Sequence record: MT135025.1
Direction: 5' to 3' (one strand)
DNA length: 64,000 nucleotides
Numbering within the stretch: position 1 is the stretch's first letter; every line of letters begins with the position of its first letter. Shown here piece by piece: positions 1 through 64,000 of the stretch. The notes below the pieces were generated by a model. The model ran no database searches and had not been told where the DNA came from. It saw only the letters and a list, made by a program, of their open reading frames with translations. Made by a program: the position numbers and the translations under genes.

Positions 1-1
1 A

Positions 2-214
2 ACTGCACTTCTTCTAACTATGACTTTCTCTGCTGGTGCTTTCGCACACGGCTCAGGCGGTACGCTAGGTGGTAACCTTGGCATCGAAATGTGCAAAATC
101 GGAGCAATCAACTGCGGCTTCCCTAAACAAGAAGTTAAAGTTGAAAAAGAAGCACCAAAAGCTGAAAAGGCTGAGGTGAAAGAAGTTAAGCTGGCAACTG
201 ATCTGACAGCTTAA
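2..214 (+). CDS. 5'-partial small secreted protein
   Basis: Frame open from window start (TALLLTMTFSAGAFA, signal-peptide-like); followed by a terminator. Confidence 0.55.
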   Translation, partial: TALLLTMTFSAGAFAHGSGGTLGGNLGIEMCKIGAINCGFPKQEVKVEKEAPKAEKAEVKEVKLATDLTA

Positions 215-217
215 TTG

Positions 218-246
218 AAATGTGCAGATTCGTCTGCACATTTTGT
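218..246 (+). terminator. Rho-independent terminator
   Basis: aaatgtgcaga-ttcg-tctgcacatttt hairpin plus T run. Confidence 0.8.
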
Positions 247-275
247 TTAATAACGACTCATCGAGACATATACTA
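244..275 (+). promoter_or_regulatory. T4-like early promoter
   Basis: GTTTAA ... TATACT upstream of nadV. Confidence 0.55.
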
Positions 276-313
276 AAGTCTCACACAATCAAGCATAAAA
301 TGGGAGCCATACA

Positions 314-1807
314 ATGCTAAATCTTAATCAAAATATCGCAATCGCAACTGACAGTTACAAAGTTTCACACTGGTCTCAATTCCCTCGTGGTCTAGAGTAC
401 AGCCAATATTACGTCGAAAGCCGGGGTGGTAAGTTCGACAAAATTATGGTCGACGGTATGGCATACATGTGTCGTATTCTCGAAAAAGGTGTTTCGATGA
501 ACGATGTCAAGCGTGCGAAACGTCTGTTCAAAAAGCACTTCGGTTCTGAAGTCTTCAATGACAAGGGTTGGGACATCATCGTTAACGAACTGAAAGGCAA
601 ACTGCCTATTAAGATTCGTGCGGTCAAAGAAGGTACTGTAGTACCAGTTAAACACCCTATCTTGACGATTGAGAACACTGATCCACGTTTTGGTTGGCTG
701 CCTGGCTATCTTGAAACGTTCATCTTGCGTGCTCTTTGGTACCCGACGACTGTAGCAACGATCTCGTTCGAGGTGAAGAAAATCATTCGCCAATTCATGA
801 AGAAAACGGTTGATGATGAACGCATTGCAGAACAAGAGCCATTCAAACTTCACGACTTTGGTTCTCGTGGTGTATCAAGTGGCGAATCTGCGGCTATCGG
901 TGGCTCTGCTCACTTGAAAAACTTCTTGGGTACTGACACTGTAGAAGCACTTGTTGCAGTTGAAGAACTTTACGCTGAAGATGTTGAAGACTTCATTGCA
1001 GGATTCTCAATCCCTGCACGTGAACACTCAACAACTACAATCTACAAAGAAGCTGGTGAAGACCAAGCATTCTTGAACTCTATTGAGCAATGGGGTGCTG
1101 CATTATACGCTTGTGTAATGGACAGCTACGACTACGAAGCAGCAATGAATCGTGTCTCGACTGGTCGCTTCAAAGAGCTAATCATCAGCAAAGGCGGTAC
1201 GTTTGTTGCTCGTCCTGACTCTGGTGTGCCTGTAGATGTAGTAATGAAAGGTCTTGAGATTCTTGGTAAAAACGTTGGTTATACAATCAACAGCAAGGGT
1301 TACAAAGTATTGCACCCTAGCTACCGTATCATTCAAGGTGACGGCGTGAACATCGAAGAAATTCGTCGAATCTTGTCTTACATGGAAAGTAAAGGCTGGT
1401 CGGCAGAAAATATTGCATTCGGCATGGGTGGTGGGTTGCTTCAACAACTTGACCGTGATACTCAACGCTTTGCAATGAAAATGTCAGCGGCAATCATCAA
1501 CGGCGAATACGTTAGCGTGTTCAAAATGCCGAAGACTGATCCGACAAAAGCATCAAAAGCAGGTTTCTTGGATTTGATTGCAGTTGATGCAGACAATCCG
1601 AACCCAGCGGCTCGCGGTTACGTGACGTTCTCTTCTGAAGATTACGACAATCGCGTACACTCGAAAAGCGTGATGCAGACAATCTTCGAAGACGGTGTAA
1701 CAGTTGCCGACTTCTCACTAGAAGAAGCGCGTAAACTGTCTGACGTACAAGCTGATTTCCTGAACGAAGGTGAATGGAAAATCGCGAAAAAGATTCAAAC
1801 TGCGTAA
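314..1807 (+). CDS. nadV: Nicotinamide phosphoribosyltransferase (NAMPT)
   Basis: TDSYKVSH, LHDFGSRG, PAREHST, RPDSG, QGDG, FGMGGGLLQ motifs. Confidence 0.95.
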   Translation: MLNLNQNIAIATDSYKVSHWSQFPRGLEYSQYYVESRGGKFDKIMVDGMAYMCRILEKGVSMNDVKRAKRLFKKHFGSEVFNDKGWDIIVNELKGKLPIKIRAVKEGTVVPVKHPILTIENTDPRFGWLPGYLETFILRALWYPTTVATISFEVKKIIRQFMKKTVDDERIAEQEPFKLHDFGSRGVSSGESAAIGGSAHLKNFLGTDTVEALVAVEELYAEDVEDFIAGFSIPAREHSTTTIYKEAGEDQAFLNSIEQWGAALYACVMDSYDYEAAMNRVSTGRFKELIISKGGTFVARPDSGVPVDVVMKGLEILGKNVGYTINSKGYKVLHPSYRIIQGDGVNIEEIRRILSYMESKGWSAENIAFGMGGGLLQQLDRDTQRFAMKMSAAIINGEYVSVFKMPKTDPTKASKAGFLDLIAVDADNPNPAARGYVTFSSEDYDNRVHSKSVMQTIFEDGVTVADFSLEEARKLSDVQADFLNEGEWKIAKKIQTA

Positions 1808-1839
1808 AACGTGACATTGTTCACTAAAAATCGTAAATT

Positions 1840-1866
1840 TAGGGTTGCTTCGGCAGCCCTTTTTTC
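1840..1866 (+). terminator. Terminator overlapping a sigma70-type promoter
   Basis: agggttgc-ttcg-gcagccct + T6; TTGCTT-N17-TATTAT overlaps it. Confidence 0.75.
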
Positions 1867-1914
1867 GTATTATAGCTACATCGAAACGACATCGACTAAC
1901 AAAGAGAGAATATT

Positions 1915-2244
1915 ATGCAACTAACTACTAACATGACTAAATCGCAAAAAACTAAAGTTGTTGAAGGTTTCAACTTCGAGCGTGAAACAGGTCAAAGTCA
2001 ATACAAATACCGTAACGGTACTTACAACATGGAAGGTGGTGATGTTGCACGTCGTTTCAATCTAATGTCGCAGCTAGTAACCGGTAAGCCAACTATCCCG
2101 GCAGAAGCCACAGTCGCTGATTTTGATAAAATCATTCTTATGCAAACTGTAACAGATCAGTTCTTCACAATGGGCGCGAATCGACGAATCTCTAAAGAAG
2201 AATCTGACGAATTTGGCAAATTAGCACTTGCACACTTCGCTTAA
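1915..2244 (+). CDS. Hypothetical protein
   Basis: ORF with GAGAGAA RBS. Confidence 0.8.
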   Translation: MQLTTNMTKSQKTKVVEGFNFERETGQSQYKYRNGTYNMEGGDVARRFNLMSQLVTGKPTIPAEATVADFDKIILMQTVTDQFFTMGANRRISKEESDEFGKLALAHFA

Positions 2245-2285
2245 TTCGTTTAGAATACTCACATCAACTGAGAAGAGAGAACATT

Positions 2286-2528
2286 ATGAAAGCAACTATC
2301 CCACAACTTAAAAAGAAAATCAATTCACTTGCTGACAAATACGGTTACGCTTTTGATAAAAACGCACCGTACTACGTAAACGACGGTCGCATCAAAGCAA
2401 TCGAAGCTGCCATCATTACTGTCAAAGAAGACGGTGAAGCGAATCCAACTCGTCGCTACGAAATCAGCGAAAAGCAGCTTGTATCATTGAACAATTGGGT
2501 TCGTGATTTGAAACGCAAATATCTTTGA
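2286..2528 (+). CDS. Hypothetical protein
   Basis: ORF with GAGAGAA RBS. Confidence 0.8.
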   Translation: MKATIPQLKKKINSLADKYGYAFDKNAPYYVNDGRIKAIEAAIITVKEDGEANPTRRYEISEKQLVSLNNWVRDLKRKYL

Positions 2529-2534
2529 GGTAGA

Positions 2535-2774
2535 ATGTACGCAATAAAAGCAACAAGTCATTTCGTTCAATTCGTTCTAAAGAGCGTGAGCGTAAATGGC
2601 TTCCCGAAATACGTGCCAATGTATACGTTTAATTTGGGAATCATAACAACATTCGCAACTCTTGAAGAATGTCAAAAGTTCATCGACGAGTACGATCCCA
2701 ACCCCGACGCATGTCTTCCATGGCGTGCATATAAACTACACGAACTTGAAATCGCTCAACTGGAGACAAAATAA
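2535..2774 (+). CDS. Hypothetical protein
   Basis: GAGG RBS, coupled to next gene. Confidence 0.75.
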   Translation: MYAIKATSHFVQFVLKSVSVNGFPKYVPMYTFNLGIITTFATLEECQKFIDEYDPNPDACLPWRAYKLHELEIAQLETK

Positions 2775-4042
2775 TGGGTTCATTTAACACTACTTGCGCA
2801 ATCACTCGTACGCCAATTCAAGAAGGTGGTCTTGCGCGTGTCTTTTTCTTAGAAATGGACGCATTTGCAACAAACTATTACGGTCGTCAAGGTCTGTTTA
2901 AGAACATCATGATGGGATGTGGTTGCTACCCGTGGGATAACTTCAAGATCATCGGTTACCCTTTGCTTGGCAAATATGCTGATTACAACAATTACGAGTT
3001 TGAAGATGCAGATATGGCTAATATGACGCTGGCTGCAATCAACAAACGATACGTACCAAATCGAGTAGCTGAAGGCAAGACGCTTGAAGATTACAATGAA
3101 TATCATGATTACATGGAAATCGACGAGATTTCAGACATGAGTCAGCTTCAAGATATGGAACACAGTGGTTCGCTTCGAGTTAAAGGTGCGCATGGTAATG
3201 TAACTGCGGTTGTTAAAATGGCAATGCATGAAGAAGTGTACCAAATGATGCTTGAAGGTAACGTGACTGAGGGTTGGGGTGATGATGCGAAGACATATTC
3301 ATTTGCCGACGATTTGAAACGTCTCACAGATAAGTATAGTGGTTCAGTATCAGGTTTTGATGCATTAACCGAGCAACAACAGAAGCGAATGAATGACATG
3401 CGTGATGAGCTTTACGCTAAGGCTGACGCGGGCGAAATCAATGAACGCACTGGCGAACCATATACTCGTGAAGAGGCTGATAAGAGCTTCAACCAAATGG
3501 TTGAATGGCTTGCTGAAGACCGTATTGAGCTTGGCGGCGAACGCGCTGAATGGTTTGCACATTCATCACATAACCGAGACATGGCAGATCTTAAAGACAA
3601 TCAAGAACTAGTTCGCAAACTAGCTGAAGCAGTCGTCGGTGCAAAATGGTGTGCTCGTTGGATGATGTGCAATAACTATGAATTCGCGCCAGTGATGACA
3701 TGCGGTCAAGATTACGATACTGCTTCTCATGCGTCGCGTCTTCGTAAGCTTGCAGACATCATTGAATCGAAGAAAAACAAATATCACTACGAAGAGCACG
3801 TTGAACTTGATGTAGTTCGTTATGAGCGCGTTGAACTATCTCTGAGTAATCTGAAAGAGCGTTTTGCTGATTGGTACGATGAAGGTGATGAAGAATACCA
3901 AAATTTACTGTCAGCGATTGAAAGTGTAAAAGAACAATCAAGCTTTGTTTACGGTGATGGTTCTATTTTCGATAAATTCATTGAAGAATACGACGTTCTA
4001 CGTGATGTTGAAGAAAATACACAAATTCATTTCAAAAAGTAG
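2774..4042 (+). CDS. Hypothetical acidic protein
   Basis: 422-aa ORF; N-terminal MGSFNTTCAIT. Confidence 0.85.
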   Translation: MGSFNTTCAITRTPIQEGGLARVFFLEMDAFATNYYGRQGLFKNIMMGCGCYPWDNFKIIGYPLLGKYADYNNYEFEDADMANMTLAAINKRYVPNRVAEGKTLEDYNEYHDYMEIDEISDMSQLQDMEHSGSLRVKGAHGNVTAVVKMAMHEEVYQMMLEGNVTEGWGDDAKTYSFADDLKRLTDKYSGSVSGFDALTEQQQKRMNDMRDELYAKADAGEINERTGEPYTREEADKSFNQMVEWLAEDRIELGGERAEWFAHSSHNRDMADLKDNQELVRKLAEAVVGAKWCARWMMCNNYEFAPVMTCGQDYDTASHASRLRKLADIIESKKNKYHYEEHVELDVVRYERVELSLSNLKERFADWYDEGDEEYQNLLSAIESVKEQSSFVYGDGSIFDKFIEEYDVLRDVEENTQIHFKK

Positions 4043-4102
4043 TTGACAGAGCGTGTGAGTGGCTGTAATATGTCACTCAACGCCTAACGAGAGAACAATA
4101 TT

Positions 4103-4363
4103 ATGAAAGATGAAATTACGCTGCACATTAAGAATCATTGGTTGCACCGTCGCGCATATTTCGTACTTTACAATAAACCGATGAAATTCAGAAAGAAAGC
4201 ATTAGCTGAGTGGGAAGAAAAACGCAGTGAATTCTGGTACGTTGTCAAACGTCTTAATCCTGAGTTTTTCGCACAATGTCCTGACGGTATGCAACCGTAC
4301 TTGACTTGCGTACCAACCCCGCGCAATGGTTCACAATACTTCTACATCAAATTTGACAAATAA
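4103..4363 (+). CDS. Hypothetical protein
   Basis: TTGACA-N17-TAATAT promoter and RBS upstream. Confidence 0.75.
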   Translation: MKDEITLHIKNHWLHRRAYFVLYNKPMKFRKKALAEWEEKRSEFWYVVKRLNPEFFAQCPDGMQPYLTCVPTPRNGSQYFYIKFDK

Positions 4364-4374
4364 GAGAGAACAAC

Positions 4375-5094
4375 ATGAAAAAATTAATCGCAATCGTAGC
4401 ACTAGCAGCATCTGTAGCAATGACTGGCTGTACTGACACCATTGACAATTCAGCAACTGATCAGCTAAAAGCAGCTATGCCAGTTCTTTCTCAAACTGAA
4501 AAAGACATGCTGAACGTATTCGCTGCTCCGAACTTCTTGAGCCGTTACGACAACATGTATGCAGAAGTTGTCAAGAATCGCGTACACTTCGGTCAGAAGC
4601 CGATCCCTCGTGCCGATACAGAAGTTCCTTTCTGTGATGTAATCGACGCTGTAATCGCAGCAGAGCGCGAAAACAATCTAACAGAACGTGATTACTCACT
4701 GAGTAATCAATGGAAGATGAAATACGGCATCACACTTCTTGAGCAATGTAATCAATCAGACCGTGCTCGTATTGAAATGCAGATCGCTAAAGCAAAAGCC
4801 GATGCTGAAGCAGCTAAAGATCGCGTAATCATCGAAGAACAAGAATTCAGCAAGAAAGAAATCAAAGCTGAGAAAATCATCGAAGACACCGTTGTAATCA
4901 AAGATGATGTGCTACTATCACCTGAACTTGTTCGTGAACTACGTGGCTCAGTTAAAGACTGTAATCGCGCTAAAGTCAAGCTAATGAGTGTAGTTGATGC
5001 TGGTGAGCAGCTAACTACAAAGCACTACGACGAAGTTAAAGGTCTAGTTCTACAGTGTGAAATGTTGAAACTAGAAGTCGAACTCAACAAATAA
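4375..5094 (+). CDS. Lipoprotein
   Basis: Signal peptide with lipobox-like VAMTGC. Confidence 0.75.
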   Translation: MKKLIAIVALAASVAMTGCTDTIDNSATDQLKAAMPVLSQTEKDMLNVFAAPNFLSRYDNMYAEVVKNRVHFGQKPIPRADTEVPFCDVIDAVIAAERENNLTERDYSLSNQWKMKYGITLLEQCNQSDRARIEMQIAKAKADAEAAKDRVIIEEQEFSKKEIKAEKIIEDTVVIKDDVLLSPELVRELRGSVKDCNRAKVKLMSVVDAGEQLTTKHYDEVKGLVLQCEMLKLEVELNK

Positions 5095-5105
5095 CATGAC
5101 TTGAA

Positions 5106-5132
5106 TAAAAAAGCCCCAATTAAGGGGCTTTT
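5106..5132. terminator. Bidirectional terminator
   Basis: aaaaaagcccc-aattaa-ggggcttttt between convergent genes. Confidence 0.85.
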
Positions 5133-5137
5133 TCGTT

Positions 5138-6190
5138 TCAGTTTACCATTTTGATTTGAATTTGATTGTCCATGTAAGCCATTTTCTTTTCAAATTCAAC
5201 ATCATATTCTGGTCGATGTTCGTATTCGACTGAAAGCATTTGCTTCAGACAACGGTACAATTCCGACTTGTAATACCCTTCTTTCATTCCCTTCATCTGT
5301 TCATATTGCTTTTTCATAGCAGCTTTGATTATCTTCGGGTCCATGAATTTGATTGACATTTCTCGCGGTGCTTTTACTGTTCCAAAGTCAACAAACACCT
5401 GAGCCTTTTCTGCTACTTGAATGAAGTCATAAATCGTGTCATAACTCATTCGACTTAGCGTGTGGTGCATACAAACATGTTTGCTATGTTCTTTTAGCAA
5501 CGGTACATTTGCAAGCATCAAGTCGTGGTCGATGTTCTGACGAATGTATTCGTTTCGCTCTTTTCCGCCGTCACATGAAATTGTAAACACTAGACGATGT
5601 TTGTACTTTTTACATATGGCTAGAATCTTCTTCGCAAGTGGCGTATGCAACACAGTACCATTTGTCAGAATGTAAACTTCCGCATTTGTTTCTTCCATGA
5701 CTTCAGTCAGAACTTCGACTGTTCTCTTGTCCATGAACGGTTCGCCGCCGTATAGCACAACAGTTTCAACACCCTTCGGGATACTGAAATCGAGTTGTGT
5801 GTAATCGTAGTGGTCGTCAATGTCATACAAGTCCATGTATGTTTTGCTATTCTTGCCATAGCACATTCGACACGCTAGGTTACATTTGTTTGACATCAAT
5901 ATTTGAATTGTTCTAGGATGCTCTTCGAGTGCTTCATATTCGAAGTACTTCTGATCAGACAATTCGCCATAACTCATGCATTCTTTGCAGTATTCTGGTA
6001 AAGTGTCATACTCAAACATTTTGGCACGATGTTCATTGATTATGTCACTGTGCCACCAGTCTTCAACGTTCGGGAATGGTTCACTTAGCTGAGAACAGCA
6101 AATGTGATACCCATCCGGTTTTGCGTCACGTGTATTAAAGGGAGAGCCACAAAGTGGTCTCTTCCCGTCTTTAAATCCGAATTTATCCAT
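5138..6190 (-). CDS. Radical SAM protein with N-terminal Cys-rich (twitch/SPASM-like) region
   Basis: CNLACRMC (CxxxCxxC), GGEPF; N-terminal CGSPF, CC, CKEC. Confidence 0.85.
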   Translation of the reverse strand: MDKFGFKDGKRPLCGSPFNTRDAKPDGYHICCSQLSEPFPNVEDWWHSDIINEHRAKMFEYDTLPEYCKECMSYGELSDQKYFEYEALEEHPRTIQILMSNKCNLACRMCYGKNSKTYMDLYDIDDHYDYTQLDFSIPKGVETVVLYGGEPFMDKRTVEVLTEVMEETNAEVYILTNGTVLHTPLAKKILAICKKYKHRLVFTISCDGGKERNEYIRQNIDHDLMLANVPLLKEHSKHVCMHHTLSRMSYDTIYDFIQVAEKAQVFVDFGTVKAPREMSIKFMDPKIIKAAMKKQYEQMKGMKEGYYKSELYRCLKQMLSVEYEHRPEYDVEFEKKMAYMDNQIQIKMVN

Positions 6191-6462
6191 TAATCTAGCT
6201 CATCAAGAAGTGATTGAAATTCTTCGTCGCGTTCAGCGTCGATTGTACCAGTCATCAACTCTGTTAGAGTCTTCAACGACTTGATCTCTGGTGGTTGAGG
6301 GCGTAGATCTTCGAGAATGTGAATGATTGACTCGACCGGGAGATCGTGATTTACAATCTCGTCTGGCAGGTGGTGTTTGTAAACGCAGTCGTCGCCCCAA
6401 TCAATAACTACTGCATGTTCCCATTTGTCGATTTCTAGTATTTTAAAATTTGGTTTCATCAT
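6190..6462 (-). CDS. Hypothetical protein
   Basis: Translationally coupled between GT and radical SAM genes. Confidence 0.75.
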   Translation of the reverse strand: MMKPNFKILEIDKWEHAVVIDWGDDCVYKHHLPDEIVNHDLPVESIIHILEDLRPQPPEIKSLKTLTELMTGTIDAERDEEFQSLLDELD

Positions 6463-7460
6463 AAGCCCCAGAGTTCTTTCCAATGTGTTTTAGCATCTTG
6501 TCGATACTTCTCAATGTCAAATTTTTGATATTTCTGTTCGATTGCATCATCAATGACGCGGATCAACGTATCATTGTTTATATCAGCACGAATCACTGGG
6601 AAAATAAAATCCCTTGTGTAAGGTGCGTCATGCTGAACAATACAAGGTATGTACTGACATGCTTCTAATAACGCATATGGCATAATCTCGATTCTAGACA
6701 TATGAAGCAAAACTTTACTTTTCATCATATGTGCTATGACTCGCTCACGCCGCTGACAAGTTTCGACTATACAATCAACACCATTCGGGATTCTTATTGA
6801 TTCGGTTGTGAATAGACGAATTTTAAGACCGCTGTATGCAAGCGCGTTTAGCATTTCGGGTATCTGCTTACGTTTGTATGCACCTGACACGATAATCACG
6901 TCAGACTCTTCAGCAGCGTCAATATCAGCTTGTGATATGGACGGAAGCTCAAAAGGTTCAAATGCAGTCACATGTTTGCCACCGATTACTTCTCGACCCC
7001 ATTGTGCAATCCCGTTCGATTGAGCAATGTTAGTGACTAATGACGTTGACATCATGTGTCGCCATTGAGGTAAGTTGTAAATTTGATGAATGTCCATGTA
7101 TTCGCGATATGAATCTGGTACTATCAAGTCACCGAAATGATGTTGGTTGTAACAACGGCGCTTCGCTTCGATACATGCGCGGAGTGCTTCATATGAATGC
7201 GTATAGATAATCGCTTCGCTATCAATCGCGTTGATAACCATTGCGTTTGCCTTGTAGTCTTTATAAGACCGTTTCGTTAAAATGAAGTCACACCCGAAAT
7301 CCCATTTACTCACGTGTGGACACGATTCGTCTCCGAGTACAATAACTTTGACATCACAGTTTAGTGATTGCATTAAACGAACGTGATCTTGAATGAATGT
7401 GTAAATACCGCCGCCAATTCCCAACATAAAGTCAGTTACTACGTAGCGAACTTTTTTCAT
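6459..7460 (-). CDS. GT-B fold glycosyltransferase (family 1/4-like)
   Basis: N-terminal GGG loop; EIMPYALLEA acceptor-side signature. Confidence 0.7.
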   Translation of the reverse strand: MKKVRYVVTDFMLGIGGGIYTFIQDHVRLMQSLNCDVKVIVLGDESCPHVSKWDFGCDFILTKRSYKDYKANAMVINAIDSEAIIYTHSYEALRACIEAKRRCYNQHHFGDLIVPDSYREYMDIHQIYNLPQWRHMMSTSLVTNIAQSNGIAQWGREVIGGKHVTAFEPFELPSISQADIDAAEESDVIIVSGAYKRKQIPEMLNALAYSGLKIRLFTTESIRIPNGVDCIVETCQRRERVIAHMMKSKVLLHMSRIEIMPYALLEACQYIPCIVQHDAPYTRDFIFPVIRADINNDTLIRVIDDAIEQKYQKFDIEKYRQDAKTHWKELWGL

Positions 7461-7529
7461 AAAAAGTGTTGACTCCTACTGTGTTTGTCTGTAGACTAAT
7501 TGTATCTCAAGCAGAATGGGAATTAAACA

Positions 7530-7736
7530 ATGCGACTATTATCTCAAGACTTAGTTCGCTTGCGTGTAGAAGAGCTACCGTTCGTGAATTTAAGTGTTGA
7601 AACGCAGATCAAAATATGCGATTATCTCAACACTCTAGATGATGAGACTATTTACTCGCTTGAGAAGCATACTGAGACACCGCAAGGTGCAAGAAAACTA
7701 TTAAACTTTCTATTAAAGAAGATTGGAGACACATAA
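7530..7736 (+). CDS. Hypothetical protein
   Basis: TTGACT...TAGACT promoter and RBS upstream. Confidence 0.65.
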   Translation: MRLLSQDLVRLRVEELPFVNLSVETQIKICDYLNTLDDETIYSLEKHTETPQGARKLLNFLLKKIGDT

Positions 7737-7737
7737 T

Positions 7738-8214
7738 ATGGCATATGAATCAGTTTTTAACGGTACAAACCGTTACAAAGTTCTACGTGAAGGTCGTGAA
7801 TACATCAACAAAGTTGCACATCGTCATGGAGCAGTTGACAAAGGTATTTACGTCACTATGGACTATCACGTGATTGATCGCATCATGGATCATTCGTTCC
7901 CTGCACGTGTATTTGAAATCATCGTTGGTCGATTGATCAAAAATCACCAAGACGAGATTTTGAAAATCGCGAATATGCCAGCAGAAGAACGACCGAAGCA
8001 CATCAATGTGTACGGCAACAAGCCAGATTCGCCGTACATGGTTGGCATTACAATCAACAAAGCGCAAACAGGTAAAGTTTATGTGAACTTGAGAACGTGC
8101 TATAAAGAACGCAACAGCAAATACCGTCAACGCATCATCGAAGCATACAAGATTCGTGTAAAATCTTCTTCAGAACTTGAAGGCGCAGAAAGTGAGGTTG
8201 ATTCAGATCAATAA
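7738..8214 (+). CDS. Hypothetical protein
   Basis: GGAG RBS before ATG at 7738. Confidence 0.75.
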   Translation: MAYESVFNGTNRYKVLREGREYINKVAHRHGAVDKGIYVTMDYHVIDRIMDHSFPARVFEIIVGRLIKNHQDEILKIANMPAEERPKHINVYGNKPDSPYMVGITINKAQTGKVYVNLRTCYKERNSKYRQRIIEAYKIRVKSSSELEGAESEVDSDQ

Positions 8215-8243
8215 ATAGAAAACAATTAACAAACGAGGGAATT

Positions 8244-10472
8244 TTGATGCTTGTAGTGAAGTCTTCTGGCATTACAGAAGAATTTGAAGAAAGTAAATTG
8301 ATGCGCGTACTTAGTGACGCATGTAAGAATACGACAATTGATCCACATCAATTACTTGCCCGCGTGAAAGCTCAACTTAGCGACGGGATGACGAGCAAAG
8401 ACATTCAAAAGGCAGCGATCAAAATCGCTGCCGATAGCATTTCAGTAGAAGAGCCAGATTATCAATACGTCGCGGCTCGACTGGCTATGTATGGTCTTCG
8501 CAAAGATGTATATGGTCAATTCGACCCTATTCCATTCAAACAACTCATTGAAAGAAACACTGCAATCGAAGTTTACGATTCCGAGATTCTTGAAAAATGG
8601 TCAGACTCAGAACTAGAATACCTGGAATCTCAAGTCAAGCATGAGCGCGACTTTGATTTTGCGTATGCAGGTGTAATGCAATTCAAAGAAAAATACTTGT
8701 GCAAAAACCGTGGTACTGGTGCGATTTACGAAACACCGCAATATGCTTACATGCTCATTGCTATGTGTTTGCACCAAGAAGAGAAATACGACCGATTAAA
8801 GCACGTTATTGACTTTTATAACGCTGTTTCAACTCAAAAACTTTCGCTACCTACACCGATTATGGCAGGCGTTCGTACCCCGACACGTCAATTTAGCTCG
8901 TGTGTGAAAATCGAATCTGGCGATTCGCTGCGTTCGATCAACAAGGTATCTGAAGCTATCGTTGATTACATTAGTAAACGTGCGGGTATTGGCGTAAACG
9001 GTGGTGCAATTCGAGCAGAGGGTTCGGTTGTACGTGCGGGTGAAATTCGTCACACTGGCGTAATTCCTTTCTGGAAACACTTTCAGACTGCGGTTAAATC
9101 GTGTTCTCAAGGTGGTGTACGTGGCGGTGCTGCGACTCTGACTTACCCGATCTGGCACTTAGAAGTAGAAAAGCTTCTTGTTCTGAAGAACAACAAAGGT
9201 GTTGAAGAGAACCGTATTCGTCATCTTGACTACAGCGTATCAATTAACCGATTGATGATGCAACGCCTGGTTAATAACGAGTACATCACGCTATTCAGCC
9301 CCGATGAGCGTCACGGTGCGCTTTACGGTGAGTATCACACAAACCCAGAAGAGTTTGAGCGTCTTTACCTAGAGCTTGAAGCTGATCCGAAAGTGCGCAA
9401 GAAACGCATCAAGGCAACTGAACTATTCAGTATCTTTGGTCAAGAGCGTTCAAGTACGGGTCGTATCTACCCGATCTTCGTAGATAACTTGAATGCACAG
9501 TCACCGTACATCGAAGCGATCAAGCAATCTAACTTGTGTATGGAAATCGCGCTACCGACGTACCCGCTTGGTACTTCATATGAAGAAATCGCACTTTGTA
9601 CGCTTGCTGCTTACAACTTAGGTGCAATCGAATCGCCGAGTGAATTTGCTCGACTGGCGCCAATCGTTATTCGTGCGCTTGATAATCTACTAGATTACCA
9701 AGATTATCCAGTAGAAGCCGCTGAAAAAGCAAAATATCGTCGCGCATTGGGTATCGGTATCACTAACTTTGCATATTTCTTGGCAAAGAACTTCGTTGGA
9801 TACGACTCATCAGCTAAGTATCTCGTGCATGAATGGATGGAAGCAATGTCTTACTACAACATTCAAGCATCAATGATGTTAGCAAAAGAGCGTGGCGCGA
9901 ACAAATGGCATCGTAAGACGCGCTGGGCTAAAGGTCAGTTGCCAATTGACTGGTACAATAAAAATGTTGATAAGCTTGTCAAGCCGAATTATAATCTAGA
10001 CTGGGAAGCACTTCGCGCTGACGTAATTCGTTACGGTATGCGAAATGACACCACTTCAGCTTTCATGCCATGTGAAAGTAGTTCTCAGATTAGCAACAGC
10101 ACGAACGGTATTGAGCCACCACGTGGTCTAGTATCGACTAAGCAATCAAAAGATGGCGTTTTCAACCAAGTTGTGCCTGAAGTTGACTTGCTGAAAGATG
10201 AATACGGACTTGCGTGGAAAGTTTGTGAGAAAGATAACTTTGGTTATCTGACGCTAGTTGCAATCATGCAGAAGTTTGTTGATCAAAGCATTTCAGCGAA
10301 CCAATATTACGATCCTTCTAAATTCCCAAATGGGAAGATTCCGATGGAACGTATTTTTGAAGAACTAGCGTTCTGTAGCCATTACGGTATCAAGACTCTT
10401 TATTATTCTAACACTCGTGACGGTGCTGACGGCACTGAAGACGGGGAAGATTGTGATGGGTGCAAAGTTTAA
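8244..10472 (+). CDS. nrdA: Class Ia ribonucleotide reductase alpha subunit
   Basis: ATP cone, PTPIMAG, QFSSC, QSNLCMEI, TLYY, C-terminal CxxC. Confidence 0.97.
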   Translation: MMLVVKSSGITEEFEESKLMRVLSDACKNTTIDPHQLLARVKAQLSDGMTSKDIQKAAIKIAADSISVEEPDYQYVAARLAMYGLRKDVYGQFDPIPFKQLIERNTAIEVYDSEILEKWSDSELEYLESQVKHERDFDFAYAGVMQFKEKYLCKNRGTGAIYETPQYAYMLIAMCLHQEEKYDRLKHVIDFYNAVSTQKLSLPTPIMAGVRTPTRQFSSCVKIESGDSLRSINKVSEAIVDYISKRAGIGVNGGAIRAEGSVVRAGEIRHTGVIPFWKHFQTAVKSCSQGGVRGGAATLTYPIWHLEVEKLLVLKNNKGVEENRIRHLDYSVSINRLMMQRLVNNEYITLFSPDERHGALYGEYHTNPEEFERLYLELEADPKVRKKRIKATELFSIFGQERSSTGRIYPIFVDNLNAQSPYIEAIKQSNLCMEIALPTYPLGTSYEEIALCTLAAYNLGAIESPSEFARLAPIVIRALDNLLDYQDYPVEAAEKAKYRRALGIGITNFAYFLAKNFVGYDSSAKYLVHEWMEAMSYYNIQASMMLAKERGANKWHRKTRWAKGQLPIDWYNKNVDKLVKPNYNLDWEALRADVIRYGMRNDTTSAFMPCESSSQISNSTNGIEPPRGLVSTKQSKDGVFNQVVPEVDLLKDEYGLAWKVCEKDNFGYLTLVAIMQKFVDQSISANQYYDPSKFPNGKIPMERIFEELAFCSHYGIKTLYYSNTRDGADGTEDGEDCDGCKV

Positions 10473-10481
10473 GGTAGATAC

Positions 10482-11606
10482 ATGTCTAAGACGATTTTCA
10501 ATAAAAATAAGGTTGACCATCTTGGTCAACCTCTTTTCTTGGGCGAAGACCCAAACATTTCACGATTCGAAACGGTAAAACACGGCGTATTCGAACAGCT
10601 TACAGAAAAACAACTTTCATTCTTCTGGCGACCAGAAGAAGTCGATTTGACTCTTGACTCTCAAGAATTTGATCGAATGCCCGAACACTGGAAACACGTG
10701 TTCACGCAAAATCTGAAGTATCAATCACTGCTAGACTCAGTGCAGGGTCGTGCGCCTAATATCGCGTTCTTGCCTATCTGTAGTGACAACTCGCTTGAAA
10801 ACTGGATCACGACGTGGGACTTCAGTGAAACTATTCACAGTCGCTCTTACACGCACATCATGCGCAACTTGTATTCAAACCCGAGTGCGGTGTTTGACGA
10901 AATTGTTCTTGACAAGTCAATCATGGCACGTGCTGAAGCAGTTACCGAGCATTATGACAAGCTAATTGCCGAAACGCAAAAGCTAAATCAGCTCAAAACT
11001 ATGAATCTAGATGAAGCTCACATTCTTATGCAAGAGAGTGCAGTGAAAGAAGCTCTTTATCTGTGTATGCACGCAGTAAATGCTCTTGAAGCTATTCGAT
11101 TCTACGTTTCATTCGCGTGTACGTTCAACTTTGCCGAGCAAGGCATTATGGAAGGTAACGCTAAAGTAATGAAGCTGATTGCCCGTGATGAACAGCTTCA
11201 CTTGAAAGGTACACAAGCGTTAATCAGCATCTGGCAGAACTACAAAGACGATCCAGAAATGGCAGAAATTTCGCTTCGTCTTCAACCAGAAGCCGAAAAG
11301 ATTTTCATGCAAGTCGTTGATCAAGAGAAAGAATGGGCACATTCTCTGTTCTCACAAGGTACAGTTCCAGGTCTAAACGCTCAAATTCTTTGTGAATATG
11401 TTGAATATCTTGCAGATAGTCGTATGCGTTCAGTTGGTTTGAATAGTCCGTACCCTCGACGTAAACATCCACTTCCATGGATTCGTAAGTGGCTAAATAG
11501 TGATTCAGTACAAGTGGCAGCGCAAGAAGCTGAACTTAGTTCGTACCTTGTTGGTCAGATTGACTCGACAGTACGCCCTGAATTCCTAAAAACGTTAGAG
11601 GTGTAA
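10482..11606 (+). CDS. nrdB: Class Ia ribonucleotide reductase beta subunit
   Basis: FFWRPEE, LDSVQGR, SETIHSRSY, IARDEQLH, AAQEAELSSY. Confidence 0.97.
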   Translation: MSKTIFNKNKVDHLGQPLFLGEDPNISRFETVKHGVFEQLTEKQLSFFWRPEEVDLTLDSQEFDRMPEHWKHVFTQNLKYQSLLDSVQGRAPNIAFLPICSDNSLENWITTWDFSETIHSRSYTHIMRNLYSNPSAVFDEIVLDKSIMARAEAVTEHYDKLIAETQKLNQLKTMNLDEAHILMQESAVKEALYLCMHAVNALEAIRFYVSFACTFNFAEQGIMEGNAKVMKLIARDEQLHLKGTQALISIWQNYKDDPEMAEISLRLQPEAEKIFMQVVDQEKEWAHSLFSQGTVPGLNAQILCEYVEYLADSRMRSVGLNSPYPRRKHPLPWIRKWLNSDSVQVAAQEAELSSYLVGQIDSTVRPEFLKTLEV

Positions 11607-11607
11607 T

Positions 11608-11907
11608 TTGGTAGAAATATTTGGTTGGGACGAAAGCGATTTTCGCTGCGTTCCTTGCTTGAAAGCAAAACGACTAGCTGAAACACGCGGCATGATCTTT
11701 GACTTCATCCCGCTTGCAAAAGAAAAGGTAACAGACGCACACAAACACAATCGAGAAGAACTAGAAAGGCGAATGCATGAAATGGGTAAAGAGCTAAAGA
11801 CTCTTCCTCAAGTGTTCTTCGACGGTGTTCATGTGGGTGGTTTTGACGACTTCAAGGCTAAGATACATTCCATTGAAGAAGCTCGTTGGGATGCACGCAT
11901 CAAATAA
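11608..11907 (+). CDS. nrdC: Glutaredoxin (T4 NrdC-like)
   Basis: CVPC, TLPQVF, HVGGFDD; TTG start with GAGGTG RBS. Confidence 0.9.
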   Translation: MVEIFGWDESDFRCVPCLKAKRLAETRGMIFDFIPLAKEKVTDAHKHNREELERRMHEMGKELKTLPQVFFDGVHVGGFDDFKAKIHSIEEARWDARIK

Positions 11908-11981
11908 TTAAAGAAAAGGGTTGACACATGTCAGCCCTTTTTTGTATGCTTCGTTTGCTAAATCGACAAAGAGTGAGAAAT

Positions 11982-12554
11982 ATGAAAAAGCTAATGACAC
12001 TGCTTCTAGCAGTTTGCGCGTTCAATGCATCTGCAAGCAATGTATGTCACGTCAAGTTCAACGGTCAAGAACTATCCGAGAAGCAATGGCACAATGTTCG
12101 TGCTGTGTTCATCAACGGTTGGTACAATGACTTGAGTTGGTCACTTGCTGCTATCGCTATTGTCGAATCTAGTGCTGGTGAGCAAATGATTAACAATCGA
12201 ACGAAAGATTATGGTTTGATGCAAAACAACATCAAAACTGCGACTGCTCGATTGAAACGTTGGGAGAAAGCAGGTCGAGACTTCGGTCCCTATGATCTCA
12301 ACAATCCAGAAGATGTAAAAACAATATTGCTTACTGACCGTACGGTTTCCGTTCAGCTTGCCATTGAAGAGCTTGAATACTGGAAGAAGATACGCGGTAA
12401 AAACAACTGGCGTGAAATCTATGCGAGTTACAATGGGGGTTTTTACAAAGATAAAACATGGGAAGCGCGTGCTGAAAAGTACTCTGAAAAAATCGTAATG
12501 ACTATGCGCAAACTAAAACCTTGCAAAGAGCAACTATTGAGAGGGTTATACTAA
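11982..12554 (+). CDS. Secreted SLT/lysozyme-like transglycosylase (T4 vs.1-like)
   Basis: Signal peptide, AIAIVESS catalytic Glu, GLMQ, YNGG. Confidence 0.8.
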   Translation: MKKLMTLLLAVCAFNASASNVCHVKFNGQELSEKQWHNVRAVFINGWYNDLSWSLAAIAIVESSAGEQMINNRTKDYGLMQNNIKTATARLKRWEKAGRDFGPYDLNNPEDVKTILLTDRTVSVQLAIEELEYWKKIRGKNNWREIYASYNGGFYKDKTWEARAEKYSEKIVMTMRKLKPCKEQLLRGLY

Positions 12555-12739
12555 TGGGACAGATATTAATTTGGGCAACTGCGTGGGCGATTGTGATGAA
12601 CAATCAGTGGATGTTGAAAATCTTTTGTGCGTTTGGTTGGCACACGTGGGAATATACGAAAGGCAGTAAGCGCGTATGTAAGCATTGCCAGAAGCGTCAA
12701 AGCCTAATTCGTGTCGGCAATGACACTGAATGGAAATAA
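12554..12739 (+). CDS. Small hypothetical protein with possible Zn ligands
   Basis: FCAFGWH...CKHC; coupled start. Confidence 0.65.
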   Translation: MGQILIWATAWAIVMNNQWMLKIFCAFGWHTWEYTKGSKRVCKHCQKRQSLIRVGNDTEWK

Positions 12740-12837
12740 ATTAAAAAAATGAAAAAAGTGGTTGCGTTGGTCTCAAAAATCATTAATATAGACGGTGTTG
12801 AAGAGAACAACGCAACTAACTAAAGAGAGAACATTAT

Positions 12838-13842
12838 ATGCAAGCTATCATCACTAACGCACTTTACCGCAACACTGAAATCAACGGCACTTACACTCTA
12901 ATCGAGAAAGTTTGGAATAGCTCAGACGCAGCACCAAAAAATGGTCGTATGAAAATCATGCTTGACGGTGCAGTACGTACTATTCGCGTTAACAAAGAAG
13001 ACGTGCAATACGTTGATGAAGCTGACGCATCACAAACAGCAGTACCTGCACTTGCACCAGTAATTGAAGCTGAAACTGAAGAGCAAATCGCACAACGCAT
13101 CACTGAAGCGTTTGAAGCAATGGACATTTTCACAATCGGTGCTATCGCTGGTCACGTTAAATCACTGATTATCTCTGGTGCAGCAGGTGTTGGTAAGACG
13201 TTCACACTTGAGCGCGAACTAAACAAAGCTCAAGAACGCGGTGACATCAACTTCAAGAAAGTTGCTGGTACATGTTCTGGTATCGGTCTGTTCACTAAGC
13301 TTTGGGAATGTCGCAACCCAGGTGATGTTCTTCTCCTAGATGACGTAGACGTTTTCAAAGACGAAGATCAGCTAAACCTTCTTAAAGCAGCACTAGACAC
13401 TGGTGAAGAGCGTTGGGTTTCTTGGATGAAAGCAAGTTCTTACCTAGAAGAGCAAGGTATCGAACAAGAATTCTTGTTTGAAGGTACAGTAATCTTTATC
13501 TCAAACAAAGACTTTGACCGCGAACTTGATGCAAACACAAAGTTATCACCGCACTTCAGCGCACTGATTTCACGTAGCATCTACCTTGACCTTGGTGTTC
13601 ACACTAAAGAAGAAATCATGGTTCGCATCAAGCAAGTTGTTACAGCAACTACAATGCTCGAAGATCTTGGTCTAAACGGCGAGCAGATTGCTGAAATGCT
13701 AGTGTGGATTGAAAAGCACATGCTTGAACTGCGTACACTATCACTACGCACATGTTTACACATTGCAGACATGATGCTAACATCGCCTACTAAATGGGAA
13801 ATGCTTGCGAAGATGACTATGCTATCTAAGAAGCGTAAATAA
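12838..13842 (+). CDS. AAA+ family ATPase
   Basis: Walker A GAAGVGKT, Walker B LLLDDVD, sensor FISN, SRS Arg finger. Confidence 0.85.
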   Translation: MQAIITNALYRNTEINGTYTLIEKVWNSSDAAPKNGRMKIMLDGAVRTIRVNKEDVQYVDEADASQTAVPALAPVIEAETEEQIAQRITEAFEAMDIFTIGAIAGHVKSLIISGAAGVGKTFTLERELNKAQERGDINFKKVAGTCSGIGLFTKLWECRNPGDVLLLDDVDVFKDEDQLNLLKAALDTGEERWVSWMKASSYLEEQGIEQEFLFEGTVIFISNKDFDRELDANTKLSPHFSALISRSIYLDLGVHTKEEIMVRIKQVVTATTMLEDLGLNGEQIAEMLVWIEKHMLELRTLSLRTCLHIADMMLTSPTKWEMLAKMTMLSKKRK

Positions 13843-13887
13843 ACTCTTTGAGGGGCTGAAAAGCCCCGTTTTTCATATGAGGGATAT

Positions 13888-15174
13888 ATGCAACGTACAC
13901 TATCAAGTATCGTTAATGACGAAGCGTTAGAATACGCTATGTATACCATCGAGAACCGCGCACTGGCAAACGGGATTGATGGACTTAAACCTGTTCAGCG
14001 ATTTGTTCTGTACAACGTGATTAAAGACGCTAGTACATCGTTTGACAAGGTCGCAGCGTTAGGTAGCTCAGTGTCAAAGATTGGTTACAATCACGGTGAG
14101 ACTTCGGCACAAGACGCTCTAGCACTAATGGCAGCAGAATGGCAGAACAATGTCCCGATTGTACAAGGTCGCGGCAACTTCGGTTCTCGAATGGTTAAAG
14201 AGTCGGCTTCTGCTCGTTACGTTTATGCAAAGCTGCATGACAATTTTGATCTGTACTTCAAAGACATTCACTTGTCGCCTGAACATAAAGATCTCGAACA
14301 CGTGCCGCCACAGTTTTATGTGCCTGTACTTCCGATGATTCTCATGAACGGTGTTCAAGGGATTGCGACGGGTTTCGCGTGTAACATTCTACCGCATGAC
14401 CCTGAGTGGGTTAAGAAAGCTGTTCTTGAATATCTAGCGGGTAAAGAAATCAGCGAACCAGTTGTTAAGTTCCCTGAGTTTTACGGCAAGATTGAAAAGC
14501 TCGAACATAACAAATATGCTCAGATTGGTACAGTTGAAATTAGCGGTCTGACTGCGGTTGTTACTGAAATCCCGACAGGATTCGATCACGCGAAATACAT
14601 CATTGAACTTGACAAACTCGTTGAGAAAGGTAAAATCAGTAGCTACGTAGACGAGACTAGCGAAACGTTTCAGTTTCGTGTGCGATTCAAACGTGGCGCG
14701 AAGATGACTGAAGAATCTGTAATCAAGACTCTGAAGCTGCAAAGCACATTCACGCAGAACATCAACGTCATCGACGAGAACTATCAAATTCGTCATTTTG
14801 ACGACGTGAGAGAACTTGTGAAGTGGTTTGTTGATTTTCGCATGTCGTTCTTACCTAAACGCATTCAAGACTCGACAGAGCGCACAGAGAAGCGTGCTTC
14901 TCTAGCAATTGCAAAAGTTGAGTTTATCAAACGTGTTGTTTCGGGTACAATTATATTATTCGGTAAGAAGCGTGCTGAAGTAGCAGCAGAACTTAAAGCC
15001 GATGAAGCATTTTCTGAGCATGTTACAGAGCTTCTAAATATGTCGGTCGACAAAATGACTGACGATGAGATTGCTCGTCTTGAGAAAGATGCCGCAGTAG
15101 CTCAGAAAGAACTTTCCTACTGGCAGAAAACAACTGCACAGAAAGAGTTTATCAAAGACATCAAGGCAATATAA
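13888..15174 (+). CDS. 52: DNA topoisomerase II medium (GyrA-like) subunit
   Basis: IDGLKPVQR, YNHGE, GNFGS, ARY catalytic Tyr. Confidence 0.95.
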   Translation: MQRTLSSIVNDEALEYAMYTIENRALANGIDGLKPVQRFVLYNVIKDASTSFDKVAALGSSVSKIGYNHGETSAQDALALMAAEWQNNVPIVQGRGNFGSRMVKESASARYVYAKLHDNFDLYFKDIHLSPEHKDLEHVPPQFYVPVLPMILMNGVQGIATGFACNILPHDPEWVKKAVLEYLAGKEISEPVVKFPEFYGKIEKLEHNKYAQIGTVEISGLTAVVTEIPTGFDHAKYIIELDKLVEKGKISSYVDETSETFQFRVRFKRGAKMTEESVIKTLKLQSTFTQNINVIDENYQIRHFDDVRELVKWFVDFRMSFLPKRIQDSTERTEKRASLAIAKVEFIKRVVSGTIILFGKKRAEVAAELKADEAFSEHVTELLNMSVDKMTDDEIARLEKDAAVAQKELSYWQKTTAQKEFIKDIKAI

Positions 15175-15416
15175 TGAACATAATCGTCGAAAACGGCAAC
15201 ATTTTGCCGACTGATCAAGCGACGTTATTTGCTGACGAAGAAGTATTGAGAGTGCCTGGCACTTTCAATCTTACTGACTTGGTTTGTCATCTTGGTCTTT
15301 ACAAATCAAAATCACAAGCCAGACAAGCGAATCGTGTCGGTGAAATCCCGACTGGTTACACTGAATTCAAAGGCAATAAGAAAACGCCTTTGTACGTCTG
15401 GAATCCAACAGAGTAA
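15174..15416 (+). CDS. Stand-alone S4-like RNA-binding domain protein
   Basis: DLVCHLGLYKSKSQARQ resembles the TyrRS/S4 motif. Confidence 0.5.
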   Translation: MNIIVENGNILPTDQATLFADEEVLRVPGTFNLTDLVCHLGLYKSKSQARQANRVGEIPTGYTEFKGNKKTPLYVWNPTE

Positions 15417-15424
15417 GGTAAATT

Positions 15425-16306
15425 ATGCAGGTAAGATGGACAGAAATGTTTTACAGCATTCAAGGCGAAGGGAAATACACTGGTCAAGCTAGTTTATTCT
15501 TTCGCTTCTGGGGTTGTAACTTAGAATGTCACGGCTTCGGGCAAGAAGATCCGACGAATAAAGATACATGGGTATTAGACTTCAAAGACTACGACCCGAA
15601 AGCGAACAACGTGACTTCAGTCGAAGATCTGCCTGTATGGACTCGTGGATGTGACTCTTCTTACACGTGGGCTAAAAAGTATGCTCATCTTGCTTCAAAG
15701 TCTGAAGTCGCAGATGTATGCGAAGCAATGCTTGAGAAACTGCCTAATCGAGTTTGGGGAGATATTCATTGGGTAATTACAGGTGGTGAGCCGATGATGA
15801 ATCAAGCTCAAATCATCGAAATGATGAATTACTTCATCAAAATTGACAATTATCCAAAACATGTCACGATTGAAACTAATGGTACGCGAGAACTCAAGCC
15901 AGAATTTGCAGAGCGTTGGGCGCTAATTCAGTGGAATACGCATCGTAATGTTCACTTGAGTTTCAGCGTGTCGGCTAAGTTGTACAACGTAACGGGCGAA
16001 GTGCATGAAAAAGCAATCAAGCCAAAAGTTGTCAACAAGTATGCACGCATCGGAGAAGTCTGGCTCAAGCCAGTCGTCGTAGACAAGGAAGCGTGTTGGG
16101 ACGAGCTTGATGCTGTGATCGCACAGTTCAAAGCAGAACGCAACTTACACAACGTTCCAGTGTATATCATGCCATGTGGTGCTACTCAAGAAGAGCAAGA
16201 ACAAGATGGTTATATGGCGTCAATCGCAGGGAAAGCATTGGCGCGTGGTTACAACGTTTCTGTACGAACTCACGTATGGATTTGGGGTAACGCGGTGGGC
16301 ACGTAA
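15425..16306 (+). CDS. queE: 7-carboxy-7-deazaguanine synthase (radical SAM)
   Basis: FYSIQGEG, FRFWGCNLEC...CDS, TGGEP, ETNGT, C-terminal RTHVWIWG. Confidence 0.9.
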   Translation: MQVRWTEMFYSIQGEGKYTGQASLFFRFWGCNLECHGFGQEDPTNKDTWVLDFKDYDPKANNVTSVEDLPVWTRGCDSSYTWAKKYAHLASKSEVADVCEAMLEKLPNRVWGDIHWVITGGEPMMNQAQIIEMMNYFIKIDNYPKHVTIETNGTRELKPEFAERWALIQWNTHRNVHLSFSVSAKLYNVTGEVHEKAIKPKVVNKYARIGEVWLKPVVVDKEACWDELDAVIAQFKAERNLHNVPVYIMPCGATQEEQEQDGYMASIAGKALARGYNVSVRTHVWIWGNAVGT

Positions 16307-16341
16307 GTGCCCTTTTATTCCCTTTGAAGTGAGAAATTATT

Positions 16342-16596
16342 ATGATTCTATTTGGTCACGTAGTTGGTACAATCGGTATGATTCTAATCTGTCTAGCATT
16401 CTGGATGGTGACGAGTGAAAAATATAAGCCTACCGATGATAAGTACTTGTGGACTAATATGTCGGGTGCTATACTGCTTACGATTAGCTTGCTAATCAAC
16501 TTCAATCTAGGTAGCTTCATGATTGAGCTATTCTGGATTTACATTAGCGGCACCGCGCTATACAAGAACTACAAATTGCGAAAAAACGCTAAATAG
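16342..16596 (+). CDS. Small 3-TM membrane protein (CBU_0592/PQ-loop-like)
   Basis: GTIGMILICLAF...YLWTN...FWIYIS pattern. Confidence 0.65.
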   Translation: MILFGHVVGTIGMILICLAFWMVTSEKYKPTDDKYLWTNMSGAILLTISLLINFNLGSFMIELFWIYISGTALYKNYKLRKNAK

Positions 16597-16661
16597 TAGT
16601 TGATAAGCTTGTCGATTCGTGTATAATCAACTGCGAATCGACAAACAAACTGGAGAATCTA

Positions 16662-16820
16662 ATGTCTAAAAATAAAAAGCCAAGCAATAAGCCACAAAAC
16701 TTCGTTGCAAAGCACATGAATACTTTCAATCATGCTTCAGTTGAAGAAGATAGAAAGAAGAAATCAAAGCGTTTAACTAAGCGCAAAATGAAACACAAAG
16801 GGAAAGCCTATGATGAATGA
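16662..16820 (+). CDS. Small basic protein (T4 30.9-like), below ORF-track cutoff
   Basis: MSKNKKPSNKPQNFVAKHMNTFNHASVEEDRKKK...; GGAG RBS; TTGATA-TATAAT promoter. Confidence 0.65.
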   Translation: MSKNKKPSNKPQNFVAKHMNTFNHASVEEDRKKKSKRLTKRKMKHKGKAYDE

Positions 16821-17109
16821 TGTTTTAGCTGGTATACCCATGCCGCCTCAGAAACCCAAGTTCATCCCAGAATCTGACGACCATCAATTCTTTCACGATT
16901 GTGCTGGGTTTGATTGGTTCTATCAATTCAGTGATGATCACAGCGTATATCTTCGCGGTGAACGTGAATTGTCTAAGCTAAAGTCGCGAATGACAAACGA
17001 ACGCAGAAATAAAATCTATGAAGCGTGGTGTCAGTATATGTTCAGCGGTCCCAATTTCGGGCTAGAGCAACACCCTGAACCAAAGTGGGAAGATTTTAAA
17101 GATGCATAA
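16810..17109 (+). CDS. Hypothetical protein
   Basis: Coupled ORF. Confidence 0.75.
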   Translation: MMNDVLAGIPMPPQKPKFIPESDDHQFFHDCAGFDWFYQFSDDHSVYLRGERELSKLKSRMTNERRNKIYEAWCQYMFSGPNFGLEQHPEPKWEDFKDA

Positions 17110-17371
17110 AGATGTACTCGGCAATGTAATCGAAATGAAAGATATTGTGTTTCGTCTTTCGAAAGAGAGATTATGCGTCGAACCGTGCATCGTAACCGGG
17201 TTTACACAGTACAAAGTGCTGTTAAATGATGGTCTTCAATGCGACCCAAATCGTGTCGTCGTTGTGACCGAACAAATTCAAAATAACGGTATCGACTTGT
17301 GGTCAAACACACTCGAATTCAAATATCGTGAGTATATCATCAAAGGCTATAAACGCCTGCAAAATAAGTGA
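17102..17371 (+). CDS. Hypothetical protein
   Basis: Coupled ORF. Confidence 0.7.
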   Translation: MHKDVLGNVIEMKDIVFRLSKERLCVEPCIVTGFTQYKVLLNDGLQCDPNRVVVVTEQIQNNGIDLWSNTLEFKYREYIIKGYKRLQNK

Positions 17372-17378
17372 GAAAAAC

Positions 17379-17651
17379 ATGACATTCTTTCAAAAACTAG
17401 TAGCAATCTTCACCAACACTCCTCGTCCAACAGAAGACATTCTGGAAGACATGAATCAGAAAGCGAACGAACTTCGCGCACGTGCTCAATTTGACCAAGA
17501 ACAAATTGAAGCAAACGAAGCTGAAGAGCGTCGCGCACGTGAAGAAGTAGAGCGTCGTGCGCAAGAACTAGCAGCGCGAAATGCCGTTCATGCGCAGTCT
17601 AAAGAGCGTGCAGAACGTGTTGCGAAGCGAGTTGAAGAATTCACTGCGTAA
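17379..17651 (+). CDS. Coiled-coil hypothetical protein
   Basis: GAGA RBS before ATG at 17379; E/R/A-rich helix. Confidence 0.7.
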   Translation: MTFFQKLVAIFTNTPRPTEDILEDMNQKANELRARAQFDQEQIEANEAEERRAREEVERRAQELAARNAVHAQSKERAERVAKRVEEFTA

Positions 17652-17765
17652 TGTTCTAGAAACGTAACATAATCCCTAAAAAGCCCCGTTAATGTGCTAA
17701 TTCAGTAACATTATCACGGGGCTTTTTTGTGTCTGTCATAAATACAAATAAAATGTGAGGATGCA

Positions 17766-18884
17766 ATGAAAAATCTAAAATCTTTTATGGAAGAACTTCA
17801 ATCATTGAACGAAGTCTTCATTCGTGGCGGTCGACCACGAAACGGGTCTAAGGTTCTTGCGAACGGCAAGAATATTTGGGTGTGGAATAGCGATAGAGAG
17901 TTCGAACGTCTAGCGCCATTTATCAATCGTGAACTCGGAACCGACTTTGAAGAAGAGTACGATCTAGACTCTTGGTACGAAGAGGGCGCACAAGCGGTAT
18001 ACGCGACGATTGAAAACGGCAAGCTAGATATGCAAGGGCAATCATCTTATCGCCCGTCTGTAGCGTCTGACACGCTTCGCAAGACTATTAAAGCCCTTAA
18101 CCTGAACGGCGTGACTCGTCGAACGCAATCATTTAACCCTGATTACGATGAAGTTGAGCACGATTTCGAGACCGACCGTCGAGAATTCAACAAGAAACTG
18201 TCTCAGAAGACGTTCTATCACGGTACATCGACTACGTTCATCGAATCAATGTTGAAATTTGGTCTGAAACCGAATCCGAATGAAACGCAATTCGATAATA
18301 TTGAACATGCTGATAAAGTCTTTATTACAACAGAACTTGACAAAGCAATGTTCCACGCGACACACTCAGCGAACCGAAACAACTCGTTCCCTGTGATTAT
18401 CGAGCTACGTATTCCAGACGAAAGCAAGCTTGTATCTGATTATGACGTTGTAATTGATGTTCTAGGCGCTAATTCAGAAGAAGCATCCGAGCTTGGGTAT
18501 GCTGACATCTTCTATCAAATGCCACATTCGCGTGGTGACGGTACGAAGTATCACAGAGACGACATCGAAAGTCGATTTGGTAAACGTCTAGGGGGATTGA
18601 GTACTCGCATCGGTATCTTCGGGTACAAAGGTCGAATCCCTGCAAGTCATTTCAATTTCATCTACGCTGACGGTGACGTGATCGAAGAGTCAATGCCAGA
18701 AATGTATTGGGAAATGGACGGCGAATTCGACATGGCAGAAATGCGTACTGAATCAGTCAATCACCGTTCGTTCGACTACTGGGATCAATTCAAACCCACT
18801 AAATTCATTGCTCACTTCGAAGAACTTTGGGATGATCTCAAAGATGAATACGAAGACGAGGAAGAAGACGAAGATTGGGACTAA
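17766..18884 (+). CDS. ADP-ribosyltransferase-fold (KptA/PARP-like) protein with capsid-targeting-like N-terminus
   Basis: FYHGTS...GLKP, VFITT, VIIELRIP; CATAAATA late-type promoter; MKNLKSFMEELQSLNE leader. Confidence 0.6.
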   Translation: MKNLKSFMEELQSLNEVFIRGGRPRNGSKVLANGKNIWVWNSDREFERLAPFINRELGTDFEEEYDLDSWYEEGAQAVYATIENGKLDMQGQSSYRPSVASDTLRKTIKALNLNGVTRRTQSFNPDYDEVEHDFETDRREFNKKLSQKTFYHGTSTTFIESMLKFGLKPNPNETQFDNIEHADKVFITTELDKAMFHATHSANRNNSFPVIIELRIPDESKLVSDYDVVIDVLGANSEEASELGYADIFYQMPHSRGDGTKYHRDDIESRFGKRLGGLSTRIGIFGYKGRIPASHFNFIYADGDVIEESMPEMYWEMDGEFDMAEMRTESVNHRSFDYWDQFKPTKFIAHFEELWDDLKDEYEDEEEDEDWD

Positions 18885-18925
18885 ATACTAGGGAGCAATA
18901 ACGCTCCCTTTTTTAGGACTGAATC

Positions 18926-19411
18926 ATGTATAAATGTAAACATTTCAAAATCCAAGAGCTTGTAACTCCACAAATGCACGCTGCATGGGGTGAAAGATGT
19001 TGGTCACTTTTCGACGACCGTCTATTACGCACGCTAGACGCGCTCAGAGAACGTTTCGGTCCCTGCACCATAAACGATTGGAGTTGGGGCGGATCGTTCA
19101 AATACAGCGGTTTCAGAGACGAAAACTTCTACGGATCGACACAAAAGTACCTTGATAGCCGTTCTCAGCACAAATACGGTCGTGCAGCCGACTGCAAATT
19201 CAGAAATCACACCGCAGATCAAGTGCGTAAATACATCTTAGAGAACCCAGAAGAATTCCCTTATGTGAAATTCATTGAATGTAGCCCGCTTGCAAACGGA
19301 ACATCTATGTCATGGGTTCACATCGACGTACGTAACAGCGAAGATGTTCAATGCTGGTCTCCAAAAGAAGGCTTTATTGATGCTGACGAAGTAATCCGCA
19401 GAAAACTTTAG
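18926..19411 (+). CDS. Peptidase M15 family (endolysin-like)
   Basis: SGFR, SQHKYGRAAD, WVHID Zn-peptidase motifs. Confidence 0.85.
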   Translation: MYKCKHFKIQELVTPQMHAAWGERCWSLFDDRLLRTLDALRERFGPCTINDWSWGGSFKYSGFRDENFYGSTQKYLDSRSQHKYGRAADCKFRNHTADQVRKYILENPEEFPYVKFIECSPLANGTSMSWVHIDVRNSEDVQCWSPKEGFIDADEVIRRKL

Positions 19412-19475
19412 TTTATCTGCCGATACATTGCCGTTACTATAAATCTGTCAAACAACACAACAAAAGGTCTACTAC

Positions 19476-20183
19476 ATGGGCAAAAAGAAGAACTCTGAAG
19501 AACGCACACTACAACGCATCGAGTTACTGACCTTCAACCAAGAGCAATACGCGGCTGCATTGCAGGAAGAAGTCGGTGAAGACGGCTCAGGTGCATTTGT
19601 ATTTGCGATTGGTTCTGCGGGTACAGGTAAGACATGGCTTGCAACGACTCTAGGTGCAGACATGTACTCAGCTTTTGACTACACCGAATTCATCATCTTG
19701 AAGCCGACGCTTTCATGCGGTGAAGAACTCGGTTACTTACCCGGTACTCTTGAAGAAAAGATGGAACCTTGGATTCAAACAGTAACGCAGCCATTGAAAG
19801 ACCGACTAGGCGCAGATAAATTCAAATGCGACTGGAACAAACGCATTCACGCTGAACCTATTCAATTCGTTCGAGGCAAGACATTCGACAACTGTTTTAT
19901 CGTCGTCGATGAAGCTCAGAACTTAACTAAAACTGAAATTCAGACCATCATGACTCGTATCGGCGAGAATACGAAAATGGTTTTCTGTGGTGACTTGAAA
20001 CAAGACGACCACAAGATGATCTATCGTACTGGTCAGAAAGAAATCAGTGGTCTAGCGTGGATGGTCAATGAAATTCGTAATCAGCAACGCTCAGGCATCG
20101 AGATTATTGAGTTCACAAACAAGGACGTAGTTCGTTCTGGTGCTTGTAAGCTTGCTCTTGACATCATCGACAAGGCTCAATAA
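19476..20183 (+). CDS. phoH: PhoH-like ATPase
   Basis: GSAGTGKT, LGYLPG, RGKTF, DEAQN, TRIGE, GDLKQ. Confidence 0.93.
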   Translation: MGKKKNSEERTLQRIELLTFNQEQYAAALQEEVGEDGSGAFVFAIGSAGTGKTWLATTLGADMYSAFDYTEFIILKPTLSCGEELGYLPGTLEEKMEPWIQTVTQPLKDRLGADKFKCDWNKRIHAEPIQFVRGKTFDNCFIVVDEAQNLTKTEIQTIMTRIGENTKMVFCGDLKQDDHKMIYRTGQKEISGLAWMVNEIRNQQRSGIEIIEFTNKDVVRSGACKLALDIIDKAQ

Positions 20184-20491
20184 TGGGAAAAATGATTGTA
20201 AATCAGACTGTGAAAATCACTGATACAGGCAATTTCAATACACTAGTCAAGTACTGGTATGCAGTCGGCGGAACTAACGATTCGGTTGAACTTCAGTTAG
20301 AAGTCGGCGAAATCGTTAATATCAAGACGTTCCAAGACCCGACAGTTCCTGGTGGCGTGTATTCTCACATCACAAAAACTTCGAAGCATTACACGAACGT
20401 GCTCGGCGTTTTAATTCAAGACCGTAATTCACCGGATTACGACATGAAGAAAGACCGACATAGAATTCAGGTAACTTCGAAACTCAATTAA
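20183..20491 (+). CDS. Hypothetical protein
   Basis: Coupled to phoH; terminator follows. Confidence 0.7.
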   Translation: MGKMIVNQTVKITDTGNFNTLVKYWYAVGGTNDSVELQLEVGEIVNIKTFQDPTVPGGVYSHITKTSKHYTNVLGVLIQDRNSPDYDMKKDRHRIQVTSKLN

Positions 20492-20559
20492 CAAAGCGCC
20501 TTCGGGCGCTTTTTTTGTTTAGAACTCCCTAAACTTACATTAAAATATCTAGACGGGAG

Positions 20560-20781
20560 GTGTCGATGAAAGACAAGCAACAATTGAAAGTTCGATGTTC
20601 TATTCATATCGCAGAACAACTAATGCAGTTACCCGAATTTCGTGACATGTCGGTTACGAAAATCTTCCAAACACTATCTACAGATTATCTCAACAGGAGT
20701 GCGTTTCAGCACGTCGGGGCGATTAATGGAAAGAGCAGAAATCATCATTCCTACAAAAAGTGTAAGGAATGCGGGGTATGA
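20560..20781 (+). CDS. Hypothetical protein (possible ribbon-helix-helix)
   Basis: GGAGG RBS, GTG start. Confidence 0.5.
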   Translation: MSMKDKQQLKVRCSIHIAEQLMQLPEFRDMSVTKIFQTLSTDYLNRSAFQHVGAINGKSRNHHSYKKCKECGV

Positions 20782-21457
20782 GTTCGAAGTGATCGATACT
20801 AGCAAACTTGATCACTATCACGTGCGCTGTGTTACAAACACACTGTACGACAATAGAATCAAAGGGTCAAAACTAGATGGTTTCAGAGCAGAAATTACGC
20901 TAATGGACGCGGAATCACTAGTTTTTTTAAACTCGATGAATCTATATGCTAACTTCACTGAATCTAACAGAGCAAACAACGGCATGAAGCGTATCAAATC
21001 GGCAAGATACGACTATCATCATTATTATCAGCAACAAGAAGATTGGTTCAAATCAATATTACGTCAACACAAAATCAAAGTGAAATATCCAAACGGAGAG
21101 ACTCGCGAGAAATTACCGATGTTCTACACGTGCGGGTTGCGACTTTCGAACGTTCGACGTTCAGCGGATAAAGCATGTGCAATGCTCGTTCTAGATGAGA
21201 ATCAAAAGCCGAAGCTGTATGCATTTGCAATAGGTAAACTTAGGTATGTTGTAGACGCTTATGACAAGACTGCTAACCTAAACTGTCCGGCGCAGATCGG
21301 GAAGAAGACGGTTGACGTTATTGAGTGTTTAGACTATAATGATGAAGACGATTGGAATGATGAAAATGAACTCGAAGAAGTTCACAAAAAGATTGTTATT
21401 CCAGATGTATCCGATTTAGATAAAGTATTAATGTCGTTAGACGAAGAAGAGTTTTAA
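20726..21457 (+). CDS. Hypothetical protein
   Basis: ORF with acidic C-terminus. Confidence 0.75.
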   Translation: MERAEIIIPTKSVRNAGYEFEVIDTSKLDHYHVRCVTNTLYDNRIKGSKLDGFRAEITLMDAESLVFLNSMNLYANFTESNRANNGMKRIKSARYDYHHYYQQQEDWFKSILRQHKIKVKYPNGETREKLPMFYTCGLRLSNVRRSADKACAMLVLDENQKPKLYAFAIGKLRYVVDAYDKTANLNCPAQIGKKTVDVIECLDYNDEDDWNDENELEEVHKKIVIPDVSDLDKVLMSLDEEEF

Positions 21458-21460
21458 TTT

Positions 21461-21760
21461 ATGAAAGAAGTATCAACAACAACTTACAAAAGCACTCCAG
21501 AACTGGCTCTTGATATTGCAGCATATGCATCACTGTTAGTCAAGATGGGATATGATGAGTGTGTCACAAATCAGAAACTCTTTGTTGAAATGTGCAATGA
21601 AGCAGGATTTAGAACTACAACGGGCAAAGAATTCACGCAGATGTCGTTTCGACAAATGTTTGCTCGTCTTCCGCAAGGGACTAAGCGCGAAGTTCGTGAA
21701 TCGTTCTCGTGGGGTAATGTCCCGCAAGGTGAATCAATTTTAGAAAGCATTTATGTTTAA
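21461..21760 (+). CDS. Hypothetical protein (recombinase-type DNA-binding motif)
   Basis: NEAGFRTTTGKEFT. Confidence 0.65.
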   Translation: MKEVSTTTYKSTPELALDIAAYASLLVKMGYDECVTNQKLFVEMCNEAGFRTTTGKEFTQMSFRQMFARLPQGTKREVRESFSWGNVPQGESILESIYV

Positions 21761-21768
21761 GGTAAATT

Positions 21769-22065
21769 ATGAATTTTGGAAATGCACTTGAATCTTTAAA
21801 AGCCGGTCGAAAAATATCACGCGAAGGTTGGAATGGTAAGGGTATGTTTATCGTTCTTATGCCAGCACTTTACTTGCCGCCTTTTAACACGCAAGACACA
21901 ATGCGAAAAGTCAATGATCGAACTGCAAAACACATCGGCGAAGATACGCCACTAGACAGTCAACCGTACATTGCAATGTTCACGGCTGAACAGAAATGGC
22001 AACCGGGATGGGTAGCGTCTCAGGCTGATATTTTAGCTGAAGATTGGGTCGTTCACGACGAATAA
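21769..22065 (+). CDS. DUF2829 protein, Tad2-like anti-Thoeris sponge
   Basis: MNFGNALESLKAG.KISREGWNGKGMF ... WVASQADILAEDW. Confidence 0.8.
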   Translation: MNFGNALESLKAGRKISREGWNGKGMFIVLMPALYLPPFNTQDTMRKVNDRTAKHIGEDTPLDSQPYIAMFTAEQKWQPGWVASQADILAEDWVVHDE

Positions 22066-22069
22066 AGAA

Positions 22070-22105
22070 AAGGGAGAGTACAACTGTTACTCTCCCTTTT
22101 TTTTG
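22070..22105. terminator. Bidirectional terminator
   Basis: aaaagggagagta-caactgt-tactctcccttttttt. Confidence 0.85.
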
Positions 22106-22106
22106 G

Positions 22107-22682
22107 TCACTGTACTTTCTTAGTTCGCTTGTCAATCTCGTGAACTTTACTTTCAAGATTGTCAATACGAGTATTAAGCATTTCTCCATCTTTCCCCGTA
22201 AAGCGGTCAGTTGAATCAATGTTAATCAATGTCTCGACTCTGGCTAAATCAGTCTCAATCTTAGAGTAACGTGAGTGGGTACCGTCTATCTTAGTAATAA
22301 TGGCGTTCTGAGTACTTTTAATACTCTCCACTGAGTTTACTAGATTTTTGTCGCCCAACTCCGACGCACTCCTCAATGCTCTTACTTCGCTCTCAAGACT
22401 ACCATAGTTTACAAGCACTTGATCTTGCTTTTTAACGATAAGAGCTTGCGCCCCTTCTAAGCCAATCAGTTGTTGTGCCTGCGTTGCGTTTGTTAGTTTG
22501 ATGTCAGTTATTTCTTGCATGATTTTAGCGTTTTGAGCAACTGCGGTTTTACCTTGTTCTTGGACAACTTGTAATGCTTCTTGCATACTACCGTAGTTTG
22601 TCGCAACGCTCATTGAGGTGATAGCCAGAGGGATAAGAATAGTACCTATAACAGCTAACAAAAATTGCGCCATTTTACTCAT
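22107..22682 (-). CDS. Membrane-anchored coiled-coil protein
   Basis: N-terminal TM, heptad-rich body; TATAAATA late promoter at ~22730. Confidence 0.7.
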   Translation of the reverse strand: MSKMAQFLLAVIGTILIPLAITSMSVATNYGSMQEALQVVQEQGKTAVAQNAKIMQEITDIKLTNATQAQQLIGLEGAQALIVKKQDQVLVNYGSLESEVRALRSASELGDKNLVNSVESIKSTQNAIITKIDGTHSRYSKIETDLARVETLINIDSTDRFTGKDGEMLNTRIDNLESKVHEIDKRTKKVQ

Positions 22683-22732
22683 AGTATTGGTTCCTATGTT
22701 GGTTTATCTTATTCTCTGACTGTCAGGTGTAT

Positions 22733-25700
22733 TTATAAACGAAGCAACTTCTTCCACCATGGGCGTTTAAGCTCTTGTACTTCGTTCTGAAGCGTGTCTA
22801 CTTTTGCATTAAGCTCTTTGATAGCTTCAATCAAAAGACCGTTCATATTGCCGTACGCGACTGATAGAATACGATCTTCGTCGTCACTTTCCATCACTGC
22901 TTCTGGCAGTACTTTTTCCACTTCTTGCGCAATCACACCCGTTTCACGAATATATTCGTCGGAATCGAATGAACTACGCTTGTCATATGTATACCCGTTT
23001 AATTCACCTACTTTATTGAGTGCATTGTCAATAAGCTTGATGTTTTTCTTCAAACGTCGGTCTGAGTACGCTGTCACGTTACCCGGAGCAGTGAAGTTAC
23101 CAGTTGAATACTGAAATGACCACTGCTTAGTCGTTGAGCTATTCAGAGACGATACGATCTGAGCCGTATGCGCTCCCGAAGAACTCAAAATTGCACCGAA
23201 TGAGTGCTGATAACGACCACCCGAGTGGTTAATATCACCTTTCATGAAAGCATGATATTCACTACTACCCGAACTTGATTTGTAGTGATAAAACGGAGCT
23301 TGTGACGTGTAATGCGAAGCATATGCATAAGATGCCGCAGATCCGTAAGCCGTCATCCTACCCGTAGACAACAATGCACTTTGAACTGTTACATCAGTAA
23401 AGTCATTCCCATAGTTGACAATCAAGTTTGACGTTGTACCTACTAATGCTCGCTTATCACGAATCTTGAAATCTTGACCGCCATTTGAGCTAATCAAAGA
23501 AGACCCGAGATAGGTTGCTGTGGTAGCAGTCGTAGCCGATGTCGCCGTCGTAGCGTTGCCACTCAGAGAACCCACGAATGTCGGCGCTGTTACACTATGC
23601 GCAAACACCGCAGTTCCGTTTTCGTTCAATCTGAAATCATCAGATGCACTACCGTTGTATCTAAACGCCATGACACCGTTTTGATGGTCAAGCTGCCAGT
23701 AGTTATCGCTGTACGTACTGTCCATCAAGTTCAACTGAACGTTTGTGTGTCGAATCGTCAACTGTCCATTGATCGTATCCCCTGCTTTGCTAACCGCACC
23801 AATTTCAGCCAATGACCATGCAACGTTAGCAGATCCGTTTACTGATTTGCCAGTATTACCGATTGTCAATGTACGAGCATTAGCCCATGTCGTTGCTGTA
23901 CTTGCATTCCCACTCAGTGGGCCTACAAAGCTACCACTCATAGTCCCACCGATAACTGATATATTACCAGACGAATTGCAGTCTAGGCGAATGTCATAAT
24001 CAGCCGTGCTATTAGTCGTGTGGAAATCAATATATCTCGCAACTTCAAGCACACCAGCAGATGTAACTTTTGCTAGGTATTTGTTAACAATCCCTGCGAA
24101 TGTTTGAGTTGTCGAGAACTCGGAATTTTGTGCAAATCGAGCATCGGATTCAGATTCAGTGTAGTACCGACCATCGTGAGTATGAGAGTCATTTGCCACA
24201 GTAACTGTCATTGTCGCATTTGAGCTACCGTCAAACGAAACTGCGCCACTTACATCGCCGTTTAGCGTCAGCGTACGAGCAGTAGTCCATTTGTCAGCAT
24301 TTGGATGATAACCGTCATGAAACACATTGTTGCTTCCGTATTTCAAAACCCCATCAACTGAAGACAATACCCCGTCAATACCCCAGAAATTTGAGTGATA
24401 GTTGCCGCCCGTATTGACAAACTCATGGTAAACTTCAACAGTATAGTTCGATGTGTGCCATGTCGAAACAGCAGGATCGCCATCTACATCAATGAAGAAA
24501 TTGATTCTATTACTACTTGCCGCAGATTGAGTAGTATTAACAACCGTCCATGCACCGTTGATATTAGTGAATGTCGCGCTAGATGCCGAGTCAGTAGTTC
24601 CAGTGCCCGTAATTACAGCTCGTACACGGATAGAACCTTGCGTAATCGCAGCCCCATTTTGGTCTAACAACTTAGCAGGAGCATTGATGTTTACTGCATA
24701 TTCTCGGCGATACTTGTACATCCCTCCGTAGAAATCACCCGTGATCTCTTTAGCTGTCCATGTTACATTACTCGTACCATCTACTGACTTACCAGTGTTA
24801 CCGATTGTCAACGTCCTTGCAGTTGTCCATTTATCAGCATTCGGGTGATAAGCATCGTGAAACACACGTTGGTTTACTTTCGCGAAAATCTCACCTTCAA
24901 CTTCAAGACCAGCAGGTGATGCAATTGAGCCATTATCACGAATGATCAATGCTTGACCGTTGCCACCAGCCGTGTTAATATCACCGTCAATGATCTCGTG
25001 AATCAACTCAAGGTTTTGACCAGCACTTGTAATCCAGTTGATGCCTGAATTGTTGTTTGCGTAATCAGTTTCATTGAAACTCAAACGCCCGCCAGCTTTG
25101 CTAATTGCAACGTTACCAGTGAACGTATCGCCAGCCACGTTAGCAAAACGAGCATCAGATTCTGTTTCAGTGTAGTAACGACCATCATGCGTGTGTGAAT
25201 CGTTCGCTACAGTCGCTGTAACGGTCACAGTTGCGTTAGCCGACCCATCAATCGTCATAGACGCAGAACCGCTTACATCGCCCGTTAGAGTCGTTGTGAG
25301 CGTGCGTGCAGTTGTCCACTTATCAGCATTTGGATGATAACCGTCGTGAAACACATTGTTATCTTTGTACTTGATCGCAGTTGTATTAACAACAAACCCA
25401 CTTGCAGTCGCTGAACCGACTTGCAACGTACCATCAGTACGAACTAGAGACGAGCCGAAGTATACCCCAGTTGTAAATGCGGCTTGGTCATTGATTCTCA
25501 ACCATGAATCAAATCCGCGAAATGCAGTTTTCGCGTTGATGTCAATGTTCTCAATGCCGAAGTTTGCTGCCGTTGCATCAATACGAAATCGAGTTGTCGC
25601 TGTATCATTTTCACGTAAACTAAAATTACCACCATCGTTGATCAGATACCAACGCTTTGTACCGTCATTATCTTGAAGCAACAGACGCGGAGAACCACCT

Positions 25701-25990
25701 CGAATCTCAATTTCATTCGCCGTATTTGTCAGTTTACCCGTCATCGTATCGCCGATCTTTTGAACGTAGCCACCGCCCGCAATCGGGGCAAATCGAGCAT
25801 CAGATTCAGCTTTTGTAAATGCAGAAGTCGTCCCACCGTTACCTAGTTCGCCTGGCAGTGGTGTGTCGTGTTCTGTGTAAATTTTGTAGCCTTGGTAGCG
25901 GATAGTCTCGCCTTGCGGGTCAAAGCGAAGATTTCCTCCGTGCCAGACTATATTACCACCAATTGCGGTAGTTGATCTTAGTTCTGCCAT
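22733..25990 (-). CDS. Long tail fibre (distal/gp37-like) with peptidase S74 chaperone, paralogue 1
   Basis: C-terminal SDRRLKKNI...GVIAQEVE...VAYGNM; repeated YHPNADKWTTARTL modules. Confidence 0.9.
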   Translation of the reverse strand: MAELRSTTAIGGNIVWHGGNLRFDPQGETIRYQGYKIYTEHDTPLPGELGNGGTTSAFTKAESDARFAPIAGGGYVQKIGDTMTGKLTNTANEIEIRGGSPRLLLQDNDGTKRWYLINDGGNFSLRENDTATTRFRIDATAANFGIENIDINAKTAFRGFDSWLRINDQAAFTTGVYFGSSLVRTDGTLQVGSATASGFVVNTTAIKYKDNNVFHDGYHPNADKWTTARTLTTTLTGDVSGSASMTIDGSANATVTVTATVANDSHTHDGRYYTETESDARFANVAGDTFTGNVAISKAGGRLSFNETDYANNNSGINWITSAGQNLELIHEIIDGDINTAGGNGQALIIRDNGSIASPAGLEVEGEIFAKVNQRVFHDAYHPNADKWTTARTLTIGNTGKSVDGTSNVTWTAKEITGDFYGGMYKYRREYAVNINAPAKLLDQNGAAITQGSIRVRAVITGTGTTDSASSATFTNINGAWTVVNTTQSAASSNRINFFIDVDGDPAVSTWHTSNYTVEVYHEFVNTGGNYHSNFWGIDGVLSSVDGVLKYGSNNVFHDGYHPNADKWTTARTLTLNGDVSGAVSFDGSSNATMTVTVANDSHTHDGRYYTESESDARFAQNSEFSTTQTFAGIVNKYLAKVTSAGVLEVARYIDFHTTNSTADYDIRLDCNSSGNISVIGGTMSGSFVGPLSGNASTATTWANARTLTIGNTGKSVNGSANVAWSLAEIGAVSKAGDTINGQLTIRHTNVQLNLMDSTYSDNYWQLDHQNGVMAFRYNGSASDDFRLNENGTAVFAHSVTAPTFVGSLSGNATTATSATTATTATYLGSSLISSNGGQDFKIRDKRALVGTTSNLIVNYGNDFTDVTVQSALLSTGRMTAYGSAASYAYASHYTSQAPFYHYKSSSGSSEYHAFMKGDINHSGGRYQHSFGAILSSSGAHTAQIVSSLNSSTTKQWSFQYSTGNFTAPGNVTAYSDRRLKKNIKLIDNALNKVGELNGYTYDKRSSFDSDEYIRETGVIAQEVEKVLPEAVMESDDEDRILSVAYGNMNGLLIEAIKELNAKVDTLQNEVQELKRPWWKKLLRL

Positions 25991-26061
25991 GTTATTCTCT
26001 CATTGAGTACGTTTATCATGTATTTATGAAGATACAAAAAAAGCTCCCGAAGGAGCTTTTA

Positions 26062-29000
26062 TTAACTTAGTAGTGCTTCTAGTCTAGCGATTCGTTCTTC
26101 AAGAGCTTCGCGTTTGCGCTTCTCTTCTTTGATACCCTCGATCAATAGACCAACCATATTTCCGTATGCAACTGCATAGTGACCATCAGCATCGCCACCG
26201 GATTCAACAACAGCTTCTGGTAGAACTTCAAGAACTTCTTGAGCAATTACACCAGTTTGTCGCGGACATTCAACGTCTGTACGATCATATGTGTAACCAT
26301 TCAGACGGTCAATCTTCTCAAGCGGATTTGTGATTCGCTCAACGTTAGTCTTGACTCGCGCATCCGAGTATGCTGTAATATTACCAGCAGATTGAATGCT
26401 TTGATAGTAGTAGAAACCACTTGTCGCATCAGTTGAGTTATGAATCCATGATGTATTACGAGCTCCGAAATGCCATGTCTTACCGTTATCAGAACGGAAA
26501 AGCCAGCTACCTTCGTTCGATGAGTTCTGCATGTATCGTGTAGTATCGCCACCCAATGCAATGACGTTCTTAACCATCAGGTTACCGCCAGTCGTCAAAG
26601 ACATTGCCCCATCAGTCGCTGCGTCACCCTCATCACGCCACAAGAATCCACGATCCGTATCGTTGTTCATTGTGAACGTCATTGCGTAGTCATTCAACCA
26701 ACCAAAGGATTGTCCGCTTGCCATGCCGATTGTATATGAACCACTAGACCACACTCGAATCTTATCATAAGAAGAAACACCAGTTGAGATCAATGTCCCA
26801 TTGACTGTGAAGCTTCCATCAGAATGAGTATGATTGTGTGAATCATTCGCAACCGCAACAGATAATGTAACGTTTGCGCTACCGTCGATTGAAGCAGAAC
26901 CACTTACATCGCCGTTCAGAGTCAGAGTACGAGCCGTAGTCCACTTATCTGCCAACGGGTGATAAGATGAGTTGTAGTTCGCACGCCATCCCGGTGAATA
27001 GCTAGACCCATTATCAATGTAGATGAATTCTTGTCTAGTTGTCGCACCAGAAGCAGTTGTCGGTGTAATAACTTTGATTGTGCAGTTTGTAGTTGAAGTA
27101 CCATGAACTTCAATCACAGAACCCGCAGTCCCAAACACACCAAAACCAGTGTCTACCGTCACCTGAGCAGCATATGACCAACTACCACGACATGTCCAAT
27201 ACCAAGTTGAGAACGCGCCTTGTGCAGACAGCAATGAAATAAATTCAGCAGTCGTTACTCGATTATTTGTCCCAAATGAAATTTGACCTGCACCGTTAGT
27301 GCCTGTAACCTCTTGAGGAGACCATGATACGTTAGCTGTACCGTTTACAGACTTGCCAGTTTTCCCGATTGTCAACGTACGAGCAGTTGTCCACTTCGTC
27401 GCTTGTGTAGCTGAAGTCGCAGATGTTGCAGTCGTAGCGTTACCACTCAATGCCCCGATGAATGTCGGTGCTGTGATATTCACAGTCGATGTAATTGAAG
27501 TACTCTTAACTGAAAATTGTTTATTGTCAGCTAGTATACCACCGACGCCAAGAACAACCTCGCCTGCCGTGTTTGAGTTGTGCAAATACACCGCAGTGCG
27601 GTTACCAATCAATCCAAATTTATCAACTTTAACCGTTTCAGATGCAGGAGCCGTATTGCCAGCAGAGTCAGTGATGATCAATGATGAACTCATCGTATCA
27701 CCAGTTTTCTGTACGTAGCCGCCGCCCGCAATAGGTGCGAATCTCGCGTCTGCTTCAGTCTCGGTGTAGTATCGACCATCGTGCGTATGTGAGTCATTAG
27801 CAACCACAACAGACAAGGTAACGTTTGAGCTACCGTCGATTGAAGCAGAACCACTTACATCGCCGTTCAGAGTCAATGTTCTTGCAGTTGTCCACTTATC
27901 AGCCAATGGGTGATATTCATCATCGAAGATCTTCATCCACGCTGAACTAACACCAGACTCTCGACGCTTCCACCATAGGCGATTACTATTCTGACCCATA
28001 GCAAGAGTCATTGCATAACCGTTACCGTTGTTGTGCTCAGTATGAACACCCCACATCCAACCAGTTTCTTCAGCAGGCTTACCCGTGATTGAGCTATTTA
28101 CATCAATGAAACCGCTTCGTTGGTAATCATCAATGTCACCGGAAGATAGCTGCATCGAGCCGATTTTTCCGCCAGATGTTCCACCAAAACCGTAAACCAC
28201 GTTACTTGACTGAGCTTGTGTAGTAGGTACATTCAAGTAACCAGTCATCGTATCGCCAGTCGCGTTTACGAAACGAGCATCAGATTCTGCTTCGGTGTAG
28301 TAACGACCATCGTGAGTATGAGAGTCGTCAGCAACTGTAACTGCGAGTGAAATATTCGAGCTACCATCAAACGAAACTGATCCACTAACATCACCAGATA
28401 ACGTCAACGTTCTTGCAGTTGTCCACTTATCAGCTTCTGGGTGGTAGTCGGTGTGGTACATATAAACCCAGTCTTCCCACACGTCTGCGTATCTCGTACG
28501 AAGTGCAATTGTACCTGAGTTACCGCTTATACCATATGGATAAGCAACTTGAGTCGCGTTAGTAGTCGAACCATATGTCATTGTCTGAGCATACCAGTAA
28601 CCAGTAAACCCAGCAGGTCGATTTAGACCCTGTGACAGCTTGTTGTAAAATCCACCACGATAAAGAGTATCCCAGTCCACTGTAGTATCAACACCCGATA
28701 GAGTACGCCCCGTAGCGATATACTCTGGGTTACTCGCGCTCAGACCGACTTCAGCGTATGTCGTATGATTCGGGACAACTGTACTAATCGTGACGTTTGA
28801 ACTACCATCAATTGAAACTGAACCAGTTACTTCGCCCGATAGAGTAAGCGTTCTTGCAGTCGTCCATTTATCGGCATTTGGGTGATAGTTGTCTGCAAAA
28901 ATTCGCTGCGTTGTGTTTAGATACCCAATACCGTTGATAACAACGTTGTTGTTTGATCTAGAACCGTACATGACAACCGATTCAGAATTCGATTCACGTC

Positions 29001-29337
29001 TGATAATCTGCCATTGATTGACATCACCATCATAGTGATAACGCACACCGTGATTTCCGTTGTCTTCCGTTAGATATAGACTTGCATCGGTGTTTGCAGT
29101 ACTGCTCAAATGCAATTGCGCAGTCGATTTAGCGATTTGCAAATCGCCACTCATGACATCACCAGCACGTTTAACAACAGACTCGGTTAAATCTGTATGA
29201 GGGTCTGGCTTGTCATTTTCTGTATAAAGTTTGTAGCCATTGTAAAGTACTGTTTCTCCTTGCGGATCGAAACGCAAATTACCGCCATGCCAAACTATGT
29301 TACCGCCAATCGCGGTTGTTGAACGTAATTCTGCCAT
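26062..29337 (-). CDS. Long tail fibre (distal/gp37-like) with peptidase S74 chaperone, paralogue 2
   Basis: Same N-terminus MAELRSTTAIGGNIVWHGGNLRFDPQGET; SDARVKTN...GVIAQEV. Confidence 0.9.
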   Translation of the reverse strand: MAELRSTTAIGGNIVWHGGNLRFDPQGETVLYNGYKLYTENDKPDPHTDLTESVVKRAGDVMSGDLQIAKSTAQLHLSSTANTDASLYLTEDNGNHGVRYHYDGDVNQWQIIRRESNSESVVMYGSRSNNNVVINGIGYLNTTQRIFADNYHPNADKWTTARTLTLSGEVTGSVSIDGSSNVTISTVVPNHTTYAEVGLSASNPEYIATGRTLSGVDTTVDWDTLYRGGFYNKLSQGLNRPAGFTGYWYAQTMTYGSTTNATQVAYPYGISGNSGTIALRTRYADVWEDWVYMYHTDYHPEADKWTTARTLTLSGDVSGSVSFDGSSNISLAVTVADDSHTHDGRYYTEAESDARFVNATGDTMTGYLNVPTTQAQSSNVVYGFGGTSGGKIGSMQLSSGDIDDYQRSGFIDVNSSITGKPAEETGWMWGVHTEHNNGNGYAMTLAMGQNSNRLWWKRRESGVSSAWMKIFDDEYHPLADKWTTARTLTLNGDVSGSASIDGSSNVTLSVVVANDSHTHDGRYYTETEADARFAPIAGGGYVQKTGDTMSSSLIITDSAGNTAPASETVKVDKFGLIGNRTAVYLHNSNTAGEVVLGVGGILADNKQFSVKSTSITSTVNITAPTFIGALSGNATTATSATSATQATKWTTARTLTIGKTGKSVNGTANVSWSPQEVTGTNGAGQISFGTNNRVTTAEFISLLSAQGAFSTWYWTCRGSWSYAAQVTVDTGFGVFGTAGSVIEVHGTSTTNCTIKVITPTTASGATTRQEFIYIDNGSSYSPGWRANYNSSYHPLADKWTTARTLTLNGDVSGSASIDGSANVTLSVAVANDSHNHTHSDGSFTVNGTLISTGVSSYDKIRVWSSGSYTIGMASGQSFGWLNDYAMTFTMNNDTDRGFLWRDEGDAATDGAMSLTTGGNLMVKNVIALGGDTTRYMQNSSNEGSWLFRSDNGKTWHFGARNTSWIHNSTDATSGFYYYQSIQSAGNITAYSDARVKTNVERITNPLEKIDRLNGYTYDRTDVECPRQTGVIAQEVLEVLPEAVVESGGDADGHYAVAYGNMVGLLIEGIKEEKRKREALEERIARLEALLS

Positions 29338-29401
29338 TAGTTTCATTCCATTTATTGAAATTTTTCATATGACAGTATTTATTATGCCGTAAAAAAGGGC
29401 G

Positions 29402-29932
29402 CTATTTGCGCCCCTTACGATTTGCCTTATTTGCTTTTCTTTTTGCTCTACGCAATTCTTTGCGTTTTGCGATTTTGTCTGCACGTCTAACTGCATCATA
29501 ATCCGCAGCACACGACGCAGCAAACGCATCAGGCTTGAAAACGGGTTCTTGACCCACGTATCCCAAGATAGTGCCCTTAGCTTCGTTATACGCAACGTGT
29601 GAACGATGGGATGGGTCTGGGTTGATGTCAACGTGAACTTCAAACCCACGAGTACCACACATTGGCTTAACACGCAGGGCGGTTTCACCTGCTTTATAGA
29701 CTTCATTCATCAAACGACTACGAATACCATCTTTACAAGACATGTACGCTGGTTCAGTTTCGATAGATTTGAATACTTGAGCGCCTTTACTACCCTCAAG
29801 GTGAATGATGATTACAGTAGCGTAACTAATCATATCACTCTTACGCTTGCTATCACACCCAACATAAATCGTACTGTTCGGATGACTGTTATTGATAGCT
29901 GTTTCAATTGCTTCCCAATCGAACATTTTCAC
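29402..29932 (-). CDS. RNase H-like YkuK-family protein
   Basis: IYVGCDS, RLMNEV, EVHVDIN, KPDAFAASCAAD. Confidence 0.8.
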   Translation of the reverse strand: MKMFDWEAIETAINNSHPNSTIYVGCDSKRKSDMISYATVIIIHLEGSKGAQVFKSIETEPAYMSCKDGIRSRLMNEVYKAGETALRVKPMCGTRGFEVHVDINPDPSHRSHVAYNEAKGTILGYVGQEPVFKPDAFAASCAADYDAVRRADKIAKRKELRRAKRKANKANRKGRK

Positions 29933-29976
29933 CTCTGTACAAAAAAGGGCAGCACAATGCCGCCCTTATCACTTAT

Positions 29977-31413
29977 TTAAAAGCTGTAGCGATCAACGCC
30001 TACAGTTTTCAGCATGATCTTGACTGGCTCAAGCTCACCACCCAACAATGAAGTCAGGATAGATGGGCTACAACCCGATACCAGTGCAGTACCCGCTTCG
30101 CCAGCTTTAACCGGAACGTTGCCAAGACGACCACGAATGTTCCAGAAGACTAGTTGTGGCATTTCATAGCCAGCACGTGCGTACATAGCTTTGATTGCGT
30201 CGAAGTTTGCACGTTCGCCGCGACCATACCAGCCGCCACCAGTGTTTGCTTGGTCGAATTCCATGTCGCTCATGATAAGCAACTTGGTTGGCATTTCTTC
30301 TTGTGAAAGATTTGCACGTTTCGCACGCTCTAACAGAACGTTAAAGCATTTACCGATGTTTGTGCTCATGTCTTCACCTGAGCGATTCATGTTGTCAAGA
30401 CGCTCTTTTAGTGAGCTACCGCGCAACTGGTGGAAGTGCGGATCGCTTGAGAACGAAATGAACTGATCTTTGAAGATGCCTTCATTGCGTTCAGCAACAT
30501 AGATGCCAAGAGACATTGCAACTTGCTTACAAGTCACACCCGAACGATCTGTACCTGCGTTGATTGGCGTGCTCATAGAGCCAGATACGTCAACAACAGG
30601 GATGATGCGCTCATCAGAGCCTTCCATGTAGTTCGGCAGAGCTTTCCATTGCTCGTTCGCTACAGACGCATTGCCATGACTAACGCTCTTAACGACATCA
30701 TATGGGAACAATGCACCAGCGTTGATCTTCGCTTCACCTTTTTGAAGTGACTCGATGTAGCTTGTGTAACGAGCAGAAGCGTTACGACCGAATGCTTGTT
30801 GATAACGAGCAGACGCTACAGATGGCAACTTACCAAAGTCGATTGCATCCCATTCTTGAGCACACATCTTCTGTTCAACAGTGTCAGACAAAAGTGCTAG
30901 AATCTTACGCCACTGCTTCGCAGTTACACCAAGAGACTTGATTGTGCGCTTGAACACATGACCGTTTTTGCTGTTTTCACGTGGGAACCACTTAGCAGCA
31001 AGACCGTTCTTGTCGTTTACAATCGCGTTTGACCACAATGTGATCGCGTCTTTCTCAAGACTTGTACCGAACGCAGAAATCAAGTCGTCGAAACGACCTA
31101 GTTCTGGAATTTTCGACATTACAGCACGAGCTACGTCAGGCTGCTCATTACAAAGTTTAGTGAATAGAGTACGGAAAGTACCACGTTCACCCGCACCACC
31201 GCGAACATCACGAGACCATAAAAGAATGCGTGTCGCTAGTTCGGGGTTTTCTGCAAACGCACGACCGAACAGTGTTTTAGACTGATCGTTACCACGCATA
31301 GCAGCAATACCGAAGAACAAGTTTAGACACTCGTTACCTGAAGTGCTGTGAGTAACTGCACCGTTTGCTGTACGTGAATCGTTTGATTGCATAGCGTTCA
31401 TAAATGCTGACAT
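29977..31413 (-). CDS. Ro60/TROVE-like DUF2828 protein with C-terminal vWA domain
   Basis: RTANGA..STSGNECLNLF, RDVRGGAGER, GRFDDL, AKWFPRE, VVDVSGSM, SDMEFD, VFWN. Confidence 0.85.
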   Translation of the reverse strand: MSAFMNAMQSNDSRTANGAVTHSTSGNECLNLFFGIAAMRGNDQSKTLFGRAFAENPELATRILLWSRDVRGGAGERGTFRTLFTKLCNEQPDVARAVMSKIPELGRFDDLISAFGTSLEKDAITLWSNAIVNDKNGLAAKWFPRENSKNGHVFKRTIKSLGVTAKQWRKILALLSDTVEQKMCAQEWDAIDFGKLPSVASARYQQAFGRNASARYTSYIESLQKGEAKINAGALFPYDVVKSVSHGNASVANEQWKALPNYMEGSDERIIPVVDVSGSMSTPINAGTDRSGVTCKQVAMSLGIYVAERNEGIFKDQFISFSSDPHFHQLRGSSLKERLDNMNRSGEDMSTNIGKCFNVLLERAKRANLSQEEMPTKLLIMSDMEFDQANTGGGWYGRGERANFDAIKAMYARAGYEMPQLVFWNIRGRLGNVPVKAGEAGTALVSGCSPSILTSLLGGELEPVKIMLKTVGVDRYSF

Positions 31414-31448
31414 TGTTTATTCCTCATATTAAATTGCTGTAAAATGTC
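31409..31448 (-). promoter_or_regulatory. Translation-initiation hairpin of the Ro-like gene carrying the CAGCAA motif
   Basis: RNA GACAUU UUA CAGCAA uuuaauau GAGGA auaaac AAUGUC; helix includes the AUG, SD lies in the loop. Confidence 0.7.
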
Positions 31449-31462
31449 GTTTTGATGTGATG

Positions 31463-31491
31463 ATTATACACGGATTTGAACCCGTGTAAAC
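31463..31491 (-). promoter_or_regulatory. T4-like early promoter for the Ro-like gene
   Basis: GTTTAC-N17-TATAAT. Confidence 0.75.
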
Positions 31492-31504
31492 ACTTTTTTC
31501 AATT

Positions 31505-31819
31505 TTATCGAAAATTCATTCGTGTGAGATTCGTACCGTTTTCGTAAATCTCAACGAGAACACGACCGCCCGTTTCGTAAGACGTGCGAAGAGAACGATA
31601 ACCATGCTCTTCGAAGAATGTACGAATAATAGTCGCACCACGCTTGTCTTTATCAGCAGCGTGAATAGGCACTTTCACGATGATAGGGAAACTAGACCCC
31701 GACTCAACTGCGTGCATGAATTCTTTCTCACATTCGCTCGTGTAATGCTCGGTAAGAATTCGTTTTTCTTCTGCTTCACGAGCGTGAATTTGTTGTTTGA
31801 GTTCATTATGATTAATCAT
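31505..31819 (-). CDS. Hypothetical protein
   Basis: Coupled ORF. Confidence 0.75.
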   Translation of the reverse strand: MINHNELKQQIHAREAEEKRILTEHYTSECEKEFMHAVESGSSFPIIVKVPIHAADKDKRGATIIRTFFEEHGYRSLRTSYETGGRVLVEIYENGTNLTRMNFR

Positions 31820-32151
31820 TGAAACCCCGCTTGTTTGTTTTCTCGAATTGTCAATTTGACAAAAGAATATGAGTAATCTCTCATATCACGCGGATCGCCA
31901 GAGTAATGTCCGAACTGTGCGTCGAAGTTATGAAAACCCTCGCGTCGCATGACGCCTTTGATGAGAGACATCATTTCATCACAACATTCATTGCGGTCAA
32001 CATTCACCTGAATCGTGATTGGAAACTGAAACCCAGCAACGCCACCGATTTTACGTTCGATTGCTTTGCGCATTTCAACTACGAAGAGTTCTTCACGAGT
32101 TGAGCGATTCTGTTTGACTTTTTGAATTAATGTATCGTATAAATTACCCAT
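31816..32151 (-). CDS. Hypothetical protein
   Basis: Start MGNLYD at 32151 with GGA RBS. Confidence 0.75.
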   Translation of the reverse strand: MGNLYDTLIQKVKQNRSTREELFVVEMRKAIERKIGGVAGFQFPITIQVNVDRNECCDEMMSLIKGVMRREGFHNFDAQFGHYSGDPRDMRDYSYSFVKLTIRENKQAGFQ

Positions 32152-32518
32152 CAATATATTCCTTAATCGGCTTAGAAAAGTGACGAATACAAGAACTGTC
32201 AAGTCGTTTACGACCATCACCATCTATATCAGGTAGTGTGTATTCGTCATTAAACGGCTGACCGCTTTCTTTCGCAATCTCATAGGCATCGGCTCGATTG
32301 AAGTATTCACCACAATAGTTGATAAACCCCTGACCGCGATCCCCGAGTTCGTTTCGATGTTCATATGTACAACCTAGTTCTTTCAATAACTTAAAGACTG
32401 ATTGCATGTTTCGACCGAAATGGCAGCTATCAGCAACAACAATGTCGCGCACTTCACCGTTCGGTAGTGTCACTCGAATTGCATTAGCAGCAGACGATAT
32501 TACATTGACGTGCGACAT
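32144..32518 (-). CDS. Conserved phage hypothetical protein
   Basis: QGFIN..GEYFNR.DAY.IA...GQ pattern. Confidence 0.75.
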   Translation of the reverse strand: MSHVNVISSAANAIRVTLPNGEVRDIVVADSCHFGRNMQSVFKLLKELGCTYEHRNELGDRGQGFINYCGEYFNRADAYEIAKESGQPFNDEYTLPDIDGDGRKRLDSSCIRHFSKPIKEYIDG

Positions 32519-32856
32519 GTATCGTACCTCATAAAAATTGAACCAACGCGCTTATACTGTCCAGAGTGAGAAAGCAACCGAGCCATTTTACTATGACCAA
32601 CGGGATTGCTTGTCACTAGAACAACAGTGCGCGGAAAATTACGATGATCAATCGCATGAGAGAGAATATCATACCCCTCTCTACCAACATCATCACCTAG
32701 GTCATTATCCATGAATAGAGTGATGTCAGTTAGATTTGTGTGCTTGACGAAATTCATACCGTATTCGAATGTACGAAGAACTAGCTTTTCATCGTCGCGT
32801 ACGTAATCTGACGTGAACTTATTAATATCACGCAGATCATCAATCATAACGTACAT
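32500..32856 (-). CDS. Cyclic-phosphate-processing receiver-domain protein
   Basis: IDDLR, DNDLG, GYD, TSNPVG motifs. Confidence 0.75.
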   Translation of the reverse strand: MYVMIDDLRDINKFTSDYVRDDEKLVLRTFEYGMNFVKHTNLTDITLFMDNDLGDDVGREGYDILSHAIDHRNFPRTVVLVTSNPVGHSKMARLLSHSGQYKRVGSIFMRYDTCRTSM

Positions 32857-32918
32857 AATATTTCTCTTTCGTTAGTGTTGATAAATACATCATACAGGTT
32901 CAACAAACGGAAGTCAAC

Positions 32919-33290
32919 ATGAACGACGAAAAAATTATTTCTTTTGATGAATATCTAAATGAAGGGTGGTTTGAAAGGCAATGGGCTAGATATAAGGCAG
33001 GTGAAGATGCACGCAGCATAAAGAAACTAGCTAAGATGCATACCAAGCTTCTGCACATCGAACAGAAAGCAAAGCAAAACAAATACCGATACGAAGCCGT
33101 ACGGTTCAACTACGAACACATCAAAATGAATGTGCTCGATGCCAAGAAGATAATTAACAAGCTGCGATACAAGAAAGGAATTAGTCAAGAGCTAGTTCAG
33201 GCAATGGATAAACTAGACATTGAACTCGATAGACTCAACGACTTTGCCGTTGAGGGATTGCATGAGCTAATGATTCAACATAAGCTATAA
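32919..33290 (+). CDS. Putative internal head protein
   Basis: GATAAATA late-type promoter; N-terminus SFDEYLNE. Confidence 0.7.
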   Translation: MNDEKIISFDEYLNEGWFERQWARYKAGEDARSIKKLAKMHTKLLHIEQKAKQNKYRYEAVRFNYEHIKMNVLDAKKIINKLRYKKGISQELVQAMDKLDIELDRLNDFAVEGLHELMIQHKL

Positions 33291-33291
33291 A

Positions 33292-33320
33292 AGAAAAGCC
33301 CCGTTTTTGGGGCTTTTTTG
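33292..33320. terminator. Bidirectional terminator
   Basis: aaaagcccc-gttttt-ggggcttttttg. Confidence 0.8.
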
Positions 33321-33321
33321 T

Positions 33322-33534
33322 TTAATGTGAGTGGCGTAACTTCTTTTCGATCATTCGATCTACAATCGTGGAGTACATAAGATGCTCTTTGTAGTATTTC
33401 TCATCAACTCGGTTGCACTGGAATTGTCGAAAATCTTTGCGTAAGCGGGCAATGAATTTATTAAGTGCTTTGCGCACTTTGCAAACTTCAGACAGTTCCA
33501 TGCTTTTTAGTGTATCTTCAGAAAGTATTTCCAT
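33322..33534 (-). CDS. Hypothetical protein
   Basis: GAGG RBS. Confidence 0.7.
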   Translation of the reverse strand: MEILSEDTLKSMELSEVCKVRKALNKFIARLRKDFRQFQCNRVDEKYYKEHLMYSTIVDRMIEKKLRHSH

Positions 33535-33560
33535 GATTGTTCACCTCTTAGTTAATAGAA

Positions 33561-33609
33561 TACGGGAGACACGGGAATCGAACCCATTGCCTTGACCACA
33601 TATCTCCCA
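33561..33609 (-). ncRNA. Minimal tRNA-like RNA (acceptor + T arm, no anticodon arm)
   Basis: GGGAGAU/GUCUCCC stem, AUGGG-UUCGAUU-CCCGU T arm, 14-nt linker with UGGUCAAGGC. Confidence 0.55.
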
Positions 33610-33632
33610 CTGAGAGTTACGCCAATCTGAGG

Positions 33633-33863
33633 TTAGTGTGCTAGACGCATCAAACGGCGCATACGTTCGCGTTCAGATAAATCTTCCAAATTTTCTTGTT
33701 TCACCTCTTTGATTTCTTCTTCGGGTTCTTCAGCTTCCTTTTTGATTTTTTCAGCATCAGGACCGATGTTTTTCCAAAGCGAAGCATTTCGCCAGTTATC
33801 GTTAAAACCATTACCTAAACCGCGCCCTTCACGCGCATGAGATTTTTGATGAATGTTTTTCAT
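33633..33863 (-). CDS. Hypothetical protein
   Basis: Coupled to upstream gene. Confidence 0.6.
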   Translation of the reverse strand: MKNIHQKSHAREGRGLGNGFNDNWRNASLWKNIGPDAEKIKKEAEEPEEEIKEVKQENLEDLSERERMRRLMRLAH

Positions 33864-34069
33864 TATTCGTTAGATTTCTTTGTTACTTGTCTTGCTACGC
33901 CAACAGCAGCAGCACCAGCAGCTACTTTAGCACCTGTTTTTGCCGCCTTACCGGCTTTTTTAGCGCCCGACTTGATACGATCTTTTACAGAACGTTTCTT
34001 TTTCTTTTTGTCTTCTGGGCGCGACTCTTCGATTTCTGACATGAATTTGTCAAAGGTTTTCTCACTCAT
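33863..34069 (-). CDS. Putative basic internal head protein
   Basis: CTAAATA late-type promoter; MSEKTFDKFMSEIEE leader; K/A-rich body. Confidence 0.7.
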   Translation of the reverse strand: MSEKTFDKFMSEIEESRPEDKKKKKRSVKDRIKSGAKKAGKAAKTGAKVAAGAAAVGVARQVTKKSNE

Positions 34070-34106
34070 GACCTATCTCCAGTTAATTGAGTTCATTTGT
34101 ATTTAG

Positions 34107-34484
34107 TCATGAGAAAATGTGTTTTCGGCTCAACTGCACATCAAATTCATTTTCGAAGCGACAGCGTTCAGTCCCGTAAAGTACATCATCAAGCGTGAAT
34201 CGTTTTCGCTTTCGTGTGTGAAGGTTCATATAACGCTCTAGAGCAGTGTCTGAGTCGAATTCAATACGTTCACAACGTCTTTGTTCGGATGTCTGTGAAT
34301 AATCGCTTACAGTGCGATACAGAAACAATCCGCGTACCACTACTGCGTTAAGTGTATTTGAACTTTTGATTGTCACGCCGTCAATATTTTCATAACGACT
34401 CAAGGTAAAGATTATCTCTGAGTCTGGCATTTCAGCGACGCGCTTCATTTTGGATATTGATGTTCGTTTGTTTGATTTGTACAT
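34107..34484 (-). CDS. Hypothetical protein
   Basis: GAGG RBS before ATG at 34484. Confidence 0.7.
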   Translation of the reverse strand: MYKSNKRTSISKMKRVAEMPDSEIIFTLSRYENIDGVTIKSSNTLNAVVVRGLFLYRTVSDYSQTSEQRRCERIEFDSDTALERYMNLHTRKRKRFTLDDVLYGTERCRFENEFDVQLSRKHIFS

Positions 34485-34530
34485 AGTTATCACCTCATAA
34501 TGACTGTACATGATTTATCATGCGCTATAA

Positions 34531-34557
34531 ACAAAAAAACCTGCTCAAGGCAGGTTC
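34531..34557 (-). terminator. Terminator closing the RNA cluster
   Basis: aacctgc-cttga-gcagg + T8 on the minus strand. Confidence 0.75.
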
Positions 34558-34563
34558 TAATGT

Positions 34564-34824
34564 GCAATACACAGACATTCGAGAAGTGTTTTATCGTCTT
34601 TGCTTAAATCTCAATTGACTATCTCGATGTTTCTCATCGAGAAAATACCCATGATTCGGCATGAGACCTATTTCGTTTTACAGTACGAACACCGTCTTAA
34701 TGGTCATTTCCTACCACGAGAATGCGACAGGCTCACGTCATCACTGAGAAAGCAGCTAGTGCGCCTCATTACTATTAAAGTTTGCTTCTTTGATTAGTAA
34801 TATTGCTGTACAATGTCTTATTGC
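34564..34824 (-). ncRNA. Large structured RNA L1 (261 nt) with terminal helix + CAGCAA
   Basis: 5' GCAAUA-AGACAUU pairs with 3' AAUGUCU-UAUUGC; core shared with L2. Confidence 0.7.
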
Positions 34825-34829
34825 GAATT

Positions 34830-34918
34830 TGGCGGAGATACTGGGAATCGAACCCAGAGAACGCTATTAACGTCCGACACCTTAGCAGGGTGCTGTCATA
34901 CCTTTAGACCATATCTCC
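34830..34918 (-). tRNA. tRNA-Ser(GCU)
   Basis: Cloverleaf with long variable arm, CCA. Confidence 0.92.
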
Positions 34919-34923
34919 GTAGA

Positions 34924-35103
34924 TCATTTCTTACCACGCTCTGCTTTGCTAATCTCGACAGCAGCGATTTGCGCGTTGGCTTCTTTCTCAGTGTCATGAG
35001 TACCAAGTACTCGACCTTTAGATGAAAGAGCAACCCATTTGTCGCCACGCTTCTCGACTTTCTCAACAAGCTTGTGGTATTCATCAAACGTTTTAAGTTT
35101 CAT
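34924..35103 (-). CDS. 59-aa putative internal head protein (missed by ORF track)
   Basis: TATAAATA late promoter, GAGG RBS, MKLKTFDEYHKLVE...GDKW...LGTHDTEKEANAQ. Confidence 0.75.
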   Translation of the reverse strand: MKLKTFDEYHKLVEKVEKRGDKWVALSSKGRVLGTHDTEKEANAQIAAVEISKAERGKK

Positions 35104-35154
35104 TTGTCATCCCTCAGTTAGTTTATTGTATTTATAACTGAACGACTTTTAAAC

Positions 35155-35355
35155 AGTGGCATGCTGCTCTCATGCTCAGACACATATTTGCTCTTATTGC
35201 AGGCGTGTGCCACGCGCAGCGCAGATCCCTTTTGATAATTTAATGACCAGCGGGACTCTTAGCAGGTCTTACACATAGCCTTTCAGCTATATCTTCTTTT
35301 AAGACCATAGTGTCGTACGGTCTAATCACTCTCTTTCGATTCGCGTTGCTAAGTG
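35155..35355 (-). ncRNA. Unidentified multi-hairpin RNA
   Basis: Non-coding; hairpins at 35159-35175, 35275-35290, 35302-35323. Confidence 0.45.
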
Positions 35356-35359
35356 AATT

Positions 35360-35436
35360 TGGTGCCCAACCCGAGATTCGAACTCGGATCATCTAGTGTT
35401 TGAAACTAGCGCCTCTGCCAATTGGACTAGTTGGGC
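35360..35436 (-). tRNA. tRNA-Leu(CAA)
   Basis: Cloverleaf, CCA. Confidence 0.92.
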
Positions 35437-35439
35437 TTG

Positions 35440-35550
35440 AATGAGCTGCCGCAACTCTTTAATCCCTAACGCCTGTCAGCTTTCGCCCGGCTGAGACCGT
35501 TTTCAACGGCGGTAGTCTAGCTTCGTGTAGAACGCGGCTTATGCTAGAGT
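35440..35550 (-). ncRNA. Unidentified GC-rich structured RNA
   Basis: GCCGC/GCGGC closure; CCGUU-GAA-AACGG and UCAGC..GCUGA hairpins. Confidence 0.45.
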
Positions 35551-35551
35551 T

Positions 35552-35628
35552 TGGTACGCACGGGCGGATTCGAACCGCCATCCCTGAGATTTTAAGCCTC
35601 ATGCCTCTGCCAATTGGACCACGTGCGC
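35552..35628 (-). tRNA. tRNA-Leu(UAA)
   Basis: Cloverleaf, CCA. Confidence 0.92.
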
Positions 35629-35630
35629 AG

Positions 35631-35704
35631 TGGAGCCCGAACAGAGAATCGAACTCTGACCGCGGGATTTGCAATCCCTCATACTTCCATTATACGATTC
35701 GGGC
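35631..35704 (-). tRNA. tRNA-Cys(GCA)
   Basis: Cloverleaf, CCA. Confidence 0.9.
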
Positions 35705-35712
35705 AATTTGTT

Positions 35713-35806
35713 AGTGCATTGCATGGACTACTGGCGATCTTAATGGGTATCTCAAGCATTCAGAATTCCCATGCGCTACTACAATGCTTTTTTCGCTAAA
35801 TGCACT
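35713..35806 (-). ncRNA. Unidentified RNA with 8-bp terminal stem
   Basis: AGUGCAUU/AAUGCACU termini; inner AUGGG/CCCAU. Confidence 0.4.
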
Positions 35807-35807
35807 T

Positions 35808-35884
35808 TGGGGTGACAGACGGGGATCGAACCCGCATCTTCCGGAATCACAACCCGGGGGTATTTCCACTTCACCCACTGCCAC
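35808..35884 (-). tRNA. tRNA-His(GUG)
   Basis: Cloverleaf, C discriminator, CCA. Confidence 0.88.
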
Positions 35885-35938
35885 ACCAAAGTACACTTTG
35901 GGATGTTTACGACATCAAACGAATGCGCTCCCTGTGCA

Positions 35939-36178
35939 TTAATCAGTTTTCTTTAAGTAGATACTATCAGGCGATAGCTCTCTCGTAAACATATTTTTGA
36001 AATAAATTTCGATGTCATCAGAAGTTGTTGAAGACTCAATTTCAAGAGCACGTTCTAAAATCTTACCGCGTTTATAACCAGCGCGCCAACAGTCAAACAT
36101 AAGTCTGTCCATGCGTTTCAGTTTTTCAATTTGGTTTTGATTTACGTATTCGTGAGTTTCAAGTAATACAGGCGTCAT
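35939..36178 (-). CDS. Hypothetical protein
   Basis: GAGAAA RBS. Confidence 0.7.
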   Translation of the reverse strand: MTPVLLETHEYVNQNQIEKLKRMDRLMFDCWRAGYKRGKILERALEIESSTTSDDIEIYFKNMFTRELSPDSIYLKKTD

Positions 36179-36201
36179 AATTTATTTCTCATCATAAAGA
36201 A

Positions 36202-36275
36202 TGGTAGTCCCTAGTGGAATCGAGCCACTTCTTTCTCTGTGTAAAAGAGACGTACTGCCATTATACTAAGGGACC
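36202..36275 (-). tRNA. tRNA-Val(UAC)
   Basis: Cloverleaf; T loop CUCGAUU variant. Confidence 0.85.
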
Positions 36276-36280
36276 AAAAT

Positions 36281-36354
36281 TGGAGCGGGTACACGGACTC
36301 GAACCGAGACGAACGACTTGGAAGGACGTCATGCTACCATTACATCATACCCGC
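36281..36354 (-). tRNA. tRNA-Gly(UCC)
   Basis: Cloverleaf, CCA. Confidence 0.88.
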
Positions 36355-36358
36355 ATTG

Positions 36359-36516
36359 TTAATCTGAAGCGTCGAACAAATCACGTATTGCACGCAGATT
36401 CGTAAGCTCTACAGTAAGTGTTCTTATAAAGAACGGGTTGGTCTCTTTCGCGAGACGATTTTCAACACAGCGAATCTTATCGCGTATGTTGCCCTTGCTT
36501 AGTGTAAAGTAGTCAT
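36359..36516 (-). pseudogene. Small gene with an apparent 1-nt frameshift
   Basis: GAGGA RBS + ATG gives MTTLH*; the open frame SKGNIRDKIR... continues in a shifted frame. Confidence 0.4.
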
Positions 36517-36541
36517 GCTTCTTATCCTCTTTGCTTGAATT

Positions 36542-36617
36542 TGGTGGAGACACCGATACTCGAAATCGGATCTAATGGCTTATGAGACCATTGCTCTACC
36601 ACTTGAGCTACATCTCC
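36542..36617 (-). tRNA. tRNA-Met(CAU)
   Basis: Cloverleaf, CCA. Confidence 0.88.
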
Positions 36618-36621
36618 AAAA

Positions 36622-36840
36622 GTAGTAATTAACTCATTTAATCGCACACGGGCTGACACCATATATTCATGGTCTGAGCGAGGAACCACATAGTGGGTAC
36701 TATTACCTCATCTTAGTTTTGATTGTTTTACATGACGATAACTAGAAACGTTCATAATAATGCCACGCGATACTTCCTGTATCACGGCTAACTGAGTTAG
36801 CATATCGTGCCTTTCGGCTGTAGTGTCGTTTCCGACGAAT
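36622..36840 (-). ncRNA. Unidentified multi-hairpin RNA region
   Basis: Hairpins GUCG-GAAA-CGAC, GCC-GAAA-GGC, GCUAAC-UCA-GUUAGC, GAUAC-AGGAA-GUAUC, ACCAU..AUGGU. Confidence 0.45.
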
Positions 36841-36847
36841 TAAGTAC

Positions 36848-37061
36848 AGACAATACCGAAGTGTTTTTTCGTCTTTAACATGAATCGGAGTTGACTATCT
36901 TGTTGCTTCTCAACAAGCAAATATCGTCTGTTTCAGCGACGCGCCTATCTGACTATTTCTAGGCAGAGAGAATCTTTCCTTTCAAGCTGCACCGAAGCAC
37001 TGCCCAGGTTAAGATCATTACCATTTTTAGTAAGATTTTAATTTGTTGCTGTATATTGTCT
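36848..37061 (-). ncRNA. Large structured RNA L2 (214 nt), paralogue of L1
   Basis: AGACAAUA/UAUUGUCU termini + CAGCAA; shared core with compensatory changes. Confidence 0.7.
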
Positions 37062-37122
37062 CTCAAACCATGCTCGTGATATGCCGAAGCAAGTATCATT
37101 CGCCGCATGATAGAGCTTAATC

Positions 37123-37198
37123 TGGCATCCCCAGAGGGATTCGAACCCACAACCCACGACTTAGAAGGTCGTTGCTCTTCCAATTGAGCTATGAGGAC
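37123..37198 (-). tRNA. tRNA-Arg(UCU)
   Basis: Cloverleaf, CCA. Confidence 0.92.
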
Positions 37199-37207
37199 GT
37201 TGAAAAG

Positions 37208-37273
37208 AATTCGATCCATGAGCTATTGCGTAGAAGATGGTAGTAAAGAGACTCTACACTCATGTGATCGAAA
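37208..37273 (-). ncRNA. Long imperfect hairpin RNA
   Basis: UUCGAUC..AUGAG..UAGA / UCUA..CUCAU.GAUCGAA. Confidence 0.4.
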
Positions 37274-37275
37274 TT

Positions 37276-37350
37276 TGGTGGACACGCAGGGAGTCGAACC
37301 CTATCTTCCTCATTGCAAGTGAGGCGCTTTCCCAATTAAGCTAACGGCCC
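37276..37350 (-). tRNA. tRNA-Ala(UGC)
   Basis: Cloverleaf, CCA. Confidence 0.9.
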
Positions 37351-37357
37351 ATAATTA

Positions 37358-37567
37358 TTACAACTGTGTGATTGAAATATGATCCCAGCCGTATAGACCT
37401 TCAAGCTCTTCAATCGGCTCACCAACAATATCAGAAATATATTCAGCAACTTTTGCTTCAATTTCTTCATCAGATAGTTTTTCATCAACGGAAAAAGCAT
37501 CTTCGTTATTGTTGCCACCGAAATAGCCACCAATGTCATATTCACACCATATTGAAATATAGTTCAT
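37358..37567 (-). CDS. Acidic hypothetical protein
   Basis: GAGAA RBS before MNYISIW. Confidence 0.7.
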   Translation of the reverse strand: MNYISIWCEYDIGGYFGGNNNEDAFSVDEKLSDEEIEAKVAEYISDIVGEPIEELEGLYGWDHISITQL

Positions 37568-37592
37568 GTTATTCTCACAGTTGTTTAGAAAA

Positions 37593-37668
37593 TGGTGCCC
37601 TGACACGGATTTGAACCGCGAACCTGCTCATTACAAGTGAGCTGCACTGCCAGTTGTGCTATCAGGGC
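37593..37668 (-). tRNA. tRNA-Thr(UGU)
   Basis: Cloverleaf, CCA. Confidence 0.92.
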
Positions 37669-37674
37669 GTTACT

Positions 37675-37787
37675 GAGTGTTATTACTTGCGTCGTCCAGA
37701 CCAGAGATACCAACTCTGAAAGGGAATCGAACCCCAAACATTTCTTTTCGTAAGAAGAATATTAGTAATTGTTTGCTGAAAACACTC
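37675..37787 (-). ncRNA. YrlA-like Y RNA (permuted tRNA mimic)
   Basis: Order: terminal stem + CAGCAA, T arm (GUUCGAUU), loop-closed acceptor CAGAG/CUCUG, D arm GUC-UGGAC-GAC, 3' strand. Confidence 0.75.
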
Positions 37788-37796
37788 TTCGGTATT

Positions 37797-37870
37797 TGGC
37801 AGGGGATAACGGATTCGAACCGGTACTGCGTGAGTCAAAGTCACGTATGCTGCCTTTACATCAATCCCCT
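37797..37870 (-). tRNA. tRNA-Gln(UUG)
   Basis: Cloverleaf, CCA. Confidence 0.9.
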
Positions 37871-37889
37871 ATTATTCTTAAATTATCTT

Positions 37890-37965
37890 TGGCGGAACCG
37901 ACGGGGCTCGAACCCGCTTCCTTTCCCGTGACAGGGGAATATGCACCCAGTTACACCTCGGCTCC
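37890..37965 (-). tRNA. tRNA-Asp(GUC)
   Basis: Cloverleaf, CCA. Confidence 0.9.
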
Positions 37966-38033
37966 CCAAAGACAACTTAAATTAGTTGCTTTGTTTTTCA
38001 AGTTCACACTTAACGGTAGTGACTCTCCGAATT

Positions 38034-38109
38034 TGGCGCTTCATGTTGGACTCGAACCAACGACTCTCTGATTAACAGTCAGACACTCTACCAACTGAGT
38101 TAATGAAGC
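38034..38109 (-). tRNA. tRNA-Asn(GUU) 1
   Basis: Cloverleaf, CCA. Confidence 0.92.
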
Positions 38110-38110
38110 G

Positions 38111-38185
38111 TGGCGGGCGTGGAGAATTTCGAAATCTCGACCTTCAAGTTAACAGCTTGCTGCTCTGCCTCTGAGCTACACACCC
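38111..38185 (-). tRNA. tRNA-Asn(GUU) 2
   Basis: Cloverleaf, CCA. Confidence 0.88.
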
Positions 38186-38189
38186 TTTA

Positions 38190-38260
38190 AATTAAACAGC
38201 AATCCTTTTCTCTTTTTCCAAATAAAAGTTTTGTATTGTTTGCTGAAAGATTGCTTAATT
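38190..38260 (-). ncRNA. Minimal Y-like RNA Y2
   Basis: AGCAAUC/GAUUGCU stem + UUU CAGCAA; shares UUCAGCAAACAAU with the YrlA-like RNA. Confidence 0.6.
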
Positions 38261-38263
38261 CTG

Positions 38264-38452
38264 TTACAACGTAAACTGCTCGACTTTACAAGAGTCAACA
38301 TCGTCAAACTTTTCGATTCGTCTAGCTAACATTTTAGCCTTTCGCTCAATCGAACGATCTTCGTAACCGAATTCAGATTTGTTATTGTCACAAGCTAATG
38401 CGCTCGACTTGACAACAGTCGAATCATTCATTACCATCACTAGTCTGTACAT
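38264..38452 (-). CDS. Hypothetical protein
   Basis: GAGGTG RBS. Confidence 0.6.
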   Translation of the reverse strand: MYRLVMVMNDSTVVKSSALACDNNKSEFGYEDRSIERKAKMLARRIEKFDDVDSCKVEQFTL

Positions 38453-38468
38453 AAACACCTCTGATAAT

Positions 38469-38542
38469 TGGCAGGGACATAGAGATTCGAACTCTAACGA
38501 ACGGGTTTGGAATCCGTCATGCTGCCTTTACATCATGTCCCT
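38469..38542 (-). tRNA. tRNA-Trp(CCA)
   Basis: Cloverleaf, CCA. Confidence 0.9.
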
Positions 38543-38548
38543 AAAATT

Positions 38549-38622
38549 TGGTAGCCCCAGACAGACTCGAACTGTCAACGTGCGATTATCGGTCGCGTGT
38601 TTTACCGTTAAACTATGGAGCT
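38549..38622 (-). tRNA. tRNA-Ile(GAU)
   Basis: Cloverleaf; loop CCGAUAA (C33). Confidence 0.85.
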
Positions 38623-38686
38623 AAAGTGAGCACATTACAGTGCTCGTGTTAATCGGTTAAGCGACTAAACTTCCCGGTTAACTAAT

Positions 38687-38785
38687 TGGCGGAAGACTAG
38701 GGATTCGAACCCTAACATCACCTCCCGGTGACCGACGGTTTTCAAGACCGTTGCCGCTACCCAGAATCTTTCGGCTAAGCCTTCC
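38687..38785 (-). tRNA. tRNA-Ser(UGA) with enlarged D loop
   Basis: Long variable arm; D loop AAAGAUUCUGGGUA. Confidence 0.85.
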
Positions 38786-38792
38786 ATTAATT

Positions 38793-38869
38793 TGGTTGCG
38801 TGGGGCTGGATTCGAACCAGCGTTCTCCGGCTTATGAGACCGACGAGATGACCACTTCTCTACCCCGCA
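38793..38869 (-). tRNA. tRNA-Met(CAU), initiator-like
   Basis: GCGGGGUAGAGAAG..UCGUCGG body; one bulged acceptor nucleotide. Confidence 0.8.
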
Positions 38870-38879
38870 ATTATTCAAC

Positions 38880-38963
38880 AGCTTGCGTTCTTTGGTCTGT
38901 TTATCGCTGTCTGAGTACTCGTCTAGCGATCAATAGATTAAGTTGAATTGCAGTATGCAAGCT
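38880..38963 (-). ncRNA. Minimal Y-like RNA Y3
   Basis: AGCUUGC/GCAAGCU stem + AUA CUGCAA; inner AUCGCU/AGCGAU helix. Confidence 0.6.
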
Positions 38964-38968
38964 AAAAC

Positions 38969-39054
38969 TGGTGGAGCGTAGAGGAATCGAACCTCTCTAC
39001 CCGTTAAGGGTCAGGGATTTACAGTCCCCTGTCTCACCTTGAGACGTACGCTCC
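38969..39054 (-). tRNA. tRNA-Tyr(GUA)
   Basis: Cloverleaf with variable arm, CCA. Confidence 0.9.
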
Positions 39055-39060
39055 AGAATA

Positions 39061-39135
39061 TGGTTCTCCCGACGAGATTCGAACTCGCGCACTTCACCTT
39101 GAAAGGGTGATGACCTACCGTTAGTCCACGGGAGA
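39061..39135 (-). tRNA. tRNA-Glu(UUC)
   Basis: Cloverleaf, CCA. Confidence 0.92.
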
Positions 39136-39198
39136 ATTAAATTGTATATTGATTTGCAAGCTATTTAACTCGCAAAGCGATACACAATGTATCTAATT

Positions 39199-39275
39199 TG
39201 GTACGCCGCCCTGGACTCGAACCAGACACCTGAGAGTTAAAAGCTCCCTGCTCTTCCATGATGAGCTACCGACGC
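39199..39275 (-). tRNA. tRNA-Lys(UUU) 1
   Basis: Cloverleaf, CCA. Confidence 0.9.
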
Positions 39276-39286
39276 ATTATAAAATC

Positions 39287-39361
39287 TGGTGGGTCGCATG
39301 AGATTCGAACTCACACCGGTCTGGTTAAAAGCCAGATGTACTACCGTTATACGAACGACCC
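39287..39361 (-). tRNA. tRNA-Lys(UUU) 2
   Basis: Cloverleaf, CCA. Confidence 0.9.
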
Positions 39362-39367
39362 AGAATG

Positions 39368-39442
39368 TGGTGCACCCCCTCGGAATCGAACCGAGCACTG
39401 CGGGACTTCAATCCGCCGCTTTTCCTGATAAGCTAAGGGTGC
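39368..39442 (-). tRNA. tRNA-Phe(GAA)
   Basis: Cloverleaf; loop UUGAAGU. Confidence 0.85.
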
Positions 39443-39443
39443 A

Positions 39444-39520
39444 TGGTACGCATGAAGAGATTCGAACTCTTATCATTCGGCTTCTAAGACCGACGCCTCT
39501 GCCAATTGGGCTACATGCGC
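39444..39520 (-). tRNA. tRNA-Leu(UAG)
   Basis: Cloverleaf, CCA. Confidence 0.9.
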
Positions 39521-39545
39521 ATTAAATTTTGTAAACTTCTTTTCT

Positions 39546-39576
39546 TCATTGTACATGATGTTTATATCGTTGTAAA
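39546..39576 (-). promoter_or_regulatory. T4-like early promoter within the RNA cluster
   Basis: GTTTAC-N18-TACAAT. Confidence 0.6.
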
Positions 39577-39739
39577 CATCTTTTTGAAATATTTTGAAGA
39601 ACTTAACGTTTTCATTTCTATGTGTTAATATTAACACTCACTCAAGACATCTTAAACACTAATTTGTGAAAAAGTTCGTTAAATTCTATCATCACGACAG
39701 TACTTAACGAGATACGGTCCTAAGCGTATCATATAAATT

Positions 39740-39863
39740 CAGAATGGTGAGACTTGAACTCACTTCGAGTAATAGCGTAAACTAACAGTTGTTGCCAGAG
39801 GCTATCAATTATTCTCTACCGAGTATGTTGCAACTCTGCATTTCCCCATTTCTAGGCATTCTG
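39740..39863 (-). ncRNA. tRNA-body chimera C1 (expanded anticodon arm, no CCA)
   Basis: CAGAAUG/CAUUCUG acceptor, GUGAG-UUCAAGU-CUCAC T arm, insert with AGAG/CUCU then GGCAAC. Confidence 0.6.
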
Positions 39864-39868
39864 AAATA

Positions 39869-39944
39869 TGGCACCCAATACAAGATTCGAACTTGTAACC
39901 TTCGCCTTCGTAGGGCGCTGCTCTTCCAATTGAGCTAATCGGGC
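39869..39944 (-). tRNA. tRNA-Arg(ACG)
   Basis: Cloverleaf, CCA. Confidence 0.92.
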
Positions 39945-39952
39945 ATTAAAAC

Positions 39953-40029
39953 TGGTCCGTGACAAGCGATTCGAACGCTTAACTTCTCCGCCCCAAACGG
40001 AGTACTCTACCAGATTGAGCTAGTCACGG
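39953..40029 (-). tRNA. tRNA-Pro(UGG) 1
   Basis: Cloverleaf, CCA. Confidence 0.9.
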
Positions 40030-40038
40030 ATTTTAAAT

Positions 40039-40112
40039 TGGTCGGGACGAAGAGACTCGAACTCTTACCACATGCTCCCAAAGCATGAACGCTGCCTTTA
40101 CGCCACGTCCCG
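40039..40112 (-). tRNA. tRNA-Pro(UGG) 2
   Basis: Cloverleaf, CCA. Confidence 0.9.
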
Positions 40113-40187
40113 TTTGTTCTTTAACTTTGTTTATCATACTCTGCATTCAAAGTACGTTAAACAAAATTTTTTGATTTCCTTCGCCCA

Positions 40188-40213
40188 TAAAAAAGGACGC
40201 TACGTGCGTCCTC
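40188..40213 (-). terminator. Terminator
   Basis: aggacgc-acgta-gcgtcct + T6 on the minus strand. Confidence 0.75.
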
Positions 40214-40481
40214 AAGTATACTTCTATGTTATACTATTGGACTACGTTTGTGGAGACCACTCTTGTTTCGCACACGGATTCGCTAGATACACGAATTCTG
40301 AGCGCAGAAAATCGCTGCGTAAAATCATATCAGAATGTGTATTCGAATGTGTCATGGAAACTCTCTAAACGTTAAAATAAAAATGTTTTTGTTTGTATAA
40401 TAGTACTTATAACACCAATTTTGACGATTTGCGGTATTTTCGCAGAAAATTGAAAAAAAAATTCAACTTTCTGCGATTTTC

Positions 40482-40715
40482 TTATCGACCTAGGTGTTTT
40501 CGCTTGTTCATTTCAACAAGAATTTCATCGTTGTAATGGCGGTTCAGTTCAACATACTTCTTGTGTTGATCTGAAGTCAACTCGTTAGTGTCATTCAGAT
40601 GCTTCAAGAACCCAAGAGGTTTGCGAAACGACTTGCGATATTCGTTCAGACGCTCGTCCGTTAGATTATGCAGTTGTTTCGGAGTCAGTAAAGTTTTATT
40701 GATGTCAAAACTCAT
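40482..40715 (-). CDS. Hypothetical protein
   Basis: GAGGT RBS before MSFDINK. Confidence 0.7.
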   Translation of the reverse strand: MSFDINKTLLTPKQLHNLTDERLNEYRKSFRKPLGFLKHLNDTNELTSDQHKKYVELNRHYNDEILVEMNKRKHLGR

Positions 40716-40740
40716 GTTGTACCTCACTTGTTATTAAAAT

Positions 40741-40856
40741 TGGTAGTCGGGGCTGGATTCGAACCAGCGACCACGTGCTTAACAGGCAATTGAAGGAGTG
40801 CTGGAGCGATACTTGTCAGTATCATTCTTCGTGCTCTACCACTGAGCTACCCGACT
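40741..40856 (-). ncRNA. tRNA-Asn(GUU) body with a 41-nt insert in the anticodon stem (C2)
   Basis: Removing the insert gives CGUGC-CUGUUAA-GCACG; insert has GAUACU-GACA-AGUAUC + CAGCAC. Confidence 0.8.
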
Positions 40857-40861
40857 ATGAA

Positions 40862-41383
40862 TTATTTAACTTTGAACTTCAAATTACGCCAGTCAAAGTT
40901 TCGTTTGTTCTTTGTGCTATAGAACGTGCCCCAATCAATAGCAATAGGACAGTTCTTACTCCCCACACGAGCGATAAAGACATCGTGAGTCTCGCTGTAA
41001 CGCTCTCTAAGCTCTTTTACGCGCTTATCGTAGTTAGCGATATACTCTGCACAAGCTTTGTTGTAATCAGCTTTAGAGAAGCGTTCATTGCTTGCAAAGA
41101 CACGCCCGAGGTACGGTCGAATAACACGCACTCGCTCTTTAGACCAGCCCATACTGAAGCTGTTTTCAATCTCGCCAGTGATTTTACCAGTCTTCTTACA
41201 TCTAGCAAGAATAACCCAACAACGCTCACGTCGAAAATCTTTTCGTACGTACACGTTAACGTGCTTGTCAATGTACTCTTGGTAACGAGCGTTATACTCA
41301 GCACGCAGTTTATTGCGTACTTCAGGAGACATTGCAGCGCGTTCTTCTTTCGAAAACGCTTGTGCGAATTTCAATGGTTTCAT
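40862..41383 (-). CDS. Hypothetical basic protein
   Basis: GAGGA RBS before MKPLKF. Confidence 0.8.
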   Translation of the reverse strand: MKPLKFAQAFSKEERAAMSPEVRNKLRAEYNARYQEYIDKHVNVYVRKDFRRERCWVILARCKKTGKITGEIENSFSMGWSKERVRVIRPYLGRVFASNERFSKADYNKACAEYIANYDKRVKELRERYSETHDVFIARVGSKNCPIAIDWGTFYSTKNKRNFDWRNLKFKVK

Positions 41384-41396
41384 TATAATTTCCTCT

Positions 41397-41636
41397 TGGC
41401 GCCGCTCGTGTGAATCGAACACACGTCAAACACAACACCTCGTCCACCCGATTAGAGTTTCGAAGTAAGAGCTAATCAGCATTTCGGAGCAGTCGAGCGT
41501 TATTTCTACGAGTGAGCTTTCGACAACTCACACGCACTTTCTACTCGGTCCCAGTGATTCGGTACCAACACAGGTTGCGAACCTATGTCTGCACTAATGT
41601 TGGGAAAACACTGCGTATTGTACACCAGTTAGCGGC
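41397..41636 (-). ncRNA. 240-nt tmRNA-shaped RNA with tRNA-like ends
   Basis: GCCGCU/AGCGGC acceptor, GUGUG-UUCGAUU-CACAC T arm, G-CCA end; ~190-nt multi-hairpin interior. Confidence 0.7.
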
Positions 41637-41643
41637 ATTTTAT

Positions 41644-41874
41644 TTAAAGATAGCTGTCAAATACATCATCATCAACTTCTTCAATATTGATGTCAGCGTA
41701 ACATTCATTCGCAATTGCTTGAATTTCATCTATTGAAACTGTACCTGAGTACAAAACAACAGCGTCATCCGGAATCACAACATCACACATGTATTTGTTA
41801 AACATTGCAGTTCTGAAATCAGAATCAACAGAGTAACCGTGCATTGATGTGATAACTAGCAATTTATGTGACAT
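41644..41874 (-). CDS. Hypothetical protein
   Basis: TTGACA-N17-TAGTAT promoter, GAGGA RBS. Confidence 0.75.
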   Translation of the reverse strand: MSHKLLVITSMHGYSVDSDFRTAMFNKYMCDVVIPDDAVVLYSGTVSIDEIQAIANECYADINIEEVDDDVFDSYL

Positions 41875-41951
41875 AATGTTTTCCTCGTGTAGTTGATAAT
41901 GTGTATACTACACGTTGATGAAACGCCTGTCAACAACTTTTTCAATTTTTT

Positions 41952-42028
41952 TGGTAGCCCCTCTCGGATTCGAACCGAGAACCTGACGATTATGAGTCGT
42001 CTGCTACTACCGTTACAGCTAAGGGGCT
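41952..42028 (-). tRNA. tRNA(CAU), Ile2-like
   Basis: GCCCCUUAGCU...GACUCAUAAUCG resembles lysidine tRNA-Ile2. Confidence 0.85.
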
Positions 42029-42395
42029 ATCGTTCTAGAAATCGACCGACTTTAGCAGCGAAGATGTTTGCTTCTTCTGCAATCAAAGCAGTTGATTTCA
42101 TTTGATGAAAAGCGTCTTGTTGATGCAGGACATCTAGTTTACCAGCGCATTTCATCAGTTCTTTTACTGATTGCATAATCTCAATGTTATCAATCTGACT
42201 CGTGTCAGGGTGATGGTTGAGACTATCCAAGATAGGGAGTACTTGTTGATAGTAACCCATGCCGATGAAGTTTATCATAAGTCTGTACTGCATTTCAACA
42301 GCAAATGTACAATATTTTCGAAGATTGCGTTTTACAATCTCACAACGATGCAAGATACAATCAAGCTCGTCATTTATGTCATCAAACTTATTCAT
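42027..42395 (-). CDS. Hypothetical protein
   Basis: GAGG RBS before MNKFDD. Confidence 0.7.
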   Translation of the reverse strand: MNKFDDINDELDCILHRCEIVKRNLRKYCTFAVEMQYRLMINFIGMGYYQQVLPILDSLNHHPDTSQIDNIEIMQSVKELMKCAGKLDVLHQQDAFHQMKSTALIAEEANIFAAKVGRFLER

Positions 42396-42409
42396 AAAAC
42401 CTCGAAAAT

Positions 42410-42533
42410 TGGTGGAGAGTGATGGATTTGAACCACCGACCAAAAGATTTACCTAGTTATTAAGGTTTGCAGCATGAATGCTTGTCAGTATTCTTTAACA
42501 TTCTTTTGCTCTACCAGACTGAGCTAACTCTCC
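42410..42533 (-). ncRNA. tRNA-body chimera C3 (anticodon loop replaced by motif domain, CCA present)
   Basis: AAAGA/UCUUU stem encloses GAAU-ACUGACAAGC-AUUC + AUG CUGCAA. Confidence 0.75.
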
Positions 42534-42543
42534 AGAATTTGAG

Positions 42544-42654
42544 GGTGAAGTACAGGACTCGAACCTGCGACCTCCGGCGTGCAATACATGCAGCATGAAA
42601 TCTTAACAGATTTCTTTTTAGGCCGGCATTCTAACCAACTGAACTAACTTCACC
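42544..42654 (-). ncRNA. tRNA-Asp-like body chimera C4
   Basis: CCGGC/GCCGG stem encloses GAAAUCU-GUUA-AGAUUUC + AUG CUGCAU. Confidence 0.75.
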
Positions 42655-42664
42655 AATGTAAAAA

Positions 42665-42802
42665 CATATAGTTGCGGGTGTAGGATTCGAACCTACATCA
42701 CGATCTTATGAATGATATGCGAAATTGGTTGCCGTACAGATTCTTATCAGAATCAGTTTTGTGCTACGTGTGCTACCACTTACACCAACCCGCAACTATA
42801 TG
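42665..42802 (-). ncRNA. tRNA-body chimera C5 (CAU loop retained, extended acceptor stem)
   Basis: Insert GAUUCU-GAUA-AGAAUC + UGUA CGGCAA; ~15-bp terminal helix, no CCA. Confidence 0.75.
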
Positions 42803-42869
42803 CTTTCGGGATGCTTACGCAGGTTCTTCTCTACGTAAGCACAGATCCTCAATGTATATTTTGCCTTAG

Positions 42870-43025
42870 CTAATCACAACACAACCCAATATCGTGCGCT
42901 TTAATTACGGGATTGATGACCCGTTCGCATGTGATTAGCGTAAAAGTATGATTACGCACCTTTTCTTCTTCAATGTCCAAGGCAAAGAGGACTATGAATA
43001 CCAGTGCGAGAAGATATACAATCAA
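42870..43025 (-). CDS. Small membrane protein
   Basis: GAGG RBS + TTG start; N-terminal hydrophobic stretch. Confidence 0.45.
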   Translation of the reverse strand: MIVYLLALVFIVLFALDIEEEKVRNHTFTLITCERVINPVIKAHDIGLCCD

Positions 43026-43048
43026 ATTGCTCACCTCGCTTAATAAGT

Positions 43049-43195
43049 GAGAGTACATTGGTCGAGTGTAACGGAATCGAACCGTTCCCACGATCTCCCT
43101 ATGATATGCGTAAATTGGTTGCTGAATATAATCATGTCTGATTACAGTATGCTACGTGTGCTGCCACTACACCAACACTCGACCAATATACTCTC
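43049..43195 (-). ncRNA. tRNA-body chimera C6 (paralogue of C5, extended acceptor stem)
   Basis: Insert UAAUC..GAUUA + UUCAGCAACCAAUUU; ~20-bp terminal helix. Confidence 0.75.
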
Positions 43196-43200
43196 GATAT

Positions 43201-43344
43201 TTTAAATGTGCGCTACTTGCACGCCGACTGAGCGAATTTTAACTCAGCTAGTTTTTGTTTGAGACATCGTCCGCTAAGACTATTCTCTGCATGCCAGAAC
43301 TTATACTGGCTCTATGTATTCATTTCGGCTAACGCACATTTAAA
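43201..43344 (-). ncRNA. Unidentified ~144-nt structured RNA
   Basis: 12-bp terminal stem UUUAAAUGUGCG/CGCACAUUUAAA; GCCAG..CUGGC and CUGAG..CUCAG hairpins. Confidence 0.55.
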
Positions 43345-43349
43345 ATATT

Positions 43350-43583
43350 ACTCATCTTCAGAGAAGAGACAGAAACGATGAGTCTAGTCTGTTTAATCAA
43401 TGTTGTTCATCTTCAAGAAGAGGCGAGAACGATGAACTTAGCTCGCTTAATCAATTGTGTTAATCTTATCAGCTTCTCAGCGAAAGTCAACATCTTTTTT
43501 CAAATATTTCATCGAGTTGAAAGTTTGTTTTCTGTCTCTCGACTCGATGAAATACATTCTACATCCTTTTCAGATGAAGTCAA
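43350..43583 (-). promoter_or_regulatory. Tandem promoters and structured leader of the RNA operon
   Basis: TTGACT-N16-TAGAAT (43583-43556), TTGACT-N16-TAAGAT (43490-43463); three leader hairpins. Confidence 0.7.
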
Positions 43584-43599
43584 CAACTATTTTAACTTT

Positions 43600-43854
43600 T
43601 TAAACGGAAATGATAATGCCGCTTTCAGTCTCACCTCGTTCAAGCGCAGCGTGCTTGATCTGAAGTTGTGATACTGCTTGCTGAAGTTCAATAATAGCTT
43701 TGTCATAAAGCTTGTTGTTCTCTTTAAGCAAAGCAATCTGATCGGTCTGCATACCAATGATGTACGTTAGTAGAACAACGTTCTCATCAGTCGTCAGCGT
43801 TTCAGGCGCTTCATTGTACTTCTTCAGCACCGCTTCGGTAGATAGATCAGTCAT
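43600..43854 (-). CDS. Coiled-coil hypothetical protein
   Basis: Coupled to 57B. Confidence 0.7.
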   Translation of the reverse strand: MTDLSTEAVLKKYNEAPETLTTDENVVLLTYIIGMQTDQIALLKENNKLYDKAIIELQQAVSQLQIKHAALERGETESGIIISV

Positions 43855-44302
43855 TATTAGCAACCCATTCTAGATCTAATGGTTCGATATATTCATCGAC
43901 AAGGCGAACCTCTGTATTGATGAACATAGGGGTGATTACGTCGTCATAAGACAATGTGACGTGCGGAGTATAGTCAGGGTAATCGTGAGTACCACCGATA
44001 GAGATAAGGTCTTCGTGACGTTCTACAAGAGCAGGACATGACATCTTAGCAACGACCGCGTGTTTACCGTCTTGCGTTTTCCAACAGTCAACTTGTTCAA
44101 CAGTGGCAACGAAAGTGGTATCTACAACAGGCACATCAATTTGCTTACGACTATAAAGCACAGTCACGTGAAATTTATCTGGATCTAACGGATTTTTTAG
44201 ACGAAGCGTTTTTTGCAAGCGAACTAGCTCTTGCTTACTTGCTTCGTCTAATTTGATACCAACGTAAGTTCCCTGACTCTCAAGGAACTTAGATAGTTTC
44301 AT
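43847..44302 (-). CDS. 57B: 2H phosphoesterase gp57B / Acb1-like anti-CBASS nuclease
   Basis: Two HxT motifs (FHVTVLYS, PHVTLSY); T4 synteny. Confidence 0.88.
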   Translation of the reverse strand: MKLSKFLESQGTYVGIKLDEASKQELVRLQKTLRLKNPLDPDKFHVTVLYSRKQIDVPVVDTTFVATVEQVDCWKTQDGKHAVVAKMSCPALVERHEDLISIGGTHDYPDYTPHVTLSYDDVITPMFINTEVRLVDEYIEPLDLEWVANND

Positions 44303-44568
44303 TATTCAGCTTCTTTCTCTTTTTCGCCGTCGCCTTCTACAGGGCGTTCAGCTTTACCGGTTAGATAAGCGACTTCATCAACATAGTTCTGTAGAGAACT
44401 TGCTTTTTCTTGATCGAAGTCTAGCAGTTGAGCTAGTACACCAACGAATTGACCAAATGAATTGCGTTCAGCTTGAAGTGCTTCTTGCAAGTCAAATGTA
44501 CGAACTTTCAGATCTTTGATTTGCGCTTCTTTCTGTTCGATTACTTGTTCTGGAGTTTGTTGTGACAT
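44302..44568 (-). CDS. 57A: Tail-fibre assembly chaperone
   Basis: LKVRTFDLQE coiled coil; synteny between genes 1 and 57B. Confidence 0.75.
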   Translation of the reverse strand: MSQQTPEQVIEQKEAQIKDLKVRTFDLQEALQAERNSFGQFVGVLAQLLDFDQEKASSLQNYVDEVAYLTGKAERPVEGDGEKEKEAE

Positions 44569-44577
44569 TTCTTCACC

Positions 44578-45216
44578 TTAAAATAATTTGTTGATTTGTT
44601 CATGTAGTTCTTCAAGAGAACCATTATTGTCTATTTGAATTGCGCCTTCAATAAAACCCAATTCAGTATCGCTAACGTGATTAGATGCAAGCGAACCTTC
44701 TCGGTTAACTTGAAGCATCGTGCCACCAAGCTCTTGTACCAATTCTAATTCGTTTTGAAAACGAACATCAGTGATTATAAACACCAAATCCGAGTTTTTA
44801 AACACTAGCTCATTGTATTTATTACGTGCGTAATTGATCCAATGTTGATCATCAAGCGAACGTGCAACGTCAGTGCCAGTCATTTGCAGTAAATCACGAA
44901 TGCTGAACAGTTTCGTGTGAGGGAGCAACGTGTAGTAGACATAATCATAATCAGCGTCTACATTCGCGTACTCACAACAAGTCAAAACAAGTTCAATTGC
45001 TTCGTCGAGGGTAAATGTCGGGACTTCTCTATCAAAATTGTTTTGCCCGTCGATGTCTGCATACTCATAGCCATATTCTTTCAATCCAATGTACAAACCC
45101 TCTTTAATCGGGTCTGCAAACTTGTAAATGTAAGCATTATCACTATGAATATCTTGAATGGCTTGAGCTACAGTATCTTTGCCTGAGCGTTTTTGTCCAT
45201 TTATTCCTATTATCAT
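44578..45216 (-). CDS. 1: Deoxynucleoside monophosphate kinase
   Basis: GQKRSGKDT, FADPIK, LLQMTGT, ITDVRFQNE. Confidence 0.92.
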   Translation of the reverse strand: MIIGINGQKRSGKDTVAQAIQDIHSDNAYIYKFADPIKEGLYIGLKEYGYEYADIDGQNNFDREVPTFTLDEAIELVLTCCEYANVDADYDYVYYTLLPHTKLFSIRDLLQMTGTDVARSLDDQHWINYARNKYNELVFKNSDLVFIITDVRFQNELELVQELGGTMLQVNREGSLASNHVSDTELGFIEGAIQIDNNGSLEELHEQINKLF

Positions 45217-45296
45217 AATGAGTTACCAGTCAATAGTGTGTTTCGTCTCTTGATTATACGACGAAAGTGCTATCTTCTAAACATGCACCAGCCATA

Positions 45297-45359
45297 CTAG
45301 TTTCTCTAATATTTCTAATATCCCTAACTTCACTAAAACTACTAATACTACTAAGATGA
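45297..45359. repeat. Seven CTA-started units with exact 9-bp period (iteron-like)
   Basis: CTA at 45297, 45306, 45315, 45324, 45333, 45342, 45351. Confidence 0.75.
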
Positions 45360-45448
45360 TGCCCAATTTTTGGGCCTCAAATCCAAACCTGCCGCTTCGC
45401 TCTAGATTTAGATACAAAAAAGCCCCGAAAGGGGCTTATTGCTTGTGT

Positions 45449-45982
45449 CTAACCCATATAGGGTGTGATGACTTCTTCTTTGCCATCGACTTTATGGATC
45501 ATTTCAAAGTATGAGTATTCAAACTCAACATCACACGTTACAGTTTCAACATCACCTGCTTCAGTGTAGTTCCATTCAATAGCACTTAGAGACTTTGGAA
45601 ACGCATTGACAAAGCGATACGTTGCAACAATCTTGTCTTTGTTATTGTCTAAAACATGAAGCAACATAGTAACTGGAACAATCCCGTCACTTGTACTAGC
45701 ACCAGTTGGGTTATTCATAGTGATTAACCACTTGTATAACTCAGCATAAGTACGCATTTCTTCATCGACCAGAAACTGAATCGACAGGTCATCGTAAGAT
45801 GTACCAGAACCTGCTACATGGTTGTTAGCTAGTTTGGCATATTTGGGACCTCGTGTAATACTTGCAATTTCCATATTAACACCCGGGATAGTGGCAGTTT
45901 GAATCTGCCACTGAAACGTTTGTGTTGCGTTGTTATCTGGGATGTCGATTCGGAAATTATTCTTCATCGTCAAGTTTTTCAT
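45449..45982 (-). CDS. 3: Tail completion / tube terminator
   Basis: NNFRIDIP, TIPG, FLVDEE, LHVLDNNK, EWNYTE match T4 gp3. Confidence 0.85.
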   Translation of the reverse strand: MKNLTMKNNFRIDIPDNNATQTFQWQIQTATIPGVNMEIASITRGPKYAKLANNHVAGSGTSYDDLSIQFLVDEEMRTYAELYKWLITMNNPTGASTSDGIVPVTMLLHVLDNNKDKIVATYRFVNAFPKSLSAIEWNYTEAGDVETVTCDVEFEYSYFEMIHKVDGKEEVITPYMG

Positions 45983-47952
45983 TAGTTCACGTTACCTCTT
46001 GTAGACGGAATCTTAGCTTCACCGCTTGTAGTCAATGGACGAGTGAAGTTGGTTGTATTTTGCACTGAGCTTACAGCGTTGTTGACGAAGTTCGTCCCAA
46101 CTTCTTTTGTTTGCTGTGCTGCTCTGTATGCTGCTTCACGCGCTGCTACAGCTTCTAAGATTACTGAACGCTTAATCTCTTGGAATGGCTTAATCAACCC
46201 TTCTTCAATCATACGTTGTCTCTCAGCAGCAACGATAGCGTCTTCTTGCATTTGCTTCTTCTCAACTTCAGCCGCTAGGAACTTGTCTAGGGATTCAGTT
46301 GAACTTGCTAATGACTCGACAGGTCGTTTGATTGCATCGGCAGCGTTCTTAGCACCGTCTATAACCGCTTGTGCTGTATTCTTAGCACCGTCTACGATCA
46401 TATCCCCTGCTTTCCCTAGATAGTCAGTTTGATAGCGTGCATTGAGTCTGTCCTTGACTTCAGCCTTGCTTGCGTCAATACGCGCTCGGTTGCCTTCGAT
46501 GTCTGCGCCAGCAATGAACTTCTCCATGCCTTCTGACTTCAGAAAATCAGGTAGTGCATTTAATGCATTCACGACGAACTCTTTAACGTTTAACATTAGG
46601 TCATCTATTGCTAACATAAGAAGTCTGAATGAGTCAGGAATTGATAGCCAACTTGCAATGATCTTATTAACCGCATTGACATACATTTGAAACGCACTTC
46701 TAACGAAAGAAGTTACTTTCTCGAAGCCAGATACGATTCCCTCAACTGCGCCTTCTGGTACAGCGTCTTTGATGTTTTCACCAACGATTCCGAACCATTC
46801 ACCAATCCCTCGAACCATATCCGTGAACCAGTTCGAGATTATACTGAATAGCATTGCTCGTTTTTCGGGGTCGCTAAAAATGTTCTTCAGCGCGCCGAAG
46901 ATTCTGTCTAGCTCTTCTTCGAAGATTTTGTAAATACCATAACCTGCAACCATTGCAACTAGAGCCGCTGGGTTTAGCATTATCGCAACCATTCTACCTA
47001 GACCTAAGAATAATTGACGAACAACAGTCCACATCCATCCTTTTATGGTGCCGCTCATATCAGTAGCAAGAGCTTGAACTATATTACCTGTTCCTTTACT
47101 AAACTTACCGAACCCTAGAAGAATGTTAGATGCGATTTTACCGAGCGTTCCGAATTTTGTTGCAGTCGAAGCAGCCATTGCCATTGATGTACTGAATGTC
47201 ACCAATTGACCGCCTAACATTACTAACCCAACACCGACAAGTCTGAATAATTTAGCAATCCAGCCTAGTTTTTCACCAGCAAGGTGATTCGCGATACGTC
47301 GCAGATCACTAGCTTGATTGCGCTGAACTTTCATATTCTCTTTGTAGCGTAGTTGTTCAGTCTTACGATTGCGAGTTTCGGTAACGACTTGATACGCGAA
47401 AATTTTCTTGTACAATGCGCTTATAAAGCCCACAGTCAACGGGGCGTTGTTACCCGCACCGTTCTGTAGAAAACTGTTTAAATCGTCGGCAGCCGTCTTC
47501 TGAAGCCCTATAACGCGCTTCATGTCGTTGACTCTAAAGATCAGACGTTCAAACCAACGATTAAAGCCCTCCTGCATACGTGCGAACTGCATTTTTGCAG
47601 TTAAGCGCATTTCTTGAATGCCACGATCAATACGAGACAAATGTCCTTTAAAGTCAAGAGTAGTCTTGATAATATCCGTTAGTGATATAATCGAAGCACG
47701 AACTTTATTGGAAGTTTGCTCAAAGTTTTCGATAACGCGCTGAAACAGATTCTTTTGCTGCGCCACCGCCTTTTCGTTTGTTTTAAACACCGACTGCATA
47801 GTTTCGAGCATAGACGTGGTCGTAATATCAATGTTGTTGATATGACGAGCGACGCGCTGCATCGTATAAACTTCAGGTCGGTCTTCTTGTTGGAGAATGA
47901 TATGATCTAATCTTCCGATTATCTCATTCATTTTCTTGTCGTCAGCCGCCAT
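45982..47952 (-). CDS. Tape-measure/baseplate hub protein (gp29-like)
   Basis: Long amphipathic helical protein with hydrophobic segments inside the baseplate block. Confidence 0.6.
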   Translation of the reverse strand: MAADDKKMNEIIGRLDHIILQQEDRPEVYTMQRVARHINNIDITTTSMLETMQSVFKTNEKAVAQQKNLFQRVIENFEQTSNKVRASIISLTDIIKTTLDFKGHLSRIDRGIQEMRLTAKMQFARMQEGFNRWFERLIFRVNDMKRVIGLQKTAADDLNSFLQNGAGNNAPLTVGFISALYKKIFAYQVVTETRNRKTEQLRYKENMKVQRNQASDLRRIANHLAGEKLGWIAKLFRLVGVGLVMLGGQLVTFSTSMAMAASTATKFGTLGKIASNILLGFGKFSKGTGNIVQALATDMSGTIKGWMWTVVRQLFLGLGRMVAIMLNPAALVAMVAGYGIYKIFEEELDRIFGALKNIFSDPEKRAMLFSIISNWFTDMVRGIGEWFGIVGENIKDAVPEGAVEGIVSGFEKVTSFVRSAFQMYVNAVNKIIASWLSIPDSFRLLMLAIDDLMLNVKEFVVNALNALPDFLKSEGMEKFIAGADIEGNRARIDASKAEVKDRLNARYQTDYLGKAGDMIVDGAKNTAQAVIDGAKNAADAIKRPVESLASSTESLDKFLAAEVEKKQMQEDAIVAAERQRMIEEGLIKPFQEIKRSVILEAVAAREAAYRAAQQTKEVGTNFVNNAVSSVQNTTNFTRPLTTSGEAKIPSTRGNVN

Positions 47953-48119
47953 TATTGTTGTTCCTTATTCTTTTCTTGAATGTAATGTATAAGCTGTGCG
48001 GCATAGATTTCACGCTCGAATAGAACCATCGTTTCTAAGTCGTGAAGAGAAAAATTGCCATGAGTGATCATGGCAAAGTTTTCCTTGTAATACTCTTCGA
48101 GTGAGTATCTACCGAGCAT
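47952..48119 (-). CDS. 51: Baseplate hub assembly protein (gp51-like, 55 aa; missed by ORF track)
   Basis: YYKENFAMITH..SL..LETMVLFEREIY; coupled at both ends. Confidence 0.75.
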   Translation of the reverse strand: MLGRYSLEEYYKENFAMITHGNFSLHDLETMVLFEREIYAAQLIHYIQEKNKEQQ

Positions 48120-48967
48120 TATACGAAAAAATCTTCGATGCCTCTTAGCGTAACTTTCTCGTGATTACCACACTTAGGACATTTAACGTCAACGTATGTC
48201 GTAATTCGTGGAACTGAATCGACGAATGTCTGAACTTTTTTGAATGCTGCCGTATCAAGTTCGCCCATGATGTTCACAAGCTGACCTTGCTCTTCAAGTT
48301 CTTCTTTGGTGTAAACAGTATCACCAACATGAACTTCTTTAATTGATTCAACCGCAATATTGAACAGACCTTGTGGTGTATTCGGGTCGTTGTTCTCATA
48401 CACTCGAATTGTCGGGTGTTGGAGTTTGATAACAACTTTTGGGTTGACTCGAACTGTATCTTCACCTGTAAATTCAGGCACGAATGCAGCTTTCAAGTCG
48501 ATATTGGTTCTGATACGTTCACCGCATAAGTGCTTCTCAGGTGCAAACACTGCTTCAATCGCTTCTTCGTTTGATTGATTCATAATCTCGGCAAAAATAT
48601 CATCAGCCGATTTAGCCAGTTCAGCCTCTTCTTCTTCAGAAAGCTTTTGAAGTTCTTCTTCTGACTTCGGAGCACAGCAGTTGTATTCTGCTTGAATGTT
48701 AGTCACACCGTTACTGTTCATATACATATGCAGAAACAGATACTCAGAGTCACCAACCGTTAGGTCATCCATTTTGATGTCAGATACAATGCAGTTTTCA
48801 AGACACTGTTCGATTGCGTCAATCTTCTCATCAGATTCATTTGCGATAAGCAATGCTTTATGCTCTTTTGCAAGCATTGCACGCAGTTTAATTTCTTCAC
48901 CAGTTGATGGTAGTTTTACAGTATATTGTGGCGCAGCAAGTACGCTAATATCAAATGCTTTAGTCAT
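48119..48967 (-). CDS. 26: Baseplate hub subunit
   Basis: Y..KLPSTG..I..R; C-terminal KCPKCG...LRGIEDFF. Confidence 0.85.
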   Translation of the reverse strand: MTKAFDISVLAAPQYTVKLPSTGEEIKLRAMLAKEHKALLIANESDEKIDAIEQCLENCIVSDIKMDDLTVGDSEYLFLHMYMNSNGVTNIQAEYNCCAPKSEEELQKLSEEEEAELAKSADDIFAEIMNQSNEEAIEAVFAPEKHLCGERIRTNIDLKAAFVPEFTGEDTVRVNPKVVIKLQHPTIRVYENNDPNTPQGLFNIAVESIKEVHVGDTVYTKEELEEQGQLVNIMGELDTAAFKKVQTFVDSVPRITTYVDVKCPKCGNHEKVTLRGIEDFFV

Positions 48968-48978
48968 GATGTTTTACC

Positions 48979-49725
48979 TTAGAATAGACCTGAAATGGCT
49001 TCAGCGCCTGTATTGAAAAAGCTGTTATATGTTTTCTCGAAGTTTTGAGTAATACCCAGTTTATCCGAGATTGTGCTTGATAGATCTTCAGTCATGTATG
49101 TTGCGCTTTCGTAAACAAACTCGACTTCGAATTCAGCCACTGCGTTGTTATTCTCGTATCCTAACTGAACCCCACCTACTCGAATCGGATACGCATTCTT
49201 CAAGCTAGTCATCGTAACCATTTCTGCGTTACGATTGTATGTGTAAATCTCAATTGTTCGAGCATAGTTCGAGAAGAATCCGACTTGAGCAGAATCATTT
49301 GAATAAATCTGCTTAAACCAACCAAGTAACATTTTACGTTCTGGGTGTGTTGGTGACAGATACAATGACATGGTCACTGTTTCGTCGGTTTTCGCTTTTA
49401 CTACGTGATGTGGCTTACGTCGAGTTTTATCTACGTCAGTTTCGTATGACGACCCTGGGATATTAACTGATTTCACCATCATTCCGATGTTTCGTTCGAA
49501 CTCAAACCCTGAGCCGAAAAGAGAAGCAGTTGACGCAAGGGCATCTTGTACCCCTACGCCTTTGATGTCTGAAAAGTCAGCATTCAAAAATGACTCACCT
49601 GTATTCATCAACTGCTTTGCTGTATCTTGTAGCGATGCAAATCGCACCGCATACAAGTTTTGTCTGGCTAAGTCGTTCTTTGTAATTTGAGATAAGAACT
49701 TCTTAACATCTATTCCGATTGCCAT
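48979..49725 (-). CDS. 54: Baseplate tail-tube initiator (tube fold)
   Basis: DLARQNLY, VNIPG, AYPIRVG, FEVEFVY. Confidence 0.75.
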   Translation of the reverse strand: MAIGIDVKKFLSQITKNDLARQNLYAVRFASLQDTAKQLMNTGESFLNADFSDIKGVGVQDALASTASLFGSGFEFERNIGMMVKSVNIPGSSYETDVDKTRRKPHHVVKAKTDETVTMSLYLSPTHPERKMLLGWFKQIYSNDSAQVGFFSNYARTIEIYTYNRNAEMVTMTSLKNAYPIRVGGVQLGYENNNAVAEFEVEFVYESATYMTEDLSSTISDKLGITQNFEKTYNSFFNTGAEAISGLF

Positions 49726-49728
49726 TCG

Positions 49729-50325
49729 TTATCTCCTTCTATAACGATCATCGTAAGCACGAACAGCAGAAATGTTGCGACCATTTTTAGCAACGAATTG
49801 TTGCAATGGCATGTGAATAACGTTGTACCAGTCATGTGGCTTGACTTCTTCAAGCGACCCTTTAATTCGCTTGAGAATGTATAATTTCACCATATGTTTA
49901 CTGAACTTTATGTTTTTCACTCGACCCCAATCGATCATTAATCGTGTGGAGTTGCTCACTGTTTTCGTGTTAGCATATCTAAGTAATGTGGTTAAAAATT
50001 TCTCGCGATCTTTGGGTGGGATGTAATGCAAGTTCAAGCCTAGCATATAGCCTTTTTGTTGCCCCAAGCAGATGATGCACGGAAATTTATCCCAGTAGGG
50101 TAACTGGTGTTTAGTTTTTGCGTCGTACGCGAAAACATACATGTTGCCTTTGTGAGGAACTTGCACTTTTCGACTACGAATTGCATCATGAACGCGCTTT
50201 TTGAACCACGCCAGTGATTTACGCTGATTCTTTGCAATTGGAGTACGACCAAGCTCGTGCGTTTGAGCTTTGAAGCTGTCAAGAAGACTCTCTTTTTTCT
50301 TCTTTGCTCTTTCTGGTCTAGCCAT
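49729..50325 (-). CDS. 2: DNA end protector protein
   Basis: YDAKTK..LPYWDKFP, GLNLHYIP. Confidence 0.92.
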   Translation of the reverse strand: MARPERAKKKKESLLDSFKAQTHELGRTPIAKNQRKSLAWFKKRVHDAIRSRKVQVPHKGNMYVFAYDAKTKHQLPYWDKFPCIICLGQQKGYMLGLNLHYIPPKDREKFLTTLLRYANTKTVSNSTRLMIDWGRVKNIKFSKHMVKLYILKRIKGSLEEVKPHDWYNVIHMPLQQFVAKNGRNISAVRAYDDRYRRR

Positions 50326-50780
50326 TACACTCTCAGTCCTATTAGTTTACGAAGTCCGACTTCAGTCAAGACTTTGAATTGCCATCCTTTCTGCTTTGCG
50401 AATTTAATCGCAGCAGCCCACTTGTCTTGGTTTACTTGATACGTATATATCTCTTTCAGTAAACGCTTCTTAGCTTTTTCAGTAAGTCTCTGTGGTTTCT
50501 CGGGTGGCAATGTTTCTTTGTTGGGTTTGATCTCGAATATGAATTCTCGACCGTCACTGAACTTCACGTAAAAGTCCATGAAATATCTACGTTTTTTACC
50601 GCCGTCAGCCGAGCTAACATACGGGATAACGATTTCTTCAGAGTTCCAGCGAACTACATGCGGGTTATTGTCACACCAGCGCATGAAAGACAATTCCCAT
50701 GAGCTTCTGTACTCAATTTTCTGATAGTTGCCTTTGTATTTCGATTTGTTTGTTGGAACGTATTTGCCAGAATATGCCAT
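50325..50780 (-). CDS. 4: Head completion nuclease
   Basis: MAYSGKY.P.N..KY.G, YRSSWE, WNSEE, RYFMDF, EIKP. Confidence 0.93.
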   Translation of the reverse strand: MAYSGKYVPTNKSKYKGNYQKIEYRSSWELSFMRWCDNNPHVVRWNSEEIVIPYVSSADGGKKRRYFMDFYVKFSDGREFIFEIKPNKETLPPEKPQRLTEKAKKRLLKEIYTYQVNQDKWAAAIKFAKQKGWQFKVLTEVGLRKLIGLRV

Positions 50781-50846
50781 AAAACGCCTCCTTTCATTTA
50801 TTTAGTATCGAGTCTAAATACAGATATATTTTAAAGGAGATCTAAC

Positions 50847-51986
50847 ATGGGATTTTTAAGTTACGTCGGTCTTAACGGAAAACAAAGTGATACTCTTGAT
50901 CGTGTACTGTCTTTTGATGGGGGCGTTGAAAGTAGCACAACTGAGATTACCCAAGACACAGATCAGGGCAGAGTTAGCACGTCTAATATAGTTGCACTGA
51001 CATATCCGCCCAATCTTGGCGCGAGATCTGGACACTCGAACTTTTTTATTTTTCGAGCGTATGACTTGGCTAGCACAACAAAGCAACATTACACTGACAT
51101 GCGGCAGTCATTCACAGCATCATCGAAAGAATCTAAGCAGGCGTCTGAAATTCCTAGTGAGTTGATGGCAACTATGGCTCTTTACGCGCCAAACTTAGTT
51201 GAAGAAGTTTCGCATGAATATGACAAAACACCGACTTCAGTTTTAAATGACTTCTTAGCCGCAGCCGCTACAGCAGCCGGTGCAGATACTGTTTCTCAGG
51301 GTGTAGAAGCGGGTAAGAAAGCCGTAGCAACCGCAGCCGGTGCTACGTTAGCACAGATCAAGCGTTCATTCATTCAATCAAATGCTGCCGGTCAGCTTGA
51401 GAAGAACAGCAGCGTAGTTACGGATAACGTTACTGTAACTGCATACAAAGGGACCGCTCAACGTCAGCAAACATTGATGTATCAATTTCACCCGAAATCA
51501 CTAGATGAACTGAAGATCGTCGGTGAGGTCATTAAAACATTCTATCGACTTTCTCTACCAGTGAAAGGTCAGATTAGTTCTGATTTGCTGGATACTGGTA
51601 ATGCTGCATTAGGTTCAGGGTTTTCAAATGGCTTTGCGAAGTATGCAACGCTATTGAAAACGCCGCCAGTGTGGATGATTGAAGAAGTTTCAGATGTTGA
51701 CGCGACACGATACACCCCGCGATTCGTTTTCGGACCTGCGGGTATCACGTCAGTGAAATTAAACAGAACACCAGATCAGTATTGGCGCACATTTCGCGGT
51801 ACAGCAGGCGACCCAGCAGGTATTGAACTTGAAGTAACGTTCACTGAGCTTATCCCTATGGATCGTGCAATGTACGAGCGAGATCAAGCAAGTAGCATTC
51901 GTGGTTACGACAATGGTACCACTACTGCAAGTGGTAACCGTAATGATTCTGGTTCATTCTTTGGTGATATTGGGAGTTTATTCTAA
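50847..51986 (+). CDS. 48: Baseplate tail-tube cap
   Basis: Y.G...R...F.F.PKS, PAGITSV, IELEVTFTE. Confidence 0.8.
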   Translation: MGFLSYVGLNGKQSDTLDRVLSFDGGVESSTTEITQDTDQGRVSTSNIVALTYPPNLGARSGHSNFFIFRAYDLASTTKQHYTDMRQSFTASSKESKQASEIPSELMATMALYAPNLVEEVSHEYDKTPTSVLNDFLAAAATAAGADTVSQGVEAGKKAVATAAGATLAQIKRSFIQSNAAGQLEKNSSVVTDNVTVTAYKGTAQRQQTLMYQFHPKSLDELKIVGEVIKTFYRLSLPVKGQISSDLLDTGNAALGSGFSNGFAKYATLLKTPPVWMIEEVSDVDATRYTPRFVFGPAGITSVKLNRTPDQYWRTFRGTAGDPAGIELEVTFTELIPMDRAMYERDQASSIRGYDNGTTTASGNRNDSGSFFGDIGSLF

Positions 51987-52564
51987 TGATTTTCGCGATA
52001 TTTGACAAGACTGAATATCTTGGTGTTGAGACTGCGAATATTTTCAAGAATTTGAATTATTATCATAAGCAGATCATCCCATCATTCACGACTATTCAGT
52101 ACAAAATCAGGGGCGACTATCGCCCTGAACAGATTGCATATGAACTGTATGGCGATACGTCGTTATACTGGTTGATTATGCTTCTAAACGAACGAGTTGA
52201 CCCTTTTTATGATTGGGTTCAGCCCAACGAATCGGTTTCTGAGAACGCTATTTATCGTTATCAGTTTATTGGCGGCAACGAGCAAGTTCATCATCACGTA
52301 GATGAGCAAGGTCGATGGTGGTATGACGTGGTCGAAGACCCAGAAAATCCTCGAAATTGGTACAATAAATTCGATTGGGAAAACAACGCGCCTGAAGAAG
52401 GGCAGGAAGATTATCGTGAGCTTCTATATCACGGCGTGATGATCCCTGTTTCCGTTGACGAATATGAATTCAACCGAAACGAAGAAAATCGCGTAATCAA
52501 TGTACTATCGAGGGATGATGTTAGTACTTACATTAGCACATTCATGAAATTAGCAGGGGTATAA
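51986..52564 (+). CDS. 53: Baseplate wedge subunit
   Basis: LysM-like RPEQIAYELYGD..LYWLIMLLN..DPFYDW. Confidence 0.9.
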   Translation: MIFAIFDKTEYLGVETANIFKNLNYYHKQIIPSFTTIQYKIRGDYRPEQIAYELYGDTSLYWLIMLLNERVDPFYDWVQPNESVSENAIYRYQFIGGNEQVHHHVDEQGRWWYDVVEDPENPRNWYNKFDWENNAPEEGQEDYRELLYHGVMIPVSVDEYEFNRNEENRVINVLSRDDVSTYISTFMKLAGV

Positions 52565-52565
52565 C

Positions 52566-52586
52566 ATGTTTGAAATGCAAATTTAA
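52566..52586 (+). pseudogene. Truncated start of the next structural gene (MFEMQI*) at a sequence discontinuity
   Basis: GGGGT RBS + ATG, immediate stop, then an abrupt AT-rich non-coding block. Confidence 0.5.
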
Positions 52587-52800
52587 ATCTAAATAAATAA
52601 AATATATATATATAATAATAATGTCTTTTAATTTAACTACTATATATATAAGCTTTATTATGAATAATTCCTATGGTTTAGCAAGATATTAGTTTTAACG
52701 GACTAAATGCTAGTTGTGTGCAAAAAACTTGCGCAATTGCGCAAAAAACGACATGACTTTGGGTAACAACTAGTAATAGCAACAATAAGTAACCTTAATT
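52587..52800. other. AT-rich origin-like block X with TGYGCA motifs
   Basis: (TA)n runs, then AGTTGTGTGCAA and TTGCGCAATTGCGCAA. Confidence 0.45.
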
Positions 52801-52855
52801 TCGGACTCATTTTGACAAGTTGTCCGAGATCCAGTACAAAACGGAGTATTGAACT

Positions 52856-53350
52856 ATGCAAGTAGCTATGATTGATTTACATGAGTGTATGCCGGGGGCG
52901 AACCGATATCCGAAAATTCTCCCTGAAACGCCCATCGCCGAAACGCCCTACGCACAAGGTGAAACGCCCTGCAACACTTTGGTGGACTATGAGGTCTATC
53001 CTGAGATGACTTTTCACTTCTACGATGTTAGTTATGAAGAGTTAATGCACAAGGTTGAGCCTTTCGATTACGATCTAATTGAGCGCGAGGATGCTTACGG
53101 TGCAGAAGTTAAGCTTTATGTCCAACCGGAACTTAAAAAGCTTATTGAATGGGAAGTTGATAGGCATACTAATCAATTGGAGTTGCGTTTGTTACAGGAA
53201 CATTCTGCTTACAACTCAAAGTGTGTTGAGCTTGCTAAGTACAAGCAAACAGTTAATCAAATGAAATATTGGTTGTTAGGTCTTAGCGCAGTAGCATCGA
53301 CGTTGGCGATCGCGACGACCACTGTGGTCACAATGCTGCTCTCAAAATAA
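52856..53350 (+). CDS. Hypothetical protein with C-terminal TM
   Basis: GGAG RBS. Confidence 0.75.
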   Translation: MQVAMIDLHECMPGANRYPKILPETPIAETPYAQGETPCNTLVDYEVYPEMTFHFYDVSYEELMHKVEPFDYDLIEREDAYGAEVKLYVQPELKKLIEWEVDRHTNQLELRLLQEHSAYNSKCVELAKYKQTVNQMKYWLLGLSAVASTLAIATTTVVTMLLSK

Positions 53351-53796
53351 AACTGGCGATTAAAAAAACTGGCGGTTCGCTCTAGCCTAGCGAAATTGGC
53401 GATCCGCCAGCATTACCTTTCTTTAGCTGTTTAGATTTATATTTCTTTAGAAGTGTGATGTGCAGCGATATCCCGACCGTTACCCGAAAAGCTGCACATT
53501 GCGAACAGCTTGGCTCGCAAGCTTCCGAGTCGCTGTATGCGCGTGTGCGCGGCGTTGTGCTGCGATCAATACCATTGCATTGGCTAGGGGGTTAAAACGG
53601 CTGTGTGTGCCGTTTAACGTGCTTCATTTGGGTAGCTTTTATATTATATGTATGCGCACGTTGCACAACTAGGCTAACTTTGCAAGCTTTGCCGACAACT
53701 ATTTTACCTTTTTAGTTCACTAATTCATGATAATGTGCAGTAGCGCACACTTTTAAACGGATTGTGACTTTTTTGCTATTTTATTTAAAAATTCGC

Positions 53797-53826
53797 TTTA
53801 CACGTGAGTGAATATTTCGCATTATG
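53797..53826 (+). promoter_or_regulatory. Strong sigma70-type early promoter
   Basis: TTTACA ... TATTAT with A-rich UP region. Confidence 0.65.
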
Positions 53827-53886
53827 TACACACAGCAACGGGGTACAGCAATAAAGCAAAACCCCACTATATAAAAGGTAAATATT

Positions 53887-54156
53887 ATGTCTAAGCTAAC
53901 AACTACTTCAGCAGTAAAAGCACTTCGCGCAGCAGCTAAAGCAGCAGGGGTACAAATTGGTCGCATCGCTATCAACGACCGCGACGCAAGTGGGTTAATC
54001 GACAACAGCACCAAAGTGTGGTCAGGTCGCATTCAGCTGCACTGGTGCAAGGGTAGCGCGGAACTAATGCAGCGTCATTTAGAAAACACTAATTTAGTGT
54101 TAGTAGCTCGACCATGCGCCGACAGCCACTTCTCGGTAAGCGTTAACCTAGCGTAA
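53887..54156 (+). CDS. Hypothetical early protein
   Basis: ORF after promoter. Confidence 0.75.
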   Translation: MSKLTTTSAVKALRAAAKAAGVQIGRIAINDRDASGLIDNSTKVWSGRIQLHWCKGSAELMQRHLENTNLVLVARPCADSHFSVSVNLA

Positions 54157-54234
54157 TAGGGTTGTTATACAGTGCATCGCGTGCGGTGCACTAATAACCA
54201 TCTTATTACTAACTACCTAAAGGGGTATAGCACT

Positions 54235-54693
54235 ATGTCAACTATCAAAACTTACGCAAACAAATCTGGTCTAATCAAAGCTCTTCGTCGTGCGGGTGTT
54301 GCAGACGCTGACCACATGCCGCAGCAAAACGACGAGGGTCGTTGGTTCCAAGGAACTCCGAAGGTTGTCATTCCTAACGTTGTTAACTCGGTTGCTGCGC
54401 TTGCGGGTGTTGCATTACCTTGCGAAGCACCTAAAACGGTGAAACTATTTGGTCGCGGTATCAAAATTGAGAAAAACCGTGAAGAGCGAAATGGCATCAA
54501 ACGACCTAGCATTGGTGGCGCGTGTCGCGCTGTGTGGGACGAATGTGACCGCATCCATGCTGAAACGGGTTTAGTACCAATGCCGAAGCAGCTTAAAGCG
54601 TGGGCGCGTGAAGTGGGTGCTAACGAAAACAACGCAGTCATCGAGCTGTACGTATGGCGCAAGTTCATGGGGTTCACTAAGTCAAAAGCTTAA
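54235..54693 (+). CDS. Conserved phage early protein
   Basis: KIEKNREERNGIKRPSIGGACRAVWDECD motif, which I recall from siphoviruses. Confidence 0.75.
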   Translation: MSTIKTYANKSGLIKALRRAGVADADHMPQQNDEGRWFQGTPKVVIPNVVNSVAALAGVALPCEAPKTVKLFGRGIKIEKNREERNGIKRPSIGGACRAVWDECDRIHAETGLVPMPKQLKAWAREVGANENNAVIELYVWRKFMGFTKSKA

Positions 54694-54809
54694 TGTGCCG
54701 CGTTTTGAAGTGGTTAGTGCTAATCGCTGTACTAGCCACTATAATCCCCGTAGCAGCTTATTTATTCTTAATCCTATTAACAATGGTTCGCAAACCGGAG
54801 TAGCTTATT

Positions 54810-55142
54810 ATGTCAAATATTATTAACATCGAAAACCGCATCGAGGTGCGCAATTGGTTCACCGCACAGCTTAAAGCGCAAGGTATTTCTTATGTTCGCT
54901 TGTACAGCAATAAAGCGAAAAAGCATCCTAAAGCTGTACACGGCTATAGAATGAAGTATTACGCCGTAAAGCGCGACCAACACCGAAACGTGTCGATTGT
55001 CACTCGCTTGGAATTTATTAACGCTAAAGCTAAAGCACTTGGTATACCTTTTGCATTGGAACGCGACCTAAGCCTTAACGGTTACTTGCACACGGTACAA
55101 AGCTTGCGAATTGTCCCTGTAAGCGCTTGTACGAGCGATTGA
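54810..55142 (+). CDS. Hypothetical protein
   Basis: GGAG RBS. Confidence 0.75.
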   Translation: MSNIINIENRIEVRNWFTAQLKAQGISYVRLYSNKAKKHPKAVHGYRMKYYAVKRDQHRNVSIVTRLEFINAKAKALGIPFALERDLSLNGYLHTVQSLRIVPVSACTSD

Positions 55143-55569
55143 CCTTCACCTTGCTCTTAGTATTGATCTTGCGCTAACGTCGCAAATCAACTTATCCACA
55201 GAAGTTCAAGGTGGGCGTACAGCGAATTCCCGTACATGTGGTCATAAGCTGTACGTCCTTGTGGATAACCTGTTTAGAACTCTTCTTACAAAAGTGTGCA
55301 CTAACGCACACTTTTTTCGTTGACATACACCCCATAAATTCATATTATATGTACATACCAAAGGGGGTAAGCAAATGTTCACACTATTGTTCTTTATATT
55401 ATTTTTCCCTGTAGCTGCACTAATTGGTGCAGTGTTCAACCTCGATGAGAAGTGGGGTTAGTATGCCATTCGCTGATTTATTCCATAACATGTACGCGCT
55501 TGCGGGTGTGTTGTTTATCGCTGTTATTGTTGTTTCTGTTATTACTGATTTATTTTAGGAGTTTCTAAT

Positions 55570-55956
55570 ATGCACACTTTTAAACTACAAACCGAAGATT
55601 TTCTAACTTGCGACGCTGCGATATTTGCAGCAGCTGAAAGTAACGAAGTTGTTACAGTGCTTAACATCGAGTTCGATTATGCAACTGGTGAATGTACCGT
55701 ACAGTGTACACACCCCGTTACTATGCGCGAAGCCGATGCGTTCGCACGTCACTGTGTAGCACATGCACCACTTACACGCTATGTTCTAGATAACAATGGT
55801 GATATCACAGATTACTTGTGGTGTGCGCTAGGTAGCAATGACCACGCTGTTATAAACCGCACCACAGGTGAAACTCACTGGTGCTACAATCCCGAAGCTG
55901 TTACACAGTACCTATTCGATAACGATGTATATGCACCATATGCACAGTTCGAATAA
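55570..55956 (+). CDS. Hypothetical protein
   Basis: AGGAG RBS; terminator follows. Confidence 0.75.
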   Translation: MHTFKLQTEDFLTCDAAIFAAAESNEVVTVLNIEFDYATGECTVQCTHPVTMREADAFARHCVAHAPLTRYVLDNNGDITDYLWCALGSNDHAVINRTTGETHWCYNPEAVTQYLFDNDVYAPYAQFE

Positions 55957-56021
55957 GCAATAAGCATACCAGCTAAGCACCCTATCGGGTGCTTTTTATT
56001 TCCCCTTTATATAAGCATTCC

Positions 56022-56111
56022 CTAATAGAACTATTCCTAATAAACACCCACCTAATAAAGCATATACTAATACATCCATTCCTAATATAGTCTTTACTAA
56101 TACATCTTAAT
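56022..56111. repeat. Six CTAATA motifs with exact 15-bp period
   Basis: CTAATA at 56022, 56037, 56052, 56067, 56082, 56097. Confidence 0.85.
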
Positions 56112-56534
56112 GCTGTATGTACAGCTTACGACTCAGTGTACAGCTTTCATGTCATTAATGAACTATTCGCTGCACGTGCCACGAGGGGGTGGGCCATGAT
56201 GGGCGACTTTGATGTCATCGGGAGGATGCCACATCGATTATTTATATCGTCACCTACAGCTCACCCTGTATATACATACAGTATGACGTTGATACAACTT
56301 ATCGATGTATGTACAGCTTTGAGCATGATAACGACCCATTCGCTGCACATTCATCGACATGCCGACCGTGCATCAAACCGCCGGGGGCCCGATGATCGTC
56401 GACAAGATGTGCCGGCCATGATGGTGCTAATTTTATCCGCCGTCCAAAAAGATTTGAGGTTTTAGAATGTTGTCTAGTAATGCGCTACACACTTTGTATA
56501 ATGTACATACTTTCTGCAACAACATAAGGTCTGT

Positions 56535-56927
56535 ATGATGGAAATACCTAACGAAGTAAAACAGGATGTGTTGTCCTACATTGAGTGGTATGAAGCAACA
56601 TACCCTGAATACAATCAGTGGACGTGCACTGCAATTAAAACATGGATCCTTAACAAGTACAACACAGGGCAAGAGAACCTGTCCGTGCACGCGAACCAAT
56701 TCAACCGTGTGCGCACAATGTGGTCATCCCTGCTCAACCAACACTGTGGCAACAAAGGTTACACATTGGACTTCTGTGCACACCCGTTCCTTCACCTGTC
56801 TAAGGCTTATTTCGGCATTGAATTGCTAACCACACCGGAAGATGAGGGCAAGGTTTACGCACGTATTGAGGTGGAGCGTAAAGAATTCATTGAATGGGTT
56901 AAGAAGGAGTTGACCACATGTCCGTAA
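56535..56927 (+). CDS. Hypothetical protein
   Basis: First ORF of an operon. Confidence 0.7.
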   Translation: MMEIPNEVKQDVLSYIEWYEATYPEYNQWTCTAIKTWILNKYNTGQENLSVHANQFNRVRTMWSSLLNQHCGNKGYTLDFCAHPFLHLSKAYFGIELLTTPEDEGKVYARIEVERKEFIEWVKKELTTCP

Positions 56928-57241
56928 TAGTTAATCCCGCTCTTGCTCCTGCGGTGATTGCAGTTGCAAACAATTCATCTAGCAGTGTGCCACCTGAAAT
57001 TGGTATACTGCAATTCTTGGTATTTACGCCACTTATTTGGGTCTGCATCTGGATGATAGGTGCAATGTGTGACCGTTGGTTTTGGCGTTGGTTTTGGCAC
57101 GCAGGGGTTGGATCGCTGAGCTTAATCCTTGCAATTCCATTTTTACTAGCGCTGGACGTGCTAGGTGTACCGCGGGCAATGTGGCTCGCAGAACGAATCG
57201 TTGCAACTTTGGAGATATTACATAATGCACTCTTTACCTAA
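56918..57241 (+). CDS. Membrane protein
   Basis: Two hydrophobic segments. Confidence 0.7.
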   Translation: MSVIVNPALAPAVIAVANNSSSSVPPEIGILQFLVFTPLIWVCIWMIGAMCDRWFWRWFWHAGVGSLSLILAIPFLLALDVLGVPRAMWLAERIVATLEILHNALFT

Positions 57242-57485
57242 AGCAGCTTCCATGTGGAAGAAAGGAAACAAAGAAGAAGCTACTAAAGCAGTTCAAACAA
57301 TGTTTAACCACATTAAGAAAGCTTCTGATTTTACTTACGGCTTTGAATATGCGTTTAAAGGAATGAACGCACGTATCGTACCTTCTGACACGCACTTCAC
57401 TTTGATTTGCGGGTCGGATCGTTGTAGCGTACCCCGTAACCTAGACGCGGGGGTACTTGGTTTCAATCCTAAGAAAGGACGTTAA
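57225..57485 (+). CDS. Hypothetical protein
   Basis: GGAG RBS, overlapping start. Confidence 0.7.
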   Translation: MHSLPKAASMWKKGNKEEATKAVQTMFNHIKKASDFTYGFEYAFKGMNARIVPSDTHFTLICGSDRCSVPRNLDAGVLGFNPKKGR

Positions 57486-57486
57486 A

Positions 57487-57717
57487 ATGGCACTGAGTGT
57501 TTTACAGGTAAAAGTGTCCGTTATGGACACCGAACCAATGAACGAGTTGATCTCAATTATTTGTGGTTGGGATCGTAGTAAGCTTCCAGTTGAGTACAAA
57601 GACCAACTGGAAGGATGGGCAAACAAATTCCTAGATGGAGAACCAGATGAACCTGCAAAGCCTGGAAAAGCTGAACAGCTTGTTGAAGCAGCACGAAGCG
57701 CTTCTACAGAAGATTAA
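57487..57717 (+). CDS. Hypothetical protein
   Basis: AGGA RBS. Confidence 0.6.
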   Translation: MALSVLQVKVSVMDTEPMNELISIICGWDRSKLPVEYKDQLEGWANKFLDGEPDEPAKPGKAEQLVEAARSASTED

Positions 57718-57937
57718 AACCATTCGTGACATGGACATCGAGTTTGGCTTTATTCGACGTATTGATGGGCACGACCATATACACGGCAAACTTCGCAACG
57801 AGCCTAAACTGAAAGACCATGTGGTCAAGTTCTGGCACGACGAAGCTTACGAAATTGAAACTCAACTTGAAGCGTTGGGTTTTGATGTTACTTCGTTAGA
57901 GACCCGTTGCAGCCCACCACCACAACCCACTGAGTAA
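57635..57937 (+). CDS. Hypothetical protein
   Basis: Overlapping ORF; true start uncertain. Confidence 0.6.
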   Translation: MENQMNLQSLEKLNSLLKQHEALLQKIKTIRDMDIEFGFIRRIDGHDHIHGKLRNEPKLKDHVVKFWHDEAYEIETQLEALGFDVTSLETRCSPPPQPTE

Positions 57938-58005
57938 TCTAGCTTTTGAACGTTCTAAGCGGTATATTAACACTATACCGCTTTTATTGTATTTGGAGAT
58001 TAGAA

Positions 58006-58188
58006 ATGGTTAAGTGTGTACATTGTTCATATACTGTTGGTTGGGTTGGAGATGAGCGTCTTGAGCACCCTGAGGGTGAGTTCTACAAGGTGGGTGAAGC
58101 GAACCGCTTCCATGGTGACAAAAACGATATGTTTGTTATGGGTTGTCCTCGCTGTCACAAAATTTTCCTTAGCGAAGAGGATATTTAA
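58006..58188 (+). CDS. Small CxxC...CxxC Zn-ribbon protein
   Basis: CVHC and CPRC; GGAG RBS. Confidence 0.7.
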   Translation: MVKCVHCSYTVGWVGDERLEHPEGEFYKVGEANRFHGDKNDMFVMGCPRCHKIFLSEEDI

Positions 58189-58189
58189 A

Positions 58190-58879
58190 ATGAAAGATCC
58201 AGTTAAGTTATGCGAAGACGAAGTGCTGTTTCAACTTTCGCAGGAAGAAGATAAACTAATGGAAGAGTTCATTCAAGCGAAGCGCGGTGAGATAGATCTA
58301 AACCGTGAAGTGGAACTGGACAAGAAATACCGTGAAAATGTTCGCGTCGGTGCACTTGGTGAGCCAATGGACGCAACCACTCGCGCAATGTTGCTCAACG
58401 GGCAGTTTGGTAAACACGGTTCAATTGATAACAAGTTCTACGAAGAGCTTGCTGAACGTAACAAAATTGCAATTGCACACATCGAGGGTAGTACAGAATC
58501 AGCTGTGCAAGCTTTCCGCTCACTAGCGGGTGCAATGCAGAAGTGCGGGCATGACTTAGCTCAGTTTGCGTATGTTGTGACCACAAGTGCACGCGACAAC
58601 CTTGTGGAGCAGGGTTATTCACCGGATATGTTCATTGTTAGCGACGAGTTCCCTCGCATTGACGAGCTGTTACCCAAGGGTGGTGAAGTTGTCCTTATGG
58701 GTGGTCGTGGTGGCGGTAAGAACACCCTTGCAGCTGAGCTCGTTGAGAGCATTGCAAAAGCGTATATTAAACCTCAACACCGTGGCTGTCATAAACACGC
58801 TGAACTAGGTGGTCGCACAAGTAAGGGAGACCGTCGTCGTAAGCGTCAGCAATGGAACCGCCCTCGAGGTACTAACTAA
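58190..58879 (+). CDS. Hypothetical protein
   Basis: GAGG RBS before MKDPVK; contains GGRGGGKNT (P-loop-like, isolated). Confidence 0.75.
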   Translation: MKDPVKLCEDEVLFQLSQEEDKLMEEFIQAKRGEIDLNREVELDKKYRENVRVGALGEPMDATTRAMLLNGQFGKHGSIDNKFYEELAERNKIAIAHIEGSTESAVQAFRSLAGAMQKCGHDLAQFAYVVTTSARDNLVEQGYSPDMFIVSDEFPRIDELLPKGGEVVLMGGRGGGKNTLAAELVESIAKAYIKPQHRGCHKHAELGGRTSKGDRRRKRQQWNRPRGTN

Positions 58880-59142
58880 TGTTTATGCGGGGTAGCTTAG
58901 AGCATGACGTGTTCTGCACCATTGTCACGCTAAACCGCTTTACATATAGTGAACTTAGCTGTAATATGGGTGTTAGTTCAGCACGTATTAGGCGTGCAAT
59001 TAAGTCCCTTAGACAAAAGGGTGTACTTATTCAAACAACTGGTGGTGGCAAGGGTTCCGGAATGGAACAAGAGCGTTTCCTTGAGTACAAGGGGCATCTA
59101 CCGCCTAAACAAAAGAGAGGATTACATGGCAACCCTAACTGA
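58879..59142 (+). CDS. Winged HTH DNA-binding protein
   Basis: TYSELSCNMGVSSARIRRAIKSLRQKG. Confidence 0.75.
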   Translation: MFMRGSLEHDVFCTIVTLNRFTYSELSCNMGVSSARIRRAIKSLRQKGVLIQTTGGGKGSGMEQERFLEYKGHLPPKQKRGLHGNPN

Positions 59143-59401
59143 ACTTCGTGTAAAGAAATTGCAAGATAAAGTTCTCAACGCGCGAATGGAAATGCAAGCT
59201 GCGGAAGAATCTTTGCAGTACGCGCGCGCAATGGAAGACGGTCAAACCATTAATTTAGGTTCTGCAATTGGTAGCTTTGACATGTCTAAAGAACAGCTTG
59301 TTGCAGCAGCTGAGAAGACTTACAAGGAAAAGAAAGGTTGTTATAACGTAATGTGTAACGGTGTTGATAGTTTCCTAACTGGTATGGGGATTGAATTATA
59401 A
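59126..59401 (+). CDS. Hypothetical protein
   Basis: GAGG RBS before MATLTEL. Confidence 0.75.
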   Translation: MATLTELRVKKLQDKVLNARMEMQAAEESLQYARAMEDGQTINLGSAIGSFDMSKEQLVAAAEKTYKEKKGCYNVMCNGVDSFLTGMGIEL

Positions 59402-59649
59402 TGGCTAAAGTAACCACAATTATCTGTGACGGGTGTGGCGACCCAATCACCAAAGAGAAAGACAATGACAGCCGCGCGTTAATTCGTCTTGTTTACCCTA
59501 GTGACAACCACAACGGTTTCGAAGCAATGGAAACTAACGACCTGTGTTCCGCGTGTTACTGCAAAGCACAAAGCGCGGTACTTGAAATCCTTAAACCTAA
59601 AGCGTGGACCCTTCACCATGATGCGCGTCTCATGCTGGACGTGGAGTAA
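59401..59649 (+). CDS. Zn-finger-like hypothetical protein
   Basis: CDGC ... DLCSAC. Confidence 0.75.
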   Translation: MAKVTTIICDGCGDPITKEKDNDSRALIRLVYPSDNHNGFEAMETNDLCSACYCKAQSAVLEILKPKAWTLHHDARLMLDVE

Positions 59650-59656
59650 TGTGGTC

Positions 59657-59851
59657 ATGCACTTTCCAATTGAAGATTTTATTAAAGCGCGTCGAAAAGA
59701 ACTAGCTGACGGTGAACGTTACGCGGGCAACCAAGGGGTTCGCAAGGGTAAGAAGACGACCAAGAAACAGCGCGAAGCTTTGGAGCAGGGTCAAAAGGCT
59801 TTAGCTGAGAAGCGAAGAATGCAACGGGAAGTTCGCAAGTCGTCTAGCTAA
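59657..59851 (+). CDS. Basic hypothetical protein
   Basis: GGAG RBS before MHFPIEDF. Confidence 0.6.
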   Translation: MHFPIEDFIKARRKELADGERYAGNQGVRKGKKTTKKQREALEQGQKALAEKRRMQREVRKSSS

Positions 59852-60024
59852 CTAACGGAAGGGTGTGTAATATAATTGCATACCCTTTTTATTTGGTGGC
59901 GGTATGGAATTCAAATTGGAAAAGTGGCTCAAAGAGAGTTACAAGTCCCGTAAGCAGGGTCAAGCATACGCAAGGACTAACATTCGGGACAACATGAAGA
60001 ACTATTGGAAACAGGAGAAAAGAA

Positions 60025-60486
60025 ATGGCAATTGTAAACGAAAAGATGAAAAAGGGCTTTGAGGAGCTCTACCGCATTGGTGCAACAGCAAACGTACTTC
60101 AGCAGTTCATGCGTGACGACATTGAGTACACATACAGCATGGAAGATATTCGAGCTATGGGGGAACTCAGCTTGGAGTGTCAAAACGGGTTTAACCTTAT
60201 CAAACTTGGTATGCAGGAAGTGATGGTTGAGCAGGAAGAACATATTGAATTTCTTGGTCGTAAACTAACCAAGAGCGGCGACGTGCGTTTTCCTAACGCG
60301 GAAGCTTTGTTAGTGCGTTTAAACGTTAACAGTGACCGCATTGTGTGGGGCTTAACACCCGATTGTTACTACCGCATGAAAAGCGAATTAGAGTCAAAGG
60401 GTTTCCCGTTTACGATTATCCCTTGCGGAACGGTGGCGGATAATGGTACAACTATTTGCACTAAAGAGGTAAGCGATGAAAAGTAA
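60025..60486 (+). CDS. Hypothetical protein
   Basis: GGAG RBS. Confidence 0.75.
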   Translation: MAIVNEKMKKGFEELYRIGATANVLQQFMRDDIEYTYSMEDIRAMGELSLECQNGFNLIKLGMQEVMVEQEEHIEFLGRKLTKSGDVRFPNAEALLVRLNVNSDRIVWGLTPDCYYRMKSELESKGFPFTIIPCGTVADNGTTICTKEVSDEK

Positions 60487-60895
60487 ACTTATTGACCACA
60501 TTACACAACCGTGCTCAAAGTCGTGCCAATCTGCGTGTATGGCTATGTTGACGGGTCTGCCAGTTGAAAAACTTATTGACCGTCACCACGAAGATTTGAT
60601 TAGTGGTAATAAGCGCTTCCACGAAATCTGTACCAAGTACGGTGTCGAAGTTAGCACACCAGAAGACTTGGAAAACATATTCGCGGGGTCAATCTATGTA
60701 TTGATTGTGTCTAGTGGTTTACTAACCGAATTGCACATGATCATTGTAGACGCCAGAAACGCTGAGGATATCCGCGTTTATGACCCCGCAACCTGCTATC
60801 GTCAATCTATTAATCCAGGAGAGGGTGAGGTCTTACTTCGCTCGTTTGTAGTTCGCTACCGTGTAGACCTAGCTCCACATTTGGGGGTGCTATAA
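60476..60895 (+). CDS. Peptidase C39-like cysteine protease
   Basis: Q-x5-C (QPCSKSCQSACMAM), LHMIIVD, VYDP. Confidence 0.7.
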   Translation: MKSKLIDHITQPCSKSCQSACMAMLTGLPVEKLIDRHHEDLISGNKRFHEICTKYGVEVSTPEDLENIFAGSIYVLIVSSGLLTELHMIIVDARNAEDIRVYDPATCYRQSINPGEGEVLLRSFVVRYRVDLAPHLGVL

Positions 60896-61323
60896 TGGTT
60901 CATGTTGTTAATAAGGGTAAAGAAGGTGAGCGCGAGTTTATCAAATTCCTGCAACCAATGGTTGACGAAGTTTACGAGAAGTTAGGTTTAGAACCTGTTA
61001 AACTATTCCGCAACCAAAACCAATCAGCTTTGGGCGGTTACGATATTGATGGAATTCCTTGGTTAGCTATTGAAATTAAGCGTCAGGAACAGCTTAGTAT
61101 TAATACGTGGTGGAACCAAGTCCTGAAAGCTACTGGTGAACACCAAGTACCGCTTTTGGCATTCCGTCAAAACCGGAAGCAATGGCGCTTTATGGTGTGG
61201 TCACACATCCATACAGGCGGATCCGGTTACGTTCAAGTTCGTTCAGAACTTAACAAGGAAGACTTTGAGCGTTGGTTCAAAGCACGGCTTGCTTATGAAG
61301 CAGTTCAGGAAGGTGGTGTATGA
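60895..61323 (+). CDS. Holliday junction resolvase (Hjc-like PD-(D/E)XK)
   Basis: KGKEGERE, YDI, AIEIKR, P.L.FRQNRKQW. Confidence 0.8.
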   Translation: MVHVVNKGKEGEREFIKFLQPMVDEVYEKLGLEPVKLFRNQNQSALGGYDIDGIPWLAIEIKRQEQLSINTWWNQVLKATGEHQVPLLAFRQNRKQWRFMVWSHIHTGGSGYVQVRSELNKEDFERWFKARLAYEAVQEGGV

Positions 61324-61607
61324 TTAATGTGTGGTATCTGTTCGGTACTTTAGGCGCGTTATTAGCTGTACTCGCTTATTTCCTAGTTGCATCCTCCCTA
61401 TGGAGCGCTACTGGTGAACGTTACAACCTTTGTAACTTAATATCTAGTGTGCTTATGGGGCTGAGTTTGGTTGGCGCTGCTGACCAACGTGCACTAGTTG
61501 TAAGCGTGGGGTGGATGGTGGTGAGCTTGTATATGCTCTATCGCTTGAAGCGTGAAAGGGGTAAGCTGTACGTGTTTGATTGGGTAACACGTTTGCGCCC
61601 AAAATAG
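61320..61607 (+). CDS. Small 3-TM membrane protein (CBU_0592/PQ-loop-like)
   Basis: GTLGALL...AYFL...YNLCNL..S..M...W..VSLY; same pattern as 16342-16596. Confidence 0.65.
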   Translation: MINVWYLFGTLGALLAVLAYFLVASSLWSATGERYNLCNLISSVLMGLSLVGAADQRALVVSVGWMVVSLYMLYRLKRERGKLYVFDWVTRLRPK

Positions 61608-61703
61608 CTAAAATAAGTCTTGCATAGAATTGTTCCTTACATTATTATAAGGGTGTTGCTTCGGTAACACCCTTTTTTATTAATTCTGCAAAGGACATGA
61701 ACT

Positions 61704-62765
61704 ATGTTTAAGCCGATGTTAGCTGCTACAGCACAACTTGATGCACTTAACGAAACATTTCTACAATCTATCAAACTGGAAGGTGTACGCGCACAGTTTA
61801 CACCAGATGAAGGTTTGGTAACACGCCAACTTAAACCTTTCAACAACACAATCATCTATGAGCGCTTTGATGCGGTTGAGCGTTACTGCTATGACCACAA
61901 CATTATGCTTGAGGGTGAATTCTACGTGCACGGTTGGGACTTCAAGCGCATTGATAGCTGTTGTCGCGGTGAGGGTAATATTGACGCCCGTCAAATGGAA
62001 TTCCACGTGTTTGACTGTTGGGATCCAGAGCAACCAGACCTACCTTTTGAACAACGTTACGAGCTTTACAAAACGCACGTTGCGGCGCTGTGTGCACTTG
62101 TGGGCCACATTGTACATGCGGTGCACCAATACCCCTATGTTAGCGAAAACGACGCTATGCAAGCCTATGCGTGGGCTATTGAGCACGGTTACGAGGGTCT
62201 TTGCTTTAAGCGCAAGGATCTAGGGTACAAACTCGGACGCTCTACTGTTAAACAGGGTTACTTCCTACGTATCAAACCGGAAAACCCATATGACGGGATT
62301 GTTCTAGGGTTTATCGAACGACAACACAACCTATGTGAAAGCCAAACGAACGAACTAGGTCATTTGTACAAACCGCAAAACAAAGACATGAAGCGTGCTG
62401 CGGGTATGGTTCAAAATGCTTTGGTGTACACACCTGAGATTGATAAAATTCACAAGGTTGCTATGACACGTGGCTTAACCGACCCTGACCGTGCAATGCT
62501 TTGGGATACGCAAGATCAATATATGGGTTGCGGAATTCAGTGGGTTGGTATTCCAGTTCCAGGACAGGACATCCCACGTTCCCCGCGCTTTGACAAATGG
62601 CGACACGACATTCAACCGACGTTCCTTGCGCATGATAGCGGTTCGCTTATGGTTGAATGGGACGCAGACAAGGTTGCAAGTTACTTGGAAAGCGGTTGCG
62701 ATTCTATTCCATTGACCACATTCTTGGAGCGTGTTGCTAGCGGTGAGTGGCAACTCGGTAAGTAG
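61704..62765 (+). CDS. ATP-dependent DNA ligase
   Basis: Motif I K-L-E-G-V-R, LEGEFY, FHVFD, EGLCFK, LRIKP, OB-fold PRF. Confidence 0.88.
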   Translation: MFKPMLAATAQLDALNETFLQSIKLEGVRAQFTPDEGLVTRQLKPFNNTIIYERFDAVERYCYDHNIMLEGEFYVHGWDFKRIDSCCRGEGNIDARQMEFHVFDCWDPEQPDLPFEQRYELYKTHVAALCALVGHIVHAVHQYPYVSENDAMQAYAWAIEHGYEGLCFKRKDLGYKLGRSTVKQGYFLRIKPENPYDGIVLGFIERQHNLCESQTNELGHLYKPQNKDMKRAAGMVQNALVYTPEIDKIHKVAMTRGLTDPDRAMLWDTQDQYMGCGIQWVGIPVPGQDIPRSPRFDKWRHDIQPTFLAHDSGSLMVEWDADKVASYLESGCDSIPLTTFLERVASGEWQLGK

Positions 62766-63039
62766 AAGTCTAAGGTTTATTAATAGCGTGGTTTATTTGA
62801 ATTAACTTTGCTATTAGTTGCTTATACCACATGAAGCCTTGTTAACTATAGCAAGGCTTTTATTTTGACTTAAAGATGGGTATTGCGCCAAAGCTTAGTT
62901 TTTAAAATTCAAATGTGGCATTATCTAATTGCACTTCATAGACTTATGCTTTGCTATAGTTGAATGTGGTTTAGCAATGCCGGGATGACCCGTATTACGA
63001 ATAATACAAACTTTATTGCAAGAACGCACTGTTGGCAGC

Positions 63040-63400
63040 AATTAAACTTGTGTGTGCACACCAAAAAAGCTATATAAAACAAGGGTTTAGGGGCGAAAAT
63101 GCACAAGTGTGCAAGTGCGCCAGCGAGGTTGGCCTATTTTTGGGGATCCTTTGCTGCGCACTTTGCACACTTGTTTCTGCTTAAACCATTGCAGACATAA
63201 AAGCAACAAATAGTAAAATATAGAATATAAAATAAAAGCTTATAACGTAATATATATAATGTGTGTATTTAATTAATAAAAGTCTATTAGTAGTTGGAAC
63301 TTAAAGTTAATTAGGATAATACTTCTAGTGGTATTAATGGAATGTACAGTTGTGTGCAATTTTCTGGCGCACTTTGGGGTAAGTTGCGCAATGAACGGTT
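63040..63400. other. AT-rich origin-like block Y with clustered TGYGCA/TGCAC motifs
   Basis: Several GTGCA/TGCGCA/TGCAC motifs flank an AT-rich core; shares AGTTGTGTGCAA with block X. Confidence 0.45.
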
Positions 63401-63631
63401 TTGTCTATGCTTTACTGCAAGAAATATGTATAGTAGCAACATAAAGCCTATGGCTTACCCTTAGTAACCGCGAGCCAACATACCGGCAGCGGCACACGGT
63501 GCAGTGTATACACGTGGTCACCGTGTTTACGCAGCCACTTTCGGGGGTGCTACGGGGTTTTAACTAGCGATCGGTGCAGTTGTACCGGCATTATTAACAA
63601 AGCGGCCCACAGGGGCTTACAGGGGTTTAGA

Positions 63632-64000
63632 ATGGTAGCTGTAACATTACAAGAACCAAAGGCAAGTAAAAACATTATTACACTACGTGAAACTATTCAA
63701 TTTGGACGTTTCCGTGGTTGCACTGGTGCGGAACTTATGAAGTCTGGTGAAGGTACTTCTTACCTAGTTTGGATTTTCAACAACACAGACATCCAGATCG
63801 AAGCTCCAATTGTTAACACCTTAGCTGCGCAAGGTCTTGTGAAGTTAGACACAGAGCGTCGCAACCAGAAAGCGGGTGGTGCTCAACTTGATACCAATAA
63901 GGCGATTACACTTGCCGAATGGGGTGGTACAGGTCAAATGATGGTTGACGCTGCTCGCGCTGCTGCACGCTTGGAACATTGCATTAAAGACAGTGTTCCA
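63632..64000 (+). CDS. 3'-partial protein with N-terminal FG(K/R)(Y/F)xG...YLxW motif
   Basis: MVAVTLQEP...IQFGRFRGCTGAELM...SYLVW; open to window end. Confidence 0.65.
   Translation, partial: MVAVTLQEPKASKNIITLRETIQFGRFRGCTGAELMKSGEGTSYLVWIFNNTDIQIEAPIVNTLAAQGLVKLDTERRNQKAGGAQLDTNKAITLAEWGGTGQMMVDAARAAARLEHCIKDSVP

What the first reader, a model, noticed from the sequence alone, without database searches (positions are those of the whole stretch)
37675..37787. YrlA-like Y RNA inside the tRNA array
Seen: 5' stem strand, T arm (GGGG-UUCGAUU-CCC), acceptor stem closed by a loop (CAGAG-uugguau-CUCUG), D arm (GUC-UGGAC-GAC), 3' stem strand. Established: this permuted order is the defining architecture of bacterial YrlA Y RNAs, found with Ro orthologues. 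Here it lies about 6 kb from the Ro-like gene, so proximity-based searches could miss it.
Basis: partly seen in the sequence, partly recalled or inferred. Interest (0 to 1): 0.75.

Follow-up and report, generated by a model that had tools for sequence, protein, structure and literature searches.

The report
Phage Y-like RNA with tRNA-like insert
A conserved small RNA in the transfer-RNA cluster of a KVP40-like Vibrio phage has the layout of a bacterial Y RNA, but belongs to a separate, widespread and undescribed RNA family found beside phage genes for a Ro60-shaped protein.

Summary
On the minus strand, 37675-37787 folds as terminal stem, V hairpin, T arm, closed acceptor-like hairpin and small D-like hairpin. 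It fills the spacer between tRNA-Gln and tRNA-Thr. Ten Vibrio phage versions (70-100% identical) keep 98.9% of pairs, with 7 compensatory pairs.

The layout is YrlA-like, and the DUF2828/DUF7788 gene 6.3 kb downstream on the same strand has a Ro60 fold with a MIDAS motif. However, Rfam YrlA (RF02553) gives no hit even at E<=10, the CGAA motif is absent and the protein is not Pfam TROVE.

The RNA instead carries a different core: AAG, a 6-8 bp stem and U[UA]C[AC]GCAA at the 5' end, and stem-C[UA]G at the 3' end. In 80 viral contigs encoding DUF2828 homologues this signature occurs 67 times on the gene's strand and 0 times on the other strand or in reversed controls. Members are short (about 55 nt), long with T-AS-D inserts, or sit in place of a tRNA's anticodon arm. 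Short forms match Rfam's Dictyostelium Class I RNA model below threshold.

Best reading: the RNA partner of the phage Ro-like protein, released by tRNA processing. Expression and binding are untested.

The parts
37673..37789 (-). The small RNA as modelled (AAG...CAG). The whole inter-tRNA spacer is 37669-37796.
   Evidence: CM R1 scores 135.5 bits, the only strong hit in the window. Alignments A1 and A3.
37781..37787 (-). 5' strand of the terminal stem (GAGUGUU)
   Evidence: Pairs with 37675-37681. All 7 pairs are kept in 10 of 10 sequences, with one U-A to U-G change.
37771..37780 (-). Conserved single-stranded motif UUCAGCAAAC, a bulge on the 5' strand and the proposed protein-binding site
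   Evidence: CAGCAA is invariant in all Vibrio phage versions. The same motif follows the 5' stem in the family members found in unrelated contigs.
37742..37759 (-). V hairpin (UUCUU / AAGAA)
   Evidence: The stem is invariant in 10 of 10 sequences while the loop varies. There is no covariation.
37721..37735 (-). T arm with the canonical T loop UUCGAUU
   Evidence: Three of four pairs show compensatory changes. The base pair occurs as G-U, A-U, G-C, C-G and U-A.
37702..37718 (-). Acceptor-like stem closed by the conserved loop UUGGUAU
   Evidence: Three of five pairs show compensatory changes.
37691..37701 (-). Miniature D-like hairpin with GG in its loop
   Evidence: The stem is kept (one U-A to U-G change) and GG is kept in all versions.
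37675..37681 (-). 3' strand of the terminal stem, followed by AG (37674-37673)
37797..37870 (-). Upstream tRNA-Gln with encoded CCA. Its 3' processing would set the RNA's 5' end.
37593..37668 (-). Downstream tRNA-Thr. RNase P cleavage at its 5' end would set the RNA's 3' end.
29977..31413 (-). Gene for the Ro60-like protein (DUF2828 + DUF7788; KVP40.0300 'RNA-binding protein'), the proposed partner
   Evidence: Pfam. AF2 model pLDDT 76. The top Foldseek hits are all Ro60/TROVE proteins. The DxSxS MIDAS motif is invariant.
38197..38256 (-). Short sibling RNA (stem + UUCAGCAAAC, no tRNA-like part)
   Evidence: CM R2, built without any Vibrio phage sequence: 41.7 bits, E 6e-9. Rfam Dicty_Class_I_RNA: 27.4 bits, full length.
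31407..31450 (-). Family-like hairpin holding the Shine-Dalgarno sequence and start codon of the Ro-like gene
   Evidence: R2: 22.5 bits, E 0.0014. The counterpart in phage F86 is L003:3816-3861.
42413..42653 (-). Two tandem 'long tRNAs' (42544-42653 and 42413-42533) whose anticodon arm is replaced by the same stem + motif, closed by a loop. This is the circular permutation of the target.
   Evidence: Rfam tRNA hits of 110 and 121 nt with inserts. Sequences read. KVP40 annotates them as tRNA-Pseudo-4 and -5.

Best explanation
The element is a stable small RNA of about 113-128 nt. It is made as part of the long tRNA-array transcript and set free by ordinary tRNA processing: RNase P cutting at tRNA-Thr gives its 3' end, and 3' maturation of tRNA-Gln gives its 5' end.

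Its two ends pair into a 7-bp stem. Directly after the 5' strand lies an unpaired, invariant UUCAGCAAAC. This stem plus motif is proposed to be the handle by which the phage's own Ro60-shaped ring protein (DUF2828/DUF7788, 6.3 kb downstream on the same strand) holds the RNA, as Ro60 holds Y RNAs. The rest of the RNA folds into a permuted, anticodon-less tRNA body (V, T arm, closed acceptor stem, small D hairpin with GG). That body would form a tRNA 'elbow', which could bring the particle to tRNA-recognising enzymes or tRNA-like substrates.

Shown here: the conserved structure, the Ro60 fold of the protein, and the strand-specific co-occurrence of this RNA signature with DUF2828 genes in many phage lineages. 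Inferred: expression, processing sites, binding, and the downstream role. The most likely role is RNA surveillance or counter-defence during infection.
For: Structure. 98.9% of cells pair, 7 pairs are compensatory, and 0 of 500 shuffles reach this.

Partner. Ro60 is the only full-length structural match. The MIDAS motif DxSxS is invariant. One Atlas DUF2828 cluster also carries Pfam TROVE in 16% of members.

Association. A model built from the Vibrio RNAs found 33 of 34 hits on the gene's strand in 80 contigs encoding 46-55%-identical homologues. The strict signature scan gave 67 hits on the gene strand, 0 on the opposite strand and 0 in both reversed controls over 1.27 Mb. Density peaks 0-500 nt after the stop codon.

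Spread. The signature also occurs between the tRNAs just after the homologue in Felixounavirus skuden. Three copies lie in tandem after the 'Ro-like RNA binding protein' of mycobacteriophage DyoEdafos, the middle one with a full T-AS-D module. Several contigs carrying short forms have no tRNA nearby, so the link is to the protein gene and not to tRNAs. T4, which has a tRNA cluster and gave no DUF2828 match, has none.

Link to YrlA. One family member's T-AS-D module matches Rfam YrlA positions 24-84 (41.9 bits, E 1e-7).

Transcription. No promoter-like or terminator-like site flanks the element.

Functional context. The Ro60-like gp130 of Felixounavirus Bas63, which lies directly upstream of the tRNAs, was shown by knockout and complementation to counter the Ppl defence system (PMC11482910).
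Against: There is no expression or binding evidence. The only public runs found were low-depth contigs of related phages.

The gene and the RNA are 6.3 kb apart, with about ten genes and ten tRNAs between them.

The reverse test (does the RNA signature predict a nearby DUF2828 gene?) failed for technical reasons.

The D hairpin and V stem never vary, so they are unproven. The D hairpin is far from a real D arm.

Model R2, built from short forms, matches the target's 5' half only weakly (16.7 bits, E 0.06) and mis-assigns the 3' partner.

That Bas63 gp130 is the orthologue of this protein is inferred from genus-wide conservation and gene position. It was not checked on the Bas63 sequence.
Confidence: 0.6

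Rival explanations
1. It is a tRNA mimic that works without the Ro-like protein. For example, it could be a decoy or sponge for a host tRNA-cleaving defence nuclease or for a tRNA-modifying or processing enzyme. Having no anticodon, it cannot be inactivated or decoded.
For: It has a canonical T loop, GG in the D-like loop and a closed acceptor stem. It lies within a tRNA array. Five neighbouring 'long tRNAs' also lack an anticodon arm.
Against: This does not explain the invariant UUCAGCAAAC and the terminal stem. Both are shared with short RNAs that have no tRNA-like part and sit next to DUF2828 genes in contigs without tRNAs.
Confidence: 0.15
2. It is a cis-acting spacer structure of the tRNA precursor, a relic of a tRNA dimer, that only guides or paces processing of the neighbouring tRNAs and has no life of its own.
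For: It exactly fills a tRNA-tRNA spacer. Tandem tRNAs can imitate the T-acceptor-D order. This is seen in the window at 42475-42596, 39223-39339 and 39984-40093, which give sub-threshold YrlA hits. Chen et al. warn about this artefact.
Against: The acceptor-like stem is closed by a conserved 7-nt loop and covaries as a hairpin, so it is not two tRNA ends. Both flanking tRNAs are complete. The same core occurs away from tRNAs.
Confidence: 0.1
3. It is an ordinary member of the published YrlA family (Rfam RF02553) that the model merely misses.
For: It has the same module order. A relative's module matches the model at 41.9 bits.
Against: There is no YrlA hit at E<=10. The CGAA motif is absent, the conserved motif is different, and the partner is not a Pfam TROVE protein. 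No gathering-level YrlA hit occurred in 8 related loci.
Confidence: 0.03
4. It is a chance fold in an AT-rich spacer, conserved only because the phages are close relatives.
For: The single-sequence fold is not better than shuffles (z = -0.54). Most aligned phages are closely related.
Against: Compensatory changes occur in two helices. The slid-partner controls, which keep relatedness, fall to 45-64% pairing with 0-2 compensatory pairs. The motif and the stem logic recur in unrelated contigs.
Confidence: 0.02

Closest known systems
YrlA, the bacterial and phage Y RNA with a tRNA-like domain (Rfam RF02553; Chen et al. 2014, PMC4201824)
   Same: The 5' and 3' ends pair. Inside lie a V hairpin, a T arm, an acceptor-like stem closed by a loop, and a D arm, i.e. 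a tRNA permuted at the anticodon. It is encoded on the same strand as a Ro60-shaped protein with a vWA/MIDAS domain. It is often accompanied by shorter siblings without the tRNA-like part, as YrlB accompanies YrlA.
   Different: The Rfam model gives no hit on this element. The conserved 5' motif is U[UA]C[AC]GCAA, not GNCGAA. The D arm is reduced to 3 bp with a 5-nt loop and the U8/A9 linker is missing. The partner belongs to Pfam DUF2828/DUF7788, not TROVE. The RNA is 6.3 kb from the gene and embedded in a tRNA array.
Dictyostelid Class I RNAs (Rfam RF01414; Kjellin et al. 2021, PMC7919456)
   Same: A short stem joins the two ends. An invariant 5' G pairs with the C of a conserved 3' CUG(U). 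An unpaired motif ..UUACAGCAA lies directly after the 5' strand. The rest is variable and A-rich. Five phage short forms align to the full Rfam model at 22.8-27.4 bits, each at the pre-identified site and strand.
   Different: All scores are below the gathering score of 41.5. The target itself is 113 nt, carries a tRNA-like insert and ends in CAG. Class I RNAs are nuclear genes with a DUSE promoter and were reported as unique to Dictyostelia. The one protein shown to bind them directly is the RRM protein Rnp1A/CIBP. Whether this is homology or convergence is open.
Phage T4 rnaC and rnaD (species 1 and 2 stable RNAs in the tRNA cluster)
   Same: They are stable RNAs of unknown function at the end of the tRNA cluster, in the syntenic region (genes 3, 1, 57A, 57B upstream). 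rnaC has a T arm.
   Different: They lack the U[UA]C[AC]GCAA motif and the terminal-stem signature. T4 gave no DUF2828 match.
Thermus phage phiLo Ro60 with Yrl1 and Yrl2 (PMC12135203)
   Same: A phage-encoded Ro60-type ring protein with phage-encoded Y-like RNAs next to it. Binding was shown there, and a complex with host PNPase was found.
   Different: That protein is a recognisable Ro60 homologue. Its RNAs carry the CGAA motif and no tRNA-like module is reported.

Membership tests
YrlA (Rfam RF02553) | Scores at or above the family's covariance-model threshold (69 bits) | tested here: not met
   There was no YrlA hit on 37500-37950 at E<=10 or on 34400-43400 at E<=5. The model is present in the library, as it hit L039.
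YrlA (Rfam RF02553) | Terminal stem enclosing V, T arm, closed acceptor-like stem and D arm, in that order | tested here: met
   MFE fold and RNAalifold consensus. The T and AS stems covary.
YrlA (Rfam RF02553) | GNCGAAN0-1G motif near the 5' end (likely Ro contact) | tested here: not met
   Read directly from alignment A1. The conserved 5' block is GAGUGUUU[UA]CAGCAA. The only CGAA lies in the V loop of V07 and is not kept in relatives.
YrlA (Rfam RF02553) | Near-invariant D arm with tRNA D-loop features | tested here: inconclusive
   The hairpin has a 3-bp stem and a 5-6 nt loop that keeps GG. There is no A14/R15/A21 equivalent. Relatives in other contigs have canonical D arms.
YrlA (Rfam RF02553) | Within 4 kb of, and on the same strand as, a TROVE-domain Ro60 orthologue | tested here: not met
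   The strand is the same, but the distance is about 6.3 kb. The protein has a Ro60 fold but hits Pfam DUF2828 + DUF7788, not TROVE.
YrlA (Rfam RF02553) | tRNA-type modifications; RNase P and CCA-adding enzyme substrate; bound by Rsr | not testable with these tools
   These need experiments.
DUF2828-associated Y-like RNA (family defined here) | AAG, a 6-8 bp terminal stem, 0-1 nt, then U[UA]C[AC]GCA at the 5' end, and stem-C[UAC]G at the 3' end; same strand as a DUF2828 gene | tested here: met
   The target passes the strict scan. That scan gave 67, 0, 0 and 0 hits on the gene strand, the opposite strand and the two reversed controls in 80 loci.
DUF2828-associated Y-like RNA (family defined here) | Hit by a covariance model built only from members outside the Vibrio phages (R2) | tested here: inconclusive
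   The target's 5' half is matched at 16.7 bits (E 0.06) with a wrong 3' partner, because the 85-nt insert exceeds what the short-form model allows. The short sibling at 38197-38256 scores 41.7 bits.
Dictyostelid Class I RNA (Rfam RF01414) | Covariance-model score at or above 41.5 bits; length 42-65 nt | tested here: not met
   The target gives no hit and is 113 nt long. The short siblings reach 22.8-27.4 bits.
Dictyostelid Class I RNA (Rfam RF01414) | End-joining stem with an invariant 5' G paired to the C of a 3' CUG(U), and an unpaired ..UUACAGCAA motif after the 5' strand | tested here: met
   The target has G...C then AG, and UUUUCAGCAAAC. In 41 phage short forms G3-C76 and CAGCA are invariant, the following A is kept in at least 90%, and the 3' end is C-N-G with invariant C and G. 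The Class I features are taken from PMC7919456.
tRNA | Cloverleaf recognised by ARAGORN or by Rfam RF00005 | tested here: not met
   Neither tool calls anything in 37669-37796.
Ro60/TROVE proteins (for the proposed partner) | HEAT-repeat ring followed by a vWA domain with a MIDAS motif | tested here: met
   The AF2 model shows helical repeats at 1-260 and an alpha/beta domain at 270-470. The top six PDB hits are all Ro60. The top Swiss-Prot hits are Rsr, RO60 and telomerase p80. D275-S277-S279 are invariant.
Ro60/TROVE proteins (for the proposed partner) | Sequence-level membership (Pfam TROVE PF05731) | tested here: not met
   Pfam gives only DUF7788 and DUF2828. phmmer against PDB chains finds no Ro60.

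The most novel reading that the evidence does not exclude
The element is one member of a very large, undescribed family of phage Y-like RNAs that partner with DUF2828/DUF7788 Ro-like proteins. More than 7,700 such proteins are in public data, and they occur in Straboviridae, Felixounavirus, mycobacteriophages and marine phages. The family's core (end-joining stem with G...CUG and the motif UUACAGCAA) is the same module as in the Class I RNAs of dictyostelid amoebae. On this reading Class I RNAs are not unique to Dictyostelia. They would be the eukaryotic counterparts of these RNAs, possibly serving eukaryotic DUF2828-type proteins. The module can be plugged into a tRNA body in either circular permutation.
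Probability: 0.35. Interest if true: 0.9.

Novelty: new variant of a known kind. Interest (0 to 1): 0.8.

Why it matters
Ro60 and its Y RNAs are a classic RNA-surveillance particle, but their RNA partners have been found only next to proteins annotated as TROVE. This result gives a sequence and structure signature for the RNA partners of a second, much larger Ro-like protein family common in phages. That includes model phages such as KVP40 and Felix O1.

It explains several 'pseudo-tRNAs' and long spacers in phage tRNA arrays. It also supplies concrete RNA candidates for the Ro60-like Felixounavirus protein recently shown to counter the Ppl defence system.

The resemblance to Dictyostelium Class I RNAs turns a twenty-year-old question, what those RNAs bind and do, into a direct test: do they bind a DUF2828-type protein?

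Tried and rejected
1. Expression. The look-up of sequencing runs gave two runs of unknown kind, kept as contigs. Laid on 37400-43300 they show only low-depth contigs of related phages, with no ends or direction. This was uninformative.

2. Reverse association. I scanned IMG/VR for AAAG-N4-7-TTACAGCAAA. This was inconclusive.

3. A loose scan for the loop-closed form of the module in the 80 loci showed no strand bias (38 against 35). I therefore make no statistical claim for closed forms. They rest on reading the sequences.

4. T4 rnaC and rnaD are syntenic stable RNAs and rnaC has a T arm, but neither has the motif or stem signature. I rejected them as family members.

5. Does Dictyostelium have a DUF2828 protein, and is the pull-down protein DDB_G0281243 one? 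Swiss-Prot fold hits show none, AFDB-cluster organisms are masked, the Atlas gives viral clusters only, and the Avesson 2011 paper is not held. This could not be tested.

6. The pairing statistics on alignment A4 are circular, because the sequences were selected for pairing. I use A4 only for the invariant positions.

7. The single-sequence fold energy is not significant.

Full report
WHAT THE WINDOW IS

Window 36000-40000 is 100% identical to Vibrio phage V07 (MT135025.1) and 95% identical to KVP40, a T4-related Schizotequatrovirus. The finding lies on the minus strand inside an array of at least 28 tRNA genes. It fills the whole 128-nt spacer between tRNA-Gln (37797-37870, CCA encoded) and tRNA-Thr (37593-37668). 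Neither V07 nor KVP40 annotates anything there.

THE OBSERVATION

Read as RNA, the spacer gives these parts:
- AAG, then GAGUGUU (37787-37781);
- an unpaired UUCAGCAAAC;
- an inner stem strand AUUACU;
- a V hairpin UUCUU/AAGAA (37759-37742);
- a T arm GGGG-UUCGAUU-CCCU (37735-37721);
- a hairpin CAGAG-UUGGUAU-CUCUG (37718-37702);
- a small hairpin GUC-UGGAC-GAC (37701-37691);
- AGUAAU, AACACUC (37681-37675), then AG.

The minimum-energy fold reproduces this layout, but its energy is no better than shuffles (z = -0.54). One sequence alone therefore proves nothing.

Homologues exist in 49 Vibrio phage records, down to 70-75% identity (F86 and the D482 group), always in the same syntenic place. 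On ten distinct versions, 98.9% of cells pair in the proposed structure. With partners slid by 1-3 columns, pairing is 45-64%. Seven pairs have changes on both sides: three in the T stem, three in the acceptor-like stem and one in the inner stem. None of 500 shuffles reaches the observed values. RNAalifold finds the same helices on its own. The V and D-like stems are invariant, so they are untested. No plausible ORF covers the element. No promoter-like or terminator-like site flanks it, which fits co-transcription with the tRNAs and release by tRNA processing. That last point is inference.

IS IT YrlA?

Chen et al. 2014 define YrlA by four features:
- paired ends with a GNCGAAN0-1G motif;
- V, T, acceptor-like and D stem-loops in that order;
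- location within 4 kb of a TROVE gene on the same strand;
- an Infernal model.

The order of modules is met. The rest is not.
- Rfam 15 contains YrlA (RF02553, 114 positions, threshold 69 bits). It gives no hit on the element at E<=10 in a 451-base search or at E<=5 in 9 kb.
- The CGAA-type motif is absent.
- The D hairpin is a miniature.
- The gene is 6.3 kb away.

The three sub-threshold YrlA hits in the window are tandem tRNAs. This is the artefact Chen et al. warn about.

THE PROTEIN

Window 29977-31413 (minus strand) encodes a 478-aa protein with Pfam DUF7788 and DUF2828. It is PHROG 850 'RNA-binding protein'. It has no sequence-level match to solved Ro60 chains.

An AlphaFold model built on 23 homologues (pLDDT 76) has Ro60 as its only full-length structural match:
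- in the PDB, 1yvr, 2i91, 1yvp and 9nep (E 4e-6 to 1e-4, TM about 0.57);
- in Swiss-Prot models, D. radiodurans Rsr, X. laevis and C. elegans RO60, and telomerase p80.

A DxSxS MIDAS motif is invariant. The protein is therefore Ro60-shaped but belongs to a separate sequence family. That family is very large: more than 7,700 proteins at E<=1e-5. It matches 711 phage records, including Felixounavirus, Campylobacter, Listeria, Staphylococcus, Enterococcus and Bacillus phages, and mycobacteriophages. In mycobacteriophages it is already annotated 'Ro-like RNA binding protein'.

A WIDER RNA FAMILY

A covariance model of the Vibrio RNAs (R1) was run on 80 IMG/VR loci that encode 46-55%-identical homologues. 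It returned 34 hits, 33 of them on the gene's strand.

The hits share a core that differs from YrlA's:
- 5' end: AAG, a 6-8 bp stem, then U[UA]C[AC]GCAA;
- 3' end: the complementary strand followed by C[UA]G.

A strict scan for this signature found 67 copies on the gene strand, none on the opposite strand, and none in either reversed control, over 1.27 Mb. Density is highest in the 500 nt after the stop codon.

Members come in three forms.

1. Short forms, about 46-70 nt and A-rich inside. There are 49 distinct examples. The first stem pair (G-C) and the CAGCA core of the motif are invariant, and the following A is kept in at least 90% of them.

2. Long forms. 12 of 30 contain a T arm. Some have a textbook T-AS-D module. 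L039:8758-8818 matches YrlA model positions 24-84 at 41.9 bits, E 1e-7.

3. A loop-closed form, in which the same stem and motif replace the anticodon arm of an otherwise complete tRNA. In the window these are 40744-40856, 42413-42533 and 42544-42653, which are Rfam tRNA hits with inserts and KVP40 'tRNA-Pseudo-3/4/5'. By eye, 42667-42793 and 43060-43194 are also of this form. The loop ...CUG-AYA-AG... of these forms equals the joined 3' and 5' ends of the open forms. The target is therefore the circular permutation of these 'long tRNAs'.

The target and element 43060-43194 even share UUCAGCAAnCAAUUUAC.

A model built only from non-Vibrio short forms (R2) gave these results:
- It finds the window's short sibling at 38197-38256 (41.7 bits, E 6e-9).
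- It finds a hairpin over the ribosome-binding site and start codon of the Ro-like gene, 31407-31450 (22.5 bits).
- It matches only the 5' half of the target, weakly.
- It finds nothing in T4, which has no DUF2828 gene.
- It finds a hit 43 nt after the Ro-like gene of mycobacteriophage DyoEdafos.

Reading the DyoEdafos sequence shows three tandem RNAs there. The middle one has a full T-AS-D module, a canonical D arm and the motif CACAGCAAUAAAAC. In Felixounavirus skuden the RNAs sit between the first tRNAs after the gene. Several contigs with short forms have no tRNA nearby. The link is therefore to the protein gene and not to tRNA arrays.

THE CLASS I RESEMBLANCE

Rfam's only other family to match is Dicty_Class_I_RNA (RF01414). 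The hits are full length, on the right strand, and at the pre-identified short forms:
- window 38197-38254, 27.4 bits;
- L019, 24.9 bits;
- L020, 25.4 bits;
- L073, 24.9 bits;
- L075, 22.8 bits.

There were no hits elsewhere in those searches. All are below the 41.5-bit threshold.

Kjellin et al. describe Class I RNAs as 42-65 nt long. They have a 6-bp end-joining stem, an invariant 5' G paired to the C of a 3' CUGU, and an unpaired 11-nt motif after the 5' strand. They were reported as absent outside Dictyostelia (PMC7919456). The phage core has the same features. I could not test whether dictyostelids have a DUF2828-type protein. I also could not test whether the uncharacterised pull-down protein DDB_G0281243 is one. 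Homology and convergence both remain possible.

MECHANISM

Best reading (confidence 0.6). The RNA is cut out of the tRNA precursor. The Ro-like ring protein binds it through the terminal stem and the bulged UUCAGCAAAC. The RNA displays a tRNA elbow that directs the particle to tRNA-recognising factors or substrates.

A functional hint comes from the PhageMaP preprint (PMC11482910). The Ro60-like gp130 of Felixounavirus Bas63 lies directly upstream of the tRNAs and counters the Ppl defence system. Its authors guessed that some annotated tRNAs might be Y RNAs. The gene is present in all 251 Felixounavirus-type records found. That gp130 is the orthologue of this protein is my inference.

Rivals:
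- a Ro-independent tRNA decoy (0.15);
- a purely cis-acting processing spacer (0.10);
- a true YrlA member (0.03);
- chance (0.02).

NOVELTY

Y RNAs with tRNA-like domains are known, as are phage Ro60/Y-like pairs. I found no paper that links DUF2828 proteins, KVP40 or Felix O1 to specific Y-like RNAs, or Class I RNAs to phages. The finding is a new variant of a known kind, and it belongs to a family that appears to be undescribed.

LIMITS

There are no expression or binding data. The reverse-association test failed technically. The closed forms and the DyoEdafos long form rest on reading sequences, not on statistics. The pairing statistics on A4 are circular by construction.

Noticed in passing
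window 38197-38256 (-): A 58-60 nt short RNA of the same family (stem AGCAAUCU/GGAUUGCU plus UUCAGCAAAC), lying between tRNA-Asn and a small ORF. It scores 41.7 bits with the non-Vibrio model R2 and 27.4 bits, full length, with Rfam Dicty_Class_I_RNA.
   Followed up: yes
window 31407-31450 (-): A family-like hairpin (GACAUU + UUACAGCAAUUU ... AAUGUC-AG) encloses the Shine-Dalgarno sequence and the AUG of the Ro-like gene. It is conserved in F86 (L003:3816-3861) and in the VH7D-like contig (L013, around 9964-10089). It may let the protein repress its own translation by binding a mimic of its RNA partner.
   Followed up: partly
window 40744-40856, 42413-42533, 42544-42653, 42667-42793, 43060-43194 (all -): Five 110-135 nt 'long tRNAs' have normal acceptor, D and T arms. 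In each, the anticodon arm is replaced by a hairpin (stem-CUG-AYA-AG-stem) followed by U/A-N-C-N-GCA. KVP40 calls three of them tRNA pseudogenes. Equivalents are annotated in F86, D482 and Cronobacter phage S13, next to its DUF2828 gene. 42413-42533 is followed by CCA.
   Followed up: partly
window 34573-34818, 36848-37061, 38879-38964 (all -): Further open-form candidates with the AAG-stem-UACAGCAA ... stem-CUG signature (246, 214 and 86 nt) fill other long gaps of the tRNA array. The first is followed by a terminator-like hairpin at 34558-34536. The first two are kept in KVP40, and the first also in D482.
   Followed up: partly
L093:7460-7740 (mycobacteriophage DyoEdafos): Three tandem Y-like RNAs (short, long with a canonical T-AS-D module, short) follow the 'Ro-like RNA binding protein' gene and end at a terminator. 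None is annotated, and none reaches the Rfam YrlA threshold.
   Followed up: partly
L094:9754-10528 (Escherichia phage skuden, Felixounavirus): Four family RNAs (58-125 nt) sit in the gaps between the first tRNAs, right after the vWFA/DUF2828 gene. One overlaps an annotated minus-strand 'hypothetical protein' (10397-10627).
   Followed up: partly
window 37702-37718 and 37790-37794 (-): The 7-nt loop UUGGUAU of the closed acceptor-like stem is almost invariant, unusual for a loop. It is complementary to AUACC in the 5' leader just after tRNA-Gln. This could form a pseudoknot or a processing-related pairing. No covariation was seen.
   Followed up: no
window 37279-37350 (-): Rfam calls a tRNA here (44.9 bits) that ARAGORN does not. 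KVP40 annotates the equivalent as tRNA-Pseudo-1.
   Followed up: no
whole record (MT135025.1): The V07 record is flagged UNVERIFIED_ORG. At 349 kb it is about 100 kb longer than its relatives of about 245 kb, while sister record V05 is 157 kb. This may be an assembly problem in the source records.
   Followed up: no
L042:8605-9054: A metagenomic phage contig with a DUF2828 gene and at least six family RNAs also carries a tmRNA gene (Rfam 75.4 bits) within its tRNA array.
   Followed up: no

What the first reader, a model, noticed from the sequence alone, without database searches (positions are those of the whole stretch)
39740..42654. tRNA bodies whose anticodon loop is replaced by the motif domain (C1, C3, C4)
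Seen: C3 (42410-42533, with CCA) and C4 (42544-42654, Asp-like body CCGGC/GCCGG) have canonical acceptor, D and T arms. Their anticodon stems close a large loop with a hairpin followed by the identical AUGCUGCA. C1 (39740-39863) is a looser version. Topologically this is a YrlA-type RNA opened at the acceptor end instead of the Ro stem, i.e. a circular permutation of the 37675-37787 RNA. C2 and C4 derive from Asn and Asp (GUN, queuosine-class) tRNAs in a phage that encodes queE; any link is speculation.
Basis: partly seen in the sequence, partly recalled or inferred. Interest (0 to 1): 0.75.

Follow-up and report, generated by a model that had tools for sequence, protein, structure and literature searches.

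The report
tRNA-shaped Y RNAs of a vibriophage
The "pseudo-tRNAs" of this KVP40-like Vibrio phage are conserved tRNA-shaped RNAs carrying a hairpin-plus-motif module in the anticodon arm; the same module lies beside a Ro60-like protein gene in many unrelated phages, so they are most likely rearranged Y RNAs, the partner RNAs of Ro60 proteins.

Summary
The window is Vibrio phage V07 (KVP40-like), and all the RNAs are on the minus strand.

**Observation.**
- C3 (42410-42533) and C4 (42541-42653) are real. Each has a full acceptor, D and T arm and a 5-bp anticodon stem.
- That stem closes a 39-55 nt insert: an A-rich linker, a 6-7 bp hairpin with a GNNA loop, then the motif U-n-C-n-G-C-A.
- AUGCUGCA is the local form of this motif. 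KVP40's C4 has AUUCUGCA.
- Three more units exist: C2 40741-40856, C5 42669-42794 and C6 43059-43181.
- C1 is not a detectable member.

**Conservation.** Thirty-one units from Vibrio, Cronobacter, Synechococcus and Aeromonas phages show compensatory changes in all four modelled helices.

**Link to a protein.**
- In the three non-Vibrio lineages the units lie next to a roughly 470-aa DUF2828/vWA gene. The window copy is 29977-31413(-).
- Its predicted fold best matches Ro60.
- The same helix-plus-CAGCAA motif flanks this gene in 74 of 78 viral contigs.
- In several phages it sits in YrlA topology, with the order motif, T arm, closed acceptor, D arm.
- A profile of the units, cut open at the hairpin loop and rejoined at the acceptor, matches those RNAs end to end.

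**Verdict.** The units are circularly permuted, tRNA-topology Y-like RNAs. Binding, processing and function are untested. This is a new variant of a known kind.

The parts
42410..42533 (-). C3: a 124-nt tRNA-topology Y-like RNA. Acceptor 42527-42533 with 42414-42420; D arm 42508-42524; anticodon stem 42502-42506 with 42443-42447; module hairpin 42476-42493; motif AUGCUGCAAAC 42465-42475; T arm 42421-42437; encoded ACCA 42410-42413. This is KVP40 'tRNA-Pseudo-4'.
   Evidence: Rfam tRNA 55.5 bits with a 49-nt insertion. R1 102.9 bits. Anatomy. KVP40 annotation.
42541..42653 (-). C4: tRNA-topology Y-like RNA. Acceptor 42647-42653 with 42545-42551; D arm 42628-42644; anticodon stem CCGGC/GCCGG 42622-42626 with 42574-42578; module hairpin 42597-42614; motif AUGCUGCAUGU 42586-42596; T arm 42552-42568. 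No CCA is encoded. This is KVP40 'tRNA-Pseudo-5'.
   Evidence: Rfam tRNA 55.5 bits with a 39-nt insertion. R1 87.7 bits. Anatomy. Orthologues in KVP40, phi-Grn1, D479 and Aeromonas APT65.
40741..40856 (-). C2: a unit with the module inserted in the 5' strand of the anticodon stem (CG | module | UGC). A complete Asn-type arm follows (loop CUGUUAA 40779-40785) and ACCA is encoded. It is packed between two ORFs, so no alternative reading is possible. This is KVP40 'tRNA-Pseudo-3'.
   Evidence: Rfam tRNA 49.8 bits. R1 102.5 bits.. The split stem covaries in D479 (CG|AGC with GCUCG) and in Synechococcus phage ZZ01 (ACG|GC with GCCGU).
42669..42794 (-). C5: a unit of the second body type (D arm GUGUAAGUGGUAGCAC). 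The module is bulged from the anticodon stem (CG | module | AUC). The loop has 8 nt. Motif UGUACGGCAACC.
   Evidence: R1 100.1 bits.. Not found by the Rfam tRNA model or by ARAGORN.
43059..43181 (-). C6: a unit of the second body type. Motif UAUUCAGCAACC, loop AUAGGGA, encoded ACCA.
   Evidence: R1 89.4 bits..
39740..39863 (-). C1: a doubtful or degenerate element. It has a 7-bp acceptor-like stem, a T-arm-like hairpin and GCAAC strings, but no D arm and no module hairpin.
   Evidence: R1 8.8 bits. No HMM hit. Present in KVP40 but absent from phi-Grn1, F86, D482 and 1.081.O.
29977..31413 (-). Ro60-like protein gene (478 aa; DUF2828 plus DUF7788/vWA; invariant D275-x-S277-x-S279, which fits the DxSxS MIDAS pattern). 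It is on the same strand as the tRNA/unit cluster and downstream of it.
   Evidence: Pfam. phrog_850 'RNA-binding protein'. AlphaFold2 model with pLDDT 84.9. The only Foldseek hits below E 0.001 are Ro60 (9l5y, 1yvp), TM 0.50-0.61. Invariant residues from alignment A5. Homologues in 710 phage genomes.
37675..37790 (-). It has a terminal stem (GAGUGUU with AACACUC), the motif UUUUCAGCAAAC, a T-arm-like hairpin and a D-like hairpin. It is weakly related to the units.
   Evidence: Sequence and fold. No Rfam YrlA match at E up to 1. Weak HMM hit from motif to T arm, 12-16 bits.

Best explanation
C3 and C4, together with C2, C5 and C6, are phage Y-like RNAs built on a complete tRNA fold. They are the likely RNA partners of the phage's Ro60-like ring protein (29977-31413).

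**Structure.**
- Each unit is a cloverleaf with normal acceptor, D and T arms.
- Its anticodon arm carries a conserved module: an A-rich linker, a 6-7 bp helix capped by a GNNA loop, then the single-stranded motif U-n-C-n-G-C-A(A).
- The same helix-plus-motif element forms the terminal stem of YrlA-type and simpler Y-like RNAs next to the homologous gene in other phages.
- The units are therefore circular permutations of those RNAs. The protein-binding stem is closed by a tetraloop and the acceptor stem is open.

**Proposed mechanism (inferred, not shown).**
1. The units are transcribed with the tRNA cluster.
2. They are matured like tRNAs: RNase P at the 5' end and CCA at the 3' end. CCA is encoded in C2, C3 and C6.
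3. The module binds the Ro-like ring.
4. The tRNA body acts as the tether or effector domain. It docks the ribonucleoprotein onto tRNA-recognising factors such as nucleases, repair enzymes or CCA-adding enzymes, for RNA surveillance or repair or for counter-defence during infection.
For: **The units are real and under selection.**
- R1 gives a clean gap: units score 67.6 bits or more, ordinary tRNAs 51 or less.
- 21 of 22 modelled pairs show compensatory changes, including all six pairs of the module hairpin.
- U, C and GCA of the motif are invariant in 31 of 31 units from 10 phages.
- All 31 units form a 5/5 anticodon stem, either contiguous or split by the module.

**Link to the Ro-like gene.**
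- In Synechococcus phage ZZ01, Cronobacter phage S13 and Aeromonas phage APT65, two or three units lie within a few hundred bases of a 467-468 aa DUF2828/DUF7788 gene.
- A CAGCAA-type motif on the gene's strand within 700 nt occurs at 1.49 per kb. The antisense rate is 0.16 per kb and the distal rate 0.26 per kb. It is present in 74 of 78 IMG/VR loci.

**Same module in YrlA topology.**
- MsGreen, KP2025, L084 and L086 carry stem, CAGCAA, T arm, closed acceptor, D arm, AAAAC and the returning stem strand.
- These RNAs hit Rfam YrlA below threshold, at 34-43 bits.
- The permuted-unit HMM aligns to them end to end, at 40-49 bits and E 1e-12 to 1e-14.

**The protein is Ro60-like.** The model has pLDDT 84.9, and the only strong fold matches are Ro60 of Thermus phage phiLo and of Xenopus.

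**Precedents.**
- M. smegmatis YrlA is cut by RNase P in its acceptor stem and receives CCA in vivo while bound to Rsr (PMC4201824).
- A phage Ro60 binds phage Y-like RNAs (PMC12135203).
Against: - No RNA data exist. Expression, ends, stability and protein binding are not shown. The public runs holding this sequence gave only DNA-like contigs.
- In the window the Ro-like gene is 9-13 kb from the units, not adjacent to them.
- Many loci with the gene have the motif but no tRNA-like RNA, so the tRNA body is not required for the system.
- In several loci the gene sits beside a tRNA cluster, which could inflate co-occurrence with tRNA-like sequences.
- The motif differs from the GNCGAAN0-1G Ro-site motif of YrlA.
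- The protein is not recognised as TROVE by Pfam.
- The covariation counts come from an alignment fitted to the model.
Confidence: 0.65

Rival explanations
1. They are intron-containing tRNA genes. The module would be excised and the halves ligated, for example by phage RNA ligases, to give functional tRNAs.
For: - C2, Synechococcus unit a and Synechococcus unit b reconstitute perfect anticodon arms (CUGUUAA for Asn, AUCAUAA for CAU) once the module is looped out.
- Annotators using tRNAscan call them tRNA-Asn, Phe, Cys or Val.
- Alanine is the only amino acid without an ordinary tRNA in the window. C4 could be read as CU...UGCAC, which would give a UGC anticodon.
Against: - The 'intron' is the most conserved part of the unit.
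- The anticodon-like loops of the C5, C6 and Glu-like types vary in sequence and in length (7-9 nt), and one lacks U33.
- C3 and C4 types have no anticodon loop at all.
- The UGC reading of C4 is lost in D479 and APT65.
- C2's Asn anticodon is redundant with two ordinary tRNA-Asn genes.
- No ribozyme or intron family matched at E up to 1.
- The same module occurs in RNAs with no tRNA body (Listeria AG20 and the L018 group).
Confidence: 0.08
2. They are tRNA-mimic decoys or regulators that act without the Ro-like protein. Examples would be sponges for host anticodon nucleases, for tRNA-modifying enzymes or for RNase P.
For: - The tRNA tops are complete and CCA is encoded in C2, C3 and C6.
- The GUU anticodon loop is conserved in the C2 type across Vibrio phages and a cyanophage.
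- The units lie inside the tRNA cluster, 9-13 kb from the Ro-like gene.
Against: - This does not explain why the helix-plus-motif module is invariant.
- It does not explain why the same module tracks the Ro-like gene in 74 of 78 loci, or why units are adjacent to the gene in three unrelated lineages.
- Most unit types have no conserved anticodon loop to act as bait.
Confidence: 0.15
3. They are decayed tRNA pseudogenes with junk insertions, as annotated in KVP40.
For: - KVP40 annotates them as tRNA-Pseudo-3, -4 and -5.
- ARAGORN does not call them.
- C1 does look degenerate.
Against: - All helices are maintained by compensatory changes.
- The motif is invariant.
- Orthologous types are shared by Vibrio, Cronobacter, Aeromonas and Synechococcus phages.
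Confidence: 0.03
4. The functional RNAs are ordinary YrlA-topology molecules that span neighbouring units (3' half of one unit plus 5' half of the next). On this view the tRNA-like reading is an artefact of a tandem array.
For: - Rfam YrlA gives its only window hit across the C4/C3 junction (42475-42596, 30.4 bits).
- The permuted HMM scores 53-57 bits at the C5/C4 and C4/C3 junctions.
Against: - Acceptor strands pair perfectly (7 of 7) within each unit but not between neighbours, from a hand comparison of the sequences (about 5 of 7 for C4 with C3).
- Each module hairpin is self-complementary, with its own sequence and a 4-nt loop.
- C2 and C6 are solitary, and C2 is boxed in by ORFs 5 and 14 nt away.
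- Encoded CCA follows the acceptor 3' strand in C2, C3 and C6.
- The unpermuted HMM scores higher, at 68-79 bits, although that HMM was built from these same units.
Confidence: 0.05

Closest known systems
YrlA (Rfam RF02553), the tRNA-like bacterial Y RNA bound by Ro60/Rsr (Chen et al. 2014, PMC4201824)
   Same: - It combines a protein-binding helix-plus-motif element with a tRNA-like domain made of T arm, acceptor-like stem and D arm.
- It is encoded near a Ro60-type HEAT-ring plus vWA protein.
- It also occurs in phages.
- YrlA-topology relatives carrying this very module sit next to the homologous gene in MsGreen, KP2025, L084 and L086.
   Different: - The topology is circularly permuted. 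In the window the RNA ends are at an open 7-bp acceptor, some units encode CCA, and the protein-binding helix is capped by a tetraloop.
- An anticodon stem is kept, and in C2-type units a whole anticodon arm.
- The motif is UnCnGCA(A), not GNCGAAN0-1G.
- The partner protein is DUF2828, not Pfam TROVE.
- The score is far below the family threshold: 30.4 bits against 69.
RNase P-cleaved, CCA-tailed M. smegmatis YrlA (PMC4201824)
   Same: In vivo the acceptor hairpin of this Y RNA is opened by RNase P and receives CCA. The Rsr-bound RNA then has free tRNA-like acceptor ends, the same end state as that proposed for the window units.
   Different: That RNA becomes two pieces held together by base pairing. 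The window units are single chains, because the Ro-side stem is covalently closed.
KVP40 'tRNA-Pseudo-3/4/5' and tRNAscan 'intron-containing tRNA' annotations in related phages
   Same: These are the same loci, at 96-100% identity.
   Different: The annotation treats them as defective or intron-bearing tRNAs. The comparative evidence here shows a conserved non-tRNA module and a link to a Ro-like gene.
Thermus phage phiLo Ro60 with Yrl1 and Yrl2 (PMC12135203)
   Same: A phage-encoded Ro60-fold protein binds phage-encoded Y-like RNAs whose genes lie next to its own. It is the top structural match to the window protein.
   Different: - The phiLo RNAs are simple stem-bulge-stem Y RNAs with a CGAA motif and no tRNA topology.
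- The proteins share only about 15% identity.
T4 stable RNAs rnaC and rnaD (species 1 and 2) in the syntenic tRNA region
   Same: They are small stable RNAs of unknown function in the tRNA cluster of a related phage. rnaC has a T arm and acceptor-like ends.
   Different: They show no similarity to R1 and lack the module.

Membership tests
tRNA (RF00005) | Cloverleaf with acceptor, D, anticodon and T arms scoring above the Rfam gathering score | tested here: met
   C3 and C4 score 55.5 bits and C2 49.8 bits, against a gathering score of 29. C5 and C6 are not detected by Rfam.
tRNA (RF00005) | Seven-nucleotide anticodon loop with U33 and a conserved anticodon, able to decode | tested here: not met
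   C3 and C4 have 49- and 39-nt 'loops'. C5 and C6 types have variable loops of 7-9 nt. Only the C2 type keeps CUGUUAA, and there the stem is interrupted by the module.
tRNA (RF00005) | Aminoacylation and use in translation | not testable with these tools
   This needs charging assays or tRNA-seq.
YrlA (RF02553) | Match to the family covariance model at the gathering score (69 bits) | tested here: not met
   The only window hit is 30.4 bits across the C4/C3 junction. The 37675-37790 RNA gives no hit. YrlA-topology relatives in other phages score 34-43 bits.
YrlA (RF02553) | tRNA-like domain with T arm, D arm and acceptor-like stem | tested here: met
YrlA (RF02553) | Terminal stem formed by the RNA's 5' and 3' ends, carrying the Ro60 site (GNCGAAN0-1G) | tested here: not met
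   The equivalent helix is a capped hairpin inside the RNA. Its motif is UnCnGCA(A).
YrlA (RF02553) | Encoded next to a Ro60 orthologue and bound by it | tested here: inconclusive
   The units are adjacent to the Ro-like gene in the Synechococcus, Cronobacter and Aeromonas phages. In the window they are 9-13 kb away on the same strand. Binding was not tested.
Ro60/TROVE protein family (for the partner, 29977-31413) | HEAT-repeat ring plus vWA domain with a MIDAS motif | tested here: met
   The only Foldseek hits below E 0.001 are Ro60 (9l5y, 1yvp), with TM 0.50-0.61 over 513-577 aligned columns. D275, S277 and S279 are invariant and fit the DxSxS MIDAS pattern.
Ro60/TROVE protein family (for the partner, 29977-31413) | Sequence match to the Pfam TROVE domain | tested here: not met
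   Pfam reports only DUF2828 and DUF7788. The profile search against PDB gives only E 0.02 to TROVE proteins.
Self-splicing or other known tRNA introns and ribozymes | Match to a known intron or ribozyme family within the insert | tested here: not met
   No such Rfam match at E up to 1 in 39500-44500.

The most novel reading that the evidence does not exclude
The tRNA-topology units are two-in-one molecules. They would be matured, CCA-tailed and perhaps aminoacylated like tRNAs, while permanently carrying a Ro-like ring on the anticodon arm. The phage could then deliver an RNA-surveillance or RNA-repair protein to tRNA-handling machinery, or use Ro-loaded tRNA look-alikes to trap host tRNA-targeting defence nucleases. 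The Asn-type anticodon arm kept in C2-type units would serve as bait. This would be a new class of phage counter-defence ribonucleoprotein. It would also be the first natural circular permutation linking tRNA and Y RNA architectures.
Probability: 0.2. Interest if true: 0.85.

Novelty: new variant of a known kind. Interest (0 to 1): 0.7.

Why it matters
- **Annotation.** Five long-standing "pseudo-tRNAs" of the model vibriophage KVP40 and its relatives become members of a conserved RNA class, with a candidate protein partner.
- **A testable binding site.** The Ro-like protein family phrog_850/DUF2828 occurs in 710 sequenced phage genomes, including Felixounavirus, Listeria, Staphylococcus, Campylobacter and mycobacteriophages. 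A conserved helix plus UnCnGCA(A) RNA signature lies beside its gene. I found no description of this signature in the literature searched. It gives a concrete, mutable binding-site hypothesis.
- **Evolution of Y RNAs.** The same functional module exists in three settings: a simple stem-closed RNA, a YrlA topology and a true tRNA topology. This is a natural experiment on how Y RNAs evolved from tRNAs and on what the tRNA-like domain is for, which is an open question in the Ro60 field.
- **Practical use.** Covariance models like R1 could stop annotation pipelines from calling these loci intron-bearing or pseudo tRNAs.

Tried and rejected
- **RNA evidence.** The look-up of sequencing runs returned four small runs of unknown kind that hold the sequence, plus host-label RNA runs. 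Laying the four holders gave only long DNA-like contigs of related phages and no RNA ends.
- **gp57B as a probe.** Fetching relatives from IMG/VR with gp57B gave only 2 loci. I switched to the phage GenBank collection and to the Ro-like protein.
- **Octamer significance.** TGCAGCAT alone is not enriched: 4 copies against 2.8 expected.
- **Loose descriptors.** A loose hairpin-plus-CNGCA scan gave equal counts on both strands. A stricter descriptor finds the five units but has a background of about 5 per shuffled window. The module is therefore informative only in context.
- **T4 rnaC and rnaD.** Their folds show a T arm in rnaC. Neither resembles R1.
- **Intron or ribozyme reading.** No Rfam ribozyme or intron hit.
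- **Recent duplication of the phage's own tRNAs.** No close match of unit bodies to any of the 28 window tRNAs. An Asp origin for C4 could not be verified. The resemblance of its D arm to bacterial tRNA-Asp, and of the Cronobacter-a type to tRNA-Glu, is from memory only.
- **The 37675-37790 RNA as a YrlA member.** No Rfam hit.
- **Literature.** Searches for DUF2828, Ro-like plus phage plus tRNA, TROVE plus cyanophage, and phage tRNA introns found no description of these RNAs.
- **First structure job.** I redid it without those rows.

Full report
**What the window is.** The region is 100% identical to Vibrio phage V07 and 96% identical to KVP40, a T4-related Schizotequatrovirus. All the features discussed lie on the minus strand, in the tRNA cluster between genes 57B/1/3 and the tail-fibre genes. 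T4 has the syntenic arrangement. ARAGORN finds 28 ordinary tRNAs covering every amino acid except alanine.

**Checking the observation.**
- The Rfam tRNA model hits three further loci with large insertions in the anticodon region: 42413-42533 (C3, 55.5 bits, 49-nt insertion), 42544-42653 (C4, 55.5 bits, 39-nt insertion) and 40744-40856 (C2, 49.8 bits). These are KVP40's "tRNA-Pseudo-4, -5 and -3".
- Read directly, C3 and C4 each have a perfect 7-bp acceptor stem and canonical D and T arms. The usual U8, A14, GG and UUCRAnU positions are present.
- Each has a 5-bp anticodon stem (AAAGA/UCUUU and CCGGC/GCCGG). It closes an A-rich linker, an 18-nt hairpin and AUGCUGCA.
- C3 encodes ACCA. C4 encodes no CCA.
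- The octamer by itself is not significant, but the composite unit is.

- I built covariance model R1 from 11 such RNAs.
- It scores five window loci at 87.7-102.9 bits: C2 40741-40856, C3, C4, C5 42669-42794 and C6 43059-43181. Every ordinary tRNA in twelve loci scores 51 bits or less.
- C1 (39740-39863) does not belong. It scores 8.8 bits with filters off and gets no hit from sequence HMMs. It has no D arm and no module hairpin.
- C1 is also missing from phi-Grn1, F86, D482 and 1.081.O, although the sequence flanking it on one side (39534-39731) is conserved there.

**Conservation and structure.**
- Related units occur throughout the Schizotequatrovirus clade. They also occur in Cronobacter phage S13, Synechococcus phage BUCT-ZZ01 and Aeromonas phage APT65.
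- On 31 units (29 distinct sequences), 98.4% of cells pair and 21 of 22 modelled pairs show changes on both sides. This includes all six pairs of the insert hairpin. Slid controls give 37-47% pairing. One caveat applies: the alignment was fitted to the model.
- The hairpin loop is G-n-n-A. Its first G is invariant.
- Immediately 3' of the hairpin, U, C and G-C-A are invariant in 31 of 31 units. The consensus is nAUnCnGCAAyC.
KVP40's C4 has AUUCUGCA, C6 has UAUUCAGCA and C5 has UGUACGGCA.
- All 31 units can form a 5/5 anticodon stem. In C3- and C4-type units the stem is contiguous and the module fills the "loop".
- In C2-, C5- and C6-type units the module is bulged out of the 5' strand after about two pairs, and a 7-9 nt loop follows. 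This split stem covaries: CG|UGC with GCACG, CG|AGC with GCUCG, ACG|GC with GCCGU, and CG|AUC with GAUCG against CG|GAA with UUCCG.
- C2-type units keep an Asn-type loop in Vibrio phages and in the cyanophage: CUGUUAA, or CCGUUAA in D479. The loops of the other types vary in sequence and length.

**The link to a Ro-like protein.**
- In the three non-Vibrio lineages, two or three units lie within a few hundred bases of a 467-468 aa gene with Pfam DUF2828 plus DUF7788 (a vWA-type domain).
- The window encodes the homologue at 29977-31413(-). It is on the same strand as the tRNA cluster and downstream of it. PHROGs calls it phrog_850, "RNA-binding protein".
- An AlphaFold2 model (pLDDT 84.9, pTM 0.85) has only two strong Foldseek matches in the PDB, and both are Ro60: Thermus phage phiLo 9L5Y and Xenopus 1YVP. 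E values are 1e-6 to 6e-6 and TM scores 0.50-0.61 over the whole length.
- D275, S277 and S279 are invariant in alignment A5 and fit the DxSxS MIDAS pattern.
- Pfam TROVE is not matched. The protein therefore has a Ro60-like fold but belongs to a separate sequence family.
- tblastn finds it in 710 phage genomes. Some mycobacteriophage copies are already annotated "Ro-like RNA binding protein".

**The motif tracks the gene.**
- I fetched 80 IMG/VR loci encoding relatives of the protein, out of 539 found.
- In 78 of them, [A/T/G]CAGCAA on the gene's strand within 700 nt of the gene occurs 154 times, or 1.49 per kb. The antisense count is 17, and the distal rate is 0.26 per kb. At least one copy is present in 74 of the 78 loci.
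- In about 40 loci with no tRNA-like sequence, a conserved non-coding region of roughly 380 nt follows the gene. It contains a stem strand directly followed by UUACAGCAAAC, the returning strand further on, and a terminator.
- Listeria phage AG20 has three simple stem-closed RNAs of the same design upstream of the gene.

**The permutation.**
- In mycobacteriophage MsGreen, Klebsiella phage KP2025 and contigs L084 and L086, the RNA next to the gene reads in this order: stem strand, CAGCAA motif, variable-loop-like segment, T arm, closed acceptor hairpin, D arm, "AAAAC(G)", returning stem strand. That is YrlA topology.
- Rfam YrlA hits these RNAs at 34-43 bits, below its gathering score of 69.
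- In the window units the same two flanks, AAAACG on one side and the motif on the other, border a helix that is closed by a tetraloop. The acceptor is open.
- To test this, I cut the 31 units at the hairpin loop in silico, joined them at the acceptor and built an HMM. It aligns in a single collinear hit covering nearly its whole length (positions 1-106 of about 110; 11-97 in MsGreen) to the RNAs in L090, L084, L085, L086, MsGreen and KP2025. Scores are 40-49 bits and E values 1e-12 to 1e-14.
- On several of these loci (L084, L090, L085) the top hits of the unpermuted HMM cover only part of the model. In the tandem arrays of L086, L084, L095 and L085 it also finds near-full-length hits at adjacent positions.
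- In the window the reverse holds: unpermuted hits are 68-79 bits and full length, and permuted hits appear only at tandem junctions. The window comparison is not independent, because the HMMs were built from these units.
- The alternative that the real RNAs span neighbouring units is unlikely. Acceptor strands pair 7 of 7 within each unit but poorly between units. C2 and C6 are solitary, with C2 boxed in by ORFs. Encoded CCA follows the acceptor 3' strand in C2, C3 and C6.

**What is known.**
- Ro60 orthologues with tRNA-like Y RNAs (YrlA) are established in bacteria and in some phages (PMC4201824).
- M. smegmatis YrlA is even cut by RNase P in its acceptor stem and receives CCA in vivo while bound to Rsr. 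This is a natural "opened acceptor".
- A phage Ro60 binding phage Y-like RNAs, and host PNPase, has been solved (PMC12135203).
- ROT/TROVE proteins in jumbo phages have been noted in passing (PMC7824862).
- The KVP40 loci have been treated only as pseudo-tRNAs (PMC3468402).
- I found no description of the UnCnGCA(A) module, of its link to DUF2828 proteins or of the tRNA-topology form.

**Mechanism: what is shown and what is inferred.**
- Shown by computation: the units are a conserved, structured RNA class, they share a module with RNAs flanking Ro-like genes, and the protein has a Ro60-like predicted fold.
- Inferred: the module is the protein's binding site, the units are processed like tRNAs, and the tRNA body serves as the tether or effector domain of a phage ribonucleoprotein acting on tRNA or RNA surveillance, repair or counter-defence.
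- An RtcB-type "tRNA splicing ligase" gene lies about 1.2 kb from the Ro-like gene in Listeria phage AG20. This echoes the bacterial rsr-yrlBA-rtcBA arrangement, which I cite from established knowledge.
- No RNA-level data could be obtained.

**Rivals.** The rivals are intron-bearing tRNAs, Ro-independent decoys, pseudogenes and a tandem-array artefact. They are weighed in their own sections. The intron model is the most serious, and a single Northern blot or tRNA-seq experiment would separate it from the main explanation.

**Verdict.**
It is weak in its chosen comparator and in the Asp and queuosine details.
- This is a new variant of a known kind, of solid interest to RNA and phage biologists.

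Noticed in passing
window 41397-41640 (-): A structured intergenic RNA of about 240 nt. It ends in a T arm (GUGUG UUCGAUU CACAC), a 6-7 bp acceptor-like stem and GCCA, directly upstream of the ribosome-binding site and ATG (41385) of the next ORF. RNAfold gives -81.7 kcal/mol. It looks like a giant tRNA-like RNA in the style of T4 rnaC. It lacks the UnCnGCA module.
   Followed up: partly
window 37675-37790 (-): A stem-closed RNA with the motif UUUUCAGCAAAC just after its 5' stem strand, plus a T-arm-like and a D-like hairpin. It probably belongs to the same Ro-linked RNA family in the unpermuted Y-RNA layout, but it does not match Rfam YrlA.
   Followed up: partly
L017-L053 (for example L018:5423-5790), IMG/VR contigs: A conserved non-coding region of about 380 nt lies directly downstream of the Ro-like gene and ends in a terminator. 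It has two CAGCAA motifs (GGUUCC-UUACAGCAAAC...GGAACC and GGUACAGCAAAAAGUAC) and a conserved 3' domain. No Rfam family matches at the gathering score.
   Followed up: partly
L097 (Listeria phage AG20) 2170-2430 and 5255-6503: Three tandem simple stem-closed RNAs of the form stem, UAACAGCAAUUAC ... AAAAAACG, returning stem strand, UGUAAA lie upstream of the Ro-like gene. An annotated 'tRNA splicing ligase' (RtcB) and a metal-dependent phosphohydrolase lie 0.6-1.2 kb downstream.
   Followed up: no
window 39534-39731: A non-coding stretch next to C1 is conserved across the whole Schizotequatrovirus clade at 77-97% identity. It contains an internal repeat of about 60 nt. A promoter-like site lies just beyond its low-coordinate end (minus strand, 39576-39548).
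   Followed up: no
window 42870-43091 (-): This ORF, annotated in KVP40 as KVP40.0319, starts with GTG inside the 3' part of unit C6. It has no Pfam or PHROG match. The gene call or its start may be spurious.
   Followed up: no
window 34830-42028: The 28 ordinary tRNAs cover 19 amino acids, and only alanine is missing. Rfam also calls a tRNA at 37279-37350 (44.9 bits) that ARAGORN does not. It lies at about the position of KVP40 'tRNA-Pseudo-1', but I did not map the coordinates.
   Followed up: no
L095 (Klebsiella phage KP2025) 2405-2836: The record annotates a 432-nt 'tRNA-Arg' that runs into the start of the DUF2828 gene. This is an annotation artefact of intron-tolerant tRNA prediction next to this system.
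   Followed up: no
window 43583-43463 (-) and 40213-40193 (-): Promoter-like sites lie upstream of C6 and a strong terminator-like hairpin lies downstream of C2. Together they suggest one transcription unit carrying C6, C5, C4, C3, tRNA-Met, three small ORFs, the 240-nt RNA and C2. These are consensus matches only.
   Followed up: no

What the first reader, a model, noticed from the sequence alone, without database searches (positions are those of the whole stretch)
40741..43195. tRNAs with a motif domain grafted at one fixed site of the anticodon stem while keeping an anticodon loop (C2, C5, C6)
Seen: in all three the insert starts after the second base pair of the anticodon stem. In C2 (40741-40856), deleting 41 nt gives a perfect tRNA-Asn (CGUGC-CUGUUAA-GCACG, CCA encoded). 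C5 (42665-42802) keeps a CAU loop. C6 (43049-43195) is its paralogue with a changed loop. Inserts carry a hairpin with a GAYA-type loop plus the CNGCA motif. tRNA scanners would call these pseudo- or intron-containing tRNAs. Inference: either chargeable tRNAs with a Ro-docking appendage or introns removed by an unknown route. The recurring motif favours an appendage over decay.
Basis: partly seen in the sequence, partly recalled or inferred. Interest (0 to 1): 0.85.

Follow-up and report, generated by a model that had tools for sequence, protein, structure and literature searches.

The report
tRNA-shaped partner RNAs for phage Ro60-like protein
Three "pseudo-tRNAs" of a KVP40-like Vibrio phage are intact tRNA bodies that carry a conserved 34-nt hairpin-plus-CNGCA arm in the anticodon stem, and the same arm marks small RNAs found next to a Ro60-like protein gene in many unrelated phages, so they are most likely docking RNAs for that protein rather than decaying or intron-bearing tRNAs.

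Summary
The window is Vibrio phage V07, a KVP40-like phage. C2, C5 and C6 lie on the minus strand. Each is a tRNA body with a 41-50 nt block inserted directly after A26-C27-G28, and removing that block in silico restores a cloverleaf. Each insert holds the same ungapped 34-nt module: a 7-bp hairpin with a GNNA loop, then N-U-N, then C-N-G-C-A. The module occurs exactly five times in the 64 kb (C2-C6), and all 7 stem pairs covary.

C2 and C6 are 99-100% identical in phages whose flanking genes are only 76-91% identical, so they are not decaying pseudogenes.

The window encodes a DUF2828/DUF7788 protein (29977-31413, minus strand) whose predicted fold matches only Ro60 structures over its full length. 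In 84 other phage loci, a linear version of the module (stem, UUA-CAGCAA, tail CUG) is 10-15-fold enriched beside this gene and on its strand.

The V07 module is a circular permutation of that unit. The unit resembles dictyostelid Class I RNAs, but scores below Rfam's threshold for that family.

Best reading: these are tRNA-shaped, Y-RNA-like partners of a phage Ro60-like protein. Binding, expression and function have not been tested. Translation-competent tRNAs and introns are both disfavoured.

The parts
40741..40856 (-). C2: tRNA-Asn(GUU)-like body with encoded CCA. It carries a 41-nt arm inserted at 40789-40829; the module is 40794-40827 and the retained anticodon loop CUGUUAA is 40779-40785. 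KVP40 annotates it as 'tRNA-Pseudo-3'.
   Evidence: 100% identical in KVP40, V09, V05, phi-Grn1 and VH7D. The loop is conserved in distant phages.
42660..42806 (-). C5: tRNA-like core 42671-42794 inside a terminal helix of about 19-20 bp. The insert is 42717-42766, the module 42725-42758, and the 8-nt loop AUUCAUAA 42706-42713.
43045..43200 (-). C6: paralogue of C5. The core is 43059-43181 inside a terminal helix of about 21 bp. The insert is 43106-43154, the module 43115-43148, and the loop is AUAGGGA.
   Evidence: 99-100% identical across KVP40-group phages.
42410..42533 (-). C3: a sister element outside the finding. The 5-bp anticodon stem is intact and the whole loop is replaced by about 53 nt that hold the module (42463-42496).
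   Evidence: Relatives in Cronobacter phage S13.
42544..42653 (-). C4: a sister element. The anticodon stem is intact and the loop is replaced by about 42 nt that hold the module (42584-42617): GAAAUC-UGUUAA-GAUUUC-AUG-CUGCA.
29977..31413 (-). Gene for a 478-aa Ro60-like protein (Pfam DUF2828 + DUF7788, vWA with a DxSxS MIDAS motif; phrog_850 'RNA-binding protein'). This is the proposed partner of the module.
37669..37796 (-). Linear Y-like unit in a gap of the tRNA cluster: GAGUGUU-UU-CAGCAA-ACAAUUACUA, then a T-arm (GGGGUUCGAUUCCCU) and a D-like hairpin, then AACACUC-AGUAAC. The tRNA-like domain is permuted.
38197..38254 (-). Short linear unit GCAAUC-UUU-CAGCAA...GAUUGC-UG. It matches Rfam Dicty_Class_I_RNA at 27.4 bits, below the gathering score of 41.5.
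38880..38963 (-). Linear unit AGCUUGC-AUA-CUGCAA...GCAAGCU-GUUGAA, between tRNA-Met and tRNA-Tyr.
36849..37060 (-). Long linear unit GACAAUA-UA-CAGCAA...UAUUGUC-UGUACUU.
34573..34818 (-). Long linear unit AGACAUU-GUA-CAGCAAUAUUACUA...AAUGUCU-GUGUAU, followed by a terminator-like hairpin.

Best explanation
C2, C5 and C6, together with C3 and C4, are stable non-coding RNAs. They are not working or broken tRNAs.

Each is a complete tRNA L-shape from whose anticodon stem a self-contained arm protrudes. The arm is a 7-bp helix capped by a U-GNNA-A loop, followed by the single-stranded N-U-N-C-N-G-C-A-A.

This arm is the closed, circularly permuted form of the terminal stem of small RNAs that accompany a Ro60-like (DUF2828/vWA) protein in many phages. 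In those RNAs the order is: 5' stem strand, UUA-CAGCAA, variable body, 3' stem strand, CUG tail.

Inferred steps. The phage Ro60-like protein (29977-31413) binds this arm as Ro60 binds the stem of a Y RNA. The attached tRNA body then serves as the second module of the particle. It would act as a bait or tether for proteins that read tRNA shape, such as processing, modification or repair enzymes, or host anticodon nucleases. In C2-type RNAs it would also present a displayed Asn GUU anticodon loop.

Shown here: the anatomy, the covariation, the purifying selection, the Ro60 fold of the protein, and the genomic co-occurrence of the motif with the gene. Inferred: the binding itself, the expression of these RNAs, and the biological role, which is probably in RNA repair or counter-defence.
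For: Module.
- 30 distinct modules from 13 phages align without gaps. All 7 stem pairs show double changes. 94.8% of cells are paired, against 36-46% when the partner column is slid.
- There are exactly five strong hits in the window, all in C2-C6.

Selection.
- C2 is 100% and C6 99% identical to phi-Grn1 and VH7D, where the adjacent ORFs are 76-91% identical.
- Acceptor and T stems covary between distant C2-type RNAs.

Protein.
- The product of 29977-31413 carries DUF2828 + DUF7788.
- The AlphaFold model has pLDDT 80 and pTM 0.81.
- Its eight best PDB matches are all Ro60: X. laevis, human, D. radiodurans and Thermus phage phiLo, with TM 0.39-0.62 and E from 4e-7 to 3e-5. Every later match covers only the vWA domain.
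- The MIDAS residues D275, S277 and S279 are invariant.

Co-occurrence.
- Every lineage in which BLAST found module-bearing tRNA-likes (Vibrio, Cronobacter S13, BUCT-ZZ01, Aeromonas APT65 and Aeh1-like) encodes the protein. In all but the Vibrio phages the gene lies within about 0.1-2.5 kb and on the same strand. Only 711 of 50,697 phage records hold it.
- Over 84 loci, the linear unit occurs at 0.53 per kb on the gene's strand within 700 nt of the gene, against 0.04-0.06 per kb elsewhere. That is 59 units against 4 on the opposite strand.
- 44 of 46 covariance-model hits are on the gene's strand.
- Units are present in Listeria, Mycobacterium, Campylobacter, Felixounavirus and Aeromonas phages.
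- Some units enclose a permuted tRNA-like domain that scores 39-41 bits against Rfam YrlA.

Context and literature.
- The window has five further linear units in tRNA-cluster gaps, against 0.55 in shuffles (0 of 300 shuffles reach five).
- A cREC_REC domain gene lies upstream of the Ro-like gene, and an RNaseH_like gene lies immediately downstream.
- Ro60-Y RNA pairs with tRNA-like domains are established in bacteria and phages (PMC4201824, PMC12135203).
- A Felixounavirus Ro60-like gp130 counters the Ppl defence, and its authors guessed that some neighbouring 'tRNAs' are Y RNAs (10.1101/2024.10.10.617714).
Against: - There are no expression, binding or phenotype data for any of these RNAs.
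- In V07 the Ro-like gene is 9.3-11.8 kb from C2-C6. It is on the same strand, at the other end of the tRNA cluster, but it is not adjacent.
- The protein does not match Pfam TROVE or any PDB Ro60 by sequence.
- The RNA lacks the GNCGAAN0-1G motif of YrlA and scores only 30 bits against that model, which has a gathering score of 69.
- The strict covariance model gives nothing significant in four tested loci from distant lineages (Felixounavirus, Campylobacter, Listeria, Mycobacterium). Only the permuted or linear reading links them, and that link rests on a regular expression I wrote after seeing examples.
- The perfect conservation of the Asn loop in C2-type RNAs is not explained by Ro docking alone.
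- The helix proposed to close the arm (P2) is AU-rich and shows no convincing covariation.
Confidence: 0.6

Rival explanations
1. The module is a real, selected RNA element, but it is read by something other than the Ro60-like protein. Candidates are a processing nuclease that dissects the tRNA-cluster transcript, a modification enzyme, or another phage or host RNA-binding protein. Under this reading the link to the DUF2828 gene only reflects that both sit in phage tRNA clusters.
For: - DUF2828 genes are almost always embedded in or beside tRNA clusters, so position and partner are confounded.
- In V07 the modules are 9-12 kb from the gene.
- Dictyostelid Class I RNAs, which have a similar motif, were shown to bind an RRM protein, CIBP (PMC7919456).
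Against: - The linear units sit closest to the gene itself, mostly within 20-500 nt. Some loci of this kind have few or no annotated tRNAs nearby, such as mycobacteriophage Snenia and many IMG/VR contigs.
- A processing signal would not be expected inside the anticodon stem of an otherwise perfect tRNA body.
- The 'stem plus single-stranded conserved 5'-side motif' layout is the known Ro60-Y RNA binding mode.
Confidence: 0.17
2. They are intron-containing tRNA genes. The 41-50 nt block is cut out by an unknown phage or host activity and the halves are ligated, for example by phage RNA ligase. This would give tRNA-Asn (C2) and other tRNAs.
For: - Deleting the block restores a canonical cloverleaf in C2, C6, ZZ01_a and ZZ01_b.
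- The insertion point is nearly fixed.
- Some phages that carry the Ro-like gene also encode an RNA ligase: RtcB lies about 1.3 kb from the gene in Listeria phage LP-064.
Against: - The same module occurs in RNAs with no tRNA to restore. It also occurs in C3 and C4, where the whole anticodon loop is replaced.
- After deletion, C5/C6 orthologues would decode different amino acids although their bodies are nearly identical.
- C5 has an 8-nt loop.
- V07 already has two ordinary tRNA-Asn(GUU) genes.
- From general knowledge, no bacterial splicing route is known for a site inside the 5' strand of the anticodon stem.
Confidence: 0.1
3. They are aminoacylated, translation-competent tRNAs that carry the arm as a handle.
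For: C2 keeps every tRNA landmark: U8, A14, G18G19, the T-loop UUCGAAU, a 7-nt CUGUUAA loop and an encoded CCA. It passes the Rfam tRNA gathering score.
Against: - A 41-nt arm leaving the anticodon stem at 28/29 would probably clash with the ribosomal decoding sites. This is an inference.
- C5 and C6 have no free 3' CCA, because their ends are locked in a covarying 20-bp helix.
- Aeromonas C2-type RNAs also have 12-13-bp terminal helices without CCA.
- The anticodon is not conserved in C5/C6.
Confidence: 0.08
4. They are decaying tRNA pseudogenes that were hit by a small insertion.
For: KVP40 and phi-pp2 annotate them as 'tRNA-Pseudo' or 'tRNA-OTHER'. tRNA scanners give them arbitrary anticodons.
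Against: - C2 and C6 are more conserved than the flanking genes.
- There are compensatory changes in every helix.
- The same design is kept in Vibrio, Aeromonas, Cronobacter and BUCT-ZZ01 phages.
Confidence: 0.02

Closest known systems
Bacterial and phage Y RNA-like RNAs (YrlA, Rfam RF02553) with Ro60/Rsr
   Same: A two-module RNA: a protein-binding stem that carries a short conserved single-stranded motif on its 5' side, plus a tRNA-like domain with real T and D arms. It is encoded near a ring-shaped HEAT + vWA protein. It is also found in phages (PMC4201824, PMC12135203).
   Different: - YrlA is a permuted tRNA. Its ends lie in the Ro-binding stem and its acceptor stem is capped. C2-C6 have normal tRNA ends and the binding stem is capped instead.
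- The motif is UNCNGCAA, not GNCGAAN0-1G.
- The partner is a DUF2828/DUF7788 protein, recognisable as Ro60 only by fold.
- The score against RF02553 is 30 bits for the window and 39-41 bits for the linear relatives, below the gathering score of 69.
- C2-type RNAs keep a full anticodon loop.
Dictyostelid Class I RNAs (Rfam RF01414)
   Same: The Rfam consensus is GaUcuC-CUUACAGCAA...GagAuC-UG. It describes a short stem joining the ends, the motif right after the 5' strand, and a 3' CUG(U) tail. The phage linear units have the same layout, for example GCAAUC-UUU-CAGCAA...GAUUGC-UG. The C4 module holds the same parts in permuted order: GAAAUC-UG..., then GAUUUC-AUG-CUGCA.
   Different: - Class I RNAs are eukaryotic 42-65 nt RNAs, reported as unique to Dictyostelia and bound by the RRM protein CIBP (PMC7919456).
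- The phage matches are below threshold, at 27.4 and 31.9 bits against a gathering score of 41.5.
- C2-C6 themselves give no hit.
- Common descent versus convergence is open.
T4 stable RNAs rnaC and rnaD (species 1 and 2)
   Same: Unexplained stable, tRNA-like RNAs encoded in the tRNA region of a T4-type phage. They lie in a syntenic position downstream of 57B/Acb1.
   Different: They contain no module (best covariance-model score 7.5 bits). No Ro-like gene was seen in the T4 stretch examined.
Intron-containing tRNAs (bacterial group I introns; archaeal bulge-helix-bulge introns)
   Same: An extra block interrupts the anticodon arm, and removing it restores a cloverleaf.
   Different: The block is 41-50 nt, too short for a group I intron. 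It sits in the 5' strand of the stem rather than the loop. It has no bulge-helix-bulge geometry. It is a conserved structured module that also exists outside tRNAs.

Membership tests
tRNA (Rfam RF00005) | Scores at or above the gathering score (29 bits) with the cloverleaf model | tested here: inconclusive
   C2 scores 49.8 bits with a 54-nt insertion. C5 and C6 are not reported even at E <= 1. ARAGORN calls them only when introns are allowed.
tRNA (Rfam RF00005) | A continuous 5-bp anticodon stem and a 7-nt loop with a stable anticodon identity among orthologues | tested here: not met
   The stem is interrupted after bp 2. C5 has an 8-nt loop. The triplet varies among C5/C6 orthologues: CAU, UUC, UCU, UCA, AGG, UAG. 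Only C2-type RNAs keep GUU.
tRNA (Rfam RF00005) | A free 3' acceptor end (CCA) that can be aminoacylated | tested here: inconclusive
   C2 encodes CCA. C5 and C6 ends are buried in a covarying helix of about 20 bp. Charging cannot be tested with these tools.
Y RNA-like YrlA (Rfam RF02553) | Scores at or above the gathering score (69 bits) | tested here: not met
   The best match in the region is 30.4 bits and spans two adjacent genes, C4 and C3. Elsewhere in the cluster the best is 21 bits.
Y RNA-like YrlA (Rfam RF02553) | The GNCGAAN0-1G motif near the 5' end (PMC4201824) | tested here: not met
   It is absent from C2-C6. The conserved motif is N-U-N-C-N-G-C-A-A.
Y RNA-like YrlA (Rfam RF02553) | A tRNA-like domain with T and D arms | tested here: met
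   All have UUCGA(A/U)U T loops and G18G19 D loops.
Y RNA-like YrlA (Rfam RF02553) | Permuted topology: the RNA ends lie in the protein-binding stem and the acceptor stem is capped | tested here: not met
   The ends are at the acceptor stem and the binding stem is capped by the UGNNAA loop.
Y RNA-like YrlA (Rfam RF02553) | Encoded close to a Ro60 orthologue, on the same strand | tested here: inconclusive
   In V07 the gene is on the same strand but 9.3-11.8 kb away. It lies within about 0.1-2.5 kb in S13, BUCT-ZZ01, APT65 and Aeromonas L108.
Ro60 / TROVE protein (the proposed partner, 29977-31413) | A HEAT-repeat ring plus a vWA domain with MIDAS | tested here: met
   The eight best Foldseek PDB hits are all Ro60 and cover the full length. 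The DxSxS motif is invariant.
Ro60 / TROVE protein (the proposed partner, 29977-31413) | Sequence match to Pfam TROVE (PF05731) or to solved Ro60 chains | tested here: not met
   Pfam gives DUF2828 + DUF7788 only. phmmer against the PDB finds no Ro60 chain.
Ro60 / TROVE protein (the proposed partner, 29977-31413) | Binds its cognate small RNA | not testable with these tools
   This needs gel-shift or RIP experiments.
Dictyostelid Class I RNA (Rfam RF01414) | Scores at or above the gathering score (41.5 bits) | tested here: not met
   There is no hit on C2-C6. The linear unit 38197-38254 scores 27.4 bits and L075 scores 31.9 bits.
Dictyostelid Class I RNA (Rfam RF01414) | A terminal 6-bp stem, the CUUACAGCAA motif after the 5' strand, and a 3' CUG(U) tail | tested here: inconclusive
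   The feature is met by the linear phage units. It is present in C2-C6 only in circularly permuted form.
Intron-containing tRNA | A recognisable intron class (group I core, or bulge-helix-bulge) at a known splice position | tested here: not met
   No intron family was hit in Rfam. The block is 41-50 nt and lies in the 5' strand of the stem.

The most novel reading that the evidence does not exclude
The arm in C2-C6 may be the signature of a large, unrecognised ribonucleoprotein system. Its components would be DUF2828-type Ro60 paralogues (more than 7,700 protein clusters; 711 phage genomes) paired with small RNAs built as 'stem + UUACAGCAA + CUG tail'. These RNAs come in three forms: free 45-60 nt RNAs, permuted tRNA mimics, and, as here, ordinary-topology tRNA bodies.

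The same RNA design is that of dictyostelid Class I RNAs. Their protein partners are only partly known: one pull-down protein, DDB_G0281243, has no known function. DUF2828 is also cited in papers on eukaryotes (plants, a tardigrade), so DUF2828 proteins may be the missing Class I partners. On this reading, phage tRNA-embedded versions present tRNA-shaped baits, including an Asn GUU anticodon loop, to repair enzymes or to host tRNA-targeting defences.
Probability: 0.3. Interest if true: 0.9.

Novelty: new variant of a known kind. Interest (0 to 1): 0.8.

Why it matters
- It gives a testable identity to genes that have been annotated as 'pseudo-tRNAs' since the KVP40 genome record.
- It defines a compact RNA motif and a candidate protein partner for a very common phage protein family of unknown function. 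A Felixounavirus member of that family was reported to counter a bacterial defence (Ppl).
- It shows that a Y-RNA-like binding stem can be grafted into an otherwise normal tRNA, the mirror image of YrlA's permuted design.
- It links phage RNAs to the orphan Class I RNAs of social amoebae.
- tRNA counts in phage genomes, and codon-usage arguments built on them, should exclude such genes.

Tried and rejected
- Rfam YrlA membership. Only 30 bits, and the hit spanned two neighbouring genes, so it reflects a T-arm followed by a D-arm rather than a true YrlA.
- T4 rnaC/rnaD as relatives. They contain no module.
- The strict module model on Felixounavirus, Campylobacter, Listeria and mycobacteriophage loci. 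Nothing was significant. The link appeared only when the gaps were read directly and the permuted layout was recognised.
- A closing helix (P2) for the arm. The plausible pairings are AU-rich (GAAG/CUUC, AAAA/UUUU) with too little covariation to claim.
- RNAalifold's pairing of GUAGC with GCAAC in C5/C6. All these bases are invariant, so it is untestable.
- ARAGORN with introns on 80 IMG/VR loci. It found only S13-like L061 plus an unrelated long tRNA-Leu.
- My first collection pattern had one N too many and found one spurious site. The corrected pattern found KVP40, VH7D and three Aeromonas-phage contigs, plus false positives in L102 and L104.
- The search for a Dictyostelium DUF2828 homologue. 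The list was saturated by phage proteins, and papers gave no annotation for DDB_G0281243.
- The KVP40 genome paper and the Ro60 review could not be read.


Full report
**Identity of the window.** The 2.5-kb stretch is 100% identical to Vibrio phage V07 and 96.6% identical to KVP40. Both are T4-type Schizotequatroviruses. All features discussed lie on the minus strand. ARAGORN finds 28 ordinary tRNAs at 34830-42028. KVP40's record annotates C2, C3 and C4 as 'tRNA-Pseudo-3/4/5'. phi-pp2 annotates C5 and C6 as 'tRNA-OTHER'.

**Observation.** With introns allowed, ARAGORN adds exactly five genes, C2-C6, each with an arbitrary anticodon call. Rfam's tRNA model accepts C2 (49.8 bits), C3 and C4 (55.5 bits each), all with 39-54 nt gaps in the anticodon arm. 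It does not accept C5 or C6.

In C2, C5 and C6 the extra block follows A26-C27-G28:
- C2: 40789-40829, 41 nt
- C5: 42717-42766, 50 nt
- C6: 43106-43154, 49 nt

Removing each block in a script gives canonical cloverleaves. C2 becomes tRNA-Asn(GUU) with loop CUGUUAA and CCA. C6 gets a 7-nt loop with AGG. C5 gets an 8-nt loop, AUUCAUAA.

**The module.** The inserts of C2-C6 and of their relatives in 13 phages fit one ungapped 34-column alignment. The layout is N3, a 7-bp stem, a GNNA tetraloop closed by U-A and C-G, then N-U-N, C-N-G-C-A and usually A. The invariant positions are G11, U23, C25, G27, C28 and A29.
- All seven stem pairs show changes on both sides. 94.8% of cells pair, against 36-46% when the partner is slid by 1-3 columns, and no shuffle reaches the observed score.
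- A covariance model (R1) finds five hits in the 64-kb window (35.7-39.8 bits, E <= 5e-5), all in C2-C6, and nothing else.
- The bare pattern gives four exact matches, against 0.91 expected even with one mismatch allowed.

**Not decay.**
- C2 is 100% and C6 99% identical in phi-Grn1 and VH7D, whose neighbouring ORFs are 76-91% identical.
- Distant C2-type RNAs keep the design while their acceptor and T stems covary. These come from K566, D479, 'Synechococcus' phage BUCT-ZZ01 and three Aeromonas-phage contigs, one of which (L103) is 233,234 bp long, the size I recall for Aeh1. The CUGUUAA loop is invariant in these RNAs, apart from CCGUUAA in D479.
- C5 and C6 are paralogues. Their core blocks are invariant (UUGGUGUAGUGG.AGCACACGUAGC, GCAUAUCAU, AGAUCGUG). 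Their terminal helix of about 20 bp covaries.
- Their 'anticodon' differs among orthologues (CAU, UUC, UCU, UCA, AGG, UAG), which argues against a decoding role.
- Modules also appear to have been exchanged between genes. V09 and phi-Grn1 C5 carry an S13-like stem (GCAAAC.../GUUUGU) where V07 has UGAUUC.../GAAUCU.

**The protein lead.** BLAST with C3-C6 found similar insert-bearing tRNA-likes in Cronobacter phage S13, BUCT-ZZ01 and Aeromonas phage APT65.
- In each, they lie next to a gene of about 467 aa with Pfam DUF2828 + DUF7788.
- The window encodes a homologue at 29977-31413 on the minus strand, 49% identical to the S13 protein. It matches phrog_850, 'RNA-binding protein'.
- tblastn finds the family in 711 of 50,697 phage records. 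These include Felixounavirus, Campylobacter, Listeria, Staphylococcus and cluster-L mycobacteriophages, where it is annotated 'Ro-like RNA binding protein'.
- The protein collection holds more than 7,700 clusters of this family.
- Sequence searches do not connect it to TROVE or to solved Ro60 chains.
- An AlphaFold model built on 32 homologues has pLDDT 80 and pTM 0.81. Its eight best PDB matches are all Ro60, over the full length, with TM 0.39-0.62. Every later match covers only the vWA domain.
- The DxSxS MIDAS motif is invariant.
- Neighbouring genes include a cREC_REC domain protein (32500-32856) and an RNaseH_like protein (29402-29932). Acb1/57B (43847-44302) lies just upstream of C6.

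**Linking motif and protein.** I fetched 80 IMG/VR loci that hold the gene.
- R1 gave only weak hits there, but 44 of 46 hits were on the gene's strand and most lay within a few hundred bases of the gene.
- Reading those flanks, and the gaps beside the gene in Listeria LP-064, mycobacteriophage Snenia and Campylobacter F207, showed a linear form of the module. The order is: stem strand a, 2-3 nt, CAGCAA, a variable body, strand a', then (C)UGNNA.
- An example from Listeria is AGGAAUC-UAA-CAGCAAUUACUA...GAUUCCU-GUGAUA.
- In Snenia the body is a T arm, a capped acceptor-like hairpin and a D arm. This is the YrlA design, and it scores 39.3 bits on RF02553. L088 scores 41.4 bits.
- The V07 module has the same parts joined the other way round: a', C-UGNNAA-G, a, N-U-N, CNGCA-A. 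It is therefore a circular permutation in which the loop replaces the RNA ends.
- A regular expression for the linear unit gives 0.53 per kb on the gene's strand within 700 nt of the gene. Elsewhere and on the other strand the rate is 0.04-0.06 per kb. The counts near the gene are 59 against 4, and 34 of 84 loci have at least one perfect unit.
- Felixounavirus 'dune' has four units in the first 1.1 kb after the gene. APT65 has an array of four to five units of about 50 nt just before it.
- The expression was written after I had seen examples, so the enrichment is supportive rather than blind.

**More units in the window.** Gaps of the V07 tRNA cluster hold five linear units: 34573-34818, 36849-37060, 37669-37796, 38197-38254 and 38880-38963. 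Dinucleotide shuffles give 0.55 on average, and 0 of 300 shuffles reach five. The unit at 37669-37796 contains a T arm and a D-like hairpin.

**Class I resemblance.** Rfam's Dictyostelium Class I RNA model hits 38197-38254 at 27.4 bits, against a gathering score of 41.5. It hits an IMG/VR unit (L075) at 31.9 bits.
- The printed consensus, GaUcuC-CUUACAGCAA...GagAuC-UG, has the same layout as the phage units.
- Published descriptions agree on the features: a 6-bp terminal stem, an 11-nt motif after the 5' strand, and a conserved 3' CUGU whose C pairs with the 5' G (PMC7919456).
- Those RNAs were reported as unique to Dictyostelia.
- Pull-downs gave CIBP, GuaB, NdkC and the uncharacterised DDB_G0281243.
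- I could not test whether a DUF2828 protein is among the amoebal partners.
- This remains a lead. It is not a membership claim.

**Mechanism.** Shown: the anatomy, the covariation, the selection, the Ro60 fold and the co-occurrence. Inferred: the Ro60-like protein binds the arm, and the tRNA body is the effector module.

Supporting context comes from the literature:
- Y RNAs tether Ro60 to other proteins, and YrlA mimics tRNA (PMC4201824).
- Thermus phage phiLo Ro60 binds phage Y-like RNAs and host PNPase (PMC12135203).
- Bas63 gp130, a Ro60-like protein at the head of a tRNA cluster, counters Ppl. Its authors speculated that some neighbouring 'tRNAs' are Y RNAs.

Features that disfavour a role in translation:
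- the long terminal helices of C5 and C6
- the variable triplets
- the loop-replacement architecture of C3 and C4
- the presence of two normal tRNA-Asn genes

The occurrence of the module outside tRNAs disfavours an intron. The strict conservation of the Asn loop in C2-type RNAs remains unexplained. It suggests that something reading that loop (Tgt, AsnRS or a nuclease) is part of the function.

**Transcription.** Sigma-70-like sites lie upstream of C6 at about 43583-43556 and 43490-43463 on the minus strand. A terminator-like hairpin follows C6. These are consensus matches only.

**Verdict.** The 'Ro-docking appendage' idea is supported by comparative evidence, but with a different protein family and motif from classical Ro60/YrlA. 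The chargeable-tRNA and intron readings are unlikely. This is a new variant of the Y-RNA/tRNA-mimic theme, with a possibly much wider reach.

Noticed in passing
window 41395-41640 (minus strand): An unannotated structured RNA of about 245 nt. Its ends form a tRNA-like acceptor stem (GCCGCU/AGCGGC, then GCCA) next to a T arm (GUGUGUUCGAUUCACAC). It abuts the ribosome-binding site of the 173-aa ORF. It is conserved in seven phages, with compensatory changes in the acceptor and T stems and invariant blocks (GAAUCAC, GUCGAA, GCUCUUACUUCGAAACUCU). It has no module, no Rfam hit, and is not called a tmRNA by ARAGORN.
   Followed up: partly
window 34573-34818, 36849-37060, 37669-37796, 38197-38254, 38880-38963 (minus strand): Five linear 'stem + CAGCAA + UG tail' RNAs sit in gaps of the tRNA cluster. 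One has a permuted tRNA-like domain. One matches the Dictyostelium Class I RNA model below threshold.
   Followed up: partly
window 43847-44302 (minus strand): The gp57B homologue matches Pfam Acb1, the anti-CBASS 2H phosphodiesterase (E = 1.7e-46). It lies directly upstream of C6, syntenic with T4 57B at the head of the tRNA region.
   Followed up: partly
window 32500-32856 and 29402-29932 (minus strand): A cREC_REC ('cyclic-phosphate processing receiver') domain protein and an RNaseH_like (PF04308) protein flank the Ro60-like gene. This hints at an RNA-repair or RNA-processing island.
   Followed up: no
window 37279-37350 (minus strand): A tRNA called by Rfam (44.9 bits) but not by ARAGORN. 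It corresponds to KVP40's 'tRNA-Pseudo-1'.
   Followed up: no
window 43200-43600: An AT-rich non-coding stretch upstream of C6 with imperfect direct repeats (...catcttcagagaagagacagaaacgatgag... / ...catcttcaagaagaggcgagaacgatgaac...) and several promoter-like sites.
   Followed up: no
L099 2423-2974 (Listeria phage LP-064): A ROOL RNA match at 87.4 bits (gathering score 99.1) lies about 1 kb upstream of the DUF2828 gene. An RtcB ligase gene lies about 1.3 kb downstream of it.
   Followed up: no
L016 1611-1856 (Aeromonas phage APT65): A tandem array of four to five Class I-like units of about 50 nt, each with ...CAGCAAUCU... and a CUGUU tail, lies immediately upstream of the Ro60-like gene.
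   Followed up: partly
L035 15438-15567 and L038 11524-11653: A 130-nt tRNA-Leu-like gene with a different insert of about 40 nt and no module, found in two IMG/VR contigs that also carry the Ro60-like gene.
   Followed up: no
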